NCBI GenBank assembly: GCA_943788985.1
Contig: CALSSJ010000021.1
Coordinates: 1 to 64,000, forward strand
DNA from: an uncultured Lentisphaerales bacterium
Lineage (GTDB): Bacteria; Verrucomicrobiota; Lentisphaeria; JABSQK01; UBA12247
Direction of reading: 5' to 3'
Length of the DNA: 64,000 nt
Part shown: in pieces, positions 1 to 64,000 of the stretch
Numbering within the stretch: the first letter of the stretch is position 1
How the letters are laid out: each line of letters begins with the position of its first letter
Made by a program: the position numbers and the translations under genes
The notes under the pieces: model-generated
Seen by the model: only the letters and a program-made list of their open reading frames with translations
Database searches by the model: none
Told to the model about the DNA's origin: nothing

Positions 1-796
1 TTTTTACGCGCCGGCTGCTCTGGCTCTGGTGATCGCGTTTCTGATCTGGCTGACCGTTCGCGATACACCGCAGTCTGAAGGCTTGCCGCCGATCGAGGCC
101 CATCACCATGACAGATCAGAGAGCTACAGCGGACACTTTGAAGAGGAGTTCACAGCCAAGGAAATCTTCATGGCCCATGTGCTCAACAACAAGTGGCTGT
201 GGATCATCGCCATCGCCAATATCTTCGTCTACATGGTTCGCTACGGCGTGGGTGACTGGGCACCCGCCTACTTGAAGGAAGTGAAAGGCTTCGACATCAA
301 GAATACCGGCTGGGCATTCATGGCCTACGAATACGGTGCCATCCCCGGTACAATTCTCTGCGGTTGGGTAAGCGACAAGGTCTTTCACGGACGTCGTGGA
401 CCAGCCGGTGTGGTGTTCATGGCGGGCGTTACCCTGGCGCTGCTGGTCTATTGGCTGAACCCGCCGGGCAACCCCGCATTGGACATTGCCGCGCTGACCA
501 CCATCGGCTTCCTTATCTATGGCCCCGTCATGCTGATCGGGCTGCACGCCATCGATCTCGTGCCCAAGAAGGCGGCGGGTACCGCTGGTGGTTTTACCGG
601 CCTGTTTGGCTACTTCCTCGGCACCGCCATTGGCGCCAACATCGGCCTGGGCTGGATCATGGATAACTACGGCTGGGATGGTGCATTCATCGCCTTGTTG
701 ATCAGTTGCGGATTGGCCATCGTCTTCCTGGCCATGACCTGGAATCAGGGCAAAGACTTCCACTACAAAAAGGAGAAAACTGATGCTGCCTCCTAA
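1..796 (+). CDS. glpT: MFS glycerol-3-phosphate/sugar-phosphate antiporter (OPA family), 5' end outside window
   Basis: RDTPQSEGLPPI, YMVRYG..DWAP.YL, GWVSDKVFHGRRGP, IYGPVMLIG and AGTAGGFTGLFGY match the GlpT C-terminal half. Confidence 0.85.
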   Translation, partial: FYAPAALALVIAFLIWLTVRDTPQSEGLPPIEAHHHDRSESYSGHFEEEFTAKEIFMAHVLNNKWLWIIAIANIFVYMVRYGVGDWAPAYLKEVKGFDIKNTGWAFMAYEYGAIPGTILCGWVSDKVFHGRRGPAGVVFMAGVTLALLVYWLNPPGNPALDIAALTTIGFLIYGPVMLIGLHAIDLVPKKAAGTAGGFTGLFGYFLGTAIGANIGLGWIMDNYGWDGAFIALLISCGLAIVFLAMTWNQGKDFHYKKEKTDAAS

Positions 797-1575
797 GCTC
801 ATTGATACTATCGACGCATTCTTCTTCGACATGGACGGCACCATCTACCTGGGCGAGGAGCCGATCCCTGGGGCACGTGCCGCGCTGCGATCCTTGCGCG
901 AGCGGGGGAAGCGCTGCTACTTCGTGACCAACAACACGTCCAAAGCTCGGCATAATTACTTTGACAAGCTGAAGCGAATGGAGATCGAGGTCGAGTTGAG
1001 CGAGATCATCTATCCGATGCACGGAGTCTGCGACTACCTGCGCTCGCAAGCCATTGATCGCATCGCGCTGCTCGGCACGGAGGCCTTGCGTCAGGCCTTG
1101 GTCGATGATGGCTTCACTGTGACCTTCGACAACCCGCAGCTCGTGGTCATCGCCTATGACAATGAGATGACCTATAACAAGCTGGCCAGTTGCATTCGCT
1201 TGATCCATGAGGGGGTTGCTTACATCGCTACGCATCCTGACGTGGTGGTGCCATCGCCCCCATGGTGATTTACCGGACGTCGGGCTGTTTCTGCCGCTGA
1301 TCGAGTCGGCAACGGGTCGCCCAGTCGAGCGCGTGTTCGGCAAGCCGAATGCCGAGATGATTACCGGTGTGATGGCTCGCGATGGGCTACGTGCGGAGCG
1401 CACTGCGATGGTCGGCGACCGGCTCATGACCGACATTGCCTTGGCAGTGGCGGTCAACTGTCATTCCATCCTTGTCCTCACTGGCGTCACGTCAGTAGCG
1501 GATCTTGCCACATCGTCGGTTGTGCCGGACTTCATCCTCGACGGGGTCAAGGATCTTGCTGCCCAGGCATCTTAA
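783..1575 (+). CDS. HAD-IIA (NagD-like) phosphatase, split by a single frameshift near 1258
   Basis: FFFDMDGTIY and FVTNN in ORF 783-1268; GKPN and MVGDRLMTDI, VLTG in ORF 1207-1575; junction at the C-run 1257-1261. Confidence 0.85.
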
Positions 1576-2354
1576 TCCTGCGAAACTGGACGCAGTCGGA
1601 GAGAGGCCGCCCATTGCTGCCGTCCGAGGGGTAAGGCATGGACTTGCCTGCTCATTTCGCGGGGGCATGGCGACACTGGCGGAAGTCGGCAGCGGTGGGT
1701 GGTCTCGAGCGTGTATGGGCCATGGCTGAGCAACTGGGCTAGCGTCTGTTGCCGGGTGACTTGCTCGTGCTGTTGCACAAGGCCGCGAAACTGGGGAGAC
1801 TTAACGGTGGACGCAATGGGACATTTAGCGCAGGCACCAGGGATGCGCGGGGCACGCGTCGATGGCACGGTGGGGAGAAAGATTCAGGGCTGATCAGCCG
1901 GTCCAACTGGATCCTGATCAGGTCGGCGAGAGCGTTGCGCGCAAGCGGCGAGGCATCGCTTTGCAGAGCCTCGTGGTGGTAGGCTGCTCCCCGACGACAC
2001 CTGGGAGTATTTCTGCCTAGACAATGTGCGTTATCGCGGCCGGGATCTGACCATTGGTTGAGACAAAACCGCTGAGACATACGGCAAAGGCCTGGTCGTA
2101 CTCGTTGACTGGCAGCAAATTCCCCATGCAGACACGTTGAAGATGACCACCGGCGTGCTCGCCAGCAGGTAGCTCCAATTGTGGGTGGTAGGTTGACCTA
2201 CTGCTGTAGGACCGCAGCCCGGGAATGGCGAGCGACAGGAAGAAGCGGGCGAGCCGCCCGCGGGCCCAGAGAAGCGAGTCTTACAGCCCGGGAGAGACAG
2301 GAGCACGTTGGCCCCTGCCTAGCGAGTGGCCAAGTTGATTTTGGTTCTGTTTTT

Positions 2355-2498
2355 GGACCAGCGACTCATGACTCGCGACCAGCGGGTTCTTGGACTGCTT
2401 GACGCACTGACTGCTGATTCTTTGGACGCCGCCGCAGAGTTGTCACACAGTCAATGCGTCATCTACCTCGCAAGTCGCTAGTCGTGAGTCGCTGGCCC
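2355..2498. repeat. Imperfect ~32-bp inverted repeat built from heptamer units, arms 2355-2386 and 2466-2498
   Basis: ggaccagcgactcatgactcgcgaccagcggg versus the reverse complement of the right arm, ggccagcgactcacgactagcgacttgcgagg. Confidence 0.75.
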
Positions 2499-2501
2499 CA
2501 G

Positions 2502-2541
2502 AAACACAAAAGGCGCTGAGTCCACGAGGAACTCAACGCCT
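2502..2541 (-). terminator. Probable intrinsic terminator downstream of the autotransporter-repeat gene
   Basis: Hairpin aggcgctgagt/actcaacgcct followed on the minus strand by TTTTGTGTTT. Confidence 0.6.
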
Positions 2542-2561
2542 CTGGAAAGATGGCTAAACGC

Positions 2562-5500
2562 TCAGGGGGCGCCTGGCGAAAAGACGCCGCCGCTGGCGAC
2601 GGTAACGGTGCCGCCGATGGTGCCGGTGCCAGCAAGGGTGCCGCCGCTGGAGGACGTTGACGTCGCCGCTACCAGTTGTGCCAGTGACCGATAGTGTGCC
2701 GGCGCTGACCGTGGTTGTGCCGCTGTTGGTGCTGGTACCACTGAGGGTCTGGGTGCCGCTGCCAACTTTGGTAATACTGGTCGTGTTGTTGGTGCCGTCA
2801 GCAATCTCGCCAGAGAAGGTGCCGTCGTTGCCGGTATTGCCCAAGGTTACCAATGCTGTCCCGCCAGCAGTGCCATAGTTGCCCACGATGATGCCGGCTC
2901 CGTTCAAAACGCCCATCTGAAAGGTGCTCGCCAGGCTGGATTCGTTGGCCCAACCGATTCCGTTGCCTCCCTTGAGTTCCATGGTGCCATTGACTTCGAT
3001 ATCCGCATTCTGAAGCCCCGTGGTGTTGCCGCTGACGCCGATTCCGCTGCCGGAGTACGCGGTGGTACTGGCGATGCCGTTGACAATCAACGTGCCGGCA
3101 AAGGTCGAGTTGTTGTTACGTAGATTCACACCGCTGCCAGCATGGGTGGTGTTGATCGTCACTGTGGCAGTGGTGTCACCTCCCGTGCTCTTGAGCCCGC
3201 TGTCCGGATAGAACCCGCGCCCAGCTGCGGCAGTCGCATTGGAGGTATGATTGATCGTGACGCTTGCGCCAGTATCCACCGTGGTCGCAGCAGATGCCCC
3301 GTTGAAAACGAGCCATTGGTTCGGATTAGTATTCTGCAAGGTCGAGCCATCCTTGAGCAGGATGGTTTTGCCTGCCTGGGAATTTTGCAGATTCGTTGTG
3401 TGCGTCCAGGTAAGGATTGCACCGCTTTCAACCGTGGTCGCAGATTTGTAGTTGCTCGCTCCACTGAGGATTAATTCACCAGAGTTAATGGCGGTCGCAC
3501 CGGTATACTTGATCTGGCCGCCCTGAAGTGTCTGGTTGCCAGCCCCGGTCATATTCACCGTTACGGCCATGGTTCCGCCGCCACCCCAGGCGTTCCACAG
3601 GTAGCCGTTGAATACGTAGGCGCCAGAGCCGACCAGATTCACCGTGCCGGTGCCAGAATTGCTTGGTGTAATGCCGCCGAAGGAGGTGGCGGAGTTTGCA
3701 ATCATCAGGTTATCCTGACTGGTGCTGTCGATGCCTGCCCAGTGACTGGGTTGTGCCATTGAGGGCGAAGGCGGGCAGGCCGCCCTGGGTGCGGTCTCCC
3801 GAGAGCACGGTGTTGGCGCTGCCGAGCTGATTGTCGAGTGTAGGCCAGACGCGCGCGGAATTCGAGGAGTCCGAGTAGATGGCCAAGTTCCCGGGCACTG
3901 CCACGGCGCCCCCGGTCTTACTGAGCGTGAGGCTTCCCCCGTTGATTGTCGTAGTGCCGCTGTGGGTATTGGAAGTCGCACCCGAAAAAATGAGTGTAGC
4001 GAACCCATTCTTGGTGAAGTTTCCGGTCCCCCCCAATGGCACCGCTGATCGTGAGCGTTCGGCGGCCCAAGCTGTTGCCGTTGTCTTCAAAGCGTGGCGA
4101 ACCGGTCAGGGTGATGTCACCGGAGATTGAATGGGTGCTTGTGTTACCGGCACCCCAGTAGTTGCGGAACCGGGCGTTGTCGTCGAAGGCCATGGGGCTG
4201 GTGAAGCTGTGACCGCTGGCCCAGGTCATAATCTCTGCGTTGGTCATGACATGGACGTCATTGGCGGCGTTGGCCAATGCTGCATTGCCAAAGCCCAGCC
4301 ACTGCCCGGTATACACTGTCAGTGTGTCGATGTTGCTGGCACTGCCGGACCAGTTCCACCAGTTTTCGGTGCCGACTTTGATCAGGTTGAAGCCGCCACC
4401 GTTGATCGTGGCAGAGTTGTCGATGCGTCCGCCACCGCCGCCAATCTCCGCATCCGCTGCCAGGGTAATGGTGCTTCCGCCGGCAAATGAGGTACTATTC
4501 GCGGTGCTGTACAGGGCACCACGGCCGCCAGCGCCGTCGCGGCCGGTGCCGCTGATGGTAAAGTTCTCACCGGAGGTCGGGTCAAAGCTGGCGCCGTCTA
4601 GCTCTGCGCCGCTGCTGACCGTGGTCGCGCCAGCGGTCGAGCCGAGGGCAGAATTGTTCCCCAGTTTGAGAACGCCGCCGTCCACCGTGGTGCCGCCAGA
4701 GTAGGTATTGCTGCCGGAGAGGGTGAGCGTGCTGGAGTTGTCCTTTGTCAGCGTGCCCGTGCCACTGATTACGCCACTCATGGTTTGGTCGGCGCTGCTG
4801 TTGTAGACGAAGGCAAAGTTGTTGGCAATGGTGTTGGCGTAACTGCCGCTTTGCAACGTGCCCGAGCCGCCGATCTTGAGTGTCCCGGCACTAATGCTCC
4901 AAGGCGCGGTGTCAGTATTGGTGCCAGTCAGTTCCATCGTACCGGCACCTGCCTTAGTGATCAACCCTTCCCAGTTGGGTCTGATGCTGGATGAAATCAG
5001 CAGATCCGTTCCCGAGCCTGCCACCGTATCTTCTACCGTGACGGTTTCTGCAAAAGCAAAGCCAATCCTATTCGCGTTGATTGTCGCCAGGCCAGTCCCT
5101 GTCACGTTAATGCCATTGTTGTAGAGGAAGCCGCCAAACCCCGAATTTCCGTCTGCTGCGCCCTCCGAGGTCATCGTTCCTCCATTGTTAAAGGTGATGG
5201 CTGCGCTGACGGTGTGTACCAGGTCAGCAGTGGAATTGTCTGAATAGGTTCCGCCATTCTGGATCGTGAGAGCGGTGAGACCGTCCATCGCGTTGTGGCC
5301 GGACGCGGACAGTTTGGCAGTTCCGGTGCCGTCCACGGTAAGGGCGCCGGACAAGATATCGTCTCCCACCAAGTCCAACGTACCGGCATTGACGAGTGTG
5401 CCGGAGCTATAGGTATTGGCGCCCGCCAGCGTTAGCGTGCCCGCACCAGTCTTTGTGGTGAGGGTACTGCCGCCAAAGATGACGCCATTGACGGTAAGGT

Positions 5501-5981
5501 CATGGTTCAACCCGATATTGAAGGTCTCAGCGCTGCCAGCCTTCTGGATATTGCAGTTGATTACATCCGTCAAGCTGCCCGAAGTCACGGTCGACGTTTG
5601 AATGACGGATCCGCCGATGAAGAACTTGGTCGGACCGTTGATCGTGTAGCTGTTCTCGGTGCCCAATGTGTTGTTGAAGTAAAGGCCGTAGACGTAGTTG
5701 TAGGTGCCGCTGCCACGGTCAATCGTCGTATTTGCGGCACCCGACAACGCAGAATCGCGGAAGGTGACATTGCCATTGGGGAAATTTCCCGCGGCAGACC
5801 AGTTAGTACCATCGTAGAAATCCGTGGAGGTATTTCCCGTCCAAGACCGACTACCGTTCTGGCCGAGTGCTGGTGTGACACACAACACCAGCGCGGCGAG
5901 CGCGATGAGCAGGAGACTCCTGGCCGCGCCGACGACCGCCGCGCCACGACCGAGTGCGTCAGAGTGAATAAGTTGGCGCAT
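2562..5981 (-). CDS. Secreted beta-helix protein with autotransporter-associated beta-strand repeats; several frameshifts and apparently C-terminally truncated
   Basis: N-terminal signal peptide; repeated TKxGxGTLTLxGxNTYSGGTxVxxGTL motifs across ORFs 3918-5981, 3710-4090, 2554-4008 and 2562-2804. Confidence 0.85.
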
Positions 5982-6705
5982 GATTGGGCTCCGGCATTTA
6001 AATTGGTGTCACGTGCAACCGCTTTCGACGAGAAGCTAGTTGGCGCGGCAGCGATTGCAACACTTCCCCGCATAAATAATCGATTATTCGCTTGCCCTTC
6101 CTGCCGAACTCACCCGGAGTGCGCCACACGCAGCGCCGGGCATGCCCGAGGCGCTGAAGGCGGAGAAGCAGCCCGCGGTCAAAACGAAATAAAGGCCCGC
6201 GCGGAATTAACGTTGCGTTTTGCTGCAGGCCCTAAGGATGACGCATTCGTCTTTATCAGTGTCGGTCGGTGCCCATTTGCCGCTCCCTGCGGTCACTCCG
6301 GCCGGCAACAAAACAAGCGATAGGGTTTTATTCATGCCCCTCTATTAGCCGCCATTATCCGACCCGCGGGACAATAGGCGCAATTCCGTCGTTTGGATCG
6401 GGAATACCCAGACAGGCAAGCAACTGGCAATGGATCCTCCTTTCGGCGGCCATAGTCAGCCCAAAGCCATGGTGCAAAGGACGCCCCGCCGAGGGTTTTG
6501 GAGCGTGGTTGTTCCCATGAGCCAGTGACGCAACGGAGTTGCGTGGCGCGAAAAATGGAAATAACAAAGGACTATGTAGGACGCACTCTCCCAGGATGTT
6601 ACGATTCTGCACGTCATTGTTTAGGTCTGTGGGTGGCGAAGAGATGTGGAGGTTTGTACTGTGCATGAAATAGCATTCAGTCCGGGAGTTTCCAGAGAGA
6701 TCAAC

Positions 6706-8448
6706 GTGCAAAGAACGAACATCATTCTTGTCCTGACCGACGATCAGGGATACCCGCCTTTGGGCTGCCACGGGCACCCGACTGTGCGGACGCCACACAT
6801 TGACCGGTTCTATGGCGATGCGATCCGTTTCGAGCAGTTCCACTGCGGCACCACGTGCGCGCCGACGCGGGCAGGCTTGCTCACGGGGCATTACTGCAAT
6901 TCCACAGGCGTCTGGCACACCATTGGCGGACGCTCGTTGTTGCGCAAGGATGAATGGACGCTGGCCACGGCGCTGGCTGACGGGGGCTATCGCACCGGTA
7001 TCTTTGGCAAGTGGCACCTGGGCGATGACTACCCGTACCGTCCACAGGACCGGGGATTTCAGACGGCCGTCTGCCATGGCGGCGGTGGCATAGGACAGAT
7101 TCCCGATGCCTGGGGCAATGACTATTTTGATGACGTCTATGAAGTGAACGGCGTCAAGAAGAAGTTCGAGGGCTACTGCACGGATGTGTTTTTCGATGAG
7201 GCAATGCGCTTCATCGAGGAGAGCCAGGACACGCCGTTCTTCTGCTACATTTCGACCAATGCACCCCACGGTCCGCACAATGTCGAGCCGAAATACTACG
7301 AGCCCTACCTAGATACCTGCAAGACCGAAGACTATGCTCGTTTTCTGGGGATGATCACGAATATTGACGATAATTTTGGCAGGCTGCGGGCCAAGCTTCA
7401 GCAGTTGGACATCGAAGACAACACCCTACTCATGTTCATGAGCGATAATGGGCAGAGCGCAGCCGATGGCGGTGCCCCTGTCTACAACAGCAACATGCGC
7501 GGCCAGAAGGGTTCGCAATATGACGGCGGACACCGGATTCCGTTTATTGCCCGTTGGGCGGACGGGAAGTTGGTTGGCGGGAAGGAGATCAGTGAATTGA
7601 CCTCTTATGTCGACTTTATGCCGACCTTGCTGGATATCTGCGGGATCGAGACGCCAGCGGGCCAACCCGAGTTCCACGGGGAATCGCTGATGCCGCTGCT
7701 CAGAAACAAGAAACCGCAGGAGTACTGGGATAGCCGGGTGGTGGTTACCGATACCCAGCGCGTGCCCTACCCGCTCAAGTACCAGAAATCCAGCGTGATG
7801 AAGAACAGGTGGCGACTGGTGGACTGCCAGGAGTTGTACGACATTGGGGCCGATCCGTCGCAGGAGCATGACCTTGCCAGTGAGCACCCGGCGCTGGTGG
7901 CAGAACTGACCGCCGAGTATGAGACGTGGTGGGATGTCTGTGCCAAGCAATTTCACACGGATACGCCGATCAGCGTCGGAAATTTTCCAAGCCGGATCAA
8001 TGGCATGGATCTGCGGAATGAATCGGGCCTGTTCGTCTGCGGTCAGAAAGACGTCAGGGATGGGAAACAGGTGGCTGGCTACTTTTCGGTTTATGCCGAA
8101 GAGACCGGGACCTATGCCTTTGAGCTGTGCCGCTGGCCAGAAGAGGTGGATCTGCCGCTGACAGCCGCCATTCCAGAAGGGGAGGATGTGGAGATTCGGG
8201 AAGAATGCATTCCCGAAAACCGGCGTGATGCCTACCGCAGCAGCAATGAACTGGCGATCGATCTAGCGCAGTTTCAGATCAAGGACGTCTGCATTGAGGG
8301 CAAGGCGGTTCAGCCCACGGACCGGAGCGTCCGCTTCGAGGTGGAACTGGAAGGCGGCAAGCAGTACGAACTGCGGGCATTCTTCTACAACCGCAAGCAG
8401 TCGTTCAACACAATTCCGTATTACATCTACACATCAATGAGCGGGTGA
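6706..8448 (+). CDS. Arylsulfatase (Cys-type formylglycine sulfatase)
   Basis: NIILVLTDDQG, CAPTRAGLLTG, GKWHLG, SDNG, KGSQYDGGHRIP; likely GTG start at 6706. Confidence 0.93.
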   Translation: MQRTNIILVLTDDQGYPPLGCHGHPTVRTPHIDRFYGDAIRFEQFHCGTTCAPTRAGLLTGHYCNSTGVWHTIGGRSLLRKDEWTLATALADGGYRTGIFGKWHLGDDYPYRPQDRGFQTAVCHGGGGIGQIPDAWGNDYFDDVYEVNGVKKKFEGYCTDVFFDEAMRFIEESQDTPFFCYISTNAPHGPHNVEPKYYEPYLDTCKTEDYARFLGMITNIDDNFGRLRAKLQQLDIEDNTLLMFMSDNGQSAADGGAPVYNSNMRGQKGSQYDGGHRIPFIARWADGKLVGGKEISELTSYVDFMPTLLDICGIETPAGQPEFHGESLMPLLRNKKPQEYWDSRVVVTDTQRVPYPLKYQKSSVMKNRWRLVDCQELYDIGADPSQEHDLASEHPALVAELTAEYETWWDVCAKQFHTDTPISVGNFPSRINGMDLRNESGLFVCGQKDVRDGKQVAGYFSVYAEETGTYAFELCRWPEEVDLPLTAAIPEGEDVEIREECIPENRRDAYRSSNELAIDLAQFQIKDVCIEGKAVQPTDRSVRFEVELEGGKQYELRAFFYNRKQSFNTIPYYIYTSMSG

Positions 8449-8451
8449 TTT

Positions 8452-9170
8452 ATGCCGGCTGAATATTTTTTGAGCGTGATTGGCTTGGCCATCCTTGCCG
8501 CAGTGATGCCACAGGTTGCCGTTTCTGCCCCCAATCCAGACGCGCCCAACATCGTTCTGATTCTGGCCGATGACATGGGGATAGACTCCGTGCAAGCCCT
8601 CAATGAGAAGAGCAGCATCCCGCCCCCCCCAATCTCGACAAGCTCAAGCCGGGATCTGTGGTGGCTGATTTCCTGGCAAAACGCCCCGCCAAGACGCCCT
8701 TCTTTTACTGGTTCGGCAGTTTGGATCCGCACCGTCTGTACACCAGCGTCTCAGGGCGCAAGGCTGGCAAGAACCCGACATCTTTACGGGCCAAGAAAAG
8801 CGGGAACGGCCGTTCCTTTTGATTGTGCGTGAACGCCACGCTCACTATGCCCGCCTCGGCTCCCCGGGGCCGGCCTCGGCTACCCCGTCCGTGGCATACG
8901 CTCGGGTGACTTTCTCTACCTTCGGAACTTTGCCCCGGACCGCTGGCACTGTGGCAACCCGAAACTGGGATTTCCGGACAAGGACGACAGCCTGACAAAG
9001 AGAGTGATTGAGAAACTTGGTCCCGGAATTCCCAATTGGAAACATGCCTTCGGCGAGCGCCCGGCGGAAATGCTCCTCGGTGTCAATCGGCCCCTGACTG
9101 TGTCGACAACCTGGCCAAGGATAAAGCGCTCGCCTCCAAGACTTGGAAACGTTCTGTCTTGACTAACGAG
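8452..9170 (+). pseudogene. Sulfatase relic (N-terminal and C-terminal fragments only)
   Basis: Signal peptide plus PNIVLILADDMG at 8452-8640; FGERPAEML..PDCVDNLAKD-like C-terminal sulfatase segment at about 9040-9125; no CxPxR motif seen. Confidence 0.6.
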
Positions 9171-9277
9171 TGTAACTCAGAAAACATAAAATAAAGATTA
9201 CACAGCTACCAAAAACAATTACCGCTTCATTAGCTCTACTGGCACCAGTTGGACTCATAGCGGCCAAGGAGGTTCAA

Positions 9278-10309
9278 ATGCAAGGATCGATCACATTAGA
9301 GCCGCTTCCCCTGGCGGTGAAGGAAAACTACTACGCCAGGAAGCTGTCGCCGCAGCTGCTGGCTGATCCGGGGTATCGGATTTGGGGCGTAAGTGTCATC
9401 CAATGGACGGATGGAAAGTATCACGCTTACTATGCGCGCTGGCCCGAAAAACGAGGATTCCACGGTTGGCTGCGATACTCCGAAATTGCCCATGCGGTCT
9501 CCGACCATCCGGAGGGTCCCTTTGTCACCACTGGAACTGTGATCAAAAACCGTCATAACGATGGCTGGGATGTGGTGAATGCCCACAACCCCAGTGTGTG
9601 CGTCGCGGATGGCAAGATCGCCCTCTACTATATTTCGAACAACTTGAGTGAGGCGGCGAAGGCTGATGGGGAAGCCATGCCGCCCAGCGAGAAATGGCTA
9701 AACCGCAATGGTAAGCTCTTTCGCAATTCCCAGTGCATTGGCGTAACCATTGCCGACCAACCCGAAGGCCCGTTCATCCGCAACCAGGAGCCCGTGGTAC
9801 AGCCAGACAACCGCTTGTTTAAGAGTATCGCGGTGAACCCGGCGGTGCATTACCGGGAAGGCCGCTATACGATGATCATGAAGGGCGATGATGTAAGGCG
9901 CGAGGGCGTGTTCCGCATCCAACTCGTCGGGCATTCCGCACAGCCGAATGGTCCGTTTGTTTTTCAGGAAACACCCATCTACGACCAGTACCAGACCGAA
10001 GACGCCTGTATTTGGTACGACGAGACGAATCAACAATACAACAGCATCGTTCACGTCTTCGGCCCAACCTTGGCCCGACTGATCTCAAGTGATGGGGTGA
10101 ACTGGCGGGAAGCCGAACCATTCACCTTCATGACGAAGGAATTCGTGATGGAGGACGGAAGCATCTGGAAGCCAAGTCGTGTCGAGCGCCCCTTTGTGCT
10201 TACCGATGAGACGGGAAAACCCAAAATTCTCTACCTGGCAATATGGGACGCCGCCCACAAACTGAATGCGAATATTGCCGTCCCGCTCACGGTCAGAGAA
10301 GGAAGGTGA
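9278..10309 (+). CDS. Five-bladed beta-propeller glycoside hydrolase (GH43/GH117-like clan)
   Basis: DGKYHAYYARW, SEIAHAVSDHPEGPF, AHNP, VNPAV, TEDACIW, ERPFVL; AGGAGG RBS. Confidence 0.75.
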   Translation: MQGSITLEPLPLAVKENYYARKLSPQLLADPGYRIWGVSVIQWTDGKYHAYYARWPEKRGFHGWLRYSEIAHAVSDHPEGPFVTTGTVIKNRHNDGWDVVNAHNPSVCVADGKIALYYISNNLSEAAKADGEAMPPSEKWLNRNGKLFRNSQCIGVTIADQPEGPFIRNQEPVVQPDNRLFKSIAVNPAVHYREGRYTMIMKGDDVRREGVFRIQLVGHSAQPNGPFVFQETPIYDQYQTEDACIWYDETNQQYNSIVHVFGPTLARLISSDGVNWREAEPFTFMTKEFVMEDGSIWKPSRVERPFVLTDETGKPKILYLAIWDAAHKLNANIAVPLTVREGR

Positions 10310-11101
10310 TGATGAAAATGAGAACGATGCTGCTTCTGCTGAGCGTGGCTCCCCATTCGCTTTGTGCGGACGAAACACCAGCACCAGCACCCCAAACCGG
10401 TCCGAGGCGCAGGCGAGGTGCTTCGCGATGTCGGCTATAAAACCGTGGCCCAGACAAAGATGCTTATGGATATCTACTATCCGGCAGAGCACAAGCATGA
10501 CCGTGCGCCTGTGTTTTACTACACGCATGGTGGTGGCTGGTATGTCGGCAGCAAAGAGCTGGATGACACCCAGCAAAAGATCTTCAGTGGGCTCCTGCAA
10601 CACGGCGTGGTCTGCGTTAGCATCAACTACCGCCTCGTCTCCGCGTCGATGCCGGAACATCCGGTGTAGATGCGAGACTGTGTCAGCGACTCCAAGGACG
10701 GCCTGCGTTTTCTGAAGAAGCACGAAGAGACCTACGGACTTTCTGGGGCCCCAGACTTGGCAGAGCACCGGGGGACACCCATCGGCTGTGTTTCCTAGAG
10801 CCGCCCGACAGATTTTACGATTTGTGATCTGTTTGTGCCGGCGGGTTTCAAGCCCCACCTGCAACCGAAACGCTTTACCAGCCGGATCAAGACGGGAGAA
10901 CCTAAGATCGGGTATCAGGAAGCCATCCCGGAGTTGAAGCGGATGATGCGTGAGGTCAGCCCGGTCTACTACCTCACTCAGGAAGGTTCGCCTGAGCCAC
11001 AAGTTCACGGCAATAAGGATGGTACCATTCTCCAGAAGCATGCCGTCCATTTGCGGAAAAAGCCAAAACAGTCGGCGCTTCCGTTAAGGCGCTTACCGTG
11101 A
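10309..11101 (+). pseudogene. Alpha/beta hydrolase (HGGGW esterase family) pseudogene
   Basis: MDIYYP, YTHGGGW, SINYRL; in-frame TAG at 10667; no GxSxG region seen; SPVYYL..VHGNKD fragment at 10835-11101. Confidence 0.75.
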
Positions 11102-11289
11102 GGGGTATAGGCCATGGATTTGACCCTCACCACATACTAACAATCGGGAGAGACTCGTCGAATTCACTGTTGATTTTGCGCTCAAACAGCTGGCCCTGAA
11201 CGCGAAGAAGGCGAAGCAGTAAATGAAGAACGAAATCAAGACTGCCAGCCTGCTGTTGTTTTGGCAGAACGTCCTGCCCTTTGGGGCCG

Positions 11290-11513
11290 CCCGAGCAACT
11301 TGCCCCGGTGCGTCCCTACCCGCCAAATCCGTACGCGCCATCGACCAGACCGTCGACGAACCATTTGAAGCCGACGGGTACCTCTGACAAGTTACTTCCC
11401 AAGTCGGCAGCCACCGCCAGATAATGGCTGGGCTTCAGCAACCCCGTCGAAAGGGCCACAATCCTGTGGCGGTCGTAATCAGGAGGCGTTGCCCAAGCCC
11501 CAATTCGCCGCAA
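11290..11513 (-). pseudogene. pgm: Internal fragment of phosphoglucomutase
   Basis: [18 protein letters not shown] and [24 protein letters not shown] match the E. coli-type Pgm metal-binding and sugar-binding region. Confidence 0.75.
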
Positions 11514-11555
11514 GATCCATCCTCCTTGCGAGCACAGGGCCTTATCCGCAGACTG

Positions 11556-11768
11556 CTATTTCTCAAGTGAAATGGTCAGCGTTTCACTGCCGAAGCTGAC
11601 GACATCGCCAGCGACAATCTTCTTCCGTTTCTGAGTTTCTACGGCCCCATTCACGAGGACTTGTCCGTCAGCAACTGCCTTCTTTGCTTCACCACCGCTG
11701 GGCGCAAGGCCTTCAAGTTTCAGAATCTTATATAGCTCAATGGGCTCTTTCGCAATCTCAACGTTTCT
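11556..11768 (-). CDS. Small S4-domain RNA-binding protein (YbcJ/YaaA family)
   Basis: IELYKILKLEGLAPSGGEAK..VLVNGAVETQKRKKI..GD. Confidence 0.9.
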   Translation of the reverse strand, partial: RNVEIAKEPIELYKILKLEGLAPSGGEAKKAVADGQVLVNGAVETQKRKKIVAGDVVSFGSETLTISLEK

Positions 11769-11945
11769 CATCTTCTGAATCCTCTTGGGTTCGTGATTGG
11801 CCGGGCATCAATGCGCAGATAATTCCGCTGGCGATAAAGCGCAAGGCCGCTTCCACAGTACCCCAATCCGCAGGTCGGACTGAGAGCGCGGCCGACTTGC
11901 CAGTACGAAACCGGAGAGCAGACCAGCCCCCGAATCCACCAAGTC

Positions 11946-13694
11946 TCAGGCTTGGCGCTGTGGCAACTCGATGAAAAAGCGGCTGCCGGCGCCGAGTTCG
12001 CTCTCGACCCAGACACGCCCACTGTGTAAGTAGACGACGTGCTTGACGATCGCCAAGCCAATACCGGTTCCCCCGGAATCGCGGTCACGACTCTTGTCGA
12101 TCCGAAAGAAACGGTGGAAGATGCTGCGGTGGTGTTCCGGAGCGATGCCGGGCCCAGAGTCGCCGAACTCCACGGTGAGAAACCGCTTGGTCGATGTTGC
12201 CCGGATGAGAACAGTCCCAGATTCAGGGCTGTGGCGCACAGCGTTGCTGATAAGATTCACGATCGCGCGTTCAAGCAGGCGTCGGTTGGCAAACAGGCTT
12301 TCGCCCTCCGCTTGTAGGTCAAAGCTGACCGCTCGTTGATCTGCCTCTGCCTGACGCGCCGCGATGCAGGTCTCAAGTAAAGTCTTTACTAAAATCGGTG
12401 AGAAGTCTTCCTCAAACCCGGGATCACCATGCTCGATACGCGAGAGGTAGAGAAGATCATCGATGATGACAAGCATGCGCTGGCTTTGGCGAGAAATGGC
12501 GGCGATGTAGCCACTTTCGTCCTTTGCGGACTCCGCAAGCAGCTCGATGTAGCCGCTCATGCTGGTCAGCGGGGTCTTTAGCTCGTGGGACACATTTCCC
12601 GCGAACTGCTCACGCATCTGCTGCAGTTTTTCCAGGCGGGTGATATTGCTCATGACGATGAGCACGGCGTCGCAGTGGTCACGACGATATTTTATGCGGG
12701 TGCCAGACAGCAAAAAATCACGGGCTTGACCGTGCTCGTTGTCGACATGCAGCTGAATCTGATCGCTGCCCTGCCCCTCGCGGAGGGCGCTCACGTACTC
12801 GTGCAGGTCGGCGTCGCGGATCACTTCCAAGTACAACTTCCCTACGGCTCTCTTTGCCTTCGAAATCCCAAAGAAGTCGGCCGCTGCTGGATTCATGAGG
12901 CGTAGTTCATCGGCGTCATCGATCAGCAGGATGCCCTCCTGCATGCTGTTAAATACAGCCTTCCACTCCACACGCTTGCGCTCAGTCGAGACATCGACTT
13001 TTCGCCAGCGCTTGGCGACTTTGTTGGCCGCCAGGCTGATCTCATCGAGTTCACGAATTCCGCAAACGGGTAAGCGGGTCTCGGCGCGGGTCTCGAGGGC
13101 GGTCTGGAGCGCCAGCGCCTTGCGCTGCAGCCGGCGCAACTGGCGCCCCCGTAAGCCCATAAGCAGGACGAGCACGAGCGCTCCCCAAACCACAAATGGG
13201 CTAGCTTCGCGCAGGACTGCCGCGCGTGATGGCAGGGGGCGAGAGAGCCGCATCACTGCGCTGACTTGGCCATCTAGCCGAACCGGAACGGCGATAAAGA
13301 TCTCGGGACTATTGCTGGCATGGTTTCTGCGGACGGCCTGTCCGATCTTGCCAGCGATGGCCGCCTGCACTTCCGGGTATTGGCCCAATGGCAAGGTGGT
13401 GCCCGCGCCGAACGCTGAGTCTCCCAGCACGACGCCTTCCAGGGAAAGCCAGGTGCTGCGACTGCCCGACCTGGCGGCGATAGCGCTGCACAACGCTTGA
13501 CGCGACAGGTCTGTCTCTGAAGCATTTTCCTCAAGGCCAAGACTGGCCTGTCGTGCCAATCCCAGCGCGATGCCTGGAATGCCTCGCGCCATCTGCCATC
13601 CGGTGGCAAACCAAAGGCTGATCAGTCCGAATACGATGACGATGGCCACATCCTTAAGGAATTGGCGCTGGACAGCGACGGCGGCTATTTGCAT
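11946..13694 (-). CDS. phoR: Phosphate regulon sensor histidine kinase
   Basis: Two TM segments, PAS domain, FAGNVSHELKTPL, NLISNA, DSGPGI, FFRIDKSR, GTGIGLAI; position at the end of the pst operon. Confidence 0.88.
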   Translation of the reverse strand: MQIAAVAVQRQFLKDVAIVIVFGLISLWFATGWQMARGIPGIALGLARQASLGLEENASETDLSRQALCSAIAARSGSRSTWLSLEGVVLGDSAFGAGTTLPLGQYPEVQAAIAGKIGQAVRRNHASNSPEIFIAVPVRLDGQVSAVMRLSRPLPSRAAVLREASPFVVWGALVLVLLMGLRGRQLRRLQRKALALQTALETRAETRLPVCGIRELDEISLAANKVAKRWRKVDVSTERKRVEWKAVFNSMQEGILLIDDADELRLMNPAAADFFGISKAKRAVGKLYLEVIRDADLHEYVSALREGQGSDQIQLHVDNEHGQARDFLLSGTRIKYRRDHCDAVLIVMSNITRLEKLQQMREQFAGNVSHELKTPLTSMSGYIELLAESAKDESGYIAAISRQSQRMLVIIDDLLYLSRIEHGDPGFEEDFSPILVKTLLETCIAARQAEADQRAVSFDLQAEGESLFANRRLLERAIVNLISNAVRHSPESGTVLIRATSTKRFLTVEFGDSGPGIAPEHHRSIFHRFFRIDKSRDRDSGGTGIGLAIVKHVVYLHSGRVWVESELGAGSRFFIELPQRQA

Positions 13695-14383
13695 GATTCA
13701 CGCAGCCGATAGCCCACGCCTCTTACAGTTTCCACCGCCGCAGCACAGCTGCCGAGTTTCTTGCGCAGCGAGACGATGTGTACGTCCACCGTACGCTCGG
13801 TCACGACCACGCCTGCCCCCTGCCCTGCATCCATGATCTGCCGCCGGGAACTCACGCGCCCAGGACGCCGCGCCAGCGCCAAGAGCAGGCGAAATTCTAA
13901 AGGCGTCAAAGGCACAAGTTGCCCGGCCGCTTCCACCTCATGGCGCTCAGGACGAATGCGGATATCGCCACAGACGATTTCCTCCTCGGCGGCCGCTGGA
14001 GCGGACTGCTCGCGCCGCAACATCGCCTTGATGCGCGCGGTCACGACACGGGGGCTGAAGGGCTTGGCAATGTAGTCATCTGCGCCCATGGCGAGCCCAA
14101 TCACTTCATCCGTTTCGTCCGACTTTGCAGTCAACATGATGACCGGGATATGCTTCGTCTTCGGGTTCGCCTTCAGCCGATAGCAGGTTTGATGGCCGTC
14201 CAAGACTGGCATCATCAGGTCGAGCAGGACGAGAGCGGGGCAGGCGGCTTCAACCAGCGCCAAAGCGGCCTCTCCGTTAGCAGCCTCTTGTACCTTGAAG
14301 CCCTCGCGCTCGAGCACATGCCGAAGCATCTCACGAATGTCCGGCTCATCATCGACGATCAAAATGGTGGGAAGACTGGGCAT
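13685..14383 (-). CDS. phoB: OmpR/PhoB-family response regulator
   Basis: ILIVDDE, LLDLMMP, GADDYIAKPF, ERTVDVHI, ETVRGVGY. Confidence 0.9.
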   Translation of the reverse strand: MPSLPTILIVDDEPDIREMLRHVLEREGFKVQEAANGEAALALVEAACPALVLLDLMMPVLDGHQTCYRLKANPKTKHIPVIMLTAKSDETDEVIGLAMGADDYIAKPFSPRVVTARIKAMLRREQSAPAAAEEEIVCGDIRIRPERHEVEAAGQLVPLTPLEFRLLLALARRPGRVSSRRQIMDAGQGAGVVVTERTVDVHIVSLRKKLGSCAAAVETVRGVGYRLRESCK

Positions 14384-14385
14384 AT

Positions 14386-15054
14386 TCAGCTCGCAGGTGC
14401 GATCTCCGCATGTCGTACAATGTCACCGCTCACGGTGTAGGTGACGTCCTCAGCGATATTCGTTGCGTAGTCCGCAATGCGTTCGAGGCTTCGCGAAACC
14501 GAGATCAAAAACAGCAGCGAATCCATACGCTCTGGGTGTTGGTGCAAGCGATCGCGAATCTCGGTGATAATCTGGACGTTCAGGTCATCAACAATGTCGT
14601 CGTCTTCGCAGACTTGCCGGGCCAGTTCCAGATCGCCGTTTACCAGCGAATCCAGGCTGCCACGCACCATGCGCTGCGTCTCGCTGAACATGGCCGCAAA
14701 ATCCGCCGGAATATCGACCCGAGGCCCCTTGGCCATCTCGATCACGTACTCGGCAATGTTCTTGCAGAGATCGCCGATACGCTCCAAGTCGTTATTCATC
14801 TTGAGCATGGCGATGACCCCGCGCAAATCCATCGCCACCGGGTGATACAGTGCCAAAATTTTCAAACAGTCTTCTTCGATATCGACTTCGTGCTGATCAA
14901 TCACATGGTCGTATTCAATGACAGAATTTGCCGCGACCACGTCCAGCTCATTCAGGCACTGCTCTGCGTTAGCAATACTACGCTCTACCTCTGCACCAAG
15001 GGCTAAGATCTGCTCTTTCAGCTTATACATGGATCGATGAAGTTGTGTTTGCAT
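14386..15054 (-). CDS. phoU: Phosphate signalling complex protein
   Basis: PVAMDLR, DLERIGD, SLERIADYATNIAE; start at MQTQLH (15054). Confidence 0.93.
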   Translation of the reverse strand: MQTQLHRSMYKLKEQILALGAEVERSIANAEQCLNELDVVAANSVIEYDHVIDQHEVDIEEDCLKILALYHPVAMDLRGVIAMLKMNNDLERIGDLCKNIAEYVIEMAKGPRVDIPADFAAMFSETQRMVRGSLDSLVNGDLELARQVCEDDDIVDDLNVQIITEIRDRLHQHPERMDSLLFLISVSRSLERIADYATNIAEDVTYTVSGDIVRHAEIAPAS

Positions 15055-15058
15055 AGAT

Positions 15059-15874
15059 TTACCCAAATCGTCCCGTGATATAGTCTTCGGTTTGCGAGTT
15101 TGCAGGATTGCTAAAAATGGTCTGCGTATCGTCGTACTCGACGACCTTGCCCAGATAGAAGAAGGCCGTGCGGTCGGAAATACGTGAGGCTTGCTGCATG
15201 CTATGAGTGACGATGATGATGGTGTACTCCTTCTTAAGTTCACGCGTCAGCTCTTCGATCTTCCCGGTGGCGACCGGGTCGAGGGCGGAGCAAGGCTCGT
15301 CCATCAGGATGATCTGTGGCTTGGAGGCGATCGCTCGCGCGATACAAAGTCGCTGCATTTGCCCCCCGGACAGGCCCAGGGCGCTGGCGTGCAAACGGTC
15401 CTTCACCTCAGTCCAAAGCGCGGCGCTTCGCAAGCTGCGCTCGACGGTCTCGTCCAGTACCTTGCGATCGCGGATCCCGGCCACGCGCAGACCAAAAATC
15501 ACGTTCTCATAGATAGACTTGGGGAAGGGGTTCGACTTCTGAAAGACCATGCCCACTCGTTTGCGCAATGAGATCACGTCGATCAAGCGATGAAAAATGC
15601 TGTTGCCAGTGATCTGAATGTCCCCTTCATGCCGCACATCATGAATGAGATCGTTCATTCGATTTATGCTGCGTAACAACGTGGATTTACCGCAGCCAGA
15701 TGGGCCGATGAAGGAGGTGATCTGGTTGGCCGGGATCTCAAGATTTATATCGAACAGTGCCTGGGCTGTTTTATTATAATAAAAGGAAAAGTCCTGGATC
15801 GAGATGATCCCCTTTTCTGCATCTGTCTGTTCTTCACTCATAGTGGCTTCAGTATTCTCGAGGCTGGCAGTCAT
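15059..15874 (-). CDS. pstB: Phosphate ABC transporter ATP-binding protein
   Basis: [45 protein letters not shown]. Confidence 0.97.
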
Positions 15875-17484
15875 TAGAAAGTACTTCCTGCGTATTTACG
15901 CCGCAACCGGTCCCGTACCAGAATGCCGGCCAGGTTTAGGACAACGACCACGACAATGAGCAAGAGGGTGGTCGCAAAGACCATCGGCAAGGCGGCTTCG
16001 GAGTCTGGTGACTGAAAGCCGAGGTCGTAGATGTGGAAGCCCAAGTGCATGAACTTCTGGTCCAGATGCACGAAGGGGTAGCTGCTGTTGATCGCCAGAC
16101 TCGGGGCGAGCTTCACGACGCCGACCAACATCAACGGGGCGACCTCCCCGGCGCCGCGGGCCATGGCCAGAATCATGCCCGTGAGGATACCGGGCAGCGA
16201 GGCGGGCAGAATAACGCGCTGGATTGTCTGCCACTTCGAGGCACCACAGGCGAGCGCAGCTTCACGAGTCCCACGCGGTACGGCGCTGAGCGCTTCTTCT
16301 GCGGCCACGATGACCACGGGTACGGTGAGCAGCGACAGGGTCAGCGAGGCCCACAGAATCCCGCCCGTTCCGAAGGTGGGTGTCGGTAGCGTGTCCGCGA
16401 AAAACAGGCGGTCAATGCCGCCGCCGACGAAGTAGACGAAAAAGCCGAGGCCAAAGACGCCAAAGACGATTGAGGGCACGCCCGCCAGGTTGTTCACGGC
16501 GATCCGTACACTCGTGAGCAGCGGTCCGGTCCGGGCGTATTCGTGGAGGTAGATTGCCGTGATCACGCCGAATGGCGTCACTGCCAAACTCATGAAGATG
16601 GTCATGATGACCGTCCCGAAGATAGCGGGAAAGACCCCGCCCTCGGTGTTGGCTTCACGCGGTGCGTCCAGCAAGAAGACCTTCGCGTTGTGCAGGAAAC
16701 GTCCACAGCGCGCGCTCAAGCCCATGGCGTTGGGCCGATAAAAGGAGACGATGTGCCCGATGGCTACGCTGCGCTCGCGGCCGTCTGAGATCTCGTAGAT
16801 GAGGTGGGTTTGGGTGGCCAAGTCTCGCAACTTGCGCGCCTTCTGCGCCAGCGCTTCGTACTCGCCTGTGAGGCTGGCAAGTTCGGCGGTGATTGCGGAG
16901 TTCGCAGGCTTGCGCTTGAGCCGCTCGATACGATTGTTGACGCGCCCGATCTCGCTCTTCTCAATCTCTGTCACCTCAGCACGCAACGCCGTGGCCTCGT
17001 CGACGAACTCTTGGAGCTGAGGATCATCCGCTTCGCCGACCAGCGAAATCGGCTCAGCATCCGCTTGCTCGATGCGCAAGGCCCGGCCAAAAACCGAACC
17101 AAACTCCAGGCGTTCGATCTTCAGGATGTCCAGCGGTTGGCTCTGCTCGCCGATCGCAGCCTCCGGAACATAGACGAAGGAGTGGCCAAAGGCGTCGCGG
17201 TTTGCCGTGTAGAGCTGCCATTCTTGATCACCGCTGGTGGCTTGCTTCTGCTTCTTTACGATCTCACCGATCAGCTGCCGCTCGCTCCCATTCTCGCTTA
17301 CCTGCAACTGCACAACGCGCTTGGGCCAGAAGACCGAGATGCCGTTCACCAAGATCAAGCCGAGCAGAAAGATGACCATCGCGATGCCAGTGGCCAAGCC
17401 CATACTGGAGAGCCAGACAAGTGGCTCGCCGGCAGCGGCTTGGCGCTGAAGCATGGGGTTTTGCGGGGCATCAGGAGCTGCCAT
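15874..17484 (-). CDS. pstA: Phosphate ABC transporter permease (long form)
   Basis: [47 protein letters not shown]. Confidence 0.95.
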
Positions 17485-17486
17485 AA

Positions 17487-19754
17487 TCACACAGTCTTAT
17501 ATTTGTTGCGCAGGTGCTGGCGCAGGATTTCGGCGAAGGTGTTGAGCACGAAGGTCATCGCGAACAGCAGCATGGCGCCGAGAAAGAGGGCGCGATACAA
17601 GGTCCCGCTGTGGGGGGCCTCGGGCAGCTCGACTGCGATGTTCGCCGAGAGCGTGCGCATGCCGGTAAAAATACTCATGTCCATTATCGGGGTGTTGCCG
17701 GTGGCCATCAGCACAATCATCGTCTCGCCAACCGCCCGGCCCAGACCGATGATCACAGCTGAAAAGATGCCAGCAGCGGCCGTCGGCAAAACGATGCGAA
17801 ACGCGGTCTGCCAGCGACTCGCCCCCAGAGCCAAAGCGGCGGAGCTAATGTCCCGCGGCACGTTCGACAGGGAATCTTCGGCAATCGTAAAGATGATCGG
17901 AATCACGGCAAAGCCCATGACAAAGCCCACGATCAAGGCATTGCGCTGTTCATAACGCCCGCCCCAAAAATCAGGCCACCAACGCCGAAAGTCGGCCACT
18001 TGCGCGCCCGTTTCCGGGTCGCTCACCACAAACACCGCCCGTTCCAGAATAGGACCAAACCAAACGGCGAGGCAGACGCAGCCGATCAGGACCGGGATGA
18101 AGATCAAGAACTCGTACCCTGGCTTGCAGAGCACGCGCACCTCGGGCGGCATCCGGGTCCAGAGGAAGCCGATCAGCATCGACGCCAAGGGCGCGGTTAT
18201 CACAAAGACTAAAACCGCTGGGACCCGATTCTCCAACAAGGGCGCTAGCCAGAGCGCAGCCAGAAATCCCAGTACGACAGACGGAATCGACGCCATCGTC
18301 TCCATGGTCGGCTTCACCACGGCGCGAAAACGGGGGTGCTGAAACTGGGAAGTGTAGAGCGCTGCCAGCAGCGCGATCGGAATCGCGAACAGCATTGCAA
18401 ACACGGTCCCCTTGATGCTGCCGAGAATCAGTGGAATCATCGACAGCTTGGGCTCGAATTCATCGCTGCCCCCAGTGGACTGCCAGACGTAATCCGGCCG
18501 CGAGGCACCCTCATACCAAACCTTGCCGAAGAAGGCCTGCATGCCCGCTTCCGGGTGTGGATCGTGCAGTTTGTAGAGATAAAGCGTGCCCGCCTGGTCC
18601 AGCGTCAGTAAGCGATCATGCTTGCTCGACAACGCCACATGAGCCGCCTGATAACTCTGCGCGGCCTCCCAACGAACAGTCTCGGTCGTCCCATGACGCA
18701 GACTGAGCGTCTCGCCGCTGGCCATGAGAAAGGACTTGTTGCGCTGGCTGGCAGCATAGGCGCTGGCTGCACCGGGCAGCGGGGCAAATGACTTGGTCTG
18801 CCCGAACAGACGCTCCGCGTCCTTGGCGGGCATGTACAGGCTGAAAACACGATTGACACCAGCTGCATTGGTCACCACCAGCGAGTTGCCGCCAAGCAAA
18901 AAGTCCAGCGACGCGATCTCCTGGGTTGCGGAGTCCGCAAACGGAAAAAAGGTCTGCATCTTGACGAATTCTCTGCCGTCTCGCCGCAAATAGCAGATGC
19001 TGCCGGAATCCGTCGCGACGGCAATAAGCTGGCCGCCAGCGCCGACTCGCACAAAACGGGGCGTGCCTTCGAGTTCCCCCGAAATATCCTGATTGCCCGC
19101 GACCTTGACCTTACCTGCGCCCATCAGGCTGCGCTTTTGCTTCAGCGTCACGGCATGCGTCACGCGTTTGCCGTCGGCCTCTTGTACCAGAACCGCGACC
19201 TTCAGGGATTCGCCATCGACATAGTCTAGCGCGATCACCGGCACATCCGCCAAGCCGCCCTTGTAGCGCTTGCCCACCGTCACGTCCTGGCCAATGCTGC
19301 GCTGCTCGTCGTCGCCAAAGCTCGCCGCGTAGTTCAGATCCACCAAGCTAAACCCGCCCTTGTCCGTGCCCACCGCCAACTGCTGCGTCTTGGGCACATA
19401 GGCGAAGGCGCTGGGCTGCGCGTCATCAGCCAGATTTATCGGCACCACGCTGCGCTCGCCGCTGGGAATCGCGATGAAGTGGAGCTGACCTTCTTTGTCC
19501 AACACAAAAGGCAGCTCGGTCCACTGATCCACGCCCAGCATGAGGGCATCCGGCACCCCCGTCTCCAGCTCCTGCACCAGGCTCACTTCGGCGCCGCGAA
19601 AGAGCGGCAGCACCTGCCAGAAGATAAACACAAAGATCCCCATCACTGCTGCGATGACCGCTAAACCACCCACTTTGATGAAGTGAGTCATGAAGCGATC
19701 TATAAGCAGCGTGATGCGACGTGGCTGGAAACGTTGGGAGTCGTCTGGGTTCAT
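17487..19754 (-). CDS. pstC: Phosphate ABC transporter permease with large periplasmic domain
   Basis: WQSTGGSDEFEPKLS, MASIPSVVLG, GRAVGETMIVLMATGN, RTLSANIAVE. Confidence 0.95.
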   Translation of the reverse strand: MNPDDSQRFQPRRITLLIDRFMTHFIKVGGLAVIAAVMGIFVFIFWQVLPLFRGAEVSLVQELETGVPDALMLGVDQWTELPFVLDKEGQLHFIAIPSGERSVVPINLADDAQPSAFAYVPKTQQLAVGTDKGGFSLVDLNYAASFGDDEQRSIGQDVTVGKRYKGGLADVPVIALDYVDGESLKVAVLVQEADGKRVTHAVTLKQKRSLMGAGKVKVAGNQDISGELEGTPRFVRVGAGGQLIAVATDSGSICYLRRDGREFVKMQTFFPFADSATQEIASLDFLLGGNSLVVTNAAGVNRVFSLYMPAKDAERLFGQTKSFAPLPGAASAYAASQRNKSFLMASGETLSLRHGTTETVRWEAAQSYQAAHVALSSKHDRLLTLDQAGTLYLYKLHDPHPEAGMQAFFGKVWYEGASRPDYVWQSTGGSDEFEPKLSMIPLILGSIKGTVFAMLFAIPIALLAALYTSQFQHPRFRAVVKPTMETMASIPSVVLGFLAALWLAPLLENRVPAVLVFVITAPLASMLIGFLWTRMPPEVRVLCKPGYEFLIFIPVLIGCVCLAVWFGPILERAVFVVSDPETGAQVADFRRWWPDFWGGRYEQRNALIVGFVMGFAVIPIIFTIAEDSLSNVPRDISSAALALGASRWQTAFRIVLPTAAAGIFSAVIIGLGRAVGETMIVLMATGNTPIMDMSIFTGMRTLSANIAVELPEAPHSGTLYRALFLGAMLLFAMTFVLNTFAEILRQHLRNKYKTV

Positions 19755-19819
19755 GAAGACAAACTGGCCTTGATCGGTGGCGACGCGCTGCGCCTCCCGC
19801 AAGGGAAGCGTGTGTATTG

Positions 19820-19837
19820 TGTTAAGGAAATGTTAAG
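19820..19837 (-). promoter_or_regulatory. Pho-box-like direct repeat upstream of pstC
   Basis: CTTAACA-N4-CTTAACA (minus strand), 11-bp period. Confidence 0.65.
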
Positions 19838-19841
19838 GGGG

Positions 19842-19873
19842 CCGCGCGAAAATAGATTCACCTTTTCGCGCGG
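19842..19873 (-). terminator. Stem-loop between pstS and pstC
   Basis: CCGCGCGAAAA (19842-52) and TTTTCGCGCGG (19863-73) form a perfect 11-bp stem. Confidence 0.65.
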
Positions 19874-19883
19874 GCCCTAAAGC

Positions 19884-20843
19884 CTACTTCAGGCCGTCCG
19901 CAGTTTCCGCAGCCACCTCGGCAGGCAGTGGGAAATAGCCGTCCTTGACGACCACTTCCTGGCCTTGCTTGGCAAGCACAAAGCGCAGAAACTCCTGCGT
20001 CAGCTTATCCAGCGGCTGATTCGGCTTCTTGTTCACGTACACGTAGAGGAAGCGGGCAATCGGGTAGTCCCCTTCCAGGCAATTCTCGTAGCTCGGCGCG
20101 TAGAAGTCGTCGCCTTCCTCAGCAATGGGCAACGCCCGCACGCCCGAGGTCGCGTAGCCGATGCCCGAGTAGCCAATGCCGCCCAATTCCTTGGCGATGC
20201 CTTGGACCACTGCCGAGGACCCCGGCTGCTCCTTCACCGTCGGCCGATAATCGCCCTTGGTCAGGACCAGTGACTTAAAGAAGCCATAGGTGCCCGAGGC
20301 GCTATTGCGTCCGTATGCCGAAAGCGGTTGGCTCTGCCAGGTGCCCGTCAGTCCCAGATCACCCCAGGTTTCAGCTGCCTTGCCGCCGCGCTTCAAGGTG
20401 CTGGAAAAGATGGAGTCTACCTGCTGCAGGTTCAGGCCTTGGATCGGGTTATCCTTGTGCACAAACACCGCGAGTGCGTCGATCGCCACGCGAATGGCAG
20501 TCGGCTTGTAGCCGAACTTCTTCTCGAATGCGTCGAGTTCCGCGGCTTTCATTTCACGGCTCATTGGGCCGAGTTGGGCCGTGCCTTCGATCAACGAGGG
20601 TGGCGCCGTCGACGAGCCCTTACCTTCGATCTGGATGCGCACGTTCGGGTAGACGGCCTGGAAGCCCTCCGCCCATAGCGTCATCAGATTATTCAACGTG
20701 TCTGAACCGATACTGTTCAGATTTCCCGAAACCCCACCAACCTGCGTGTACCTCGGCAAGGCCTCATCCAGCTTTACGACATCTCCAGCTTGCATGCTGG
20801 CAGCGGCTAGCCCCATCATGAGTGCGAACATTGTGTACTTCAT
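19884..20843 (-). CDS. pstS: Phosphate ABC transporter substrate-binding protein
   Basis: Signal peptide from MKYTMF with AAGGAG RBS; GSDT, GKGSS, YGRNSASGT, IGYSG, YPIARFLY. Confidence 0.95.
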   Translation of the reverse strand: MKYTMFALMMGLAAASMQAGDVVKLDEALPRYTQVGGVSGNLNSIGSDTLNNLMTLWAEGFQAVYPNVRIQIEGKGSSTAPPSLIEGTAQLGPMSREMKAAELDAFEKKFGYKPTAIRVAIDALAVFVHKDNPIQGLNLQQVDSIFSSTLKRGGKAAETWGDLGLTGTWQSQPLSAYGRNSASGTYGFFKSLVLTKGDYRPTVKEQPGSSAVVQGIAKELGGIGYSGIGYATSGVRALPIAEEGDDFYAPSYENCLEGDYPIARFLYVYVNKKPNQPLDKLTQEFLRFVLAKQGQEVVVKDGYFPLPAEVAAETADGLK

Positions 20844-20941
20844 ACCTGTCTCCTTGTGAGCGTTGCTCGTTGTTGCCGATCGCTTTGTGCTCTCGGCTCG
20901 ACATAGAATAAAGCCCTTGCGATGACAAGCCGGGCGTCTGC

Positions 20942-20981
20942 CGTGAAGCCCTAGTGAAGCTTGTGTTAGGAACGCATTAAG
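20942..20981 (-). promoter_or_regulatory. Four Pho-box-like heptamers upstream of pstS
   Basis: Minus strand CTTAATG, CCTAACA, CTTCACT, CTTCACG at an exact 11-bp period. Confidence 0.55.
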
Positions 20982-21137
20982 CGTCCTAGCAGCCGTGAAT
21001 AAACTCGCGCTGACTGCAAATACAGTGTCCATCAGGCGCAGATCGCTTTCCGCCAAAATTCAATACCTTCCAAAGTGGTAATGACAGCTTACAACATTGG
21101 GCAATTTCGCATATGTCTGATAGTTGAGAAATCTGCG

Positions 21138-21310
21138 ATGAATGCACGAGATAAACTGATTTACCAAGCCAAAGCGAAAGTGCTCAAGGCGCTGGCGCAT
21201 CCAACGCGGCTGTGGATGACGGAACAACTGGCCGACGGGGAACGCTGTTTTTGTGAATTTGTAGATGCCGTTGATGTTGATTTTTCGACCAGCTCCAAAC
21301 ATTTGCCTGT
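21138..21310 (+). pseudogene. Truncated ArsR/SmtB-family regulator
   Basis: KVLKALAHPTRL..GERC.CE..STSSKHL, after which similarity is lost. Confidence 0.7.
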
Positions 21311-21540
21311 GGGCACGGAGCGATTTGACAACGCGGGACTGGAGGCTCTCCATCTGCTTGGCGGCGATGTGAAGATAGTCAACGATTGGCGAGCAGGACT
21401 TATCTCCGCGTCGGCGCGCGGCGGCCGGAGCCCATTGTTACTTTCCACGCTGTCAATCATAACAGCAGCTTACGATGGTCTCAGCGCATCGCCACCGACG
21501 GGTCTGATAAAATCCAGTCCCGCCCACAACACGCGAACCA

Positions 21541-21565
21541 TAACTGCCTTCCCTGCGGGCAGTTA
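21541..21565 (-). terminator. Hairpin immediately 3' of tRNA-Ser
   Basis: taactgcc/ggcagtta 8-bp stem. Confidence 0.55.
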
Positions 21566-21570
21566 CAAGA

Positions 21571-21660
<90 letters not shown>

Positions 21661-21841
21661 GCAACAAGCCTGTGGCCACCCATATTGGGCAAGCCGGTAC
21701 TAATACGGCACTGTGACCGTCCCGCAAGATAAGATCGTCCAAATCCACTAAGAAATGCGAACTCAATGGGCTGTGGGACTATCGGTCCAAGCAACATCCG
21801 CCGCGCCAGGCAACCGCCGGGCTCACAGATGCTGCGAAAAA

Positions 21842-22294
21842 TTACGCGTCGTCGTCGAGCTCGTCGTCGTTGCGCGCTTCGGTATTCTGTAGATGAAGTT
21901 CGTCGAGGTCCCGCTGCCGTTGCGTGCTGGCGTACTCGTCCGCATTTACTAGTGTTTCGAGTTCGTCGTGATCGTCAAACTCGATTTTGAACAGCCAGCT
22001 ATCCTCATAGGAGGAAGAAAAGATGGACTGCACATCGTTCGCAGCGCTTTCATTGCGTTGGACAATATGGCCGCTCACGGGTGCGAGGATCTCGTAGACT
22101 TCGACACCGATATGCACCGTCGCACAGGCACGTCCGATCTCGGCGACATCGCCAATTTCGGGCAGCTCAATGCTGTCTGCATCCTGAAACTCCTCTTCGA
22201 GATCGTCTGTGATACCTATGACTGTAACGTCGCCTTCAATACGAACCCAAACTGGCTGGTCGGCCGAATAGCTGAGGTCTTCTGGGTAGAGCAT
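21842..22294 (-). CDS. Glycine cleavage H-protein-like protein lacking the lipoyl lysine
   Basis: YPEDLSYS..WVRIEG..IGITD, IELP.IG, APVSG, YEDSWLFKI; the ESxK motif position reads HIGV. Confidence 0.8.
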   Translation of the reverse strand: MLYPEDLSYSADQPVWVRIEGDVTVIGITDDLEEEFQDADSIELPEIGDVAEIGRACATVHIGVEVYEILAPVSGHIVQRNESAANDVQSIFSSSYEDSWLFKIEFDDHDELETLVNADEYASTQRQRDLDELHLQNTEARNDDELDDDA

Positions 22295-22520
22295 GTGGTG
22301 CTAACTCCTCAATAAATGCGTCTGCACTCAAACAATAAGTTGGTTTTTCAGCGCCCAGAATCCAATTCCGCAATTTGCGCGCTGAGGCGTATCGTACCCC
22401 ACACAGGGAATCACGCAAGTTAAGGTTTGGGCGGAATGTCATTGACGACGTTGCATGCGTTCCTCAACTGCCTGCTCGATCTCGTGAAAATGTGCGCTAG
22501 ACAACAAGGAACAGAATAGC

Positions 22521-23210
22521 ATGCAATACATCATACGAACACCGGAAGGTGCGGAATACGGGCCAGCAGATGAGGCTACGCTGATCAAGTGGGCTGGTGC
22601 CGGACGAATCAAGGCAGACTTCGAAATTCGCAACGAAGTGATGCGCAAGTGGCACACGGCTGCAGAAACTCCTTTTCTGAAAAATGTCCTACGAGATCGG
22701 GAATTAGAGGAGAAAACGACGATGGGGAAGAAGCTTGGTAGCTTCGTAAACCCCACGGCAGAGCTGGGAAGCGGTCAAGCGAGCAACTCGTTGACCAACA
22801 GCGGAGTCTTCAAGTGGACGAATGCGAACGCCGGACGACGACTTGCTTCGTTCCTTTTTGACGCATTCGTGGTGGCTGCGATCTTCTGGGGGCTCACGTT
22901 TTCTTTGGATTTGTTTCCCTTCAAACAGGCCTACCTCTGCTATACACTGGCCGGTATCCTGATATCGTTGGCGTATTTCTCGCTAGCTCTTGGATTCATG
23001 GCCCAGACGCTTGGGCAACTCTTCTGGGGCGTCATGGTGATCCGCAAGGACGGCGAGCCAGTTCTGCTGGGACGGGCCTATCTGTTTACTGTTCTTTCCT
23101 GGCTAACACTGCCACTCACACCTATCCTGACCTACAGCACGCGGTCGCACCGAGGACTCGCGGAGCGTATGACCGGCGTGGTGGTTTGCCGCACGCGGGT
23201 CATGGATTGA
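22521..23210 (+). CDS. RDD-family membrane protein with an N-terminal GYF-like domain
   Basis: EYGP..LIKW...GRI N-terminus; RRLASFLFD and QTLGQLFWGVMV RDD motifs. Confidence 0.75.
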   Translation: MQYIIRTPEGAEYGPADEATLIKWAGAGRIKADFEIRNEVMRKWHTAAETPFLKNVLRDRELEEKTTMGKKLGSFVNPTAELGSGQASNSLTNSGVFKWTNANAGRRLASFLFDAFVVAAIFWGLTFSLDLFPFKQAYLCYTLAGILISLAYFSLALGFMAQTLGQLFWGVMVIRKDGEPVLLGRAYLFTVLSWLTLPLTPILTYSTRSHRGLAERMTGVVVCRTRVMD

Positions 23211-23254
23211 GCAGGGTTCTTTCGCTTCACCGTATCAAGAGAAGCAGGTAGGCG

Positions 23255-24418
23255 ATGGCTGGCTTCAGCCTGGAATTCATTAAGGCTTTACGGGGCGACC
23301 GCAGCGCGCGGAAACTATCCTGGCGGCTCATGAGCTACGTGGGCCAGCGTTTTCTCGCGTCCGCCTTGGTCTGCTACTGTTCTTTCGCGGCGATGTTTCT
23401 GATCGCGATCGTCTTGGATGACCTGCAGAGCTTTGTGCAGCACGAGGCAAGTGGTGCCCAGATCATTGCCTATCTGGCATTGTTTTTGCCGCAATACCTG
23501 GTGCACGCACTGCCGATGGCGCTACACGTGGGCGCCCTTTTTGCGGTCGGAAGCTTGAGTCGAAGCAGCGAATTGGTCGCCATGTCGGCGGCCGGGGTCT
23601 CGATTCGCCAGCTGATCTTGCCCATCGCCATGGTTGCTGTGGTGATGGCCGCCGTGCAGTTTGCGCTGGTTTGCGGCGCGCCCGGCTGGCGCGCACGCGC
23701 AGTGGATATTCGCGAGTCTCTGACCGATCCATTCGACACGCGGGACAATGACCGGAGCGCCTATCTGGCATACTTGGATAAGCTTGAACAACGGGGCTGG
23801 TTATTCCAGGATTTTGCCCCGGACGGCGTCTGTAAGCGTATCACCGTCACCCAGTACCGCGGTGACGGCACAATTTCCTGGGAGATACGTGCGGGGAAGG
23901 CTGACTTCGCGGATGGACATTGGTGGTTCACCGATGGTGAAATCAGTCATTACGACGGCGAGGGGTATCAGCTCACAGGCAAACCGATCCACATTCCCGG
24001 GAGACAGCCTCAGAAAGAGTTGGTGGATGACCCTCGGAGCTTCACAATGATGGTTGGTCTGAAGGTTCTGGAAGAAGTCCCAATCGCCAAGCTGATCGAA
24101 CTTCTCTTTCAATCAGACCGGCCGCTGGCACCGACGACGCAGGCGGCACTGCGCGCCCAGCTTTACGCCTATCTATTATCGCCATTGGCCTGTATTATCG
24201 CCATTATTCTCGGCGTCCCGATTGCGATTGAGCACTCGCGCAGCCGCTCGATCCGCAATGTCCTGATCGGACTCAGCCTGATGATCTGCTATCATCTTTG
24301 CGTGGAAATTGCGCTGGTCATGGGCCGGCTGATGATTGCACCAGCCCTGTTGCTGGCCGTGGTGCCGCCGCTTCTATTTCTCGCCGGTGGTTGTTATGCG
24401 CTTTATCTGAAGCGCTGA
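23255..24418 (+). CDS. LptF/LptG family permease
   Basis: LP..L...LPM, LSRSSELVAMSAAGVS, periplasmic beta domain, C-terminal TM helices. Confidence 0.85.
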   Translation: MAGFSLEFIKALRGDRSARKLSWRLMSYVGQRFLASALVCYCSFAAMFLIAIVLDDLQSFVQHEASGAQIIAYLALFLPQYLVHALPMALHVGALFAVGSLSRSSELVAMSAAGVSIRQLILPIAMVAVVMAAVQFALVCGAPGWRARAVDIRESLTDPFDTRDNDRSAYLAYLDKLEQRGWLFQDFAPDGVCKRITVTQYRGDGTISWEIRAGKADFADGHWWFTDGEISHYDGEGYQLTGKPIHIPGRQPQKELVDDPRSFTMMVGLKVLEEVPIAKLIELLFQSDRPLAPTTQAALRAQLYAYLLSPLACIIAIILGVPIAIEHSRSRSIRNVLIGLSLMICYHLCVEIALVMGRLMIAPALLLAVVPPLLFLAGGCYALYLKR

Positions 24419-24539
24419 ATAGATATACGACCGCCAACAGCCGGCTGAAGGCACCGGCAACGAATTTCGAACATCCACGACTTTTATTACGTCTCGGCAG
24501 TCTTCATTTGGCGATTGGACATTCCCTGTTGGCTCTTGA

Positions 24540-26336
24540 TTAAGGCTTTCGCCGCATGACGACGGCATCAAAGCCGAGCGTTTCCGCCTTGTTTCTCGTC
24601 GTTAGCACCTCGGCGACATCGTAGTGTTTGCGCACCCAGGTTACCAAGTCCAGCCCGTAGTCTAGACCTAGATACCGGTAGCCATACTCCTTCATGTCGA
24701 TCTTTAGCAAGACGATCCAGTCCGGCGAATCAGCTTCCAGGCTATCGATCACCGCCTGTTCACCGCCCGTCAGCACCATTTCCCACGGGTTCAACTGATA
24801 GTACGGGATCGTATGCCGGGCACGCAGGAAGTAATTGAAGCTGATGCCCTCCGGCGCCACCAGCAGTGTCTCACCAGGCGACATCGAATCCCGCAAATAA
24901 TCCAACACCTTGGGCAGTAGAAAATGTCGTGGGCTGGCCTGCGGATCATGGAAGAAAGTATCTTGCCCGCGGCCTACGCTCATGGTCTTTGTTGCGTAAA
25001 ACTCGTGCGTAAAGGCGAGGTGCTGAAAGCAGAAAACCAACAAGAGCCCGATCATGGCGTTGCGAACTTCGCAAACTGCTCGAAACCTGCGCATGCGCAG
25101 CGGCAGCTCGTGCACGAGTTCATACCAGACCAAGACAGCTGCGGGGACGGCCAGTACAAAGCCATAGTGGCCAATTCGAGCGCGCAGCGAGACCTTTAGT
25201 AGAATGGCTGCCGCGAGCGCAGCCCACGCAGTCAGGATGGCGGCCTTTCGTGCGGCAGGCGTATGCCGTAACCGCCACCAACGCCGGCAATGCCACAGGG
25301 CCAGGCCCGCAGCCAGAAAGGGCAAGGGCCGCCCGACTGAGTACCACCAGCCATGGGGGATCGCCAGATACCCGACTATCACCGCAACGACCAGCGCAAT
25401 TCTGCGCCCATGCCTGCGAGGAACAAATTTTGCCGTCGCCAGGCCAATGGCCACGGCTACACTCAGCGCCAAGGCCCAGACCAGTGCCGCCCGCGCGATC
25501 TCCGCACCCAACTCTAGCGGACGGTCCAACCCCATCAGCTTCAAATAAAACGTACCGTCCACCGCCTCGGACGGAAAAAGCGTCAGCTCCCATGTCGTCA
25601 GCACCGCGCGCAGCGCGTCCAGCGGCGGCTGCCACCGGCAGTACCAAGCCACGGCAACCACGGTCGGAACAAGAAATGCCAGAGAATAGACCAGCAACGC
25701 CTTCAACCACGCCTGCCATTCACGTCCTTCACGGCTGAGCAGTCCCAGCCACCAGAACACCGCAGCAAACCCCACCCCCGCGAGCGTTAGTTCAGCCTTC
25801 AGCAGAAAGAGCAAGCCACAGAGAAATCCGGCCGACAGCCAACGCGGCAGACGCGGCGAATGCGGATCTGCAGCGAGAACGTGCGCCAGCACTAGCAGAA
25901 TCAGCAGACCATGCGTCATTTCATGCCGATACGGCAGCACGAAGTTATAGCTAGCCACACCCACGTATTGCGAAAATGCGAACACACACAGAAACAGCAC
26001 CGTCAGCAGAGATGCGCAGTTGGCCGTACTCCAAATGCGCAGCAAGCGCCAAAGCAGTGTGCTGATCGCGCAGAGAATCAGCAGATTACACCAAATTAGC
26101 GTGCTCATTGACTCGCCGAAGAGGCGAAATAGAACAGCATTCGCCTCCTGAGACAGCGGCCCCATGATGTAGGATATGTCCCGGTACAGCACCTCCCCCT
26201 CAGCAAGTCGCCACGGGATGTAGAGCTGGTGCCCAATATCCACGAGCATATCAGGCCAACGTCGCCAGCTCCAGATTGTCAGCAGCACGAAGACCGGCGG
26301 AAGGCACCAGACGGATCGGGGAATGCGCCGTATCAT
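24540..26336 (-). CDS. Multi-pass membrane protein, probable GT-C-fold glycosyltransferase
   Basis: VDIG..LY, GEVLYRDI...GPL N-terminal loop; many TM segments; soluble C-terminus. Confidence 0.6.
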   Translation of the reverse strand: MIRRIPRSVWCLPPVFVLLTIWSWRRWPDMLVDIGHQLYIPWRLAEGEVLYRDISYIMGPLSQEANAVLFRLFGESMSTLIWCNLLILCAISTLLWRLLRIWSTANCASLLTVLFLCVFAFSQYVGVASYNFVLPYRHEMTHGLLILLVLAHVLAADPHSPRLPRWLSAGFLCGLLFLLKAELTLAGVGFAAVFWWLGLLSREGREWQAWLKALLVYSLAFLVPTVVAVAWYCRWQPPLDALRAVLTTWELTLFPSEAVDGTFYLKLMGLDRPLELGAEIARAALVWALALSVAVAIGLATAKFVPRRHGRRIALVVAVIVGYLAIPHGWWYSVGRPLPFLAAGLALWHCRRWWRLRHTPAARKAAILTAWAALAAAILLKVSLRARIGHYGFVLAVPAAVLVWYELVHELPLRMRRFRAVCEVRNAMIGLLLVFCFQHLAFTHEFYATKTMSVGRGQDTFFHDPQASPRHFLLPKVLDYLRDSMSPGETLLVAPEGISFNYFLRARHTIPYYQLNPWEMVLTGGEQAVIDSLEADSPDWIVLLKIDMKEYGYRYLGLDYGLDLVTWVRKHYDVAEVLTTRNKAETLGFDAVVMRRKP

Positions 26337-28036
26337 TTGAGCTGCAGAATTTTCATCGCAGTGCCCCCATCCAGTTCCACAGAGAACACCGGTGCCACCT
26401 CCGCGTCAGGTGTGCGCACGGCAGGATGATACCACTCAGCACGCGTGACATACATCAGGTAGATTTGCCCCGGATAACGCGTCAGGACCTCGGCGTATTT
26501 CTCCTCGGAAAGTTGACCGATATAGAGCGGGCGGACGTCCTCGCGCAGGACGGTTGGATCCGCGGACGCAAGCAGCGTAATGTGCTCCGCCACGCCAGTG
26601 ATTAGCATTGCACCCTCGGCTGCATTTTCATTCAACCAGCTCATGCCTGTACGATAGGACCCGCCCCAATAATCAGTCGCGCAGCCCAGCGATTTCTCCT
26701 GGGCACCGCCAAGCCCTCCGATAATCGCGTTGTAGTACGGAAGAGTATTGGGTTGGTTCTGGCCGATCCAGAACACCGGCTGCGCCAGCACCGCACAGAG
26801 CGAGCCCCCGACGACGGCATAACGCCCCCATCGCAACCGATTTTCCAGCACATCGACCAAGCACACAAAGCCAATGCCTGCGAAGATCGCAAGCGGCACG
26901 AGGTACTCCAGCCAATGCCGAATCACATCAAAGTCCGCGGCCCCGGGCATCACCACGCGACTGATCGGCACACACATCCACAACAACAGCAGGCATAGCA
27001 GTGGGTCACAGACTTTTTCGCGTAAGGCACTGCGCACCCGCACCGCGCACCCCACCAGTGCCAAGCCGAGCATCGGCAGAGGGCAGGTCGCCACTGCGTA
27101 TAGCAAGGGCCGATACCAAGCATGGCCTTCATGCTCCACCTCGAACCCTCGCTTGGTAATCGACCCCACATAGTCCTGCACATGAACAGGGAAATCGAGC
27201 CAGAGATATGGCCACAGCACAAACATGGTCAATAGCCCAATGAATGGATAGGCAACCAGCGCCCCAATCAATCGGCGATCTAGGTCCTTCCCACGGCTCA
27301 CCGCGAGTTCAATGAGAAACCATGGTCCCAGCACGAATGGCAGCAGCAAGGCGTTTGCCTTCGTAGCCATCGCAAGCCCCCAGAACACCGCCGAAACCAG
27401 GGCAAACCTCCAGCGCCGATCCCTAATCGCCACGTAGAATGCACCTGCACAGACGGTGTAGACGAACAACAGCGGCACGTCCTTAAAATTGTTATGCATG
27501 TGTGCCCAGAGCCGCGGATGTGCTGCGAGAAACAGACAGGCGGCAAGAGCCTGTACACGCCCCAGAGTCCGCCGTACAAACCAGAAGACCGCGCTCAGAA
27601 ACAGCAGCGCAAAACCGACCGTACTCAGATGGTGCGCCTCATACAGCGGCAGCCAGCCCAGCTTAACATGAAACAGCCACTTGCTCAGGCTCGACATCGT
27701 CGCCCCCACCGGCCAGACCTCGTGTGGCCAGAGTAGCACCGGATTGCCAGGCATCTGCTGGGATAGCGCGCCCAGATCCGCGTGGTCCGGACCGTACCAT
27801 GGTATCGACGCGGTTGCGCCATCCAGCTGTGCTACATCCCCGCTCAGCCAGAACGCAAGGTTGCAATCCCCAAGGTAGAACTCCCATGAATCCCAGACGA
27901 TCCCATGCCCTGCCAGGGTCAAGATCAGGCTTAGGCCCACACAACCGAGCAGCGCGCCGAGCGTCCAAGAATCAACGCGACACCATGGCGCAGGCGAGCA
28001 TACCGATGAACTGGCGGATGTAGGTGTTTCGTTCAC
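26333..28036 (-). CDS. PMT/GT39-like membrane glycosyltransferase
   Basis: WDS.E loop, HPRLWAHMHNNFKD, GLAMATK, DYWG; many TM segments. Confidence 0.7.
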   Translation of the reverse strand: MNETPTSASSSVCSPAPWCRVDSWTLGALLGCVGLSLILTLAGHGIVWDSWEFYLGDCNLAFWLSGDVAQLDGATASIPWYGPDHADLGALSQQMPGNPVLLWPHEVWPVGATMSSLSKWLFHVKLGWLPLYEAHHLSTVGFALLFLSAVFWFVRRTLGRVQALAACLFLAAHPRLWAHMHNNFKDVPLLFVYTVCAGAFYVAIRDRRWRFALVSAVFWGLAMATKANALLLPFVLGPWFLIELAVSRGKDLDRRLIGALVAYPFIGLLTMFVLWPYLWLDFPVHVQDYVGSITKRGFEVEHEGHAWYRPLLYAVATCPLPMLGLALVGCAVRVRSALREKVCDPLLCLLLLWMCVPISRVVMPGAADFDVIRHWLEYLVPLAIFAGIGFVCLVDVLENRLRWGRYAVVGGSLCAVLAQPVFWIGQNQPNTLPYYNAIIGGLGGAQEKSLGCATDYWGGSYRTGMSWLNENAAEGAMLITGVAEHITLLASADPTVLREDVRPLYIGQLSEEKYAEVLTRYPGQIYLMYVTRAEWYHPAVRTPDAEVAPVFSVELDGGTAMKILQLK

Positions 28037-28168
28037 CGCTGCACTATAGGCGAAATCGCCGGATATTCCGCAGCTCAGGATTGCTTTGGTTAGTTGACTT
28101 TTTGCCGCAATGCTAGACCTTTTCAGTTTCGCCCGCACGAATCCGCAAACGACCACCTGGAACTACCC

Positions 28169-29191
28169 ATGCCACTTGTCCCAATGCGCACGCTGCTGGA
28201 TCATGCAGCAGAGAATGATTACGGAATTGCCGCCCTCAATGTGAATAACATGGAGCAAATCCAGTCCATCATGGAAGCGGCGGAGGAGACCAACTCTCCC
28301 GTCATCATCCAGGCATCACGTGGAGCACGCTCCTACTCTCAGGACGCCTATCTGCGCCACCTCATGCTGGCTGCAGCAGAGCTCTATCCGCACATCCCGA
28401 TCGCGATGCACTTGGACCACGGAAACTCCGCCCCCACCTGCATCAGCGCCATTCAGCAGGGCTTCACGTCCGTCATGATGGACGGATCCCTCGATGAAGA
28501 CGGCAAGACCCCGAACAGCTACGAAGCCAACGTGGCCGTGACCCGCCGCGTCGTCGACGTTGCTCACGCCTTTGGTGTCACTGTTGAAGGCGAGCTTGGC
28601 TGTTTGGGTGGTATCGAAGACGGACACGGAGCTGGCCTCAGCGAAGAGGAAGCTGCCGACCACCTCACCGACCCTGATGAAGCCGGTGATTTTGTCGCCC
28701 AAACCGGCGTGGACGCACTCGCTGTCGCCATTGGCACCTCCCACGGCGCCTACAAGTTCTCCTCAGAGCCCACCGGCGAAGTCCTGCGCATGGATGTCAT
28801 TGAAGAGATCCATCGCCGCCTGCCGAACACGCACATTGTGATGCACGGCTCCTCCAGCCTGCCACAGAGCCTGCGCGACATCATCAACGAGTATGGTGGT
28901 GAACTCACTCCAGCTTGGGGCGTTCCCGTCGAAGAAATTCAGCGCGGCATCAAGCACGGCGTCCGCAAAATCAACGTCGACACCGACAATCGTCTTGCCA
29001 TCACCGGTGCCATCCGCAAGGTCTTCGCCGAGAAGAAGGAAGAGTTCGATCCGCGCAAGTATCTCGCACCGGCGCGCGAGGCAATGAAGGAACTGTGCAA
29101 GGATCGCATGATCGCCTTTGGTCAGGCCGGCAACGCTGACAAGATCAAGCAAGTCACGCTTTCCCAGATGGTTAGCTACTACAGCGGCTGA
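28169..29191 (+). CDS. fba: Class II fructose-bisphosphate aldolase
   Basis: [43 protein letters not shown]. Confidence 0.97.
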
Positions 29192-29203
29192 TCTTCGCCG
29201 ATC

Positions 29204-29239
29204 GAATCGTGCAACATCATTCTTGACGTTGCACGATTC
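29204..29239 (+). terminator. 16-bp stem-loop after fba, containing a possible -35 element (TTGACG) for the tRNA
   Basis: GAATCGTGCAACATCA/TGACGTTGCACGATTC with one mismatch. Confidence 0.55.
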
Positions 29240-29274
29240 CCGGCTATTGGTGTCAGCCTGAGCTGACGCCATCA

Positions 29275-29348
29275 GCGGGTATAGCATAGTGGTAATGCGA
29301 CAGCTTCCCAAGCTGTTGAGGGGAGTTCGATTCTCCCTACCCGCTCCA
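29275..29348 (+). tRNA. tRNA-Gly(CCC)
   Basis: GCGGGTA..TACCCGCTCCA acceptor stem, ACAGC-TTCCCAA-GCTGT anticodon arm, GTTCGATTC T-loop. Confidence 0.97.
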
Positions 29349-29597
29349 CCTTCCCCCTTCGAGGCACGCAAGTCTCGTAATTGCAGTAGGTTGCACTTGA
29401 ATGCAGGCCAAGACCAGCGAGATGTGCCACTTGCGTCAAAAGTGGCACAATGACCGAAGCTGCAAAACATAAATGACCAAAACTGCAAAACAGTAGAGGC
29501 TGCTCACCGGGGCCTTTCCTGTAGCAGGACGAAATTATTTTGATTGGGCTACGTAGTCTATGGCAGGAAAATGCCATAAAAACTATGAAGGCCCCAA

Positions 29598-30137
29598 ATG
29601 AACGTACTTGCACTCGATTGGCTCAGATGCGCCTACCCCCTCTCACAAGAGGCCGTCCGCCGAGCGACAGTTATCCGGCGCGGATGCCGCCTCGCACACA
29701 ATGTCACTGTCGCTTCGCTTGGTGAGGAACAGAAAGAGCGAGCGAAGCTGATCGCCACTCTTAACGCCGCCATTGATTCTCATGCGGCGGAACTGCGTGG
29801 GATCGAAGAGAAAGCAGCTGGAAACATAGGGGCAAAAGCACTGCTGGGGGCCGACATTCCTGCTCCTATCCTGATCACCACCGCTCTCCTTGCTTCCGCC
29901 AGGCTTCATTGCAGCATTAAAGGATGTATAGGCTCTGAATTGGAAGTTTGTGAGATGGCAGCTGGGATAGATCTTGAGGCCTTGCTGATGGTCCAGGCGG
30001 CATTCGATGCCTCTGGCGTGCTTAGGCCACATGTTACTTTTTCTAGAGGTCAACATGGTGCTCCTGTGCTGATCGATAGCGCTTTCTGCAAGATCGTCCA
30101 GTCCCGTACAAAGCAGCGACGGGTCACCTATGTCTAA
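29598..30137 (+). CDS. Hypothetical protein
   Basis: 179-aa ORF whose stop overlaps the next start (ATGTCTAA). Confidence 0.6.
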   Translation: MNVLALDWLRCAYPLSQEAVRRATVIRRGCRLAHNVTVASLGEEQKERAKLIATLNAAIDSHAAELRGIEEKAAGNIGAKALLGADIPAPILITTALLASARLHCSIKGCIGSELEVCEMAAGIDLEALLMVQAAFDASGVLRPHVTFSRGQHGAPVLIDSAFCKIVQSRTKQRRVTYV

Positions 30138-30570
30138 TTCCAGAATGAAACCAGTCTGGGAATTCTCCCTGCGGCGGAAAAAGGTGGGTGAAGCACTTGG
30201 GCCACTCAATACTCCAGCAGATGCTTTGGAGATGCTGCTCGGGCTGGAACTGCATGCACAGGGGCACGAGCACATAGTGTCAGTAGCACTCAGTCAAACG
30301 AACCACGTCTTGGGCATATACACTGTTGCACTGGCCCCGTGGTTGCGCACCGGAGAGGTCTTCCGTGCTGCAATAGTCATGGAAGCTTCGAGGGTTCTTC
30401 TAGCGCATTCCAAGCCCTCTGGCCCGCTCACTCCATCAGCGGTAGATTTTGCGATGATAATGAAGCTTGCAGAGGTCGGTGATCTCATCGGCATTAAATT
30501 AATCGACCATCTCCTCCTTGGTGACCCCGAGGCATATTTCAGCTTTCGCGAAGCTGGCCACCTCTGTTGA
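30130..30570 (+). CDS. RadC-like JAB-domain protein
   Basis: EH, EVFRAAI, LAHSKPSG.LTPS..D, GIKLIDHLLLG, YFSFRE.G. Confidence 0.88.
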   Translation: MSNSRMKPVWEFSLRRKKVGEALGPLNTPADALEMLLGLELHAQGHEHIVSVALSQTNHVLGIYTVALAPWLRTGEVFRAAIVMEASRVLLAHSKPSGPLTPSAVDFAMIMKLAEVGDLIGIKLIDHLLLGDPEAYFSFREAGHLC

Positions 30571-30586
30571 ATCTGGAATACAAAGG

Positions 30587-31063
30587 ATGAGACCGCCAAT
30601 CATCTTCCTGGATATTGATGGCGTGCTACTTCCTGATCAGGTCCAGACTTCCCCGGCCCTGCTGGATGAGATGACCGACTATCAGCCCTATGATCCGGGC
30701 TGTGTCGAAGCGATGAATGCAATTATCGCGGCCATCAGTCCCGTCATTGTCCTGCACTCCAGTCGGCGCTATCAGTACAGCCAGATCGAGTTCTGTCAGA
30801 TCTTCATTGCATCTGGAATACTGACTGCCAGCCCAATCGTCCTCCCTACATATGGCCAGGACGCAGGACTGTTCTTCTCGTCTCCCAACAGGGAAAAGGA
30901 GCATGACATTTCTGAGTATCTGCGACGGCAGAAAATCTGTTGGCATGTGGTTCTCGACGACGAGGTCCTGAATGTGGATAGGCTACATCTGATTTGCCCG
31001 GACGTTGGGCTCACGGTCGCAGACGCGAGGACCATCATCGCCATGCTGACAGTAGATGCGTAA
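30587..31063 (+). CDS. HAD-superfamily phosphatase (HAD_SAK_2 / Swiss-army-knife RNA-repair type)
   Basis: IIFLDIDGVL, IVLHSSRR, REKEHDI..YL, VVLDDE, GLT; AAAGGA RBS. Confidence 0.8.
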   Translation: MRPPIIFLDIDGVLLPDQVQTSPALLDEMTDYQPYDPGCVEAMNAIIAAISPVIVLHSSRRYQYSQIEFCQIFIASGILTASPIVLPTYGQDAGLFFSSPNREKEHDISEYLRRQKICWHVVLDDEVLNVDRLHLICPDVGLTVADARTIIAMLTVDA

Positions 31064-31180
31064 TACAAGGGTGGCTATCGATCCAGACATCCACTCTGTC
31101 GGCAATTCTACGAGGAGGGTGGACGATTCGTCCTCTTCGTGGGTATAATGAGGAGGATTCCAAAAAGCTAGAAGAAGAAA

Positions 31181-32170
31181 ATGAGAAAAAGAATGAGCGT
31201 CTATCAACCTTTCCGTTCCCATATGATATGCCGTCCCTGCACACCGCCCAAGAAAGTCTGGCAACCTGACGAGACAGATGCCTGACGCCTGAAAGTTCTA
31301 GCAGCAGACCTCGCCTCTCTTCACCCAGTGAAGCGAAAGGCACCACGCCAAGTTGCGCTGGAAGTGTTAGCCGCGCGTCGAACTGGATCATTGCACGCGG
31401 CGTCACTAGATATCAGCAACTGCTACGAAGCGATACCGCATCGCCATTGCCTTCACGCGGTCGAAGAACTTGATGGTCGCACAGGACTGATCCGGAATGT
31501 CGCAAGTTTTCTGAGTACGCCTCACATCGCGATGAATGGTGATCTACTCTCCGCTACAGTGAAGGGCCTTCACCCGGGAACCTCTCCAAGCAATATTCTT
31601 GCGGAGATGGTATTGGCACCTGTCGACCGGGCGTTCTTGGGCGAGCCAGTGCAGTACTTTCGTTACGTCGATGATATTCTGCTCCTTGGCAGGACTGAGG
31701 CAGCCACAAAAGATGGTCAGGCCCTGCTTCTACGTCTTCTCGGTGAGTTCGAATTGGAAGCACGAACCAAGCACGCCTGTCCTCCCATGCTGTTTGAGCA
31801 CCTGGGCTTCCGTCATTACCGCAGGCACGGTCGCCCGGAAATGAAAGTTTCAGCCTCGAGAGTCAAGAAATTCCAAGGAAATATGAGGAGCCTGTTCCCG
31901 GACCGCGAAACAGCCGATCGGCGCGCGGCAAGATTCGCCGCAATTGCCTGTGGGGCTTCCTCATGGTCGTGACTACGGTACTACAGCGCAGGGTCGCTAG
32001 CCCCTATCGGTTACTTGGCGCGATGGACTCGAGAACGCTATGGCGCACATCACCCAAATCTCTTGCAGTGGGCGCGTCAGCATCGGAAGAATGCCATAGT
32101 AGCTGTCCAAGCGGCGAGAGAGTTCGTGGGAACACTCCCAAATGCCAAAGAGGAGATACTGTTGGGCTAG
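31181..32170 (+). CDS. Divergent group II-like reverse transcriptase; single frame with two in-frame TGA codons (31283, 31970), either a pseudogene or read through
   Basis: YQP..P..D (RT1-2), LDISNCYEAIPH (RT3), GLHPGTSPSNILA (RT4), FRYVDD (RT5), FEHLGF (RT7), *LRYY (thumb). Confidence 0.85.
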
Positions 32171-32447
32171 CCCCCTCATCTTTTTCGCAAGGCCAGCGTG
32201 ATGAGGCGCCGTCGGCCGTCAGAAACTGGCTGTGCCAGCTTCTGGTCTGAGTACTACCAGTTTCAAGCATGACATCCGTGATGTTGCGAACTCCACAACC
32301 TGAGCGCCACGCAACTGGCTCAATGCGTTCGGCCCCACCGCCATCATGATCGAGCCTATCTGGTGGCTCGATGACGGCATTTATAAAGTCGCCGCAACCC
32401 GGCTGCCGATCGGCCTTGGCTATTGGATCTACGGAGTCGGATAACTC

Positions 32448-32476
32448 AAACCTGGGACCGATACTCCGGTCCCAGG
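32448..32476 (-). terminator. Terminator hairpin downstream of the fucosidase gene
   Basis: CCTGGGACCG/CGGTCCCAGG perfect 10-bp stem followed by TTT on the minus strand. Confidence 0.7.
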
Positions 32477-32495
32477 CTTGGGTGCCCTAGGCAGG

Positions 32496-34208
32496 CTATT
32501 TTCCGTACACGCGGACGTGCTTCAGCGACACCGGCGTCTCAGTCCCGTCTTTCGCCACAAGCTTAAGTGCCCAAAGGCGCCGGCCCGGGACATCAATCCC
32601 GGCGTGGAAGTGAGTCACTTTCACCAGCCACTCCTGTTGCCACTCCTCAGCTTCCCAGAGCTTCTGCCAGGTCTTGTCATCGTCTGTGATGTACAAGGCA
32701 AGTCCCTCGCTCTGGTGTGCGTCGGGAAGGTTCTCAATCACGACCGCCTTGACGTCGCGGAACCGCTTCCAATCAATCCGCAGTGACGGAGTCTCGCCTG
32801 CAGCCAGCGCGGTCAACGTAGCAGCTTCGACTTCTGCGACAAGTTCACCGTACTGAGAGCCACCATCTCCAGCCATGCGCGGCAAGCCGACAAGCACGCC
32901 CACTTCCAACGGCTGGTCGATGGTCAACTCCACGACCGTCACGGGCGCATCACGGTCTGCCTCTGCCACGCGGACCGTCAGCTCATCAGCGGTCTGCACG
33001 AAGGTGGCAGGCTGGCCGTTTAGGGCGCGAGCAGCCAGGACCTTGCGCGGCAACGGGTCAAATGCGACAGCGCCGTCCGTCCATTCATAGACGTGTAGGT
33101 ACATCTTCGTGCCTTTATGGCAACTTCCGCCCCAGGCGCCGTTGTTGTAAGGGCCGCTGCGCGTCCCGTAGATCGCGTCTCCGTACGTCTTCAACCACTC
33201 ACCTGCGGCACGAGCCACCGCTGCTTCGCCTTCGGCAAACGTGCCGTCGGGTCTAGGACCAAAGTTCAACAGCAGGTTGCCGCCACCAGTAGTGCAACTG
33301 ACCAACATCTTAATACACTCTTCAGGCCCCTTGAAGCCGTCCTCTCCGCGATACGACCAGCCCTGCCCGACGTGGATGCAGGATTCCCAGTCATTCTCGA
33401 GATCCATCGCCCCGATGGTGCCTTCCGGCGTATAGAAATCACCATCCGTAGCTTTCTGTAGCTCCGGAGTCGCCGGGCCCTGATCTTCAGGAGTCTTGGG
33501 GCCGCAGAATCTGGCCGCGCGGTTGTTCACTAGCAACTCCGGCTGGTTGCGGTACATCATCGCGTATAACTCGTCGAAACGCCATTTTCCCCAATCCTGG
33601 CCGCCGACGTGGTCATACCACATCATGTCGACCTTGCCGTATTTGGTAAGCAACTCGTCAACCTGCCCCATGTACCAATCGTCATACTTTTTGTTGTCGC
33701 CGACTAGGTAGTCCGGGTGATACCAGTCTCGGGTAGAGTAGTAGAGACCGACCTTGATCCCATGCTTGTGGCCAGCTTTGACGAACTGCTCGACAATGTC
33801 TTGCCCATACGGGGTTGCGCTTATGCTGTAATCGCTCAGATCCGTGTCGAACATCGAAAAGCCATCATGATGCTTGGTAATCAGCACCATGTACTTCATC
33901 CCGGATTCTTTTGCGAACTCGGCCCAAGCATCGGCATCAAACTTAACAGGGTTGAATACTTTGAAGTAATTGTCGTACTCGGCGTCGTGCTTGTCGTCGC
34001 TGGGATCCGGGACACCAATGTCCCATGGACGTTGGGCGTTTCTTCCCCAGCCTATTTCCCGCTGCCCCACAGAACAGGGTCCCCAGTGGATAAACATGCC
34101 AAATTTCGCGTCGCGAAACCACTGCATGCGGGCATCGCGCTGTTCTGTCGTCTCATTGATCTGCGGGACATGGCCCATGTCTGCGGGAAAGTGCGATTCG
34201 ATACTCAT
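32496..34208 (-). CDS. Alpha-L-fucosidase (GH29) with a C-terminal beta-sandwich
   Basis: WFRDAKFGMFIHWG, KHHDGF, GLYYS..DW, MWYD, VNNR, WESC, GGNLLLN.GP. Confidence 0.93.
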   Translation of the reverse strand: MSIESHFPADMGHVPQINETTEQRDARMQWFRDAKFGMFIHWGPCSVGQREIGWGRNAQRPWDIGVPDPSDDKHDAEYDNYFKVFNPVKFDADAWAEFAKESGMKYMVLITKHHDGFSMFDTDLSDYSISATPYGQDIVEQFVKAGHKHGIKVGLYYSTRDWYHPDYLVGDNKKYDDWYMGQVDELLTKYGKVDMMWYDHVGGQDWGKWRFDELYAMMYRNQPELLVNNRAARFCGPKTPEDQGPATPELQKATDGDFYTPEGTIGAMDLENDWESCIHVGQGWSYRGEDGFKGPEECIKMLVSCTTGGGNLLLNFGPRPDGTFAEGEAAVARAAGEWLKTYGDAIYGTRSGPYNNGAWGGSCHKGTKMYLHVYEWTDGAVAFDPLPRKVLAARALNGQPATFVQTADELTVRVAEADRDAPVTVVELTIDQPLEVGVLVGLPRMAGDGGSQYGELVAEVEAATLTALAAGETPSLRIDWKRFRDVKAVVIENLPDAHQSEGLALYITDDDKTWQKLWEAEEWQQEWLVKVTHFHAGIDVPGRRLWALKLVAKDGTETPVSLKHVRVYGK

Positions 34209-34333
34209 TGCTGCGTCCGGGTGTTTGGGATGATTTGCTAGAGAATGTGGAGTAAAAGTGGTTAGATCCCGAGGATCTCGTCCAGTTGAGTTTTGTAGCC
34301 GGCCCATGGGGCGATGCTCCCGGGGGTTCGGGC

Positions 34334-35031
34334 TCAGAGTACTTGATAGTGGCTACGGTTGAACGACATCACATGCCCATCGTCCTGGAGTATCGGGAGT
34401 ATTTCGCTGTTGCCGTGAACCGCAATGCCAGCGTGGTCCCTGCCCCCTCCCGAAATACTCCAGTCCGCCATGTTCAGGATACTGTCGGTATGCAGCGGCC
34501 GTAGCGTGACCTCGTCCCAGCCATTAAATCGATCGCAAGCCTCCCCCGCGACGTGGTCACGATTCAACCTGCGCAAGGGGAAATAAAAAGTGGGAAGCCC
34601 CTGATAAATCGCCAGGCCGTATGGCTGAAGCCACGGGCTATTAGCGTACGCCAAATCCAGCCCCTGGGCAAGGGTCGTCCCCGGACAAATAACCACGGAA
34701 TGCCCCCTTAGAGACGAAGAAAGATTTCCTTGCGAATCTCGGAGGTGCGTGCCAAATGAACCACATTGATACTCCCAGAACTGATTCATAACTGGCGCGC
34801 CAATCCAGATGTTGGTGGAGATGTAGCCATCGTAATCGTCCACGTACTGGAACATCCCCAAGGTAATCTGTCTCAGAATACTCGTACGGGCTGCGACCTT
34901 CGCCTTCGTCTTGGCCTTACTGATCGACGGAGGAGTAACGATGCCAGAATGGCGATGATCAAAATCACCACCAGCAATTCCACTAACGTGAACCGCCTGC
35001 GCAGAGAACGCGCATGCTTCCGTCCCATCAT
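34334..35031 (-). CDS. Prepilin-type N-terminal cleavage/methylation protein (DUF1559-like), frameshift near 34930
   Basis: FTLVELLVVILIIAILASLL then PSISKAK..A..LRQI..MY.DDYDG, C-terminal H..DGHV. Confidence 0.8.
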
Positions 35032-35319
35032 TGCCTTCCCCTCTCCAAAAGATTCCACTTGGTCGTGATCTTGCAGACAAGAGATCACGCACCTACCTAG
35101 TTTTGGCCTGCGATCGGTTGCGGCCCATATAACTCGCTTTGCTTCGTGCGCCCGCCGTCGGCAGGCCAGAAGATATCCCAAGGTAAGTTTGGCGCAATTG
35201 CATACAAGTATTTGCAACCAAGCCGCCACAGAAAATGTAGCCACTCGCCCCGCGAAAATTTTTGGGGTATCAAGAGCGGTCAAACTCGGAGGGGGTGATT
35301 CCTCCGGCAGGCGGTTAGG

Positions 35320-35625
35320 CTAATACCCCGGCGCAGGCTCCAGATCGTAATCGATCTCAATGAAGTCAATCACTTCGGGAATCCAGCGATTCTGCACGAA
35401 ACCGACGTGGATCGGGTGCTCGTTATACGCCTCGTAGTCGGCCATGCTGGTAAACTCCATTGAGAGGCCGAAATCAAAGCTGTTCTTCTTCCCGATCTCT
35501 TTCAGGCATTCGAACTTTCTCACGCCAGCAATCGCCGCCAGCCCTCTTGCTGCGTCCAGAAATGTGCCTTCTTCAGCCGAGCCACTTTTGTGTTTGAGGG
35601 TAAATGTAACCGTGTGCCTGATCAT
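35320..35625 (-). CDS. Dabb (stress-responsive A/B barrel) protein
   Basis: MIRHTVTF, FDFGLSMEF, YEAYNEHPIH, DF.EIDY. Confidence 0.88.
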   Translation of the reverse strand: MIRHTVTFTLKHKSGSAEEGTFLDAARGLAAIAGVRKFECLKEIGKKNSFDFGLSMEFTSMADYEAYNEHPIHVGFVQNRWIPEVIDFIEIDYDLEPAPGY

Positions 35626-35743
35626 GACTGAATTTCCTGTATCTAGAGGGTAGTAGAAAAGTAGGGTGACCTGCTAAGCTAGCGAGGTCGCTCCCGAAGC
35701 CTAGAGAGCAATTTCCGGCCCTTAAAGCCACCGCATCAGTAGA

Positions 35744-36616
35744 CTACGCGGTCGCGGTGGCAGGGACCAGCGTGACCAAGGCAATCTCCGGACGACAGTT
35801 GCAGCGAGCACCGTGGATGTTTCCCACGCCGCTGGTGACGTGAATCTGGCGATCTCGCCAAGGCGCTAGCCCATGCACATACCGCGTGTCATCTACCGGG
35901 GCAAATGGGCGTCCCACCCATGGCACCGATATCTGCCCGCCGTGCGTATGCCCGCAGAGCATGAGTTGCCAGCGCTCGCGCGCTAGGTCACCCTTGCCAT
36001 CGGGGTTGTGGCTCAGCAGAACGCGCGGATGCCGCCCGGAGTTGGCAAAGGTAGGCTTCACCGACATTTCGTCAGACCACCAGTCCCCCGTTCCACAGAA
36101 TACGATCCGATCGCGACCAAACCGCACCGGTACGTTAATGTTGTGCAGCACGGTGATCCCCGAGCGCTGGAGAAGGCGAATCATTGCCGACGACTCCCAA
36201 ACCCCGCCGCGCTGCTTGGCCCAGCGCCCACCGTCGTGATTTCCCAACACGGCAAACGTCGGTGCATGCAGCGCCAGCTTGCTCAGCACGTCCTGATAGT
36301 TGTCCACAGCAAGAATTCCATTCGTAATATAGTCGCCGGTCAAGCAGATCACGTGCGGATCAAGCTCGAGCCCTTTCTCAACCGCATCATCAATAAACGA
36401 CAGCGAGACTAGGCGCGAGTAGTGCAGGTCGGAGAGATGTAGAATGCGCAGCTCGTTCGAAATGCCATGGATTGGCGCGGTATGACGGGCGACGCTCAAC
36501 CACCGCGGCTCGATGATGGTCGCATAAGCGGGTAGCGCCACCGCGGTCGCAGCTCCAGTCGTCAGGCAGCGTAGCATGTGACGTCGCGTCACGGTCGACT
36601 TGCGGCGGACGGCCAT
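35744..36616 (-). CDS. Calcineurin-like metallophosphoesterase (YaeI/YkuE-like)
   Basis: SDLH, TGD, GNHD, SHNPD, GHTHGGQ. Confidence 0.92.
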   Translation of the reverse strand: MAVRRKSTVTRRHMLRCLTTGAATAVALPAYATIIEPRWLSVARHTAPIHGISNELRILHLSDLHYSRLVSLSFIDDAVEKGLELDPHVICLTGDYITNGILAVDNYQDVLSKLALHAPTFAVLGNHDGGRWAKQRGGVWESSAMIRLLQRSGITVLHNINVPVRFGRDRIVFCGTGDWWSDEMSVKPTFANSGRHPRVLLSHNPDGKGDLARERWQLMLCGHTHGGQISVPWVGRPFAPVDDTRYVHGLAPWRDRQIHVTSGVGNIHGARCNCRPEIALVTLVPATATA

Positions 36617-36945
36617 CAGATTATTTCGTTGGCCTCAAATAAACCAAGCATAGACTCAGCCATACGGACTGTGCCCCGGACGACAAACCCCGCAGCCCAG
36701 CGCTCAAGCAAGTCTGCCCGTACCGAAGCCTCACAATCGCCAGACATCGGCGCTAGCACATAACGAACCATACGAAAGTCATCTCCATCGGTTACCGGCA
36801 GCACCAGTGTCCCCTCTGTCTGACAGACACCAGTGACCCGATATCCTGGTCCCAGACGGCGACAGGCTTTCGTGATTGCGACTGCAACATCCCCATAATC
36901 CCACGCCACGTCCGAGAGTGAAAAGTTCAACGTCCTGTGAGTCAT
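36616..36945 (-). CDS. Hypothetical protein
   Basis: 109-aa ORF overlapping both neighbours (translational coupling). Confidence 0.6.
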   Translation of the reverse strand: MTHRTLNFSLSDVAWDYGDVAVAITKACRRLGPGYRVTGVCQTEGTLVLPVTDGDDFRMVRYVLAPMSGDCEASVRADLLERWAAGFVVRGTVRMAESMLGLFEANEII

Positions 36946-38345
36946 TCCACGTACAGGTCCGAGCCTAGAGTAACTGAATCGGGGCCATTGGCAATGAGGT
37001 CAGCCTCAGAAACATATGAACATGGGGAAATCTCAATGCGATGAAGTGGCTCGCCGGCTTCGTTTCTCGGAACCTCGTGCCCGGCAGCTTCCAGCCAACG
37101 GGCATGCTCGGCAATCATCAATCTCTCGGCAGATTCGCGGCTGTCGTCTCCTACCTTGTTCTTCACTGGGCCCAGCTCACGCTCCTTCAGCGCCTGGTAG
37201 AGGACATAGCGCTCGGCGCGCGGAAAAGCGTCGAAGATAAACTGCTCCAGCTTCACAGCATTGGCCGCATCCGGTCTCACCATCTCACCAGTTTCCGGAT
37301 CCAGAAACGGGACCTTCTTGACAGCACGGTGAAATGGCAACTGCAGGGCGCGGTCTGTCAGCCGCTCGACGAACGCCCGGTTGATCAGGTGAATCCCGGG
37401 GCTGCCCACGCGAATGGTCAGGCGTCCGTCGTCCTCCCGCAATTGGGCCATAGCATCAGGAAGATCGCTGTACTCGATCACTGTCAGCCGATCGTCGATC
37501 AAGCCGAAGTTTCCGAGTCGGTCATGCGGATGATCCTTCATAATGCAGCGGCTACTCATCTCCGCTTGGTCCTGCAAGTGCAGCCCGACAAAGGTGCGAT
37601 CAAAAATAGTGGTAAGCGCATTGTCCACTTGGAAGTAGCTGAGCAACTCCACCCCGTGATTCTCCATGTGTTGGAGGCAGCCGTTGCGGCGCAGTGCTGT
37701 AAGCGTGCCACCATGGCCATCCGGCGATGTAGCTGGCTCATCTGGCCCAGCCAGCAACATCCCTCCCTGCAGATCAAACACGGGCATCGTCCCCTGCGGG
37801 AAGAATGTGATCTGCTCCGTAGCCAACCCGAAGTAGTCATTCTCCACGAAGAAGGCCCGGGTCGGCGCATCGTTAATCGGACTGGTCATGATGTACCAGA
37901 ACAGTTTCCTGCCAGCCAGTTCGCTCTCACGGCGGATGGACTCGGCAAAAAGCTGAAACAACGATTTATCCCGCAACGGCGAGACCCCATAGGTCCCCTT
38001 CGGCCCATCGTGACCGAGGCGCGTCCCCTGTCCGCCTGCCACCGTCAAGGCTGCCACTTTTCCGGCGTTAATCGCCACCTCGCCTATTGCTGCCGCTTGT
38101 TGATAGCGCTGCTCTTGTGCTGCGGACTCCGCAGGAAAGGGATAGTAACTTGCCGGTCCGAAGTCGTCATAGCACGCGGACTCGCCATCGTGAAGCACCA
38201 GGGCATCAATCAGCGCGGGCATACCATCCCAGTCCCATTGCGCCAACGTCTGTTGCAGCTGGTTCTGACTTACCTGGCTGAGGGTCGCAGCGTGCGACGC
38301 CAAATGCTCTTGCCCGCTAGATTTCAGGAGGGTTTGCAGGTCCAT
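36942..38345 (-). CDS. UDPGP type 1 family nucleotidyltransferase (UAP1-like UDP-GlcNAc/UDP-Glc pyrophosphorylase)
   Basis: AGGQGTRLG..GPKG, IMTS, PDGHGG, VDN, EYSD, KLEQFIFD. Confidence 0.9.
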   Translation of the reverse strand: MDLQTLLKSSGQEHLASHAATLSQVSQNQLQQTLAQWDWDGMPALIDALVLHDGESACYDDFGPASYYPFPAESAAQEQRYQQAAAIGEVAINAGKVAALTVAGGQGTRLGHDGPKGTYGVSPLRDKSLFQLFAESIRRESELAGRKLFWYIMTSPINDAPTRAFFVENDYFGLATEQITFFPQGTMPVFDLQGGMLLAGPDEPATSPDGHGGTLTALRRNGCLQHMENHGVELLSYFQVDNALTTIFDRTFVGLHLQDQAEMSSRCIMKDHPHDRLGNFGLIDDRLTVIEYSDLPDAMAQLREDDGRLTIRVGSPGIHLINRAFVERLTDRALQLPFHRAVKKVPFLDPETGEMVRPDAANAVKLEQFIFDAFPRAERYVLYQALKERELGPVKNKVGDDSRESAERLMIAEHARWLEAAGHEVPRNEAGEPLHRIEISPCSYVSEADLIANGPDSVTLGSDLYVE

Positions 38346-38483
38346 ATCTTCCTCGCGGAGGATTTCAAAATGGGTAGAGTAGCCCCGGGGCGTAGAATTT
38401 CGACCGCAGATACTTCACTCTTGCAGCTGTCCACGGGCCGAGTAGCAGTACGAGCTAATCAATCAACTACTGGAGCCCCATCC

Positions 38484-38789
38484 ATGACTGCCCTGCCCCG
38501 CACTATTTTTCTGTCCCTCTTCCTGGCTCTGTTCACCCTGCTCTGCAGCTGCGGCGGACCGCCCCCCCCAGACGGATCACAGTTTACCCCAGCCATCACG
38601 ACCTGGCTGAACGAAAAGAGCATGGACCTAGCAGTCAAAGAGTATAAGACGGTCACCATTGAAGCAGATACGGCTACAATCGTTGCCTCATTCGTCGCTT
38701 CCGAAGCTCCCACCGTCAGCGTGAAGTACACCATCAAGTTCAAGAAGGACGGCGAAGCCTGGAGGGTCGTATCCGGTAGCCAGAACTAA
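38484..38789 (+). CDS. Small putative lipoprotein
   Basis: Hydrophobic signal ending LCSC-GG; GGAG RBS. Confidence 0.65.
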   Translation: MTALPRTIFLSLFLALFTLLCSCGGPPPPDGSQFTPAITTWLNEKSMDLAVKEYKTVTIEADTATIVASFVASEAPTVSVKYTIKFKKDGEAWRVVSGSQN

Positions 38790-38800
38790 GGCGACGCTTC

Positions 38801-40054
38801 ATGGCAACTCATTCCCTTGCCGGGCCTGGCCGTATCGTCAGCCCGGATCAGCAACTCTCCCTGCTCAAACGCATGCTCGCAGATGCCGGAAAGCTCGAGC
38901 GCGTGCTGATCATCCCGCCTGACTTCACCCGGTTTCATTCCGATGCCGGCACCATTACCGTCCAACTGTATGAACTGCTGCGCGATCGTGCGGAGATCAC
39001 GATCTTACCCGCATTGGGCACCCACGCGCCGATGAGCGGCGAGCAGTTGGACGAGATGTTTCCCGGCATTCCCAAGGACCTGATTCGGGATCATGATTGG
39101 CGCCATGAAGTCATGCCGCTCGGCGAAGTTCCCGCGGACTTCGTCGCTGCCTTGGTCGACAATCAACTAAACTACCCGATCCAGGCAGAGGTCAATCGCC
39201 TCGTCATCGAGGGTAACTTCGACCTGATCTTGTCCGTCGGCCAAGTGGTCCCGCACGAAGTAATCGGCATGGCGAACCATAACAAGAACATCTTCGTTGG
39301 CACCGGCGGCTCAGACACCATCAACAAAACGCACTACCTAAGCGCGATCGATGGCATCGAGTCCGTCCTAGGCCAGCGCGACACTGCCGTGCGCAAAGTG
39401 CTCAACTACGCGGAAGACCGCTACCTCAGCGAGCTGCCGCTAGTCTACGTCCTCACTGTGCGCGGCTATGAAGGCGACGATCTGGTTACCCGCGGCCTCT
39501 ACGCCGGCCCCGGCCGCGACGGATTCAACCAGGCCGTGGAATTAGCGAAAGACGTGAATATCGAGTGGTTGGACCGTCGCCCAGATAAAATGGTCGTCTA
39601 TCTCGATCCTAGCGAGTTTCACAGCACCTGGCTGGGCAACAAGGCCATCTACCGCACTCGGCGCGCCATTGCCGATGACGGTGAACTCATCGTGCTCGCG
39701 CCCGGCGTCAAGATGTTCGGCGAAGATCCCGCCATCGACACACTCATCCGCGAGTTCGGCTACTGCGGCACCCCAGCCACGCTCGAGGCTGTTGAAAAGC
39801 ACGAGCATCTGCGCCAGAACCTCTCCGCCGCCGCGCACCTCGTCCATGGCAGCACCGAAGGCCGCTTCCGCGTCACCTACGCCACCGGTGGCCTCAGCCG
39901 CGAAGAAGTGGAGAGCGTAGGTTACAACTTTGGCGATATCGCCGAACTCTCCAAGCGCTATAACCCGACCTCGCTCTGCCCTGGCTGGAATCAAGTAGAT
40001 GGCGAGGATATCTACTTCATCCGCAACCCAGCTACTGGCCTCTGGAGTATCTAG
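38801..40054 (+). CDS. Lactate racemase (LarA/DUF2088) domain protein
   Basis: PPDFTR, ALGTH.PM, HDW, VVPHE..G..N.NKN. Confidence 0.82.
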   Translation: MATHSLAGPGRIVSPDQQLSLLKRMLADAGKLERVLIIPPDFTRFHSDAGTITVQLYELLRDRAEITILPALGTHAPMSGEQLDEMFPGIPKDLIRDHDWRHEVMPLGEVPADFVAALVDNQLNYPIQAEVNRLVIEGNFDLILSVGQVVPHEVIGMANHNKNIFVGTGGSDTINKTHYLSAIDGIESVLGQRDTAVRKVLNYAEDRYLSELPLVYVLTVRGYEGDDLVTRGLYAGPGRDGFNQAVELAKDVNIEWLDRRPDKMVVYLDPSEFHSTWLGNKAIYRTRRAIADDGELIVLAPGVKMFGEDPAIDTLIREFGYCGTPATLEAVEKHEHLRQNLSAAAHLVHGSTEGRFRVTYATGGLSREEVESVGYNFGDIAELSKRYNPTSLCPGWNQVDGEDIYFIRNPATGLWSI

Positions 40055-40084
40055 TACAAAGGATCAGGCTGCAGACCTCGAGAC

Positions 40085-40595
40085 CTATGTCCTTGAGGCG
40101 ATGGCACCACGAGAGAAGCCAGCAATGAATACATTGGCTGGATCACCGCCATACTCTGTGCAGATCCGACGGACGGTCTTCTTGCAGTACTCGGCCATTG
40201 CCTCGACGTCCCCCATCACGCTGGGGCATTTTTTGCGCTCTGTTTTAGACGAAAGGCATACAGATCGAGATGACGCCTTTGGCTCCTGAGATTCCGTATC
40301 CAAGGTTGCTCCCTTCGACGGTTCCCGGGCTTGTCTTCCATTTATTGCCAGCGTCCTCAACGATCACAGGATACTTCGCCCCCTTCACCCATTCAGTAAG
40401 AAGATAGAGGAGGTGATACACTTCAGTTTCTGCGTAGTTCGCATTGATCTGCCTGACTGTTTTACCAGCAGCAGACGCATTGCCTATCACTGATGGTGTG
40501 ACAAGATCCGGCTTCACGCCCTCAACGTCCTTAGCGACTCGAGACGGCGCACTAATCATCACCGGAATTGGTAATATGGCTAATTGCCTGATCAA
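40085..40595 (-). pseudogene. Truncated, frameshifted alpha/beta-hydrolase-like gene
   Basis: LYL..W..G.KYPVIVE in one frame; GGDP..VFIAGFSRGAIA then stop in another. Confidence 0.65.
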
Positions 40596-40645
40596 TTCAT
40601 CTCTATGGCCACCGCTCAGACCTGGCCCTTGTGGCCAGCTTTTGA

Positions 40646-40954
40646 TTATTGAGTTGGGGCACTATCTCCGATCTTCAACCGGGGAATGTCTCGTGCGCAA
40701 TGAACTATAGCCAGTACGATCCCGGACGGCGTCATGTGGTAAATCACTTGACATGGCCCCTTAATTACCTCACGGATCTGGGGCAGTTCAAGTTCCGGAA
40801 CTATTCTGCCAGACTTTGGGAAAGCTCCAACCTGTACCGACCGGCGCGTGATTCGGTCCACAGCGCGATTCGCATAATCTAAAGACGTTGCTGCGATATA
40901 AGCATGGATACTGTCGAGATGGCCGACGAAAGTATCGGTCTAGTTTACAGACAC
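40646..40954 (-). pseudogene. RelE/ParE-family toxin pseudogene
   Basis: In frame MSVN*TDTFVGHLDSIHAYIA..FPKSGRIVPE..IREVI..VIY..AIVH; TAG at 40940-42. Confidence 0.8.
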
Positions 40955-41230
40955 GCCGGTGGCACCCCGAACCGACGACGTACATACGTGACGCTTTGTG
41001 GCAGGGAGAACTGCAAGGTGAGCTCGGCTGGCACAGCTTATTTTTGCCTGTAGCCGCTTGCCCGACCAGACTACCGAACGACGACGGCATGGCAGAGGAG
41101 AGTTGCCGACTGGAGGCGCGCTGTTCAGTTTGCCAGCTTCCGAATCTCAGCCAGCGCGGATCTTCCGCGTTGAAAAAACGACCACGCTCCGTACTGTCCC
41201 GAATCGGCAAAATCAGGCGGAGACACACAC

Positions 41231-41860
41231 ATGCGCATCCTCTTTCAAGGCGACTCAATCACGGATGCCGGCCGCAATAAGCAGGCACAGGACCAGCCAA
41301 GCGAGCTTTCGGCCCTGGGGCCGGGCTACGCGGGGCGAGCCGCGGGAAAACTACTCGCACTGCAGCCAGACGCTGGCCACGAGGTGTTCAATCGCGGCAT
41401 CTCTGGCAATCGAGTCACGGACCTCTACGCCCGTTGGCGGCGCGATGCGTTGAATCTAAAGCCCGACCTGATCAGCATTCTCATCGGCATCAACGACATC
41501 TGGCATCACTTCGGCAGCAATGACGGCGTCAATAGCGCCCGCTTCGAGCACCTCTACCGCCTCCTGCTGGAGGACACGCGGGCTGAGCTTCCTGATACAC
41601 GTCTGGTCCTTTGCACCCCGTTCGTCACACCCTGCGGGGCTGTTGGCGATGAATGGCCACCAGTTGTCGCCAAACGCGCGGCGATCGTGCACAACCTTGC
41701 CCTAGCGTTTGAGGCGCAGGTCATCGACTTCCGCGGCGCCTTCGAGTGTTGGCTGAACGATGCTCCGGCTGCCTATTGGGCGCAAGACGGCGTACATCCG
41801 ACTCCCGCTGGCCATGAGCGCATGGCCGAGCTTTGGATCGACAGCGTATTCGAAAACTAG
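41231..41860 (+). CDS. SGNH/GDSL hydrolase
   Basis: FQGDSITD, NRGISG, LIGIND, DGVHP. Confidence 0.93.
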   Translation: MRILFQGDSITDAGRNKQAQDQPSELSALGPGYAGRAAGKLLALQPDAGHEVFNRGISGNRVTDLYARWRRDALNLKPDLISILIGINDIWHHFGSNDGVNSARFEHLYRLLLEDTRAELPDTRLVLCTPFVTPCGAVGDEWPPVVAKRAAIVHNLALAFEAQVIDFRGAFECWLNDAPAAYWAQDGVHPTPAGHERMAELWIDSVFEN

Positions 41861-43897
41861 CTAGCTGTTCGCGCCCACCACGAGCTGATACACGGCTTTC
41901 CGATCAGTGCAACCGCAGACAGCCTCGCGGTCGACGGCCTGCAACGTCTGCGTCAAGCCCGCGATAAACTGGACATAGCCTGGCTTTTCGGCGGGAGCCA
42001 GAACTAGGGCGACAAGCTGCGCATCCATCTCATCGAAGGCACCAAAATCGACTCCGGTGAGATGAATGCCTAAGATGCAGACCAGGTCGTCTACGACATT
42101 CGTGCGCGCGTGCGGCATCGCAATCCCCTGCTCCAAGCCGGTCCCCATGCTCGCTTCTCGCTCCAGGACCGCTTTACGGGCAGCCGCTTCATCGTTGACA
42201 CAGCCCAAGGTGACTGCCGCGGCCAAGAGCTCCTCGATCACCGCGTACTTGTCCGCTCCCTTCAGCGGAATCACAATACCCTCGGGGGTGAGACTCTGTG
42301 AAAACGTTTCGGGTGCACTCTTCACGATGGCCTCGCTTACCATCGCCCGCTGCACTTCTCGTGCTTCCCCCGGCTTGAGTTCACGGATGGTTTGCTCAAG
42401 ATCGGCAAGTGCCTCACTCATTAAGGCGTTTGCTAACGGCACATGGGACGCTAAGCACCGGATGGTAAGCGCCTTATCCGCCGCACTGAAGTCAATCGCG
42501 ATGTCATCCTTCAAGGCCTGATAGAGCCGCTCGGAGTGATTGAGGCAGTGGACGTAAAACCCCTCATCACTGAACTGGCGCTGCAGGTCTTCGGTCAGGC
42601 TCCGGGTCATGGCCTTGGACGGAAACTCATAGCAGCATTCGGTGTGCTCATGAGCGCCCGGGTCAGGCTTTCGCAAGCCAGGACCGCCGCGTTTATAGAG
42701 CATTTGCAGGCCGGGTCCAGCAATGAGCGTGTTCACCAGAACCATGATCACGACTGCGGCGAAGATCTCGGCACCGATCAGGCCGGCTGCCAGTGCGATC
42801 CCCGCAATTGTAAGCGCCACCTCGCAGCGCGGTGCCATCCCCACACCAATACGCAGTGCCCCCATCATATTGAAGCCCGCCAGCAGAGACGGACCGCCAG
42901 CTCCAAGGATTTTCCCGATCAGACAAGCGAACGCATAGATCAGGCCAAAGCCAATCACCGCGCCGCTGGTCAACGATCCCAGGTCGATCCGCATGCCCAT
43001 CACACAGAAAAAAACTGGCACCAACAGCTGGTGAATCGGATCCAGTTTCTCGCGCACCACGTGGCGCACGTCCGCTTGGGACAGGGACAGCCCCATGACG
43101 TAGGCGCCGATAATCATCGCCAGCCCGCTCATTTCGAAAAGTCCGCTCAAGATCAGGGCCAGGGCAAAGGCAATGATCGCAATCGTCGTGCGGTGCCCAA
43201 ACCATTTCAGCAGCGCACTCAGACGCCGCGAGGCAAGAATCCCGACGGCAGTCGCCACCAGCCAAATCGAGATTGCCTTGACCGCAATCATCCCCACTCT
43301 TCCCCAGTCCACGCTTCCGCTTTCACTGGCGCTGACCAGGCCCATGACCACGGCCAGCATCACGATGCCCAAGACATCGTCAATGACCGCTGCTGCCAGC
43401 GTGGTCACTCCCTCCGGTGAGTCCAGACGCTTCAGCTCTGAGAGAATGCGCGCCGTGATTCCCACCGAGGTTGCAGTCGCGATCACCCCCAGCATCAGTG
43501 CCGACGGCGACATCCAGCCAATACTCTTGCCCAGCACCATACTCGCACACAAAACTGCTGCGCCAGCACCAGCGGCATAGGCCACAAACACTCCGCCAAG
43601 CCCAGCCAAGGCACCCGCGACTGAGTAGCGCAGCAGCAGCGCGATCTCTGTTTCCAGGCCAACGCCGAACAACAAAATAATCGCTGCCAGCGCGCAGATG
43701 CCTTCGAGCTCAGGAGAAATGCCATGAGCGCCCAAAATCAGAGGGCCCACAGCGATACCGATAAGCAACTCGCCGATAGCCCCAGGCAAGCGAATTTTCA
43801 GTGCGATCATGCGCCCGATCCGGGCGGCGATCAAGATCGCGCCCAGTTGCATAACCAGCTGAATCAGTTCATGGGATGCGTGTGTTTCGGATTGCAT
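41861..43897 (-). CDS. CPA2 cation:proton antiporter fused to a C-terminal PTS EIIA domain
   Basis: ATSVGIT, AAVIDDVLG, PVFF, PRCEV; ERE..TG...GIAMPHAR and VDFGAFD. Confidence 0.88.
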   Translation of the reverse strand: MQSETHASHELIQLVMQLGAILIAARIGRMIALKIRLPGAIGELLIGIAVGPLILGAHGISPELEGICALAAIILLFGVGLETEIALLLRYSVAGALAGLGGVFVAYAAGAGAAVLCASMVLGKSIGWMSPSALMLGVIATATSVGITARILSELKRLDSPEGVTTLAAAVIDDVLGIVMLAVVMGLVSASESGSVDWGRVGMIAVKAISIWLVATAVGILASRRLSALLKWFGHRTTIAIIAFALALILSGLFEMSGLAMIIGAYVMGLSLSQADVRHVVREKLDPIHQLLVPVFFCVMGMRIDLGSLTSGAVIGFGLIYAFACLIGKILGAGGPSLLAGFNMMGALRIGVGMAPRCEVALTIAGIALAAGLIGAEIFAAVVIMVLVNTLIAGPGLQMLYKRGGPGLRKPDPGAHEHTECCYEFPSKAMTRSLTEDLQRQFSDEGFYVHCLNHSERLYQALKDDIAIDFSAADKALTIRCLASHVPLANALMSEALADLEQTIRELKPGEAREVQRAMVSEAIVKSAPETFSQSLTPEGIVIPLKGADKYAVIEELLAAAVTLGCVNDEAAARKAVLEREASMGTGLEQGIAMPHARTNVVDDLVCILGIHLTGVDFGAFDEMDAQLVALVLAPAEKPGYVQFIAGLTQTLQAVDREAVCGCTDRKAVYQLVVGANS

Positions 43898-43946
43898 GTG
43901 CAGAAAATCACCGGCACCTACACAAGCTCCGATGCCTTCAGGTCAG

Positions 43947-44114
43947 CTAGGCTTTCTGGTCTGTAAATACCAGCCACAATGCGTGAACCATGCCGGGAAC
44001 TCCCCCCAGCAAACAAAGGAGCAGATTGATCCAGAAATGCTTGGTGATGCCCACCTGCAGAAAGGCCGCAATCGGCGGTAAAAAAATCGAGAGTAAAATC
44101 TTCAGAATTTGCAT
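43947..44114 (-). CDS. YqaE/Pmp3-family small membrane protein (absent from the ORF track)
   Basis: 55 aa MQILKILLSIFLPPIAAFLQVGITKHFWINLLLCLLGGVPGMVHALWLVFTDQKA; AGGAG RBS. Confidence 0.9.
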   Translation of the reverse strand: MQILKILLSIFLPPIAAFLQVGITKHFWINLLLCLLGGVPGMVHALWLVFTDQKA

Positions 44115-44122
44115 GCTAACTC

Positions 44123-44716
44123 CTATTGTAGCAGTGAGTCGAGTGCCAGAACCACATCTCCAATAGCATGCACTTGCACACTATTCCAACCGCGCGCACG
44201 CCCAGCCTCGATATTACACAGCTTGTCATCCAAGTACAGGCAGGGCACATCTCCACCGCAGAACTCTCGCTCGAGGTCCTCATACATGGGTGAGGCTGGC
44301 TTGCGAGCCCCAGAACGAAAGCTCACGATTTCATCCGGAATGCGATCAGCAAAGGAAATCAACTCCCGCGCACCGGTCAGGTGCAGTGTCGAAATATCGG
44401 AAAAGAAGACAATACGGAGTCCGCAACTGAGCATGCGATCCACTTGCTCGGCCATCCCGCCAATCTCGTCGCCGATCAAATCGTGATAGTAGCCTACGAG
44501 CTCTTGCCGTGCCCTTCCCGGTGCCAACGGCTCCAACACCTCGAGAAATCCGTCTTCATCTAGGCGGCCGGTCTCGAACAGTTCCAGCTTTTCCACGATC
44601 TCCGGCCAGTCAGCCATCAAGCCCTCCAGCGTGTCATAGCCGAAGCGACGGGCACAGCGGTCAAACTCCAGATTCACGCAGACCCTGCCGATGTCAAGGG
44701 CGACGATATTCGTCAT
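44123..44716 (-). CDS. HAD-family phosphatase-like protein
   Basis: ALDIGRV, RKP, YLDD..NIE.G...GW. Confidence 0.8.
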   Translation of the reverse strand: MTNIVALDIGRVCVNLEFDRCARRFGYDTLEGLMADWPEIVEKLELFETGRLDEDGFLEVLEPLAPGRARQELVGYYHDLIGDEIGGMAEQVDRMLSCGLRIVFFSDISTLHLTGARELISFADRIPDEIVSFRSGARKPASPMYEDLEREFCGGDVPCLYLDDKLCNIEAGRARGWNSVQVHAIGDVVLALDSLLQ

Positions 44717-46134
44717 TCTGCAGACTTGTCCCGGTTCACCAAGCCCCAGCGAGCCCCAAACGGCCAGTAGACAAACAGCGCCCTACCAACGATATTCTTC
44801 CGCTTGACGGCTCCCCAAGTCCGGCCATCCTCGGAGTTATTGGTGTTATCTCCCATCATAAAATACTCATCGTCCCCGAGGATCAGCTGGCCTCCCGCCT
44901 TCAAGACTGCGCGGGGATAGTTCGTCTCTGTGTGGCCCGCATATCCGTTCGCAAAGCTGTAAATATCACCGAACGCAGAGTGATCATTCTCGTCAATGCC
45001 GCGAAATTCGCTGGCCCCAGGCTCCTTTACCCAGAGGCGGTCGTCGATAATCTTCACCGTTTCTCCGGGCAACGCGACCAACCGCTTGATAAAGAACGGT
45101 CCACGCAGTGGTGTGCCGTCTGGCTTGATCATGCCAATGGTGTTAAACACGAGGATATCCCCGCGCTGCGGGTCTCGAAACTGCAGGCTCACCCGCTCGA
45201 CGAACAAGTGATCGCCGAGATCGAAGTGACCATTTATCTGCGTCCATTTGCCATCGACCAAGCGTGTATCGCCGAGTGCTCGATACTTGTGAAGGTATTC
45301 AAAGACATGGCTTTTTGAACCGGGCAAGGTCTCGACCCGGCCGGCGGAACCAAAGGCAACCCGACACTTGGGGTAAAACGGGATCGATGTATCCTTAAGC
45401 TCGAGATCCAGCGCGTAGGTTTGCCCGCCACCCTGCAAATTGTATGCCTTCACCGGCAAGTCGTTATCGAGTGCCACGTAGGCATAGCGCCGGGCGTAAT
45501 TCCAATAATCCATCACCCGAGCCACAATGTTCGGCTCCTGCGGTTCGTCCGGCGGTGCCTGAAAAAACTCGATGCCGTACAGGGTGGGCTGCATGCTGCC
45601 TGTCGGGATCTTGAATGGCTGCAGATACATGGCTCGCGCCCCCATGATCACCCCGATCACCACCACGAGCGCGTCCAATCCCTCTCGCGCATAGCCGACA
45701 AATTTCATCGGCATGGTCGCCTCGCGAACCGGGCTCCGCGTCGACCACATAAACCGCTCGCACTCGGTGGCTCCCAACCCGGCATCCTGTGATTGCTGCG
45801 CGCCCTTGCGCCCCTTCCGGCCTCGCTGCTGCGGCAGATCTTCATGATCCTGCGGCTCGCTGGGCTGGTGAACTTCTGGGCCAGCGGCGTATAATTGCTC
45901 GGCCCGCTGCTGCACCTTGAACAGCTTGGCATCTTCATCGGCGGACAGGATGTCACGATCCCATTCCCGGCGATGCCGAATCTGCTTGATAAACTGCTTC
46001 AGGAAGTGCCGGTTTTTCCGCTGCTGTGAGCCAAGCGGCCCGTTCAGCAAATAGCTTCCTGGCCAGACAAGGAACAGCAGGATGTCATAAATGACCATCG
46101 CAACTTTGGCCAGTAGGCTCATACTCGAAAACAT
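44713..46134 (-). CDS. lepB: Signal peptidase I
   Basis: IPTGSMQPTL, GDHLFV, FIKRLVALPGE, GDNTNNSEDGRTWG. Confidence 0.93.
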   Translation of the reverse strand: MFSSMSLLAKVAMVIYDILLFLVWPGSYLLNGPLGSQQRKNRHFLKQFIKQIRHRREWDRDILSADEDAKLFKVQQRAEQLYAAGPEVHQPSEPQDHEDLPQQRGRKGRKGAQQSQDAGLGATECERFMWSTRSPVREATMPMKFVGYAREGLDALVVVIGVIMGARAMYLQPFKIPTGSMQPTLYGIEFFQAPPDEPQEPNIVARVMDYWNYARRYAYVALDNDLPVKAYNLQGGGQTYALDLELKDTSIPFYPKCRVAFGSAGRVETLPGSKSHVFEYLHKYRALGDTRLVDGKWTQINGHFDLGDHLFVERVSLQFRDPQRGDILVFNTIGMIKPDGTPLRGPFFIKRLVALPGETVKIIDDRLWVKEPGASEFRGIDENDHSAFGDIYSFANGYAGHTETNYPRAVLKAGGQLILGDDEYFMMGDNTNNSEDGRTWGAVKRKNIVGRALFVYWPFGARWGLVNRDKSAE

Positions 46135-46233
46135 CTGCGCTACCAAACTAGAGGGGGGCTGGAAGAGAACGGCGTACTATGCTGGATTACGCCCATCCGT
46201 CGATAGGAGCCGCCGAGAACGGCTTGCGAGATG

Positions 46234-49200
46234 CTACTCGTCGCGCAATGCAGACAGCAATCGGCCAGAAAGCGCCCACCTTGTCGCGGCCATCACGGAG
46301 AGGACTCCGACTGCGGCGAGTGTAGCCAATAGACTCAGGATTGCAGCAACGGGCACGTGCATACCTGGGGCGGCAAGAGTTGGCGACACCGCCACTAGCG
46401 CGCTGACCGAGCCCAATAGCAGCCCCAACGCTAGCAACAGCCAATGCTCACCCAGCACCATGCTCCTGAGCGCCTTGCGGCTGTAGCCTACAGCGCGCAG
46501 CAGCGCGAGCTCGCTGCGCCGTTCCAGGACGTTGCGCAACACCAGCGCGCCCAACCCCAGCGTGCCGAGGACCACGCCCAGCCCGCCAAGAATCATAAAA
46601 ATGCGCAGGTAAGCCGCCTCTACCGAATGAAACTCCTGCAGGCGCGTCAGCGCCGGAGTCAGCGCCAGACCAAATCGCTCCAAGCGCGCAGGCAAACGCT
46701 CCGCCTGCCCTTCCCTCCCTTGCAGCACATCAACAAGAACCATCCGATAGCCAGGTTCGGAAGGAAATCGAGTTGCGAAGTTCGCATGTGAAATCAGCAC
46801 CGTCCCTTGCAAGATCGTAAGCGGCGACGGCAACTGCCCCACCAGCCGAACCCGAAACTCCGCACCACTCTCGTCCCGATAGACCAGCTCATCGCCTTGC
46901 TCTACGTCCACCTTCTTGCGCAAGGTCCACATTGCGGTGTTCGCATCGCCCACCAGGCCGGGCATCACGTTCGGCCCCAGGTCCAGATTCAGCAGCTGCC
47001 ACAGCTCATCGTCCGGCGAAGGAACAAAGGCTCCGCGAGATGCCAGCGGCTCGACTGGCACGCCCAACAGGCGGGGAGACTGCGCGCGGTTGAGATTAAA
47101 ACAGCTGGCGTCATCGCCATCACGCACCTTGCAGGAGATAAAATTCAGGCTGTCTTCCAGCCGAAACGTCTCTTGTGCCTGCGCCGACTCGAGCGGATCA
47201 GGAAACGGCAATGTGGCTTCGCCGATAAAGGCAAAGCCGCCGGTCCCGGACGAGCGCTGGTGCGCATACCGCGCCAGATCCTGCTGCATGCTTGAGACCG
47301 CGATCACCAGAAATGTGCCACTGGCCAGCAGCACCACGGCGGTGAGACTCCGGGCACGTCGCCGAGTGCTGTTTCGAAGCCCGAGCGCCAGACTGGTCAG
47401 GCGCTCTCGGCCACGCTGGTCAAGCCTCACCAGCAGAAACCGTGCAGCGCACAGCCCGCTCATGAGTAACAGAAAGCCTGCGCCAAAGAATACGTAGACC
47501 GCGTGCTGCCCTGCCCCGCTGAGCCCAAAGCCCACGCAGCCCAGCGCCCCCAGAAAACACCCCCAGCCAGCCACTTGAATCCAACGCCCGGCCGCTGCCG
47601 CCTGGTCCACCTGCCAGCTCCCAGCGAGCAACGCTCGCGGCTCCCGACGCAGCAGTTTGCGCAGCGTCAGAGCCATCGCCAGCAGCGCACAGATCACTGT
47701 GACCAAGAAGCCGATGAGCAAGGTCGCAGGCTCCAGATGAAACACCACCGGCGTCCCAGCAACGGCTCCCTGCCAATTCCCGGTAAGCCCAGCCAGCAGC
47801 GCCTTCGTCACCCCGATCCCAGCGATGCTGCCTAAGCCAGCCCCCAGCACCGCGGAGACACTCGCCTCGCCCAGCAGCACCAGCGCCACCTGAGGCCGCG
47901 GCCAGCCGACTCCCAACAAAATTCCAATCTCCTCCGCACGCTGCTGAATCCCGAACACAAACATCAGCGCAGTCAGCATCAGCGCCGAGGCAATCAAGAA
48001 AAAGCTTAACGAGACAAACAACTCACCAAAGCTCATCGCCTCATCCACTGCTCGTAACGCCAACTCGCGAACCGGCACAAAAAACAAACCGAGCGCGGAG
48101 GCAGACAGCGCCGAAGTCAGCTCGCGTTGCAGATCCTCGATCTGAAGCTCCGTGCCCGGATAGCGGACCGCGGAGGTATTGCCGAAACGGTTAGCCCACA
48201 TCTCGCGCCCGGCCTCCAGCGTGACAGCCAGCTTCGGCGTCTCCCGATAGCGTTCCCAATACGCCTCATTCGCCTCATCCTCGAGGGCAGCCTCATCCAT
48301 TGGCATTCCGACATCCCAGTCGCTACAACTGTCGACATCGGTCAAGCCCGGAAACTCCGGCATCCGGTCTCGCTCCGTCATGAACTGCGACATTGGCAAG
48401 ATGCTGTGCACCGAGAACTCACGCGTCCGTTCCTCAAACTTCCCGCTTGGCAAAAGCTCGTAGTAGGCAACCGCGATCGTGTCCCCCACCTCGGCGTCTA
48501 CCTGAGTCGCCAGCCATTGATTGATCACAACGTGGTCGTCCTCCAAGTCTTCTGGCACCAGGCTCAGTGCGGAGTTCGCACTTGGCGTTGCGGAGATCGC
48601 AAATGAATATGGGGTAGACTTCTCGCCCAGAGAGATCTTGTTCACGAGGTACGCCAGCGTCCCCACAGCACCCTCCCCAAGCATCGCCGCGGTGGCCGTC
48701 GCCGGCGTGAGGAACACCCGCTCGCTCTCGAGCTGCAAGCCCCCATCGCAAGGGCGCAGACTGACGCCCACATCTGCCAGCTTCCAGCTGAGGTCCAACC
48801 CGTCCTGCAGCGGCACAGTCCGGTTCTCCGGGCCGCCCGTAAGCAGCGTATTGACCTTGCCAACTAAGCCCGCAGTTTGCTGCAGCCAGGCAAGATCCAC
48901 AAAAATATTGTACGGCGCGATCTGATTCGCAGCCAGGCTGAAACGCCCGAATTCTTGATCGGACAGCACCGCGCTTACCCCGAACGTGCCCCGCCTGGTC
49001 AATTTCTCACTGCGCGCAGCCAGCGGCGCATCGCGCGGCATCAGGCTTGGCCGGCTGATGCGCAGCGATACCTCTTGCCCAGCAGCGATTTCCAGCCGCT
49101 CGGCGAGGTTGCGGCTGACAGCTGCGGAGTCCGCAGTGATCGTCGGCGCCGGCCCCGGAGACAGCGCCCAGAATCGTGCGTCTACGCCAATCACCTGCAC

Positions 49201-49524
49201 GTGATTCAGCTGACGACGCTCGCCCGCTTCATCCTCCACCAACACGACCCCGTGCATGGTAAGAGCTGGCACTACCGGCTCCCTCAGGGTCGCACTCAGG
49301 CGCGCTGCCAGTCCCCCATCGACATAGTGACCGTGCGTGACCATCGCCGCGTCCACCTGCCCCAGCCGCTGCAGGGCGAACAACCGCAGGCTGTGGCGCA
49401 CGGAGTCGCCAACCAGCAAGCTGCCCACGAGCATCGCCGCAGCCACAGCCGTCCCCAGAATGATCGCTGCGTGGCTCCGCCAGTAGTGCCGAAAACCGCG
49501 AAGGGCATAACGCGTACGCATCAA
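46234..49524 (-). CDS. Large MacB/FtsX-type ABC transporter permease
   Basis: Duplicated QRAEEIGILLGVG and ERRSELALLRAVG motifs, many TM segments. Confidence 0.9.
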   Translation of the reverse strand: MMRTRYALRGFRHYWRSHAAIILGTAVAAAMLVGSLLVGDSVRHSLRLFALQRLGQVDAAMVTHGHYVDGGLAARLSATLREPVVPALTMHGVVLVEDEAGERRQLNHVQVIGVDARFWALSPGPAPTITADSAAVSRNLAERLEIAAGQEVSLRISRPSLMPRDAPLAARSEKLTRRGTFGVSAVLSDQEFGRFSLAANQIAPYNIFVDLAWLQQTAGLVGKVNTLLTGGPENRTVPLQDGLDLSWKLADVGVSLRPCDGGLQLESERVFLTPATATAAMLGEGAVGTLAYLVNKISLGEKSTPYSFAISATPSANSALSLVPEDLEDDHVVINQWLATQVDAEVGDTIAVAYYELLPSGKFEERTREFSVHSILPMSQFMTERDRMPEFPGLTDVDSCSDWDVGMPMDEAALEDEANEAYWERYRETPKLAVTLEAGREMWANRFGNTSAVRYPGTELQIEDLQRELTSALSASALGLFFVPVRELALRAVDEAMSFGELFVSLSFFLIASALMLTALMFVFGIQQRAEEIGILLGVGWPRPQVALVLLGEASVSAVLGAGLGSIAGIGVTKALLAGLTGNWQGAVAGTPVVFHLEPATLLIGFLVTVICALLAMALTLRKLLRREPRALLAGSWQVDQAAAAGRWIQVAGWGCFLGALGCVGFGLSGAGQHAVYVFFGAGFLLLMSGLCAARFLLVRLDQRGRERLTSLALGLRNSTRRRARSLTAVVLLASGTFLVIAVSSMQQDLARYAHQRSSGTGGFAFIGEATLPFPDPLESAQAQETFRLEDSLNFISCKVRDGDDASCFNLNRAQSPRLLGVPVEPLASRGAFVPSPDDELWQLLNLDLGPNVMPGLVGDANTAMWTLRKKVDVEQGDELVYRDESGAEFRVRLVGQLPSPLTILQGTVLISHANFATRFPSEPGYRMVLVDVLQGREGQAERLPARLERFGLALTPALTRLQEFHSVEAAYLRIFMILGGLGVVLGTLGLGALVLRNVLERRSELALLRAVGYSRKALRSMVLGEHWLLLALGLLLGSVSALVAVSPTLAAPGMHVPVAAILSLLATLAAVGVLSVMAATRWALSGRLLSALRDE

Positions 49525-50188
49525 GCGTGGAGCGTCCCGTCACGCAACGTGAGCACGCGGCCCATTCGCTCCGCCAAGTCCGCTGCGTGCGTGACCACGA
49601 CCAGGGTTAGGCCCATCTCCCGATTCAGCGACACCAGCAAGTCCACCAATCGCAGCGGAAGAATCGTGATCCAGCGATCCCGTCGGCTCGTCTGCCAGCA
49701 ACAACGCAGGTTGGTTAATGAGAGCACGCACCACCGCGACCCGCTGGCATTCCCCGCCGGACAACTGCGCCGGTCGATACGCCAACCGATGGTCCAACCG
49801 GACCTGCGCGAGCAGCTCCTGCGCTCGTTCCCGTGCGCCCTCCCCTGCCCGCGCCGGTACAGTCGGGATGAGTACATTCTCGAGCACTGAGAGGTGCGGG
49901 AGCAGATGGTGCCGTTGAAAGGACAAAGCCGATCTTGCGGCAGCGCGTTGCTGCCCGCTGCTCCTCTGACCAGCCCGCACACGACTCGCCCTCGAGCGAC
50001 ACGGATCCAGTCGTGGCCTGATCAAGCAAGCCCACGATGTTCAACAGCGTGCTCTTGCCGCAGCCGGATGGCCCCATGATCGCAACGGTCTCCCCAGGGT
50101 CAATCGAGAGGTCAACTCCACTCAGAATCTGCTGCTCACTCTGCGGATACTGCTTCGTAACCTGCGTCGTCTCTAGAATCGCAGGCAC
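49521..50188 (-). CDS. ABC transporter ATP-binding protein (LolD-like), two frameshifts
   Basis: [32 protein letters not shown] and VVVTH lie in three frames. Confidence 0.88.
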
Positions 50189-50190
50189 GA

Positions 50191-50773
50191 TCAGACCAGA
50201 TCGCAGGCGTCCGCAGGCATCCAGTGCCGCTCCTTGCCCCACCACTTGACGTTGCAGCCGATCGGGTTCGTCTTGGGCACAGTCACTTCCTGGCCCGCCA
50301 GCACGGCGTCTACGGCATCACGCAGCTCATTAGTAGTTGCCTCAGAGGCGACCCGCGGCTGATCATCCATACGACCTGTATAGCGCAGTTTACGGTCTGC
50401 ATCAAACACGTAGTAGTGCGGAGTTCGCAACGCCCCATAGGCCGTGGCTACGTCCTGGCTATCGTCGCGCAGGTACGGGAATGGGAAGTTCAAATCCTCC
50501 GCGCGGTGCTGCATGTGCTCCATCGAATCGGTCGGGTGGCCGTCGGTTTCGTTCGAGTTGATCGAGACGAACGCCACGCCCCTTGGCTGCGTAGCCCGCA
50601 GAAAACGCGATCATGCGCTCCTCGGAGCCGGTGACAAAGGGACAATGATTGCAGGAAAACACCATCACCAACACGGCTTGGTCTGCGAAGTTCGCAAGTG
50701 AGTAATTCTTGCCATCGGTGCCAGGCAGTGAAAAGTCCGGCGCCGTCTCGCCGAGATCCAGAGTAAAGGCCAT
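50191..50773 (-). CDS. Thioredoxin-fold redoxin (AhpC/TSA family), frameshift near 50582
   Basis: APDFSLP, CNHCPFV; INSN, FPYL.D, RTP, Y.GRMDD, GCNVKW. Confidence 0.88.
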
Positions 50774-51194
50774 CGTTGTTCTCCGTGAAGGTCTTGCGTG
50801 AGTACATGTGCGGAAAACTACTGCCGACCATCGCATATACAACGGACGCCCAGACCAACAGCTGTTGGCGAGGCGATAAAGTGCGCCCCAAGCGGCACGA
50901 GGCGGTGCTGACAAATTCTTCCGCCACACCGTAGGGCTAGCAGTGCATACTCAACATGGTGCCCCCAGAGCAGCGCTGATTCTTCTTTTCTTTTTTGGGG
51001 GATGCAAATCTTGTATGCCTCGGAAAGGCGCGACCTCCAGCACTCCCGGCCGCGTACCATGTTCTAGCCATGGGCACGGGCAAGGGAGATACAGAAGAGT
51101 CCGAATCGTAATTGCACCTCCAACCGCTGCTGGCGAGCTGCAACGCAGGTGATACGGGTAAAGACTTTTCAGAAATCCAGGCAGAGAACTAGGC

Positions 51195-52295
51195 ATGGCC
51201 CAACAGTCACATATTCTGACCGTAGTCGGCGCACGGCCACAATTCATTAAAGCCGCCGTAATCAGCCGCGCCGTCGCGCAGACCCCCGCCTTGCGCGAGA
51301 CGATCATCCATACCGGCCAACACTATGACGACAACATGTCGCGCGTGTTCTTTGATGAGCTGGAGATTCCCGCCCCAGGCTTCAACCTCGGCGTTGGCAG
51401 CGGCTCGCACGGCGCCCAAACCGGCGAGATGCTGGCACAGCTCGACGCGCTTTACCAGGAGCAGAAGCCGGACTTTGTCCTGCTATATGGCGACACCAAC
51501 TCCACCTTGGCAGGCGCCCTGGCCGCGGCCAAACTGCACATCCCGGTTGCCCACGTCGAGGCAGGCCTACGCTCCTTTAACCGCCGCATGCCCGAAGAAG
51601 TGAATCGCGTCCTGACCGATCACGTCTCGGACCTGCTGTTCTGTCCGACCCAACCTGCCGTAGACAATCTCCTCGCTGAGGGTATTACCAATGGCGTCAG
51701 CCTCGTCGGCGACGTCATGTATGACAGCACCTTGTTCTCGCAGCAGAAAGCTACCGAGCGTATCGAGCGAGTGCTGGGGCCACTGGGCGTCCAGCCCAAG
51801 AGCTATCAGATTGCCACGGTTCACCGCGCCGAGAATGTTGCGGACTCCGCAAAACTCGCTGCGATCTTCGCAGCGATGGACGAGATTTCCACGCCTGAAG
51901 CGCCAACGCTGCTGCCGTTGCATCCAGGCTGTCGCCGCGCGCTCGAAACCCACGGCATCGTGCCAGGCCAGAATGTGCGATTACTAGATCCACAATCCTA
52001 TCTTGACATGGTCGCACTGCTGTCTCAGGCGCGCCTCGCCCTGACCGACTCGGGTGGCCTGCAGAAAGAAGCGGCTATCTTCGATGTGCCCTGTGTGACG
52101 CTGCGAGACGAAACCGAGTGGGTCGAGACTGTCGAAGCAGGTCGAAACTGCGTGGTCGGTGCTGCCACTGTGCGCATCGTCGAAGCCGCCCAAGCCTATC
52201 TGCGCGCCGGCATCCCTCCCTGGACGCCGCCGTACGGATCCGGCAATGCAGGTTCGCTCATCTGCGAGCAATTGGTGGCCACCTGTGCCCGCTGA
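51195..52295 (+). CDS. wecB: UDP-N-acetylglucosamine 2-epimerase (non-hydrolysing)
   Basis: GARPQFIK, HTGQHYD, GDTNST, HVEAGLRS, PEEVNR, TDSGGLQKEA. Confidence 0.95.
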   Translation: MAQQSHILTVVGARPQFIKAAVISRAVAQTPALRETIIHTGQHYDDNMSRVFFDELEIPAPGFNLGVGSGSHGAQTGEMLAQLDALYQEQKPDFVLLYGDTNSTLAGALAAAKLHIPVAHVEAGLRSFNRRMPEEVNRVLTDHVSDLLFCPTQPAVDNLLAEGITNGVSLVGDVMYDSTLFSQQKATERIERVLGPLGVQPKSYQIATVHRAENVADSAKLAAIFAAMDEISTPEAPTLLPLHPGCRRALETHGIVPGQNVRLLDPQSYLDMVALLSQARLALTDSGGLQKEAAIFDVPCVTLRDETEWVETVEAGRNCVVGAATVRIVEAAQAYLRAGIPPWTPPYGSGNAGSLICEQLVATCAR

Positions 52296-53104
52296 CGACT
52301 TGGTTTTTGCGGAGTCCGCAAAACCCAAAAGTAAAAGACGCCGTTAAGCTACGGAATCGCCGCCATCGTGACCGCACAGACCGCACGCTCATCGAAGGCT
52401 ATCGTGAGCTGCGCCAGGCGCTGACGCACGGGATTCGCCCAGAAAGCCTGTTCTACTGCCCGGAGTATTTCTTAGGCGACAACGAGGCTGAACTGCTGCG
52501 GCTTGCGGAGGTCCGCAGGCGCGCGGCTACTGCAGACCGACACACGGGTATTCGATCGGCTTTTCGTGCCGCGAGCGCCCGGACGGCCTGCTCGGCATTG
52601 CCCCACTGATGGGACGCGAGCTGGCTGAGATGCCGACTGGCGACCCGCCGTTTTTACTGATTGCCGAGGCGATCGAGAAGCCGGGAAATCTGGGCGCGAT
52701 TCTGCGTTCAGCCGACGGCGCGGGGGGCAGACGGCGTGATCGTCTGCGATCGCACCACCGACATCAACAATCCAAATGTCGTGCGCGCGAGCATCGGCAC
52801 ACTATTCTCGGTCCCAGTTGCGGAGTCCGCAACCGTCGATGTGCTGGCCTGGCTGCGGGAGCGCGGCATTCGCTCGGTAGCAGCAACACCTGCGGCGACC
52901 AAGCACCACTGGGAAGTGGATATGACCGGACCGATTGCGGTGGTCGTCGGCAGCGAGCAGTACGGGCTCACGGATGCTTGGTTGGAGGCGGCAGATGAAT
53001 CAGTACGCATCCCAATGCTCGGCGCTGCCGACTCCCTGAATGTAGCGACAGCTGCGACCTTGATGGTCTACGAGGTGGTCCGCCAGAGAATGGCACAAGC
53101 TTGA
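52285..53104 (+). CDS. TrmH/SpoU RNA methyltransferase, several frameshifts
   Basis: NPKVK, LIEG, EKPGNLGAILRSA, VVRASIG, VGSEQYGL, IPMLG..DSLNV. Confidence 0.88.
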
Positions 53105-53234
53105 TTCGTACCGCGTGCAGCGTGAAAGTGCCATCCGGTGCTACCTGAACCGAGCCCCGTTGATGAAGACGCGACGGGCGTCGTCTAAGGGCGGCTGGCC
53201 GTGGAGGAGGAGTGCAACGAAGAAAAGAAGGATG

Positions 53235-53974
53235 GAACCACTAAATTTCACTAATCTTCACTAACTCCAGGGTCTGGGGTTGAGCGTGTTTTGTTCATTG
53301 TGGCTAGTGGTTCGGATTCTCTTCGGGGGCAGGATGGGCAGCAGGCGCCAGTTTGTTCATTAGTGTGGATTAGTGAAAATTAGTGGTTTGCTCTTCTTTT
53401 CTCTTTGCCGCTCAACCATTAGTCGCTGACATATCGTTTCCATTCCAGCTTGCTAGGATTACCAAAGTTGATCAGGTAGCCCACTGGCTTGCCGGTCGCT
53501 TTGAGGTAGTTCAGGATCTGGGCGGCTTCGACCTTGGAGAGGGCTTTCAATGCTTTCAGTTCGACAACAATTCCATCGCTCACATAGAGATCCGGCCGAT
53601 ACCGCTTCTGCAACTCCTGGCCCTTATACACGATCCGCAACTGCGGCTGGGACTCAAAATCGATCTGTCGGCTGCGAAGCTCCAATTCCAAGGCCTCTTG
53701 ATAGACATCTTCAAGGAAACCCGGCCCCAAGGTATTGTAAACCTCGAATGCCGCCGCCATCAGATCATAGCCCTCTTGCTCATACGCCATAAAAATTAGT
53801 GCCAATTAGTGAAAATTAGTGGTTCGTATTCTGGCTGTAAGCAGGCCGTGAAGGGGGAGCAGGAAGAAGAGAAGAAAATGGAACCACTAATTTTCACTAA
53901 TCTTCACTAATGAATCAATCCACATATATCAGGCCCTTCTTACATTAGTGAAGATTAGTGAAAATTAGTGGTTC
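53235..53974. repeat. Five 30-bp repeats (consensus GAACCACTAATTTTCACTAATCTTCACTAA) in both orientations around the GxxExxY gene
   Basis: Forward at 53235-64 and 53881-910; reverse at 53360-89, 53796-825 and 53945-74. Confidence 0.93.
53419..53790 (-). CDS. GxxExxY protein (PD-(D/E)xK nuclease superfamily)
   Basis: GPGFLEDVY, YRPDLYV, VVELKA, QILNYLKAT, GYLINFG. Confidence 0.93.
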   Translation of the reverse strand: MAYEQEGYDLMAAAFEVYNTLGPGFLEDVYQEALELELRSRQIDFESQPQLRIVYKGQELQKRYRPDLYVSDGIVVELKALKALSKVEAAQILNYLKATGKPVGYLINFGNPSKLEWKRYVSD

Positions 53975-54147
53975 GCATTCTGGCTGTGGCTGGCTGTGGC
54001 TGGCTGTGAAGGTGGAGTAGGAAGAGTTTGATAAGTCGAGGCAGCGTAAATGTTCCAGTGGAATACCCTAAGAATGTTAGATCTGCCGTGACATTCAGCC
54101 AGCAGCCCTATCCTTAATTGCCTCCGGCTGTTTGCCAGTGGATATAC

Positions 54148-55095
54148 CTATTCCTTCACTGGGGCGCGAAGCGTGCGGTCGACTGGCCATGGGGCGCCTT
54201 CGGCGATCCACTGCTTAATCAGGGCGCTTTCCTCGGCCCTAAGGGGCTCGCCCTTAGCGGGCATGATGTCGTCGTGGTCGGCGTCGAGAATGGTCAGCAG
54301 ATACAGTGGGCTTTCGTCGGGCTTGCCCGGCACGAGTACGGCATCGAAATCGGGGCCCCGGTCGAGGGCAAAGCGCGTGTGCATGCTGAGGTCGCCCTTG
54401 TCCTTCTCAGGATTGTGGCACTGGAGGCAGCGGCGTTCGAGAAGCGGGGCGATGTCACGGTCAAAATTCACCGTAGCTTGTTCGACGGCTTCGGCCGGTT
54501 CTGAATCCTTTCGCTGGCTTGTGGCGGCAGGCTGTTTCTCCATGACGGCAGCCACGGGCGATGTCTTGACGGCAACGGGTCTGGGCGGTGGCCGCATCAG
54601 ATCGACGCAAAATTTGATGGCAACTGCGAGTAGGATGAGCAGCATGGCCTCGGCAAAGCGCCAGGTCCCGCTCGCTGCAGGCTGCGCCTTGAGCGCCGGC
54701 ATGGCTGGCTTCGGTGCCGCAGACTTTCGGCGTGACTTTAGGACTGTTCTCTTTGCGGTTTTTGCCTTATCGATCTTGTCCACGGCGGTGGGAGGGGCCT
54801 CTTCCGCTACCTCGTACCAGATGTCCTCCCCCTCGTAACCGAGCTGAAAGCGCTCGCTGGGCGCAATCCCGTAGGGGCCAGCGATCTTGTGGGTGTCGAT
54901 GTAGACGCCATTGGTAGAGGCTAGGTCATCGACGAAGATTCTTCCAGAACGTAGAAATATAGTGGCATGGTGCGAGGAAGCGCTAGCGATGCCCACCGTC
55001 AGAGTAGCAGCCTGGTCACGCCCGATTGTGGCGCGATCTTTGCTAAGATCTACAGTGACCTTGGCCCCGCTACCGGCTACTAGCTCGACAATCAA
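54148..55095 (-). CDS. FHA domain, TM helix and planctomycete-type cytochrome c domain protein
   Basis: IGR, SSHHA, STNG (FHA); VNFDRDIAPLL..CLQCH, MP, WIAEGA. Confidence 0.85.
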   Translation of the reverse strand: MIVELVAGSGAKVTVDLSKDRATIGRDQAATLTVGIASASSHHATIFLRSGRIFVDDLASTNGVYIDTHKIAGPYGIAPSERFQLGYEGEDIWYEVAEEAPPTAVDKIDKAKTAKRTVLKSRRKSAAPKPAMPALKAQPAASGTWRFAEAMLLILLAVAIKFCVDLMRPPPRPVAVKTSPVAAVMEKQPAATSQRKDSEPAEAVEQATVNFDRDIAPLLERRCLQCHNPEKDKGDLSMHTRFALDRGPDFDAVLVPGKPDESPLYLLTILDADHDDIMPAKGEPLRAEESALIKQWIAEGAPWPVDRTLRAPVKE

Positions 55096-56352
55096 AACAG
55101 CGCGAGAACCGGCTTGCCGCCATTGGCGATGGTGAAGGGGCGACCAGACTTGGAATACAGTTCATGGGCAGGATCGATGCCGACCGCATGCGCGATAGTC
55201 GCGTTAAGATCTTTGACGCTAACGACCTTTTCTGCCACCGTCGCACCTCGTGAGTCGGTCGCACCGTAGACCTGCCCGCCCTGTACTCCGCCGCCTGCAA
55301 GCATGCAGGAAAAGGCCTTCGGATGGTGCCCCCGCCCATTGCCATCGTTAATCTCAGGGGTGCGGCCAAACTCACTTACTAGTACAACGAGGGTGTCTTC
55401 GAGCATGCGACGGCGGTGCAGGTCGTCCAAAAGCGTGCCGAGACCGGCGTCGAGTTGCTGGAGTTGCTTCTCGAGCCGCTCGAAGTTGTCGGTGTGCGTG
55501 TCCCAGCCGCCAAAGGTGACCTCGACAAATTTGATGCCATGCTCGACGAGTCGACGCGCAAGCAGGCAGCCCTGGCCAAAGTTATTCTTGCCATAGCGTT
55601 CGCGGAGGTTCTTGGGCTCACGGGCAATGTCAAACGCTTTGAGCTCGCTGGATTTCATGAGCTTCACGGCATCTTCGTAGGCCTGGGCGTACCCGTCCAC
55701 CTGGCGACTCTCGAAGCGGGAGTCGAACTTTGTGTTCAGGGTGCGAAGCAGCTGCATGCGATGCTCGAAGGTCCCTTCGTCCACGTGTGGCGGCGGCGAG
55801 ATGTTACTGAGGCCGGCTTCTGCGCGACTGATGCGCAGTGGTTCAAACTCTGGCTCGAAGAAGCCAGCGCCGATCGGATTACGAGCCCCAATATTGATGT
55901 TTCCCGGTAAGGTCTCGCTGTTCTTCCCAGAGAGTTTGAGCGCCCAGGCCCCCGAGTCCCGGATGCTGAATGGTGCCGAGCATTGGATAGCTGGTGCGCA
56001 TGAAATAGGAGCCACGCTCATGGCTGCCTTCCTTGGAGGTCATCGACCGGATTATCGCTGCGTGCTGCAGTTGTCGCGCAAGCAAGGGCAGTCGATCCGA
56101 GATCCGCTCGCCAGTGATGGAGGTGCGCATGGGAGCAAACTCGCCAGCAACCTCTTTATCCTGCTTGGGGTCTAGCGTGTCGAGATGGCTCATGCCGCCA
56201 GCCATGTACAGGTAGATGACGCGCTTGGCCTTTCCCCCGTGATCGGCCGCCTGCGCGGAAAAGCTGGAGAACAAGCCCACTCCTAGGCAGGCTTGGGCCA
56301 TGCCAGTAAGAAACTCGCGTCGGTCCAAGTCAGATGCTTTGGTTATATTCAT
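55092..56352 (-). CDS. DUF1501 family protein with Tat signal, frameshift near 55950
   Basis: DRREFL, GGMSHLDTLDPK, LLARRLVE.G, GGWDTH, SEFGRTP, GRGHHP. Confidence 0.9.
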
Positions 56353-56365
56353 GAGAGGCTCCGGA

Positions 56366-58294
56366 TTATTGAATAAACAGGAATTCGCGACTGTTCAGGA
56401 TCGCCCAGACCAGATTCTGGAGGCCTTCCCGGCCGCCATTGGCGTACTCAGTCCGAACCAGTTTGCGTTCATCGGCGGTGGGGCGGCGACTAAGCAAGGT
56501 GACGAACAGGCGATCGGCAAGCTCACTGCTGGAACACGCAAGTAAGGTCTTCATTAGCGGCATCTTTGCCTGGGTCAGGGTGCTGGACAGCTTGCCGTTC
56601 ATGAGCGCAAGCACCTGTGGGATACTGGGCTCGATGCTAGAGCCATTGATCACTTCGCGCTCGGATTGACCGAAGGCTTGGAGGAAGCCATCGTCTCGCC
56701 CTCCGCCAGGCCTCATCTCGGATGCTCGTGCTACAAACGGTCCATTGTTGCCTTTCGTTCGCCTCTTGCGCATCGTGCGATTGGCCTCCATCATCATGGA
56801 TCGCTTGGCCTTCATCGTATCGCGTACGGATTCGAGAATCTTCTCAGCGCTCATCTCGCTGAGGTCGGGCATGGCGGCCATCATTTCTGCTCCCTGTCTG
56901 CGATTGGGCCCAGCTTGCGCTCGTCCACGTCATCGCTCAACAGAGTCATGAATGAGTCCCAGAGCTGCTCGGCCCGCATTCTGCGCAGGGGGCGCGCCTG
57001 GGCGTAGTAATTCCGTGGTGTGATGGCGCTGGCAGAGACCGCGCTTTGGTAGGCCCGGGTGTTGCAGAGAATGCGGGTAAACTCGCGCATGTCATAGCCA
57101 ATGGTGGTAAAATCTCGGCCCAGCTGCGCCAGCAAGGCATCATCGATGGCCTCACTCTTGTCCTTGAAGTCGTCGATGGGCTCATGAATGGCTATTCCCA
57201 TCAGGCGCTTCCAGATCCGGTTTGCCATGACTGTCGCGAACCGCGGATTGTTCCGGTCAGTGAGCCAAGCGGCGAACGCTTCGCGGTGATTGTCATACTG
57301 ACTGAGCAGCGGCATAGTGCCAAAAATGACTTCTGGCACTGCTTTGCTATTTGGCTTCGCGTTGGCGTAGGCGTAGTCCTTGGGATAGCGGAGCGACTTG
57401 CGTTCGGCGGTGTGGACATTTAGCGTGATTTCGTTCAAAAAGCGCCGTATTGCAGCGTTCTCTTGGGGGCTGAGCTCCTCTTGCAGCTCACGCAACTTTT
57501 TCCGCTCGTTGCGATCGGCGAGCATATTCAGCCCACCACGGGTGTCGACTTCGCCAAAGAAGGCGGCAAACTGATAGAAATCTTTTTGCTTCCATTTGTC
57601 GAACTTGTGGTCATGGCACTGGGCGCACTGCAGCTGGGTGCCGAGAAAAACTTGTGCGGTCATGGCGGCAGTCTCAAGAATGCGGCCTCCGTCTCGGACC
57701 CAGTAGCCAACAGCACCATCGTCTAAAAGCCGTCCTTCGGCGGTCAGTAGCTCGCGAGCCATCTGATCGTATGGCTTGTTTTGCTCAATGGAATCCTTGA
57801 TCCACGCGGGATAGTTTCCAGCATCTCCGCGGATTGGCGCAGCCCGCAACAGGTCTGCCCAGAAATTGTAGGTGTGACTGACATAGGCTGGCGACGCCAG
57901 CAGAGTATCGATCAGGGCGCTTCGCTTGTCCGCAGAACTGTCATCCAGAAACGCTACGGCCTCGTCATGAGTGGGAATACGCCCGGCGAGATCGAGGTAG
58001 AGGCGACGCAGAAATTCTTGGTCGGTCACAAGACGTTCCTGCGTCAAGCCCTTGCGTTGGAGTAGCCCGGCCACAGTTTCATCGATCCTGCGACTAGCGG
58101 CTGGCTGGACGGATTGCATCCGCTTTGACTGGACAGCTTTTGCTTTCGCGGCCCGGCGCAGACGCCTCCTTGGCCGCGGAGTTCGCAACGGTTGGCACTG
58201 GCGAGGATGGGCCGAAGATTCTAGGCAGCCACAGCGATAGGCTGAAGATGACGATCACATAGAGGAGATAGAAGAGTGCTTTTCTCGAGTTCAT
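56366..58294 (-). CDS. DUF1549/DUF1553 (PSD1/PSCyt-type) protein, frameshifted near 58110 and 56885
   Basis: FLRRLYLDL.GR.PT, NKPYD, FLG.QLQCAQCHDHKFD, NRIW..LMG, AEQLWDS, WAILNSREF. Confidence 0.88.
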
Positions 58295-58382
58295 GGCGTA
58301 CCTAGGAAAAGAGTGATATTACAGAGGTACGTGTTGAATGGCACAATCGTATGCTGCAGGACATTGGGCAAGCCTGGACAGC

Positions 58383-58742
58383 TCACGGCAGCAGATAGCC
58401 GGGGGCACCTTGGATTGCGGAGTTCGCACCGCGAATCGCGGTCGCGGGGAGCCGAATCACAGACTGGAGAATGGAGAACGGTGCCATGAGCCCACGGCCT
58501 AGGTTTTTACCGCCTCGATTTAGGCCCAGTCCGGGCAGTGGAGACAGGATTAGCTCAGAAGCCCCCATGGGCAGGTAAACCAAATCGGCCACGCCGGAGA
58601 CGAGGTTTGCGGCCTCGTTGGCCGTGGCTGAAACGGAGGGCAGCGCCTGGATGGCGGCTACATACTCGGGCAGAATGGGCAATGCAGATGCCTGTGGTGC
58701 GAGGAACCCAATCAACATGACTGTACATAACGCTCGCTTCAT
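58383..58742 (-). CDS. Hypothetical exported protein
   Basis: Signal-peptide-like N-terminus; co-oriented gene string. Confidence 0.6.
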   Translation of the reverse strand: MKRALCTVMLIGFLAPQASALPILPEYVAAIQALPSVSATANEAANLVSGVADLVYLPMGASELILSPLPGLGLNRGGKNLGRGLMAPFSILQSVIRLPATAIRGANSAIQGAPGYLLP

Positions 58743-58768
58743 GATACTTGCCTTTTGTTTCGTGCTTG

Positions 58769-59326
58769 CTAGTAGCGCCTGACCGGGGCCTGAGCGCGCT
58801 TCGCGTGCGCCCGCTTGACCGCGTTCACGATCGTCTGCTTCTGGAAGGAACGGGCCGCCCGTGTGAGCTGGTTCATCTCTCCGGGTTGGGCGCTGGTGAA
58901 GCAGGCCACGTAGGTTTCACCGACCATGAGATCATCTTCGATCCCGCTCCCAGTTACGGTAGGAGTATAGCGCCGGGTGTGGTTCCCCTGACGATCGTAA
59001 TCATAGGGAATTTTAAAGGTGTACCGAAAGGAAATTCGTGCGTGGCGCTTCCCCCAGTTTCCGAAGAGCGTCTCGACCACAGTGGCGCGGTACTCGGTAT
59101 GCTCGGCTTTGACGCGGCCCGGCTGCCCGGTGGTAAGAATATGGCGCTCGACCCGCTCAACTTTGTGATCAATCCTGACCCGCAGCACGGCGTTGACGCT
59201 TCCAGCAAGATGCTCAAACTTGGCATACTTGCGGTAGTAGTGGTGCTTGGGTTCCCAATACCGATCTCCTGCCAGCAAGGGAACGGCCAGACACAACAAC
59301 AGTATGCTAATGTGACTCCGCTTCAT
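58769..59326 (-). CDS. Hypothetical secreted basic protein
   Basis: MKRSHISILLLCLAVPLLA signal peptide; GGAG RBS. Confidence 0.65.
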   Translation of the reverse strand: MKRSHISILLLCLAVPLLAGDRYWEPKHHYYRKYAKFEHLAGSVNAVLRVRIDHKVERVERHILTTGQPGRVKAEHTEYRATVVETLFGNWGKRHARISFRYTFKIPYDYDRQGNHTRRYTPTVTGSGIEDDLMVGETYVACFTSAQPGEMNQLTRAARSFQKQTIVNAVKRAHAKRAQAPVRRY

Positions 59327-60131
59327 TACACTCCGTGTCTGGGGGCGGGACGGGAAGGCGGGTGAGACAGATGCGGACCAAATGGGCCACCGGGCCAGCG
59401 AGGACGTATGCGTTTGCAGCCAACATGGTGATCAAACGCGGGCGCCAGCCGTAGAGAATACCGAGGGTAATGACTGCCAGCATTTTGAGCTTGTTGTGGC
59501 GGGCGCTGCCGAGCCAGCGGCCCACGTGGGGATACTCGATAGGGCTGACCATCAGCAGCCCGATCACTCCGGCATAGACGGGCAGCAACTGAGACAGCAT
59601 TGCGATGTCCGCATCCAGTTTGGGATCGGTATAGAAGAGGACGAGGGTTACGACGGCCGCGGCCGCGCCGGGAGACGGTAGGCCCGAGAACTCTGTAGGC
59701 TTTCCAGTGCCAGCAATCGCATGCACGTTGTACAACGCCAGGCGAAGCGCGGCACAGCCCATGTATACAGCACACAGCGCCCAAACCCAGCGATAGTCAA
59801 TCAGGCGCGCATCGAGTGTGTGCGCCATCACAGCGACCATGACCGCGGGTGCGACGCCAAAGGTGACCATGTCAGCTAGCGAATCCATCTGGGCGCCGTG
59901 CAGTGACATGGCGTTCAGCATCCGGGCGATCCAGCCGTCGAGCATGTCGAAAATCATGGCACCTACGATCAGCCAGGCACTGGTTCCAAGAATCTCCGCG
60001 CGCTCAGCGATCGTGGTCACGGCGTAGATATGGAGCAAATTGAGGATGGCACCGAAGCCGCACAGAGAATTCCCGAGCGTCAGACCGGTAGGGATAAAAC
60101 GGTACCATTGTCGTATGTGTGGGCGCTTCAC
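59307..60131 (-). CDS. pssA: CDP-alcohol phosphatidyltransferase (phosphatidylserine synthase-like)
   Basis: PTGLTLGN, DMLDGWIAR...G..MDSLAD.VTFGVAP, RLA.YN, F.GLPSP. Confidence 0.85.
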   Translation of the reverse strand: MKRPHIRQWYRFIPTGLTLGNSLCGFGAILNLLHIYAVTTIAERAEILGTSAWLIVGAMIFDMLDGWIARMLNAMSLHGAQMDSLADMVTFGVAPAVMVAVMAHTLDARLIDYRWVWALCAVYMGCAALRLALYNVHAIAGTGKPTEFSGLPSPGAAAAVVTLVLFYTDPKLDADIAMLSQLLPVYAGVIGLLMVSPIEYPHVGRWLGSARHNKLKMLAVITLGILYGWRPRLITMLAANAYVLAGPVAHLVRICLTRLPVPPPDTECNEAESH

Positions 60132-60631
60132 GTTAGGCAGAATTTAACCCTAGATGGAGAGAAAAACAATATCGGGTCAAAGGTGGCACGGTCGTGGTCT
60201 AGACAGTGAAAGCCGAAAAGGTCGGCGTGTTGGACGAAGAAGGGGGAGGACTTTCCGTCGCCCACCCAGGTTGCCAACAAGAAGGAAAGGTCTGGCTCAT
60301 GTAAGACGAACAGGATCCAACCGGCGACATCTCCGTAGATCAGCGCGGTGTTCAAGATATCCTCTGCGCCACAGCCTCCAGCGAGTTCCGGCGCTGGGAA
60401 GATTTTCTCACCGCGGTCGAAGGCCTGGGCAATGATAGCGGCCGTTTGGGTACAGCGCAGGGCGGGCGAATGCAGGATGGTTCCCGGGGAAATCCCAGTC
60501 TTCTGCAGAAACTCTGCGACGTCCGCGGTCTGTTCCCGCCCTAGCTCGGTGATCGGGCGCTCGCGATCGTACGAGACGCCTGCTTCCTGTCGACTCGCAG
60601 CATCGGCGTGGCGCATAAACAGCAGCTTCAT
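60128..60631 (-). CDS. sixA: SixA-like histidine phosphatase
   Basis: LFMRHA, ERPITE.G, SPALRC.QTA, HEP. Confidence 0.82.
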   Translation of the reverse strand: MKLLFMRHADAASRQEAGVSYDRERPITELGREQTADVAEFLQKTGISPGTILHSPALRCTQTAAIIAQAFDRGEKIFPAPELAGGCGAEDILNTALIYGDVAGWILFVLHEPDLSFLLATWVGDGKSSPFFVQHADLFGFHCLDHDRATFDPILFFSPSRVKFCLT

Positions 60632-60651
60632 ACGAGCGGACTCATGGAGGG

Positions 60652-61566
60652 TTACAGCTGGGCGAGCGCGGCTTCCGCCAGCTCTTCGGCACGATACGAA
60701 CTGCGCACGAGAGGGGCGCTTGCAACACCAGCGAAGCCCATTGCCTTGGCCTGGTCTGCCCAGTCGTCGAACTGCTCCGGCGTGACGTAGCGCTCTAACG
60801 GCCAATGTTGCTTGCTGGGTGGCAGGTATTGACCGATGGTCAGAATGTCGACATTTGCGGAACGCAGGTCTCGCAGGCATTGCAGCACTTCGTCGTCTGT
60901 TTCCCCGAGTCCTACCATGATTCCCGACTTGGTCGCCATACCGGGGCCAGCCACGTCTTTCGCATGGGCGAGTACAGCAAGGCTGCGGTCATAGCGCCCG
61001 CCACTGCGGATCGGCTTGGTCAAGCGCTCACAGGTTTCGAGGTTATGGTTGAAAACCAGCGGACGCGCGGCGACGACTTGATCGATCAATGGCAGGCGCC
61101 CTTTGAAGTCCGGGGTAAGAATCTCAACTTTTGCATGCGGAATCCGGCTACGGATGGCCTCGATAGTGGCCACGAAATGGGCCGCGCCCTTGTCTGCAAG
61201 GTCATCACGATCTACACTGGTCAGAACGACGTAATTCAGGCCCATGGTGGCTGCGGACTCTGCAACCCGAATGGCTTCCTCAGGATCAACAGGCTCCGGC
61301 TTGAACGAGGCGATCGCGCAGAAGGTGCAGGCGCGCGTGCAACGATTGCCGAGAATCATGAACGTCGCGGAACGCTTATGCCAGCATTCAGCCAGATTGG
61401 GGCACTTTGCGCTCTGGCAAACGGTGTTCAAACTCATATCTCGGACCAGGTCGGAGACATCCTGCCGGGCGCCTCCGGTGTGGACCTTCACACGAATCCA
61501 AGGGGGAAGACGACCTTCTGCTGCTGCTTTAGCGGCAATCTCGTGGTTTATCTGCTCTGCGATCAA
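60652..61566 (-). CDS. lipA: Lipoyl synthase
   Basis: TVCQSAKCPNLAEC, CTRACTFC, TSVDRDDL, NHNLET, KSGIMVGLGE, RSSY. Confidence 0.97.
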   Translation of the reverse strand: MIAEQINHEIAAKAAAEGRLPPWIRVKVHTGGARQDVSDLVRDMSLNTVCQSAKCPNLAECWHKRSATFMILGNRCTRACTFCAIASFKPEPVDPEEAIRVAESAATMGLNYVVLTSVDRDDLADKGAAHFVATIEAIRSRIPHAKVEILTPDFKGRLPLIDQVVAARPLVFNHNLETCERLTKPIRSGGRYDRSLAVLAHAKDVAGPGMATKSGIMVGLGETDDEVLQCLRDLRSANVDILTIGQYLPPSKQHWPLERYVTPEQFDDWADQAKAMGFAGVASAPLVRSSYRAEELAEAALAQL

Positions 61567-61573
61567 GGGAAAT

Positions 61574-63067
61574 CTAAGCCTTCTCTGGGGTTGATTCTTC
61601 GTCGGCGGGGGGATCGGGAAGGGGAGCCACGACTATTCTGGCACCTTCGGTGTGCGTCACTTCGATCGCGGTATCTCTATCAATGAACTCGCCTTCACTG
61701 ACTACATCTACGCGTTTCCCGTCGATCAGCGCAATTCCTGACGGGCGCAATGGGCTCTGCGTGGTGCCGTGCTTGCCAACCAATGCCATCTGAGCAACCA
61801 CGTCCAAGCCGACATAGCCCTGACTAGGAAGCTGCTCAGCTTCCAGCACAAGTTTTTTGTAGAACCTCGACTTGGGCAGGACCTTGGAAAGAAAAATCCC
61901 CCCGATCACTGTCAGTACGAGCACGAGGGCGAGTTGCCGAATGGCTTCGCTGAAATAGTCACTTAGGCCCTGTAGCTCGACGTTCGGCAATGGGTCGATG
62001 CCGGTAGGCCAGTGCGGCATCATCGTCATCACTAGCCCTGCGAATAAGGTTCCCAGCCCAAGTACCCCACAGATGCCAAACCCGGGCAAGACGAAAACCT
62101 CCGCTGCTAGCAATGCCAGTCCAACGACGATCAAGACCATGTCCCACTTGCCAGCCAAGCCGGCGACGGAATGCCCGAATAGAAAGATAGCGAGTGCCAC
62201 GCCGGCGATGCCCGCTCCCATGCCAATCCCGGGTGATTGCATCTCCGCGTAGAGGCCGAGCAGGATGCACATCATCACAATAGAGGTAATGAATGGGCTG
62301 GTCAGAAATTGGGCGATGCGTTCAGACTTCGTCACCTCTACGCGCACCACGTTGGTCCCGCCAAGATCGATCAGCTCGAGCAGTTCCTCTATGTTGTTCA
62401 CGATGCCGCGGGCAAGTAAGGGCGTCTCCATGGGCGCATACACGCGGCATGCTTCCTCGGCGGTGAGCGTCAGCAGCTGGCCCTTCTTGCACAGGACTTC
62501 ATCGCCAATCACCAGCTCCACATCAGGGTCGACCATCGCGACCGCCATTTCCTCTGAGTAACCATTCTCCTGTGCCAATGCCCGCACCAAAGCACGTGTG
62601 GGCGAGAAAATTTTCTCGCGCAAGCCGCCCGTAACTTCCTTCGGGCCTTCGTTGGTCATCATAATTGGCATGGCGTCGCCAATGGTCGCGCCGGGTGACA
62701 TGAAGATGCCATCGCAGGACATTGCCGTAATCGCCCCCGCGCTGATCGCCGAAGGGTTCACAAATGTGTACACGGGAATCCCGCCCTTGCTGCGGCAACT
62801 GCGAATTAGCTGAATGATCTCTTCCGTCTCTTTCAATCCGCCGCCAGGCGTCTTCATATCGATCACGACGGCCTTCACCCCGGCTTCCTCCGCCTCCTTG
62901 AAGCCACGACGCAGCACGTGCAGCAGCGCGCGATCAATCACATCTTGCAAGGGAATGACAACCACATCTTGAGCGGTGGCTTTGGGTGCATCTTGCTGCG
63001 CGAACGCAGGCCATGTCATGAGGGTCACGAGGAGCACGGCAAGTCTGGAACGAACCAATGGAATCAC
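61574..63067 (-). CDS. nfeD: NfeD-family membrane-bound serine protease (long form)
   Basis: TPGG, AISAGA, IGDAMP, EK, TM bundle, LRPSG..DVVSEG OB-fold. Confidence 0.88.
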   Translation of the reverse strand: MIPLVRSRLAVLLVTLMTWPAFAQQDAPKATAQDVVVIPLQDVIDRALLHVLRRGFKEAEEAGVKAVVIDMKTPGGGLKETEEIIQLIRSCRSKGGIPVYTFVNPSAISAGAITAMSCDGIFMSPGATIGDAMPIMMTNEGPKEVTGGLREKIFSPTRALVRALAQENGYSEEMAVAMVDPDVELVIGDEVLCKKGQLLTLTAEEACRVYAPMETPLLARGIVNNIEELLELIDLGGTNVVRVEVTKSERIAQFLTSPFITSIVMMCILLGLYAEMQSPGIGMGAGIAGVALAIFLFGHSVAGLAGKWDMVLIVVGLALLAAEVFVLPGFGICGVLGLGTLFAGLVMTMMPHWPTGIDPLPNVELQGLSDYFSEAIRQLALVLVLTVIGGIFLSKVLPKSRFYKKLVLEAEQLPSQGYVGLDVVAQMALVGKHGTTQSPLRPSGIALIDGKRVDVVSEGEFIDRDTAIEVTHTEGARIVVAPLPDPPADEESTPEKA

Positions 63068-63349
63068 CAGTTTTTAAGGAGGGGGCGTAAGCTCGAAATG
63101 TAACCCGGCTCTGAGCCGTCGCCAGCCGAGCCTAGCGCGACATCGTCGGCTAACCTTGCAGGGTACCCACCGCGACGTTATTCTTTCCGACTATTGATCA
63201 CACTGATTTGCTCCGGATTATGGCAGGCCAAACCCGAGTACTAGCGATCCGGCAAGCGCGATTTTGCCATTCTCGGCATTATTCTCGTAATTGCAGTCGC
63301 GTTCGGACCTGCCGAAGCCGTCACGGTACGCAGCAGCATAGTGCGCACT

Positions 63350-64000
63350 AGTCCGCGTTTCGTGGCAGATATGGCAGTCAACAGTACACTTGAAGCTGGG
63401 TACTACATCTGCATTGCGGTAGCTGACCCCAGTCATGGAATCGACGCCACCCAACGCAAGCAGCTATTCCCCCCTTGTTCACCACTCGCGATGACTCCCG
63501 CGGCCTTGGTCTCTCGGCCGTGCAGGGCATCCTCGAGGTGCAAGAAGCCGCCGCCCGCGTCGAGATTCAGCCCGGCAAAGGTGCCTGCTTCAAGATCTTT
63601 TCCGTCACAGCAAGCAGCAGGCACCTGCGGTGATTCCGCAGACCGCGACCTCAGATACGCCCTCGAACTGGACCGGACAAGGCACAATTCTAATTATCGA
63701 CGACGACATGGCCGTGCGCAAAGTCACTGGCCTGATGCTTAACCAGAAGGTCTTCAAGATTTTCAACGCCAACAACGGCTTTGCTGGCGTCGAAATTAAC
63801 CGCGACAATCGAGAAGAGATTTCCGGCGTGATTCTAGACCTAGTGATGCCGGAGATGAAGGGTGAACAAGCACTCGATGAAATGCGCAAGATTAACCCCG
63901 ATGTACGCGTGCTTCTATGCAGCGACTAAAACGAGCAGGAAGCGCCAGAATTGAGCCGCCTGCGGCAGGCGATCTCCTTTGTGCAGAAGCCCTTCGAGAT
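63350..64000 (+). pseudogene. Degraded hybrid histidine kinase (HATPase and receiver fragments)
   Basis: YICIAVADPSHGID, GLGLSAVQGI..PGKGACFKI, ILIIDDD, ILDLVMP.MKG, premature TAA at 63927, then FVQKPF. Confidence 0.75.

Follow-up and report, generated by a model that had tools for sequence, protein, structure and literature searches.

The 3.1 kb islet that extends from a tRNA-Gly(CCC) gene to an alpha-L-fucosidase gene in the window (the whole 64-kb stretch of DNA analysed here) is probably a leftover of mobile-element cargo that carries a recently inactivated orphan reverse transcriptase (RT) of UG/Abi type, and not a working four-gene system. As we picture it, a tightly coupled unit of three genes (orf179, a RadC-like gene and a HAD_SAK_2 phosphatase-like gene) would have arrived with an incoming mobile element, the RT would be a separate gene lying behind a hairpin-bearing spacer, and two in-frame TGA codons would have knocked it out recently. 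The HAD and RadC proteins, if active, may have nucleic-acid ends or nucleotides as their substrates, in the service of the source element and independently of the RT. The initial annotation had proposed an unclassified RT system paired with an end-healing phosphatase or, as a fallback, an eroded remnant of one. The fallback fits what we found (two nonsense codons, no SLATT gene and no integrase); of the main proposal, the poor fit of the RT to the defined groups stands, but the pairing is not supported. The RT gene is dead, only a single locus of its lineage is known, and the genes proposed as its partners are ordinary mobile-element genes; the present value of the islet is as a pointer to intact alleles in related genomes, and not as a new system.

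Borders and composition of the islet

The left border is the tRNA-Gly(CCC) at 29275-29348 on the forward strand (ARAGORN; Rfam RF00005, 69.1 bits), followed by orf179, the RadC ORF, the HAD_SAK_2 gene and the RT frame, all in the same orientation. It had been noticed before that four co-oriented genes begin some 250 bp past the tRNA and that the first three are tightly coupled, and both observations hold: 249 nt separate the tRNA from the first ORF, which begins at 29598 and shares 8 nt of its 3' end with the start of RadC (ATGTCTAA), and a gap of 16 nt precedes the HAD gene. On the right, a non-coding tail of 325 nt (32171-32495, no strand assigned) reaches the stop of the convergent alpha-L-fucosidase gene (PF01120, E 1.2e-77). 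The islet is also, as first described, more AT-rich than its surroundings, with a GC content of 0.51-0.55 vs. 0.57-0.63 in the flanks and a GC3 of 0.53-0.64 in its genes vs. 0.67-0.71 in three flanking genes.

The initial annotation saw no integrase, group II intron domain V or cas genes, and the Pfam and Rfam searches agree. There was no integrase or other Pfam domain in the 30 spacer and antisense frames of the islet, no integrase among the Pfam matches of its four ORFs, and no Cas domain in any of the window's 35 large ORFs; between 28500 and 33500, Rfam (E<=1) retrieved no group II intron RNA, msr/msd or other family beyond the tRNA. In a repeat search, the 3' end of the tRNA did not recur as a direct repeat at the far border. 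The sole repeat touching the tRNA is 11 nt long with one mismatch and has its second copy within the RT (D12), an exact 45-nt tRNA scan of the genome contigs gave 0 matches, and a distant-match search of the islet DNA against plasmids gave none. Since there is neither an integrase nor a repeat of the tRNA 3' end, composition and gene content are the sole grounds from which insertion at the tRNA is inferred. Two points speak against a mere leftover: the first three ORFs are intact and tightly coupled, and the islet is stably carried in a lineage, because the clusters of orf179 and the HAD protein are reported on 24 and 35 contigs, respectively. Altogether, it would be a small, horizontally acquired leftover of mobile-element cargo, devoid of an integrase.

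The spacer of 249 nt between the tRNA and orf179 (29349-29597, forward strand) contains direct repeats and several hairpins, with a fold z-score of -3.73 for its RNA. Two near-identical direct repeats of 21 nt (family D2) lie at 29449-29469 and 29472-29492; the motif occurs only twice in the window, a number that 0 of 100 shuffles reached. The tail has a hairpin at 32444-32483 (inverted repeat I2) and a fold z-score of -2.82, and the spacer between HAD and RT (117 nt) has, as a whole, one of -1.58. Strand folding of the latter reveals a 17-bp hairpin (31107-31143, forward strand) overlapped by a promoter-like site, TGGACG-18-TATAAT, at 31120-31149; this match is weak by itself because the scan gave 2 sites vs. 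2.0 expected. No frame of 29349-29597 or 32171-32495 had a Pfam match. Within 29200-32700 the longest direct repeat pair measures 25 nt at 72% identity, and no DGR-type template/variable repeat pair was found near the RT. An ncRNA template like that of DRT10 was not recognised either, using Rfam only and the folding of a single sequence.

The three coupled genes

The first gene, orf179 (29598-30137, forward strand, 179 aa), is an orphan ORF of coding-type composition. Its GC1/GC2/GC3 values (0.65/0.48/0.53) are coding-like on the forward strand, and the composition of an antisense 210-aa ORF lying opposite is not. It had no match in Pfam, NCBIfam, PADLOC or PHROGs, none among plasmids (tblastn) and none in the Atlas, where its own model has a pLDDT of 0.39; a word-based protein search retrieved only its own cluster.

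The second gene encodes a RadC-like JAB domain protein of 146 aa (30130-30570, forward strand, stop codon TGA) that matches PF04002 with 72.5 bits (gathering score 22.1; E 3.7e-20) and phrog_10276 (E 2.7e-20). By tblastn it matched 1555 plasmid records, 1165 of them (75%) conjugative. In its domain, its phrog and its mostly conjugative plasmid homologues it is like the RadC-like JAB genes of conjugative elements and prophages, but it differs from them in having a Lys for the second His of the HxH metal motif. The alignment sets its H-S-K-P-S-G...S-A-V-D against H-N-H-P-S-G...S-N-A-D of PDB 2qlc_A, and the HxH...S..D motif, whose residues bind the metal in JAMM domains, is not intact. The gene also appears without ArdC, a helicase or other partners of the kinds listed where Iyer et al. 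2017 (PMC5512222) deal with these domains, which they proposed to process nucleic acids.

The third (30587-31063, forward strand) codes for a stand-alone HAD_SAK_2 phosphatase-like protein of 158 aa, with its ATG at 30587, 16 nt past the RadC TGA, and its stop at 31061-31063. It matches PF18143 with 59.7 bits (gathering score 27.5; E 5.3e-16) and phrog_1818 (E 7.5e-14), its translation keeps the DxD nucleophile motif (FLDIDGV) and the later LDDE, and its Atlas model has a pLDDT of 0.84. The nearest Atlas clusters are likewise stand-alone HAD_SAK_2 proteins (146-164 aa, TM 0.84), 50-77% viral among members with known taxa. Domain, phrog, size and mostly viral clusters are those of the stand-alone HAD_SAK_2 phosphatases of phages; unlike these, the gene in the window is chromosomal and adjoins RadC and an RT pseudogene. 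Close homologues were scarce: the word-indexed protein search found its own cluster only, and tblastn gave no match in plasmids and only three weak partial ones in phages, including Vibrio phages nt-1 and CZ01. Near the gene, Pfam revealed neither a kinase nor a ligase such as an RNA-repair set would include (islet and large ORFs of the window). Judged by their sequences, both RadC and HAD belong to families that are common in plasmids and phages lacking RTs.

The interrupted reverse transcriptase and its relatives

The RT pseudogene (31181-32170, forward strand; RVT_1 by Pfam, E 8.4e-10), the only RT in the islet, is a frame of 329 codons interrupted by TGA at codon 35 (31283-31285) and codon 264 (31970-31972), its longest intact piece being 214 aa (31328-31972). 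Its compactness and the motifs GLHPGTSPS, YVDD and LGF had been pointed out from the start and are confirmed in the translation. The retron RT signature motifs NAxxH and VTG were not found when the translation was read by eye. Along its 990 nt the frame is free of frameshifts, is open for 34 codons ahead of the first TGA and 65 codons beyond the second, keeps the catalytic residues (motif A Asp and YVDD), and has a coding-like GC1>GC2 pattern that holds even past the second TGA. Read through, it would fold as a complete RT according to the AlphaFold model (pLDDT 80.4, high for residues ca. 10-240 and low after 240), with GsI-IIC RT as the best Foldseek match (TM 0.74). Because there is no frameshift, the catalytic residues are intact and the composition is of coding type, we infer that the RT was functional until recently; with the complete read-through fold predicted as well, the decay seems slight and recent, and the word remnant may overstate it. 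As it stands, the locus should yield neither full-length RT nor cDNA. A one-off sequencing error at the second TGA is argued against by the 214-aa fragment ending there, which has its own public protein cluster (10 member sequences, 3 contigs). We also considered that this TGA might be a mutated conserved Trp, since MAFFT placed it under the Trp of the UG17 'GW' motif, and rejected the idea because the HMM does not bear it out. As for a missing N-terminal part, tblastn with 38 relatives gave only chance-level matches outside the RT frame, and the stretch of 36 in-frame codons that runs from the HAD stop to a TAG at 31169 did not align to the UG17 HMM.

Among the PADLOC models, the RT matched RT_UG17 best (74 bits, profile positions 76-303 of 429), followed by UG26 (61.5) and Drt3a (56.8), and a custom UG17 HMM gave 78 bits (positions 52-305 of 443). 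Bona fide UG17 members score 174-530 bits vs. these 74-78. The best 28 representative proteins comprised 22 UG17, 3 UG26, 2 Cas1-RT fusions and 1 generic RT, and identity to the nearest relatives (UG17/DRT10, UG26 and Drt3a) was at most 28-36%. No closer relative appeared when 1.84 billion representative proteins were searched exhaustively, a word-indexed search of 5.8 billion clusters retrieved only its own, phages gave no match, and a locus search of 185,579 species genomes with an 8-row alignment as query found no second member of the lineage. Tree building gave the window RT a very long branch without a settled order between UG26 and UG17+Drt3a, its exact position being unsure because the end branch is so long (3.08 changes per column). 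A starred branch (97) sets the G2L and CRISPR-RT rows apart from the window RT, UG17, UG26, Drt3a and UG19. The unconstrained topology leaves our RT outside the UG17+Drt3a clade, which is also starred (99 SH-aLRT), and an AU test did not reject a single clade of it with UG17 (p 0.19). The RT is, as far as its sequence tells, a compact and very divergent orphan of the UG/Abi defence-RT radiation, in the neighbourhood of class 2, that fits no defined UG group well. The original description of a divergent RT that is not of group II, retron, DGR or CRISPR type is borne out by NCBIfam scores, Rfam, repeats and tree.

The RT core (fingers, palm, YFRYVDDILLL) is most similar to that of DRT10/UG17, a UG/Abi class 2 system composed of ncRNA, SLATT and RT. 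It differs from it in that ca. 50 N-terminal and ca. 140 C-terminal residues of UG17 have no counterpart here (in the last 84 residues of the window RT, which have low pLDDT, nothing resembles the UG17 HMM, E 0.29), in the absence of a SLATT_5 gene or remnant, and in being broken by two stops. It is the C-terminal region of the DRT10 RT that carries the protein-priming Ser/Tyr, according to PMC12632851. UG26 and DRT3a (UG3), the second and third best models, share with the window RT a part of the tree where its order to UG26 and UG17+Drt3a is not settled; it scores far below their members. The islet has neither the UG8 (Drt3b) partner RT of DRT3a nor a YcjD-like nuclease as described beside some UG26 RTs (Mestre 2022, PMC9226505). 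Recent work has shown the defence RTs DRT2, DRT9 and DRT10 to produce unusual cDNAs, and a link between DRT10 and the origin of telomerase has been drawn (PMC12632851). An RT of a poorly sampled phylum that lies close to UG17, UG26 and UG3 yet fits none of them would be a further data point for this radiation, and its lineage could carry a different effector logic.

Partner genes and competing explanations

In 41 of the 80 loci of RT relatives the RT is adjoined by SLATT_5. The flanking ORFs of the RT, 124 in number and taken from 75 of these loci, include no RadC and no HAD gene, and phmmer with the RadC and HAD of the window found no match among the 5206 ORFs lying up to 8 kb from the RT in all 80. 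SLATT is required in DRT10, an experimentally characterised relative, and a SLATT gene directly upstream of the RT is the commonest UG17 layout, both in the DRT10 preprint (10.64898/2026.04.29.721553) and in our UG17 relative loci; here the HAD gene holds that place. Pfam detected no SLATT in the four islet ORFs or 30 other frames, and a custom SLATT HMM, which found it in 47 of the 80 relative loci as a positive control, reached at best E 0.11 with the 124 six-frame pieces of 28901-33000. However, no second copy of the lineage itself turned up, and the relatives used in this test are at most 36% identical to the window RT and belong to other UG groups, so their pairing with SLATT says little on the partner in its lineage. 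The literature searched held no description of an association of RT, RadC and HAD, and the words 'RadC' and 'phosphatase' are absent from the main text of Mestre 2022 (PMC9226505) and of the DRT10 preprint. A four-gene system with the RT functionally paired to HAD and RadC is not supported, given that the relatives pair with SLATT_5 and that the 117-nt spacer sets the RT apart.

There are other ways to read the islet. One would be a genuine but unsampled RT defence system in which a compact RT similar to UG/Abi class 2 works with HAD (as an end-processing phosphatase), a non-catalytic RadC and orf179 in place of SLATT, and maybe also with an ncRNA encoded by a structured spacer, and of which this copy was recently inactivated. 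The common orientation and lowered GC3 of the four genes speak for it, as do the RT frame without frameshifts whose catalytic motifs are intact and whose read-through model is a complete fold, and flanking spacers that fold better than shuffles; a branch this long yet free of indel decay implies that the gene stayed functional for a long time, and other UG groups swap effectors (Mestre 2022, PMC9226505). We nevertheless think it unlikely, with a single locus and no other member of the lineage in the proteins, clusters and species genomes searched, no RadC or HAD neighbour in relatives, a hairpin and promoter-like site parting the RT from the coupled trio, a RadC that has lost a metal ligand, and RadC and HAD families that abound in plasmids and phages without RTs. 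A sharper version, to which we would give still less credit, makes the RT the first sampled member of a UG/Abi class-2 lineage that is compact (ca. 330 aa), has a Planctomycetota/Verrucomicrobiota-like host and never used SLATT, its cDNA being handled by two proteins encoded just upstream, the HAD phosphatase of phage type and a RadC-like protein that binds nucleic acid without catalysis, with a recent knock-out here and intact alleles in unsampled relatives. Quite unlikely, in our opinion, is a decayed DRT10 (UG17) that lost SLATT, ncRNA and both RT termini, with the HAD/RadC unit inserted at the former place of SLATT. UG17 is indeed the best PADLOC model and the group of most of the nearest proteins, the AU test tolerates a common clade, and the HAD gene sits where SLATT usually precedes a UG17 RT. 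Against this, the unconstrained tree places the RT outside UG17+Drt3a, only part of the profile is matched with 84 C-terminal residues showing no similarity, there is no trace of SLATT left, and an open, indel-free frame is at odds with so much divergence having built up by neutral decay.

Both remaining alternatives seem to us very improbable. The RT as a remnant of a group II intron, retron, DGR or CRISPR-associated RT could draw on its best NCBIfam match (TIGR04416, group II RT/maturase) and its best structure match, also a group II intron RT. But the former reaches 54.9 bits vs. a cut-off of 300 and the retron St85 model 19.5 vs. 235, intron, msr/msd or other RNA families were missing from the Rfam results, the tree parts the RT from the G2L and CRISPR-RT outgroup, and template/variable-type repeats and Cas domains were absent from the regions searched. 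If, on the other hand, both TGA codons were recoded or read through, the RT would be full-length and the system active now. This agrees with both interruptions being TGA in a frame that stays open before and after them, and with the MAFFT placement of the second under a Trp. However, the HMM gives no backing to that placement, Rfam found no SECIS-like element or other RNA family, and TGA, which also ends the RadC ORF, is the commonest stop in the window, closing 15 of the 30 frames of at least 300 codons.

A tRNA-Gly islet with four co-oriented genes

A tRNA-Gly(CCC) gene (29275-29348, plus strand) follows the gene for a class II fructose-bisphosphate aldolase (28094-29191, PF01116), and between the tRNA and a convergent alpha-L-fucosidase gene (32496-34307, PF01120) there is a stretch of ca. 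3.1 kb, here called the islet, with four co-oriented reading frames. The first, orf179 (29598-30137), shares its stop with the start of a RadC-like gene (30130-30570) in the overlap ATGTCTAA, and a HAD gene (ATG at 30587, stop at 31061-31063) begins 16 nt past the RadC stop. A spacer of 117 nt then leads to a reverse transcriptase (RT) frame (31181-32170), itself followed by 325 nt of non-coding DNA up to the fucosidase stop. Pfam matched RadC (72.5 bits), HAD_SAK_2 (59.7 bits) and also RVT_1. The GC content of the islet is 0.51-0.55 vs. 0.57-0.63 in the flanks, and its GC3 is 0.53-0.64 vs. 0.67-0.71 in three neighbouring genes. The initial annotation had described the tRNA, the four co-oriented genes, their couplings and the AT-richness, and every detail was confirmed.

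The orf179, RadC and HAD genes (hereafter the trio) are all intact and closely coupled. What sets the RT apart from them is the HAD-RT spacer, in which a 17-bp hairpin (31107-31143) occurs together with a promoter-like site (TGGACG-18-TATAAT, 31120-31149); the promoter match is only suggestive, the total of the scan being no higher than expected by chance. The HAD and RT ORFs lie in a common reading frame, with 39 codons between them (31061-31183) in which the only stops are the TAA of HAD (31061) and a TAG at 31169; such frame sharing has one-in-three odds by accident. The spacer upstream of orf179 contains two near-identical 21-nt direct repeats, AATGACCGAAGCTGCAAAACA and AATGACCAAAACTGCAAAACA, 23 nt apart (29449-29492). 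They are the sole copies in the window, none of 100 shuffles reached two matches, and a regulator of the islet operon could bind to them.

The His residues of a JAMM-type motif bind metal. In an alignment with Chlorobium RadC (2qlc), the window protein reads H-S-K in place of H-N-H, so that one of the two His of this motif is gone. Homologues of this RadC were found in phrog_10276 and in plasmids (1555 records, 1165 conjugative). According to Iyer et al. (2017, PMC5512222), conjugative elements and prophages encode proteins with RadC domains, for which the authors propose a role in nucleic-acid processing. The HAD protein keeps its DxD motif, has a confident Atlas model (pLDDT 0.84) and matches phrog_1818; the Atlas clusters nearest to it contain stand-alone HAD_SAK_2 proteins (146-164 aa), and of their members with known taxa 50-77% are viral. 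For orf179 no relatives or families were detected among family profiles, PHROGs, plasmids, Atlas and protein clusters, and the Atlas model is of low confidence (pLDDT 0.39), but orf179 has coding composition on the plus strand, which a longer antisense ORF lacks.

Composition and gene content point to a probable foreign origin of the islet. Insertion at the tRNA-Gly gene is something that we only infer, because the 30 frames from spacers and antisense strands contained no integrase (or other Pfam domain), the 3' end of the tRNA was not found as a direct repeat, the islet had no nucleotide match in plasmids, and the exact 45-nt tRNA sequence, which could have led to an empty site for comparison, had no match in the species genomes.

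An interrupted reverse transcriptase gene

The RT frame, 329 codons long, contains two in-frame TGA codons (35 and 264). Translational read-through of these is a very improbable explanation: TGA works as a normal stop in the window, where it terminates 15 of the 30 frames of at least 300 codons and also the RadC gene. The longest uninterrupted ORF (31328-31972, GTG start) encodes 214 aa, from which the N-terminal strands of the fingers and the final 65 residues are missing; no full-length RT product would be expected from the locus in its present state. Public data contain a separate protein cluster for this fragment (10 member sequences on 3 contigs), and the second stop is therefore present in more than one assembly. 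The frame has no frameshifts, it keeps YVDD and the Asp of motif A (LDISNCY), and its GC1>GC2 coding pattern continues past the second stop. When read through with X at the stops, its AlphaFold model has a mean pLDDT of 80.4 (high for residues ca. 10-240, low after that). This model superposes with a TM of 0.74 on the RT of the GsI-IIC group II intron and also matches structures of DRT2, G2L4, retron, DRT9 and TERT. Given the absence of frameshifts, the conserved motifs, the coding composition and the read-through fold, the RT looks to have been knocked out recently. The corresponding cluster sizes were 4 members over 35 contigs for HAD and 6 over 24 for orf179, and the larger number of RT variants might reflect relaxed constraint.

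Affinities of the RT and the neighbours of its relatives

The best PADLOC match was RT_UG17, the RT of DRT10 (74 bits over profile positions 76-303 of 429), followed by two other UG/Abi groups, UG26 (61.5) and Drt3a (56.8). An exhaustive phmmer search over 1.84 billion representative proteins gave 307 matches at E<=1e-3, of which only the window's own fragment fell below 1e-30, the next having 28% identity (E 1.6e-14). Among the best 28 of these 307, 22 were bona fide UG17 (174-530 bits), three UG26, two Cas1-RT fusions and one a generic RT. The motif YFRYVDDI, scanned for in 185,579 species genomes, led to 232 confirmed RT relatives, of which we kept the best 80 loci; the top relative among these has 33% identity over residues 38-239, and local identity is at most 36% throughout. 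PADLOC, run on 26 of the 80 RTs, called 8 UG17, 15 UG19, 2 Drt3a and 1 UG32/21. A UG17 HMM that we made from the RTs of 36 loci aligned with the window RT only over positions 52-305 of 443 (78 bits), and it detected no UG17 similarity in the last 84 RT residues or in the 36 in-frame codons upstream of the RT, past the TAG at 31169.

The initial annotation had proposed placing the frame, with TGA as X, in an RT phylogeny. Our quick IQ-TREE analysis had 54 rows: the window RT, five representative proteins and 48 RTs from the 80 loci (36 UG17, 9 UG19, 2 Drt3a and 1 UG32/21), the remaining 32 being omitted solely for size. The UG17 label of the 36 rows comes from PADLOC for seven and from a SLATT_5 neighbour (the DRT10 partner family) plus length for the rest. 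The window RT fell with the UG RTs, its end branch measuring 3.08 changes per column, in an unresolved position with UG26 and a supported UG17+Drt3a clade, and a supported branch lay between it and the outgroup of G2L and CRISPR-RT sequences. The NCBIfam models gave 54.9 bits for group II RT/maturase (cut-off 300) and 19.5 for retron St85 (cut-off 235). We have rejected a group II, retron, DGR or CRISPR-associated RT on these sub-cut-off scores and the tree placement, and consider any such identity, in spite of the structural likenesses, highly implausible. Judged by its sequence, the RT is best described as an orphan from the class-2 neighbourhood of the UG/Abi RTs that fits no defined UG group, a previously unseen variant among these defence-type RTs.

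The pairing of the RT with HAD and RadC proposed in the initial annotation can be examined in the relatives. In 75 of the 80 loci, Pfam analysis of 124 ORFs situated no more than 420 nt from the RT found no RadC or HAD neighbour, whereas SLATT_5 adjoins the RT in 41 of the best 80 loci, including all ten top-matching ones. When RadC, HAD and orf179 were used as phmmer queries against the 5206 ORFs of at least 50 aa that the 80 loci contain within 8 kb on either side, RadC and HAD had no matches and orf179 a single marginal one (E 0.0023). The RadC query was sensitive enough for this purpose, as it found PDB 2qlc at 1e-12 besides the 1555 plasmid records. With RadC and HAD absent and SLATT_5 present beside many of the RTs, an RT-HAD-RadC system gets no support from these relatives, which are distant and of other UG groups. 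A genuine new system of this kind, seen just after its inactivation, seems to us rather unlikely, and the four-gene "system" is not established.

A decayed DRT10 is the other explanation to be weighed. The UG17 profile is the best match of the RT, and a tree joining it with UG17 was not rejected by the AU test (p 0.19). In line with the neighbours found here, UG17 RTs are reported to be strongly associated with SLATT (Mestre, 2022, PMC9226505), and DRT10 to require ncRNA, SLATT and RT together, with a C-terminal Ser or Tyr acting as the primer of DNA synthesis (PMC12632851; preprint 10.64898/2026.04.29.721553). An HMM made from 37 SLATT neighbours detected SLATT in 47 of the 80 loci and none in six-frame pieces of window positions 28901-33000 (best E 0.11). 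The window RT thus lacks what DRT10, its nearest characterised relative, requires. We regard a decayed DRT10 as unlikely. The eroded remnant that the initial annotation gave as its second alternative is now the likeliest reading. The islet is probably a small integrase-less remnant of mobile-element cargo, made up of a plasmid- or phage-type orf179-RadC-HAD unit and a separate, recently dead orphan UG/Abi-type RT without SLATT.

Two of the relative loci deserve mention for themselves. In an Alicyclobacillus locus (L057, 5647-7713 on the minus strand and 7782-9119), a Drt3a-type RT is flanked by a second ORF of 689 aa, divergently placed and with a weak RVT_1 match, an arrangement that fits the two-RT layout of DRT3. 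In a UG17 locus from a Nitrospirae MAG (L043), an RNase_T-type exonuclease gene (8991-9548) lies 7 nt downstream of the RT, an interesting neighbour in view of a report that DRT10 toxicity is controlled by SbcB, an exonuclease of the host (preprint 10.64898/2026.04.29.721553).

The rest of the window

The remaining window is the ordinary chromosome of a Planctomycetota/Verrucomicrobiota-like organism, with PSCyt1/PSCyt2/PSD1, DUF1501, PATR repeats, a pst-phoU-phoR/B cluster and lptF/G; Pfam, run on 35 of the window's 48 large ORFs, found no further mobile or defence domains. At 54151-58188, planctomycete-type genes are apparently cut into pieces. The DUF1501 ORF (55095-56021) covers only profile positions 93-389 of 390, and the PSCyt2+PSD1 ORF (56884-58188), which abuts a 172-aa ORF (56369-56884), only positions 2-136 of 244 of PSD1; these fragments are possibly frameshifts or additional pseudogenes. 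Two PATR (autotransporter passenger) ORFs of 484 and 687 aa on the minus strand (2557-5981) overlap by ca. 90 nt and may be a single frameshifted gene. In the pst cluster (15877-19802), two phosphate-ABC permease ORFs are unusually long (538 and 771 aa), with BPD_transp_1 confined to the C-terminal ends of both.

What the first reader, a model, noticed from the sequence alone, without database searches (positions are those of the whole stretch)
53190..54025. GxxExxY nuclease gene inside a patterned repeat array: possible non-RAYT REP/BIME-like element
Seen: five copies of a 30-mer made of three 10-bp nnnnCACTAA units, ordered F, R, gene, R, F, R. The last pair forms a perfect 32-bp inverted repeat (53881-912 and 53943-74) around a unique 30-bp spacer. 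The first pair encloses about 95 bp containing a degenerate copy (tagtggttc, 53305-13). The gene's ATG starts 5 bp after one copy, and its stop codon overlaps a remnant (TAATGGTT). The linkers are also related: g(t/c)attctggctgt follows the reverse copies at 53826 and 53975, a ggc(c/t)gtg(a/g)agg-purine-rich segment occurs three times, and atg directly precedes both forward copies. The cassette is AT-rich and sits between convergent genes. Established: GxxExxY proteins are PD-(D/E)xK-fold proteins of unknown function, and REP doublets are spread by an adjacent HUH nuclease (RAYT). Inference: a nuclease-plus-repeat selfish or domesticated element with a different enzyme class.
Basis: partly seen in the sequence, partly recalled or inferred. 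Interest (0 to 1): 0.75.

Follow-up and report, generated by a model that had tools for sequence, protein, structure and literature searches.

The report
Small nuclease gene cassette with repeat ends
A small nuclease gene of unknown function sits inside a nest of patterned repeats that recur, with or without the gene, across several bacterial phyla, and together they look like a compact, previously undescribed kind of mobile DNA.

Summary
The array is not unique. Many arrays form inverted doublets, and most lie away from any GxxExxY gene. GxxExxY is the only gene family that recurs beside them. Homologues chosen by protein alone carry the same architecture with other words (CACAGAG, CGCGAAG, CGCGGAT). 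Word type clusters on the protein tree rather than by host phylum. Two filled/empty comparisons (Sphingomonas fabD|fabG, Bacteroides radA junction) show a roughly 470-bp unit, repeat end-gene-repeat end, present in one species and absent in a relative. The protein is a cysteine-free Cas4/RecB-type PD-(D/E)xK nuclease with intact catalytic residues. Best reading: a nuclease-bearing, inverted-repeat-bounded cassette with gene-less MITE-like derivatives, lodged at operon junctions. It resembles REP/RAYT in logic but is not a member. Whether the nuclease moves the element is inferred, not shown.

The parts
53196..53234 (+). Purine-rich outer flank (type P) of array F1
   Evidence: Aligns with the flanks of F2 and of R1 on the other strand (A3; sequence).
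53235..53264 (+). Array F1: GAAC followed by three CACTAA(T) words at a 10-bp period. It is the left outer end of the nest.
   Evidence: Exact pattern match. 97% complementary to R3 (I3).
53305..53320 (-). Truncated array: the last word, GGTTC, and a type-Q flank
   Evidence: Direct-repeat family D3; row 'remnant_rc' in A3.
53359..53389 (-). Array R1. On the gene strand it reads AAAC-CACTAATx3 and lies downstream of the gene's stop codon.
   Evidence: Exact pattern match; part of the 58-nt inverted repeat I1.
53390..53413 (-). Type-P flank of R1, between the array and the stop codon
   Evidence: (I1) and A3.
53419..53790 (-). GxxExxY gene, 123 aa: a Cas4/RecB-type PD-(D/E)xK nuclease core with no cysteine
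   Evidence: PF13366 E 1e-42; TIGR04256. E27, D67, E77, K79, Q91 and Y95 are invariant in 56 sequences. AlphaFold2 mean pLDDT 96.0. Best solved folds are Cas4 SSO0001, lambda exonuclease and Hjc.
53796..53825 (-). Array R2, which ends 5 nt before the ATG on the gene strand
53826..53838 (-). Type-Q flank (gtattctggctgt) containing one CACAGCC word
   Evidence: D1; A3.
53843..53880 (+). Type-P purine-rich flank of F2
   Evidence: I1; A3.
53881..53974 (.). Complete gene-less doublet: F2 (53881-53912), a 30-nt spacer, and R3 (53943-53974). R3 is also the right outer end of the nest.
   Evidence: Perfect 32-nt inverted repeat (I2); fold at -33.6 kcal/mol, z -14.3. Same form as 46 doublets in other genomes.
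53975..54025 (-). Type-Q flank expanded to (CTGGCTGTGG)x3, which is CACAGCCx3 on the minus strand, followed by a purine-rich tail
   Evidence: Tandem Repeats Finder: period 10, 2.9 copies, 100% matches; A3.

Best explanation
The region 53196-54025 is a nest built from one family of small mobile cassettes.

The basic unit, seen most cleanly in other genomes, has three parts: a terminal inverted repeat made of three phased 7-nt words (about 30 nt), a roughly 125-aa GxxExxY nuclease gene, and the inverted copy of the repeat. The whole unit is about 470 bp. Gene-less versions, two arrays facing each other across a short spacer, are its MITE-like derivatives. They are scattered through intergenic DNA.

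In the window, a gene-bearing copy and two doublets (one perfect, one decayed) lie together. The nest is bounded by the 97%-matching outermost arrays F1 and R3.

Shown:
- The unit is present or absent as a block at conserved operon junctions.
- The word arrays are conserved, while the 3-nt spacers between words are not.
- Copies within a genome resemble each other more than copies between genomes.
- Word type follows protein clade across phyla.
- The gene usually points the same way as the host operon and has no recognisable promoter of its own.

Inferred:
- The GxxExxY protein, acting as a dimer, recognises or cuts at the arrays or at the structure they form.
- Copying happens by break-and-repair or by a single-strand route that leaves no target-site duplication.
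- Expression comes from read-through of the host operon.
- The doublets are moved in trans or decay in place.
For: By my tally of the record titles, these are 42 Verrucomicrobiota, 33 Planctomycetota, 9 Lentisphaerota, 4 Kiritimatiellota, 18 Bacteroidota, 13 other and 6 unnamed. Positions the pattern did not specify are also conserved in 158 unique arrays: AAC before the first word (66, 75 and 69%) and T after each word (69-75%).

**Doublets.** 57 of 151 exact arrays have an inverted partner (at most 3 of 18 mismatches) within 130 nt. In 46 unique doublets the words are kept, but the inter-word spacers agree between arms at only 2.7 of 6 positions, against 1.7 of 6 for unrelated doublets. 22 of the 46 agree at 2 or fewer positions.

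**Within-genome similarity.** Spacers match at 5.8 of 8 positions within an assembly (195 pairs) and 2.6 of 8 between assemblies (12,051 pairs).

**Link to the gene.** Among 896 ORFs near arrays, the only family found in more than 3 loci is GxxExxY, in 7 loci. A profile search finds it in 10 of 125 loci, two of which overlap, plus one partial copy. Other neighbours are unrelated housekeeping or toxin-antitoxin genes.

**Family-wide architecture.**
- In 8 plasmid or chromid loci chosen by protein alone, 6 of 8 have arrays of at least 3 phased words within 220 nt, using other words. The background is 9 of 72 and 26 of 240 control windows.
- In 5 of those 8, the repeats shared between the upstream and downstream flanks exceed all 100 shuffles. 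Over all genes in hand the figure is 11 of 17.

**Filled and empty sites.**
- S. parapaucimobilis has fabD-[TTCACGCGAAGG...gene...CTTCGCGTGAA]-fabG; S. paeninsulae has fabD-30 nt-fabG.
- B. finegoldii has radA-[TTCACCACAGAGG...gene...CCTCTGTGGTGAA]-FAD gene; P. distasonis has radA-13 nt-FAD gene.
- Planctomycete L053 has the gene between moxR and DUF58, where L034 has only a doublet.

**Operon junctions.** Insertions lie at purS|purQ, moaE|moeA, ribF|thiF and rmlD|. The upstream neighbour is on the same strand in 12 of 14 cases.

**Tree.** 5 of 6 CACTAAT-flanked proteins form one clade (support 99/98). An Opitutaceae protein with CACAAAG words groups with the Bacteroidota and Sphingomonas proteins that carry ...AG words. 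The label needs 2 changes on the tree against a shuffled mean of 5.1; 4 of 500 shuffles were as low.

**Protein.** The catalytic E, D, ExK and QxxxY residues are invariant. The fold is confident and Cas4/lambda-exonuclease/Hjc-like. 25 of 150 representatives have two domains; in the 3 I read, the second domain lacks ExK. This points to a dimeric working unit.

**Longer homologues.** These are one-off fusions to unrelated enzymes such as LepA, RecG, RNase H and inositol monophosphatase. That is what read-through of a cassette lodged at a gene end would produce.

**Window context.** None of 19 ORFs scanned between 37 and 64 kb is a transposase or integrase.
Against: - No experiment or direct computation ties the protein to the arrays.
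- 94 of 151 exact arrays have no partner at my threshold, and 21 belong to longer tandem runs that may be a different thing.
- 115 of 125 array loci show no GxxExxY gene in the DNA held, and 45 of those loci hold only about 300 nt per side. In the Akkermansia, Anammoxibacter and Alloprevotella assemblies, none of 5-6 loci each has the gene nearby. A host protein could therefore be the true binder.
- Some arrays sit at the same site in related species (L006/L062/L115, and the Alloprevotella loci). This speaks for retention rather than recent movement.
- No target-site duplication was seen at 46 doublets.
- The flanks of the filled/empty pairs are too diverged (about 74%) to fix the junctions to the base.
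- The geometry of arrays around the gene varies: -> gene <- in L001, L081, L129, L131 and L133; <- gene -> in L053 and L054; mixed in the window.
- The tree has only 17 tips, and the CACTAAT group was found through its DNA motif.
- A 123-aa RecB-type core has no obvious sequence-reading domain.
- Three of 17 genes (L040, L126, L130) show no triple array by my criterion.
Confidence: 0.55

Rival explanations
1. The arrays are operator or architectural sites for a conserved host DNA-binding protein. Three sites sit on one face of the helix, often as a palindromic pair. GxxExxY is an ordinary host gene that happens to be under this control. The association reflects regulation, not mobility.
For: The words are conserved while the spacers drift, as expected for protein-binding sites. 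Most arrays lie beside unrelated genes. Some are kept at the same site across species. The 10-bp phasing is exact.
Against: - Arrays are enriched just after stop codons (26 of 87 against 7.1% in controls) but not before start codons (14 of 87 against 11.1%).
- In the window they lie between convergent genes.
- The repeat ends and the gene are gained or lost together at operon junctions.
- Word type follows the GxxExxY clade, not the host phylum.
- Spacers are homogenised within genomes.
- No second gene family recurs beside the arrays.
Confidence: 0.15
2. The repeats work at the RNA level. Inverted arrays in the operon transcript pair to form stems that terminate transcription, stabilise the RNA or are processed (for example by RNase III). 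This would insulate a read-through-expressed cassette, much as intervening sequences in rRNA are excised. Mobility would be secondary.
For: The gene is co-oriented with its upstream neighbour in 12 of 14 cases. No promoter-like site was found in 53050-54200. The F2/R3 pair folds very stably. Arrays cluster after stop codons.
Against: In 22 of 46 doublets the spacers between words are non-complementary at 4 or more of 6 positions, so the stems would be three 7-bp helices broken by internal loops. No Rfam family reaches its threshold: the best hit scores 35 bits against a gathering score of 230. The scan found one terminator-like site against 1.4 expected, and it is not in an array. This reading is compatible with the main explanation and is not exclusive of it.
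Confidence: 0.12
3. The unit is an integron-type gene cassette and the doublets are attC-like sites recombined by a tyrosine recombinase encoded elsewhere in the genome.
For: The ORF is small, promoterless and co-oriented. In planctomycete loci the layout is doublet-gene-doublet (L073, L054 and the window). The doublets end in AAC...GTT, which from memory recalls the integron R''/R' boxes.
Against: - None of the 19 ORFs scanned around the site is an integrase, and none recurs beside the arrays.
- The cassettes are single and scattered at housekeeping operon junctions, not arranged in arrays of diverse cassettes.
- Each arm has three equal words rather than distinct R and L boxes.
- Only one gene family is carried.
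- An attC model could not be run here.
Confidence: 0.05
4. The nuclease gene and the repeats are independent intergenic passengers. The repeats would be MITEs of an unrelated transposon, and they merely accumulate in the same permissive AT-rich gaps as the gene.
For: Most arrays lack the gene. The nest in the window looks like repeated insertions into one gap.
Against: The same word type lies on both sides of the gene, within 5-30 nt of the start and stop codons, in 8 of 17 genes with inverted geometry. The two blocks with matching ends are absent as a whole from relatives. Word type follows protein clade. No transposase recurs near the arrays.
Confidence: 0.08

Closest known systems
REP/BIME (REPIN) elements with their RAYT transposase
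   Same: A short repeat spreads through intergenic DNA, often as inverted doublets. A single-copy or few-copy nuclease gene is flanked by the same repeat. Copies within a genome are homogenised. There is no target-site duplication.
   Different: The enzyme here is a PD-(D/E)xK (RecB/Cas4-type) nuclease, not an HUH Y1 transposase. Each repeat is a direct triple of a 7-nt word, not a GTAG- or CGTC-tagged palindrome. The words are conserved across phyla.
MITEs and their parent insertion sequences
   Same: Gene-less elements of about 65-130 bp share terminal inverted repeats with a longer, gene-bearing element.
   Different: No target-site duplication was found. The parent encodes no known transposase family. 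The ends consist of three phased binding-site-like words.
Free-standing homing endonuclease genes, including the small PD-(D/E)xK enzyme I-Ssp6803I (recalled from memory, not checked here)
   Same: A small nuclease ORF is present or absent at an otherwise conserved site, in several phyla.
   Different: Homing genes are not bounded by multi-word inverted repeats and do not leave gene-less repeat derivatives. The target sites here are varied operon junctions.
Cas4 / RecB nuclease domain / lambda exonuclease
   Same: These are the best structural matches, and the protein has the E...D...ExK...QxxxY motif set.
   Different: The protein has no cysteines, so it cannot carry the Fe-S cluster I recall as typical of Cas4 (sequence). 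It is only 123 aa. There is no CRISPR or recombination partner nearby.
Integron gene cassettes and attC sites
   Same: A compact, promoterless, co-oriented ORF lies next to imperfect palindromes.
   Different: There is no integrase, the cassettes are single and scattered, they carry one gene family, and each arm has three equal words.

Membership tests
PF13366 PDDEXK_3 / TIGR04256 GxxExxY | Scores above the curated cut-off of the family profile | tested here: met
   Pfam 145.6 bits against a cut-off of 22; NCBIfam 142.5 bits against 35.
PD-(D/E)xK nuclease superfamily, RecB/Cas4 branch | Catalytic E (first helix), D, ExK and QxxxY residues, on the alpha-beta core fold | tested here: met
   E27, D67, E77, K79, Q91 and Y95 are invariant in 56 sequences. 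Model pLDDT 96.0. Foldseek: 4ic1 E 3e-5, lambda exonuclease and Hjc. Nuclease activity itself was not tested.
Cas4 | Four-cysteine Fe-S cluster and a cas gene neighbourhood (features recalled from memory) | tested here: not met
   The 123-aa sequence holds no cysteine. The neighbours are a SpoU methylase and an FHA/PSCyt1 protein.
REP/RAYT (REPIN) system | The adjacent gene is an HUH Y1 transposase (RAYT) | tested here: not met
   The only gene inside the repeats is PF13366. Pfam scans of the flanking ORFs list no such family.
REP/RAYT (REPIN) system | The repeat is a 20-40-nt imperfect palindrome with a GTAG or CGTC tag | tested here: not met
   Each array is a direct triple of CACTAAT and carries no such tag. 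The definition was taken from passages of PMC3733652.
REP/RAYT (REPIN) system | Repeats are dispersed in intergenic DNA as inverted doublets, away from the enzyme gene | tested here: met
   Met in other genomes: 57 of 151 arrays are paired, and 115 of 125 loci show no gene. In the window's own genome this could not be tested beyond the 64 kb, which hold no other copy.
MITE with an autonomous parent | Terminal inverted repeats shared between short gene-less copies and a gene-bearing copy | tested here: met
MITE with an autonomous parent | Target-site duplication | tested here: not met
   No consistent direct repeat flanks the 46 doublets.
MITE with an autonomous parent | The parent encodes a recognised transposase | tested here: not met
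   The only ORF is the 123-aa PD-(D/E)xK protein.
Homing endonuclease gene | Alleles with and without the gene at a conserved site | tested here: met
   Two pairs between species and one planctomycete pair that differs in the gene but keeps an array.
Homing endonuclease gene | The enzyme cuts the empty allele | not testable with these tools
   Needs a biochemical assay.
Integron cassette | attC site with R and L boxes, and an IntI integrase | tested here: inconclusive
   No integrase among the ORFs scanned. No attC model was available to score the doublets.
Known anti-phage defence systems (PADLOC) | Match to a defence-system protein model | tested here: not met
   0 families at E up to 0.01; no tblastn match in 50,697 phage records.

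The most novel reading that the evidence does not exclude
GxxExxY genes, a family of about 15,000 clusters at 50% identity with no known function, are the engines of a previously unrecognised class of mobile element. Each element is a roughly 470-bp cassette whose only protein is a dimeric RecB/Cas4-type PD-(D/E)xK nuclease. The nuclease recognises three helically phased 7-nt words at each end. The cassette inserts without target-site duplication at operon junctions, is expressed by host read-through, and seeds families of gene-less palindromic doublets across the PVC superphylum, Bacteroidota and beyond. Nuclease specificity and end words co-evolve.
Probability: 0.35. Interest if true: 0.85.

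Novelty: new variant of a known kind. Interest (0 to 1): 0.72.

Why it matters
PF13366/GxxExxY is large: 15,002 representatives at E up to 0.001 among 1.84 billion. My searches found no functional study. 'GxxExxY' occurs in 3 papers and only in passing. 'PDDEXK_3/PF13366' occurs in 2, one of which lists its function as unknown.

If the cassette reading is right, it would do several things:
- explain why these genes sit as single small ORFs inside conserved operons;
- explain a cross-phylum family of intergenic palindromic doublets;
- add a nuclease-only element to the short list of repeat-plus-enzyme systems (REP/RAYT), with a different catalytic fold and iteron-like ends;
- give a concrete, cheap experiment (protein plus a 30-nt array) for a protein family that has had none.

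It also matters for annotation and assembly, because read-through 'fusions' to housekeeping enzymes are probably artefacts of these insertions.

Tried and rejected
- **Known RNA family:** none. The best Rfam hits are microRNA hairpin models far below their gathering scores.
- **Solved structure by sequence:** none; the only hit has E 0.071 and is spurious.
- **CRISPR-like spacers, or phage or plasmid origin:** the whole 836-nt cassette has no blastn match in the phage or plasmid collections.
- **Promoter role:** no sigma-70-like site, and arrays are not enriched before start codons.
- **Conserved mini-ORF from the ATG before F1 and F2** (MEPL(N/I)FTNLH): rejected, because the ATG is not conserved in 158 arrays.
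- **Second array elsewhere in the window:** the CACTAA/TTAGTG pair at 4889/4954 is two chance single words. A whole-window scan for phased words gave only loose coding periodicities outside 53238-54008.
- **Base-level junctions for L053 against L034:** the flanks are too diverged for DNA alignment.
- **Empty sites for Prevotella (L132) and Bernardetia (L133):** none found in the plasmid collection.
- **Homodimer prediction:** There is no result either way.
- **Papers:** searches on MITEs, restriction-endonuclease-like proteins, and intervening-sequence proteins found nothing on this system. Two searches failed on term format.
Full report
**1. The observation**

Reading 52900-54300 and searching the window for CACTAAnnnnCACTAAnnnnCACTAA gives five exact matches, at 53239 (+), 53360 (-), 53796 (-), 53885 (+) and 53945 (-). 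There are none elsewhere in the 64 kb, and 100 shuffles gave a mean of 0.00.

The repeat finder confirms the rest of the description:
- a perfect 32-nt inverted repeat, 53881-53912 / 53943-53974, around a 30-nt spacer (I2);
- the first pair, with 95 nt between its arms (I6);
- a truncated copy at 53305-53320 (D3);
- the shared linker after two reverse copies (D1).

A 58-nt, 81% inverted repeat brackets the gene (I1). The outermost copies, F1 and R3, are 97% complementary (I3).

The gene (53419-53790, minus strand) is PF13366 (E 1e-42) and TIGR04256 GxxExxY. Its ATG lies 5 nt from an array. GC is 0.486 in the region against 0.578 for the window. The neighbours are convergent: a SpoU methylase and an FHA/PSCyt1 protein. 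Planctomycete-type domains (DUF1501, DUF1549/1553, PSCyt1) point to a planctomycete genome.

**2. The array is not private to this locus**

My tally of the record titles gives 42 Verrucomicrobiota, 33 Planctomycetota, 9 Lentisphaerota, 4 Kiritimatiellota, 18 Bacteroidota, 13 others (Nitrosomonas, Nitrospinia, Acidobacteriota and so on) and 6 unnamed.

Positions that the pattern left free are conserved in 158 unique arrays. AAC (or GGAA) precedes the first word at 66, 75 and 69%, and a T follows each word at 69-75%. The real word is therefore CACTAAT, and the array has a defined outer end.

A minority of hits are probably something else. 21 of 151 arrays belong to longer tandem runs such as (CACTAAGACA)n in one Lentisphaerae assembly.

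**3. Doublets, and what is conserved in them**

57 of 151 exact arrays have an inverted partner (at most 3 of 18 mismatches) within 130 nt, with the AAC ends facing outward. The gaps cluster at about 7-65 nt.

In 46 unique doublets the words are kept, but the 3-nt spacers between words agree between the two arms at only 2.7 of 6 positions. Unrelated doublets agree at 1.7 of 6. 22 of the 46 agree at 2 or fewer positions. Selection therefore acts on 7-nt words set one helical turn apart, not on hairpin complementarity. That is the signature of sites for a protein.

Spacers are much more alike within an assembly (5.8 of 8; 195 pairs) than between assemblies (2.6 of 8; 12,051 pairs). This is expected if copies multiply or are homogenised within a genome.

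Arrays lie just after stop codons more often than random positions do (26 of 87 against 7.1%), but not before start codons (14 of 87 against 11.1%). No consistent target-site duplication flanks the doublets.

**4. The gene link**

I clustered 896 ORFs lying within 600 nt of arrays. The only family present in more than three loci was GxxExxY, in 7 loci. tblastn and a profile search find it in 10 of 125 loci; L004 and L005 overlap, and L029 is cut off.

Pfam on 70 other array-adjacent ORFs gave unrelated families: ParE, PIN, SufE, TatA, EPSP synthase, OMP decarboxylase, MoaE and others. Where the gene is present, arrays lie within 5-110 nt of its ends. Most arrays therefore stand away from the gene, as REP elements stand away from RAYT. 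The gene, when it is seen, is embedded in them.

**5. Is this a property of the family?**

tblastn against plasmids found 8 records, all large non-mobilisable replicons or contigs. It found none in phages. These 8 loci were chosen by protein alone.

- 6 of the 8 have arrays of at least three phased words within 220 nt, but with other words: CACAGAG (Bacteroides, Bernardetia), CGCGGAT (Gemmatirosa), CGCGAAG (Sphingomonas), and TAATCC and ACAAATC types. The background is 9 of 72 and 26 of 240 control windows.
- In 5 of the 8, repeats shared by the upstream and downstream flanks beat all 100 shuffles. Over all genes in hand the figure is 11 of 17.
- An Opitutaceae gene 600 nt from a CACTAAT array (L060) is itself flanked by CACAAAG words.
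- The outer ends are alike across word types: TTCAC-CACAGAGG, TTCAC-GCGAAGG, TTCAC-CACAAAGG, and (T/G)(T/G)AAC-CACTAAT.

**6. Filled and empty sites**

In Sphingomonas parapaucimobilis the unit lies between fabD and fabG. In S. paeninsulae those genes are 30 nt apart. The inserted block starts and ends with the inverted arrays, and its ORF reads through the downstream array to a stop 2 nt before fabG.

In Bacteroides finegoldii the unit lies between radA and an FAD-dependent gene and is bounded by TTCACCACAGAGG...CCTCTGTGGTGAA. In Parabacteroides distasonis the same genes are 13 nt apart. In Phocaeicola massiliensis an unrelated 225-aa ORF occupies the gap.

In two planctomycetes the moxR-DUF58 junction holds arrays plus the gene (L053) or a doublet alone (L034). 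The arrays are 97% identical although the flanks no longer align as DNA.

Other insertion points are purS|purQ, moaE|moeA, ribF|thiF and the 3' end of rmlD. The upstream neighbour is on the same strand in 12 of 14 cases where it could be identified. The exceptions are L054 and L004.

Sixty longer homologues are mostly one-off fusions to unrelated enzymes, among them LepA, RecG, RNase H, inositol monophosphatase and fucosidase. I read these as read-through of cassettes lodged at gene ends.

**7. Covariation**

On a 17-tip maximum-likelihood tree, 5 of 6 CACTAAT-flanked proteins form one clade (support 99/98). These come from a Verrucomicrobiota locus, three Planctomycetota loci and the window. 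The sixth (Ancylomarina, Bacteroidota) sits in the adjoining unresolved group, far from the other Bacteroidota proteins.

The proteins with ...AG words group together across Bacteroidota, Alphaproteobacteria and Verrucomicrobiota. The CACTAAT label needs 2 changes on the tree against a shuffled mean of 5.1; 4 of 500 shuffles were as low.

The sample is small, and relatives share labels. This supports the reading but is not decisive.

**8. The protein**

E27, D67, E77, K79, Q91 and Y95 are invariant in 56 sequences. This is the E...D...ExK...QxxxY set that I recall as typical of RecB-family nucleases.

The AlphaFold2 model is confident (pLDDT 96.0, pTM 0.88). Its best solved-structure matches are Cas4 SSO0001 (E 3e-5, TM 0.60 on the query), an uncharacterised restriction-endonuclease-like protein, lambda exonuclease and Hjc. 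The protein has no cysteine, so it is not a Cas4 proper. It matches no PADLOC defence model.

The family is large: 15,002 representatives at E up to 0.001. 25 of the 150 best are two-domain proteins. All 5 that I scanned have two PF13366 stretches, and in the 3 I read the second domain has lost ExK. This suggests the working unit is a dimer, which fits inverted ends.

**9. Anatomy of the window's nest**

Read on the gene strand, the order is:
- R3 -> 30 nt <- F2 (a perfect doublet);
- a pyrimidine-rich leader;
- the solo array R2, ending 5 nt before the ATG;
- the gene;
- a purine-rich flank and R1 ->;
- 38 nt;
- a truncated array;
- 40 nt;
- <- F1.

Flanks come in two types, P (purine-rich) and Q (..cagccagaat.c) (A3). 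The Q flank at R3 carries (CTGGCTGTGG)x3. The planctomycete relatives L053, L054 and L073 share the layout of arrays, leader, gene, purine-rich flank and arrays. None of 19 ORFs scanned between 37 and 64 kb is a transposase or integrase.

**10. Reading**

The best-supported explanation is a cassette bounded by inverted repeats that carries a nuclease gene, with gene-less derivatives, nested here in a gap between convergent genes.

- Shown: block-wise presence or absence; conserved phased words; homogenisation within genomes; a gene-specific association; clustering of word type with protein clade; co-orientation with host operons.
- Inferred: that the nuclease binds or cuts the ends, how the element is copied, and that doublets move in trans.

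The rivals are listed in their own section with their evidence: host operator sites, RNA-level stems, integron-type cassettes, and independent passengers.

The system works like REP/RAYT or like a MITE with its parent element, but it fails the defining tests of both. It has no HUH enzyme, no tagged palindrome, no target-site duplication and no known transposase.

My searches found no description of it. 'GxxExxY' occurs in 3 papers, in passing; I read passages of one. 'PDDEXK_3/PF13366' occurs in 2, one of which lists the function as unknown in a passage I read. Three further searches found nothing relevant. The library misses most subscription journals, so this absence is not proof.

Noticed in passing
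window 49540-50929, 52118-53104, 55092-58188: Several neighbouring genes appear split into overlapping ORFs: an ABC ATPase, an AhpC/redoxin-like protein, SpoU, DUF1501 (55092-56021 and 55879-56352), and DUF1549/DUF1553 (56366-56884 and 56881-58188). This suggests either frameshift errors in the assembly or pseudogenes.
   Followed up: partly
window 53980-54008: A perfect tandem (CTGGCTGTGG)x3 abuts array R3. On the minus strand it reads as three CACAGCC words at a 10-bp period, 18 nt out of register with the CACTAAT words. A single copy follows R2 at 53833-53838. It may show how word arrays grow by 10-bp duplication.
   Followed up: partly
L042 3001-3654 (Candidatus Anammoxibacter MAG): Four to five CACTAAT arrays, all in one orientation and 130-260 nt apart, are interleaved with CACAGAT/CACGGAT words and AAAAGC-rich stretches. 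This looks like a composite tandem repeat unit rather than doublets.
   Followed up: no
L010, L021, L119, L120 (one Lentisphaerae MAG): Long runs of (CACTAAGACA)n match the pattern but lack the AAC end and an inverted partner. They are probably a minisatellite of a different nature.
   Followed up: no
L132 (Prevotella nigrescens, record NZ_CP082843.1): Parts of the 2-kb region around this GxxExxY gene recur at 10 places in the same 568-kb record. The flanks hold several other short repeat families (ggatttggaaagattt, ctcggcgcagccgactgg).
   Followed up: no
P0183, P0198, P0212 and 22 other representatives: These are two-domain GxxExxY proteins of about 250-295 aa. In the three I read, the second domain has lost the ExK motif, so they are natural pseudo-dimers with one active site.
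   Followed up: partly
L135 622-1299 (Phocaeicola massiliensis): At the same radA junction that holds the GxxExxY cassette in B. finegoldii, this species has an unrelated cysteine-rich 225-aa ORF with no word arrays.
   Followed up: no
table: For 87 of 119 listed close homologues with a value, the longest contig is under 5 kb. This would fit repeats breaking assemblies, but there is no control for typical metagenome contig length.
   Followed up: no
L004 997-1266 and L008, L030: Toxin-antitoxin genes (ParE, PIN) lie beside arrays in three loci. The Nitrosomonas contig L004 mixes CACGAAT and CACTAAT words within single arrays.
   Followed up: no
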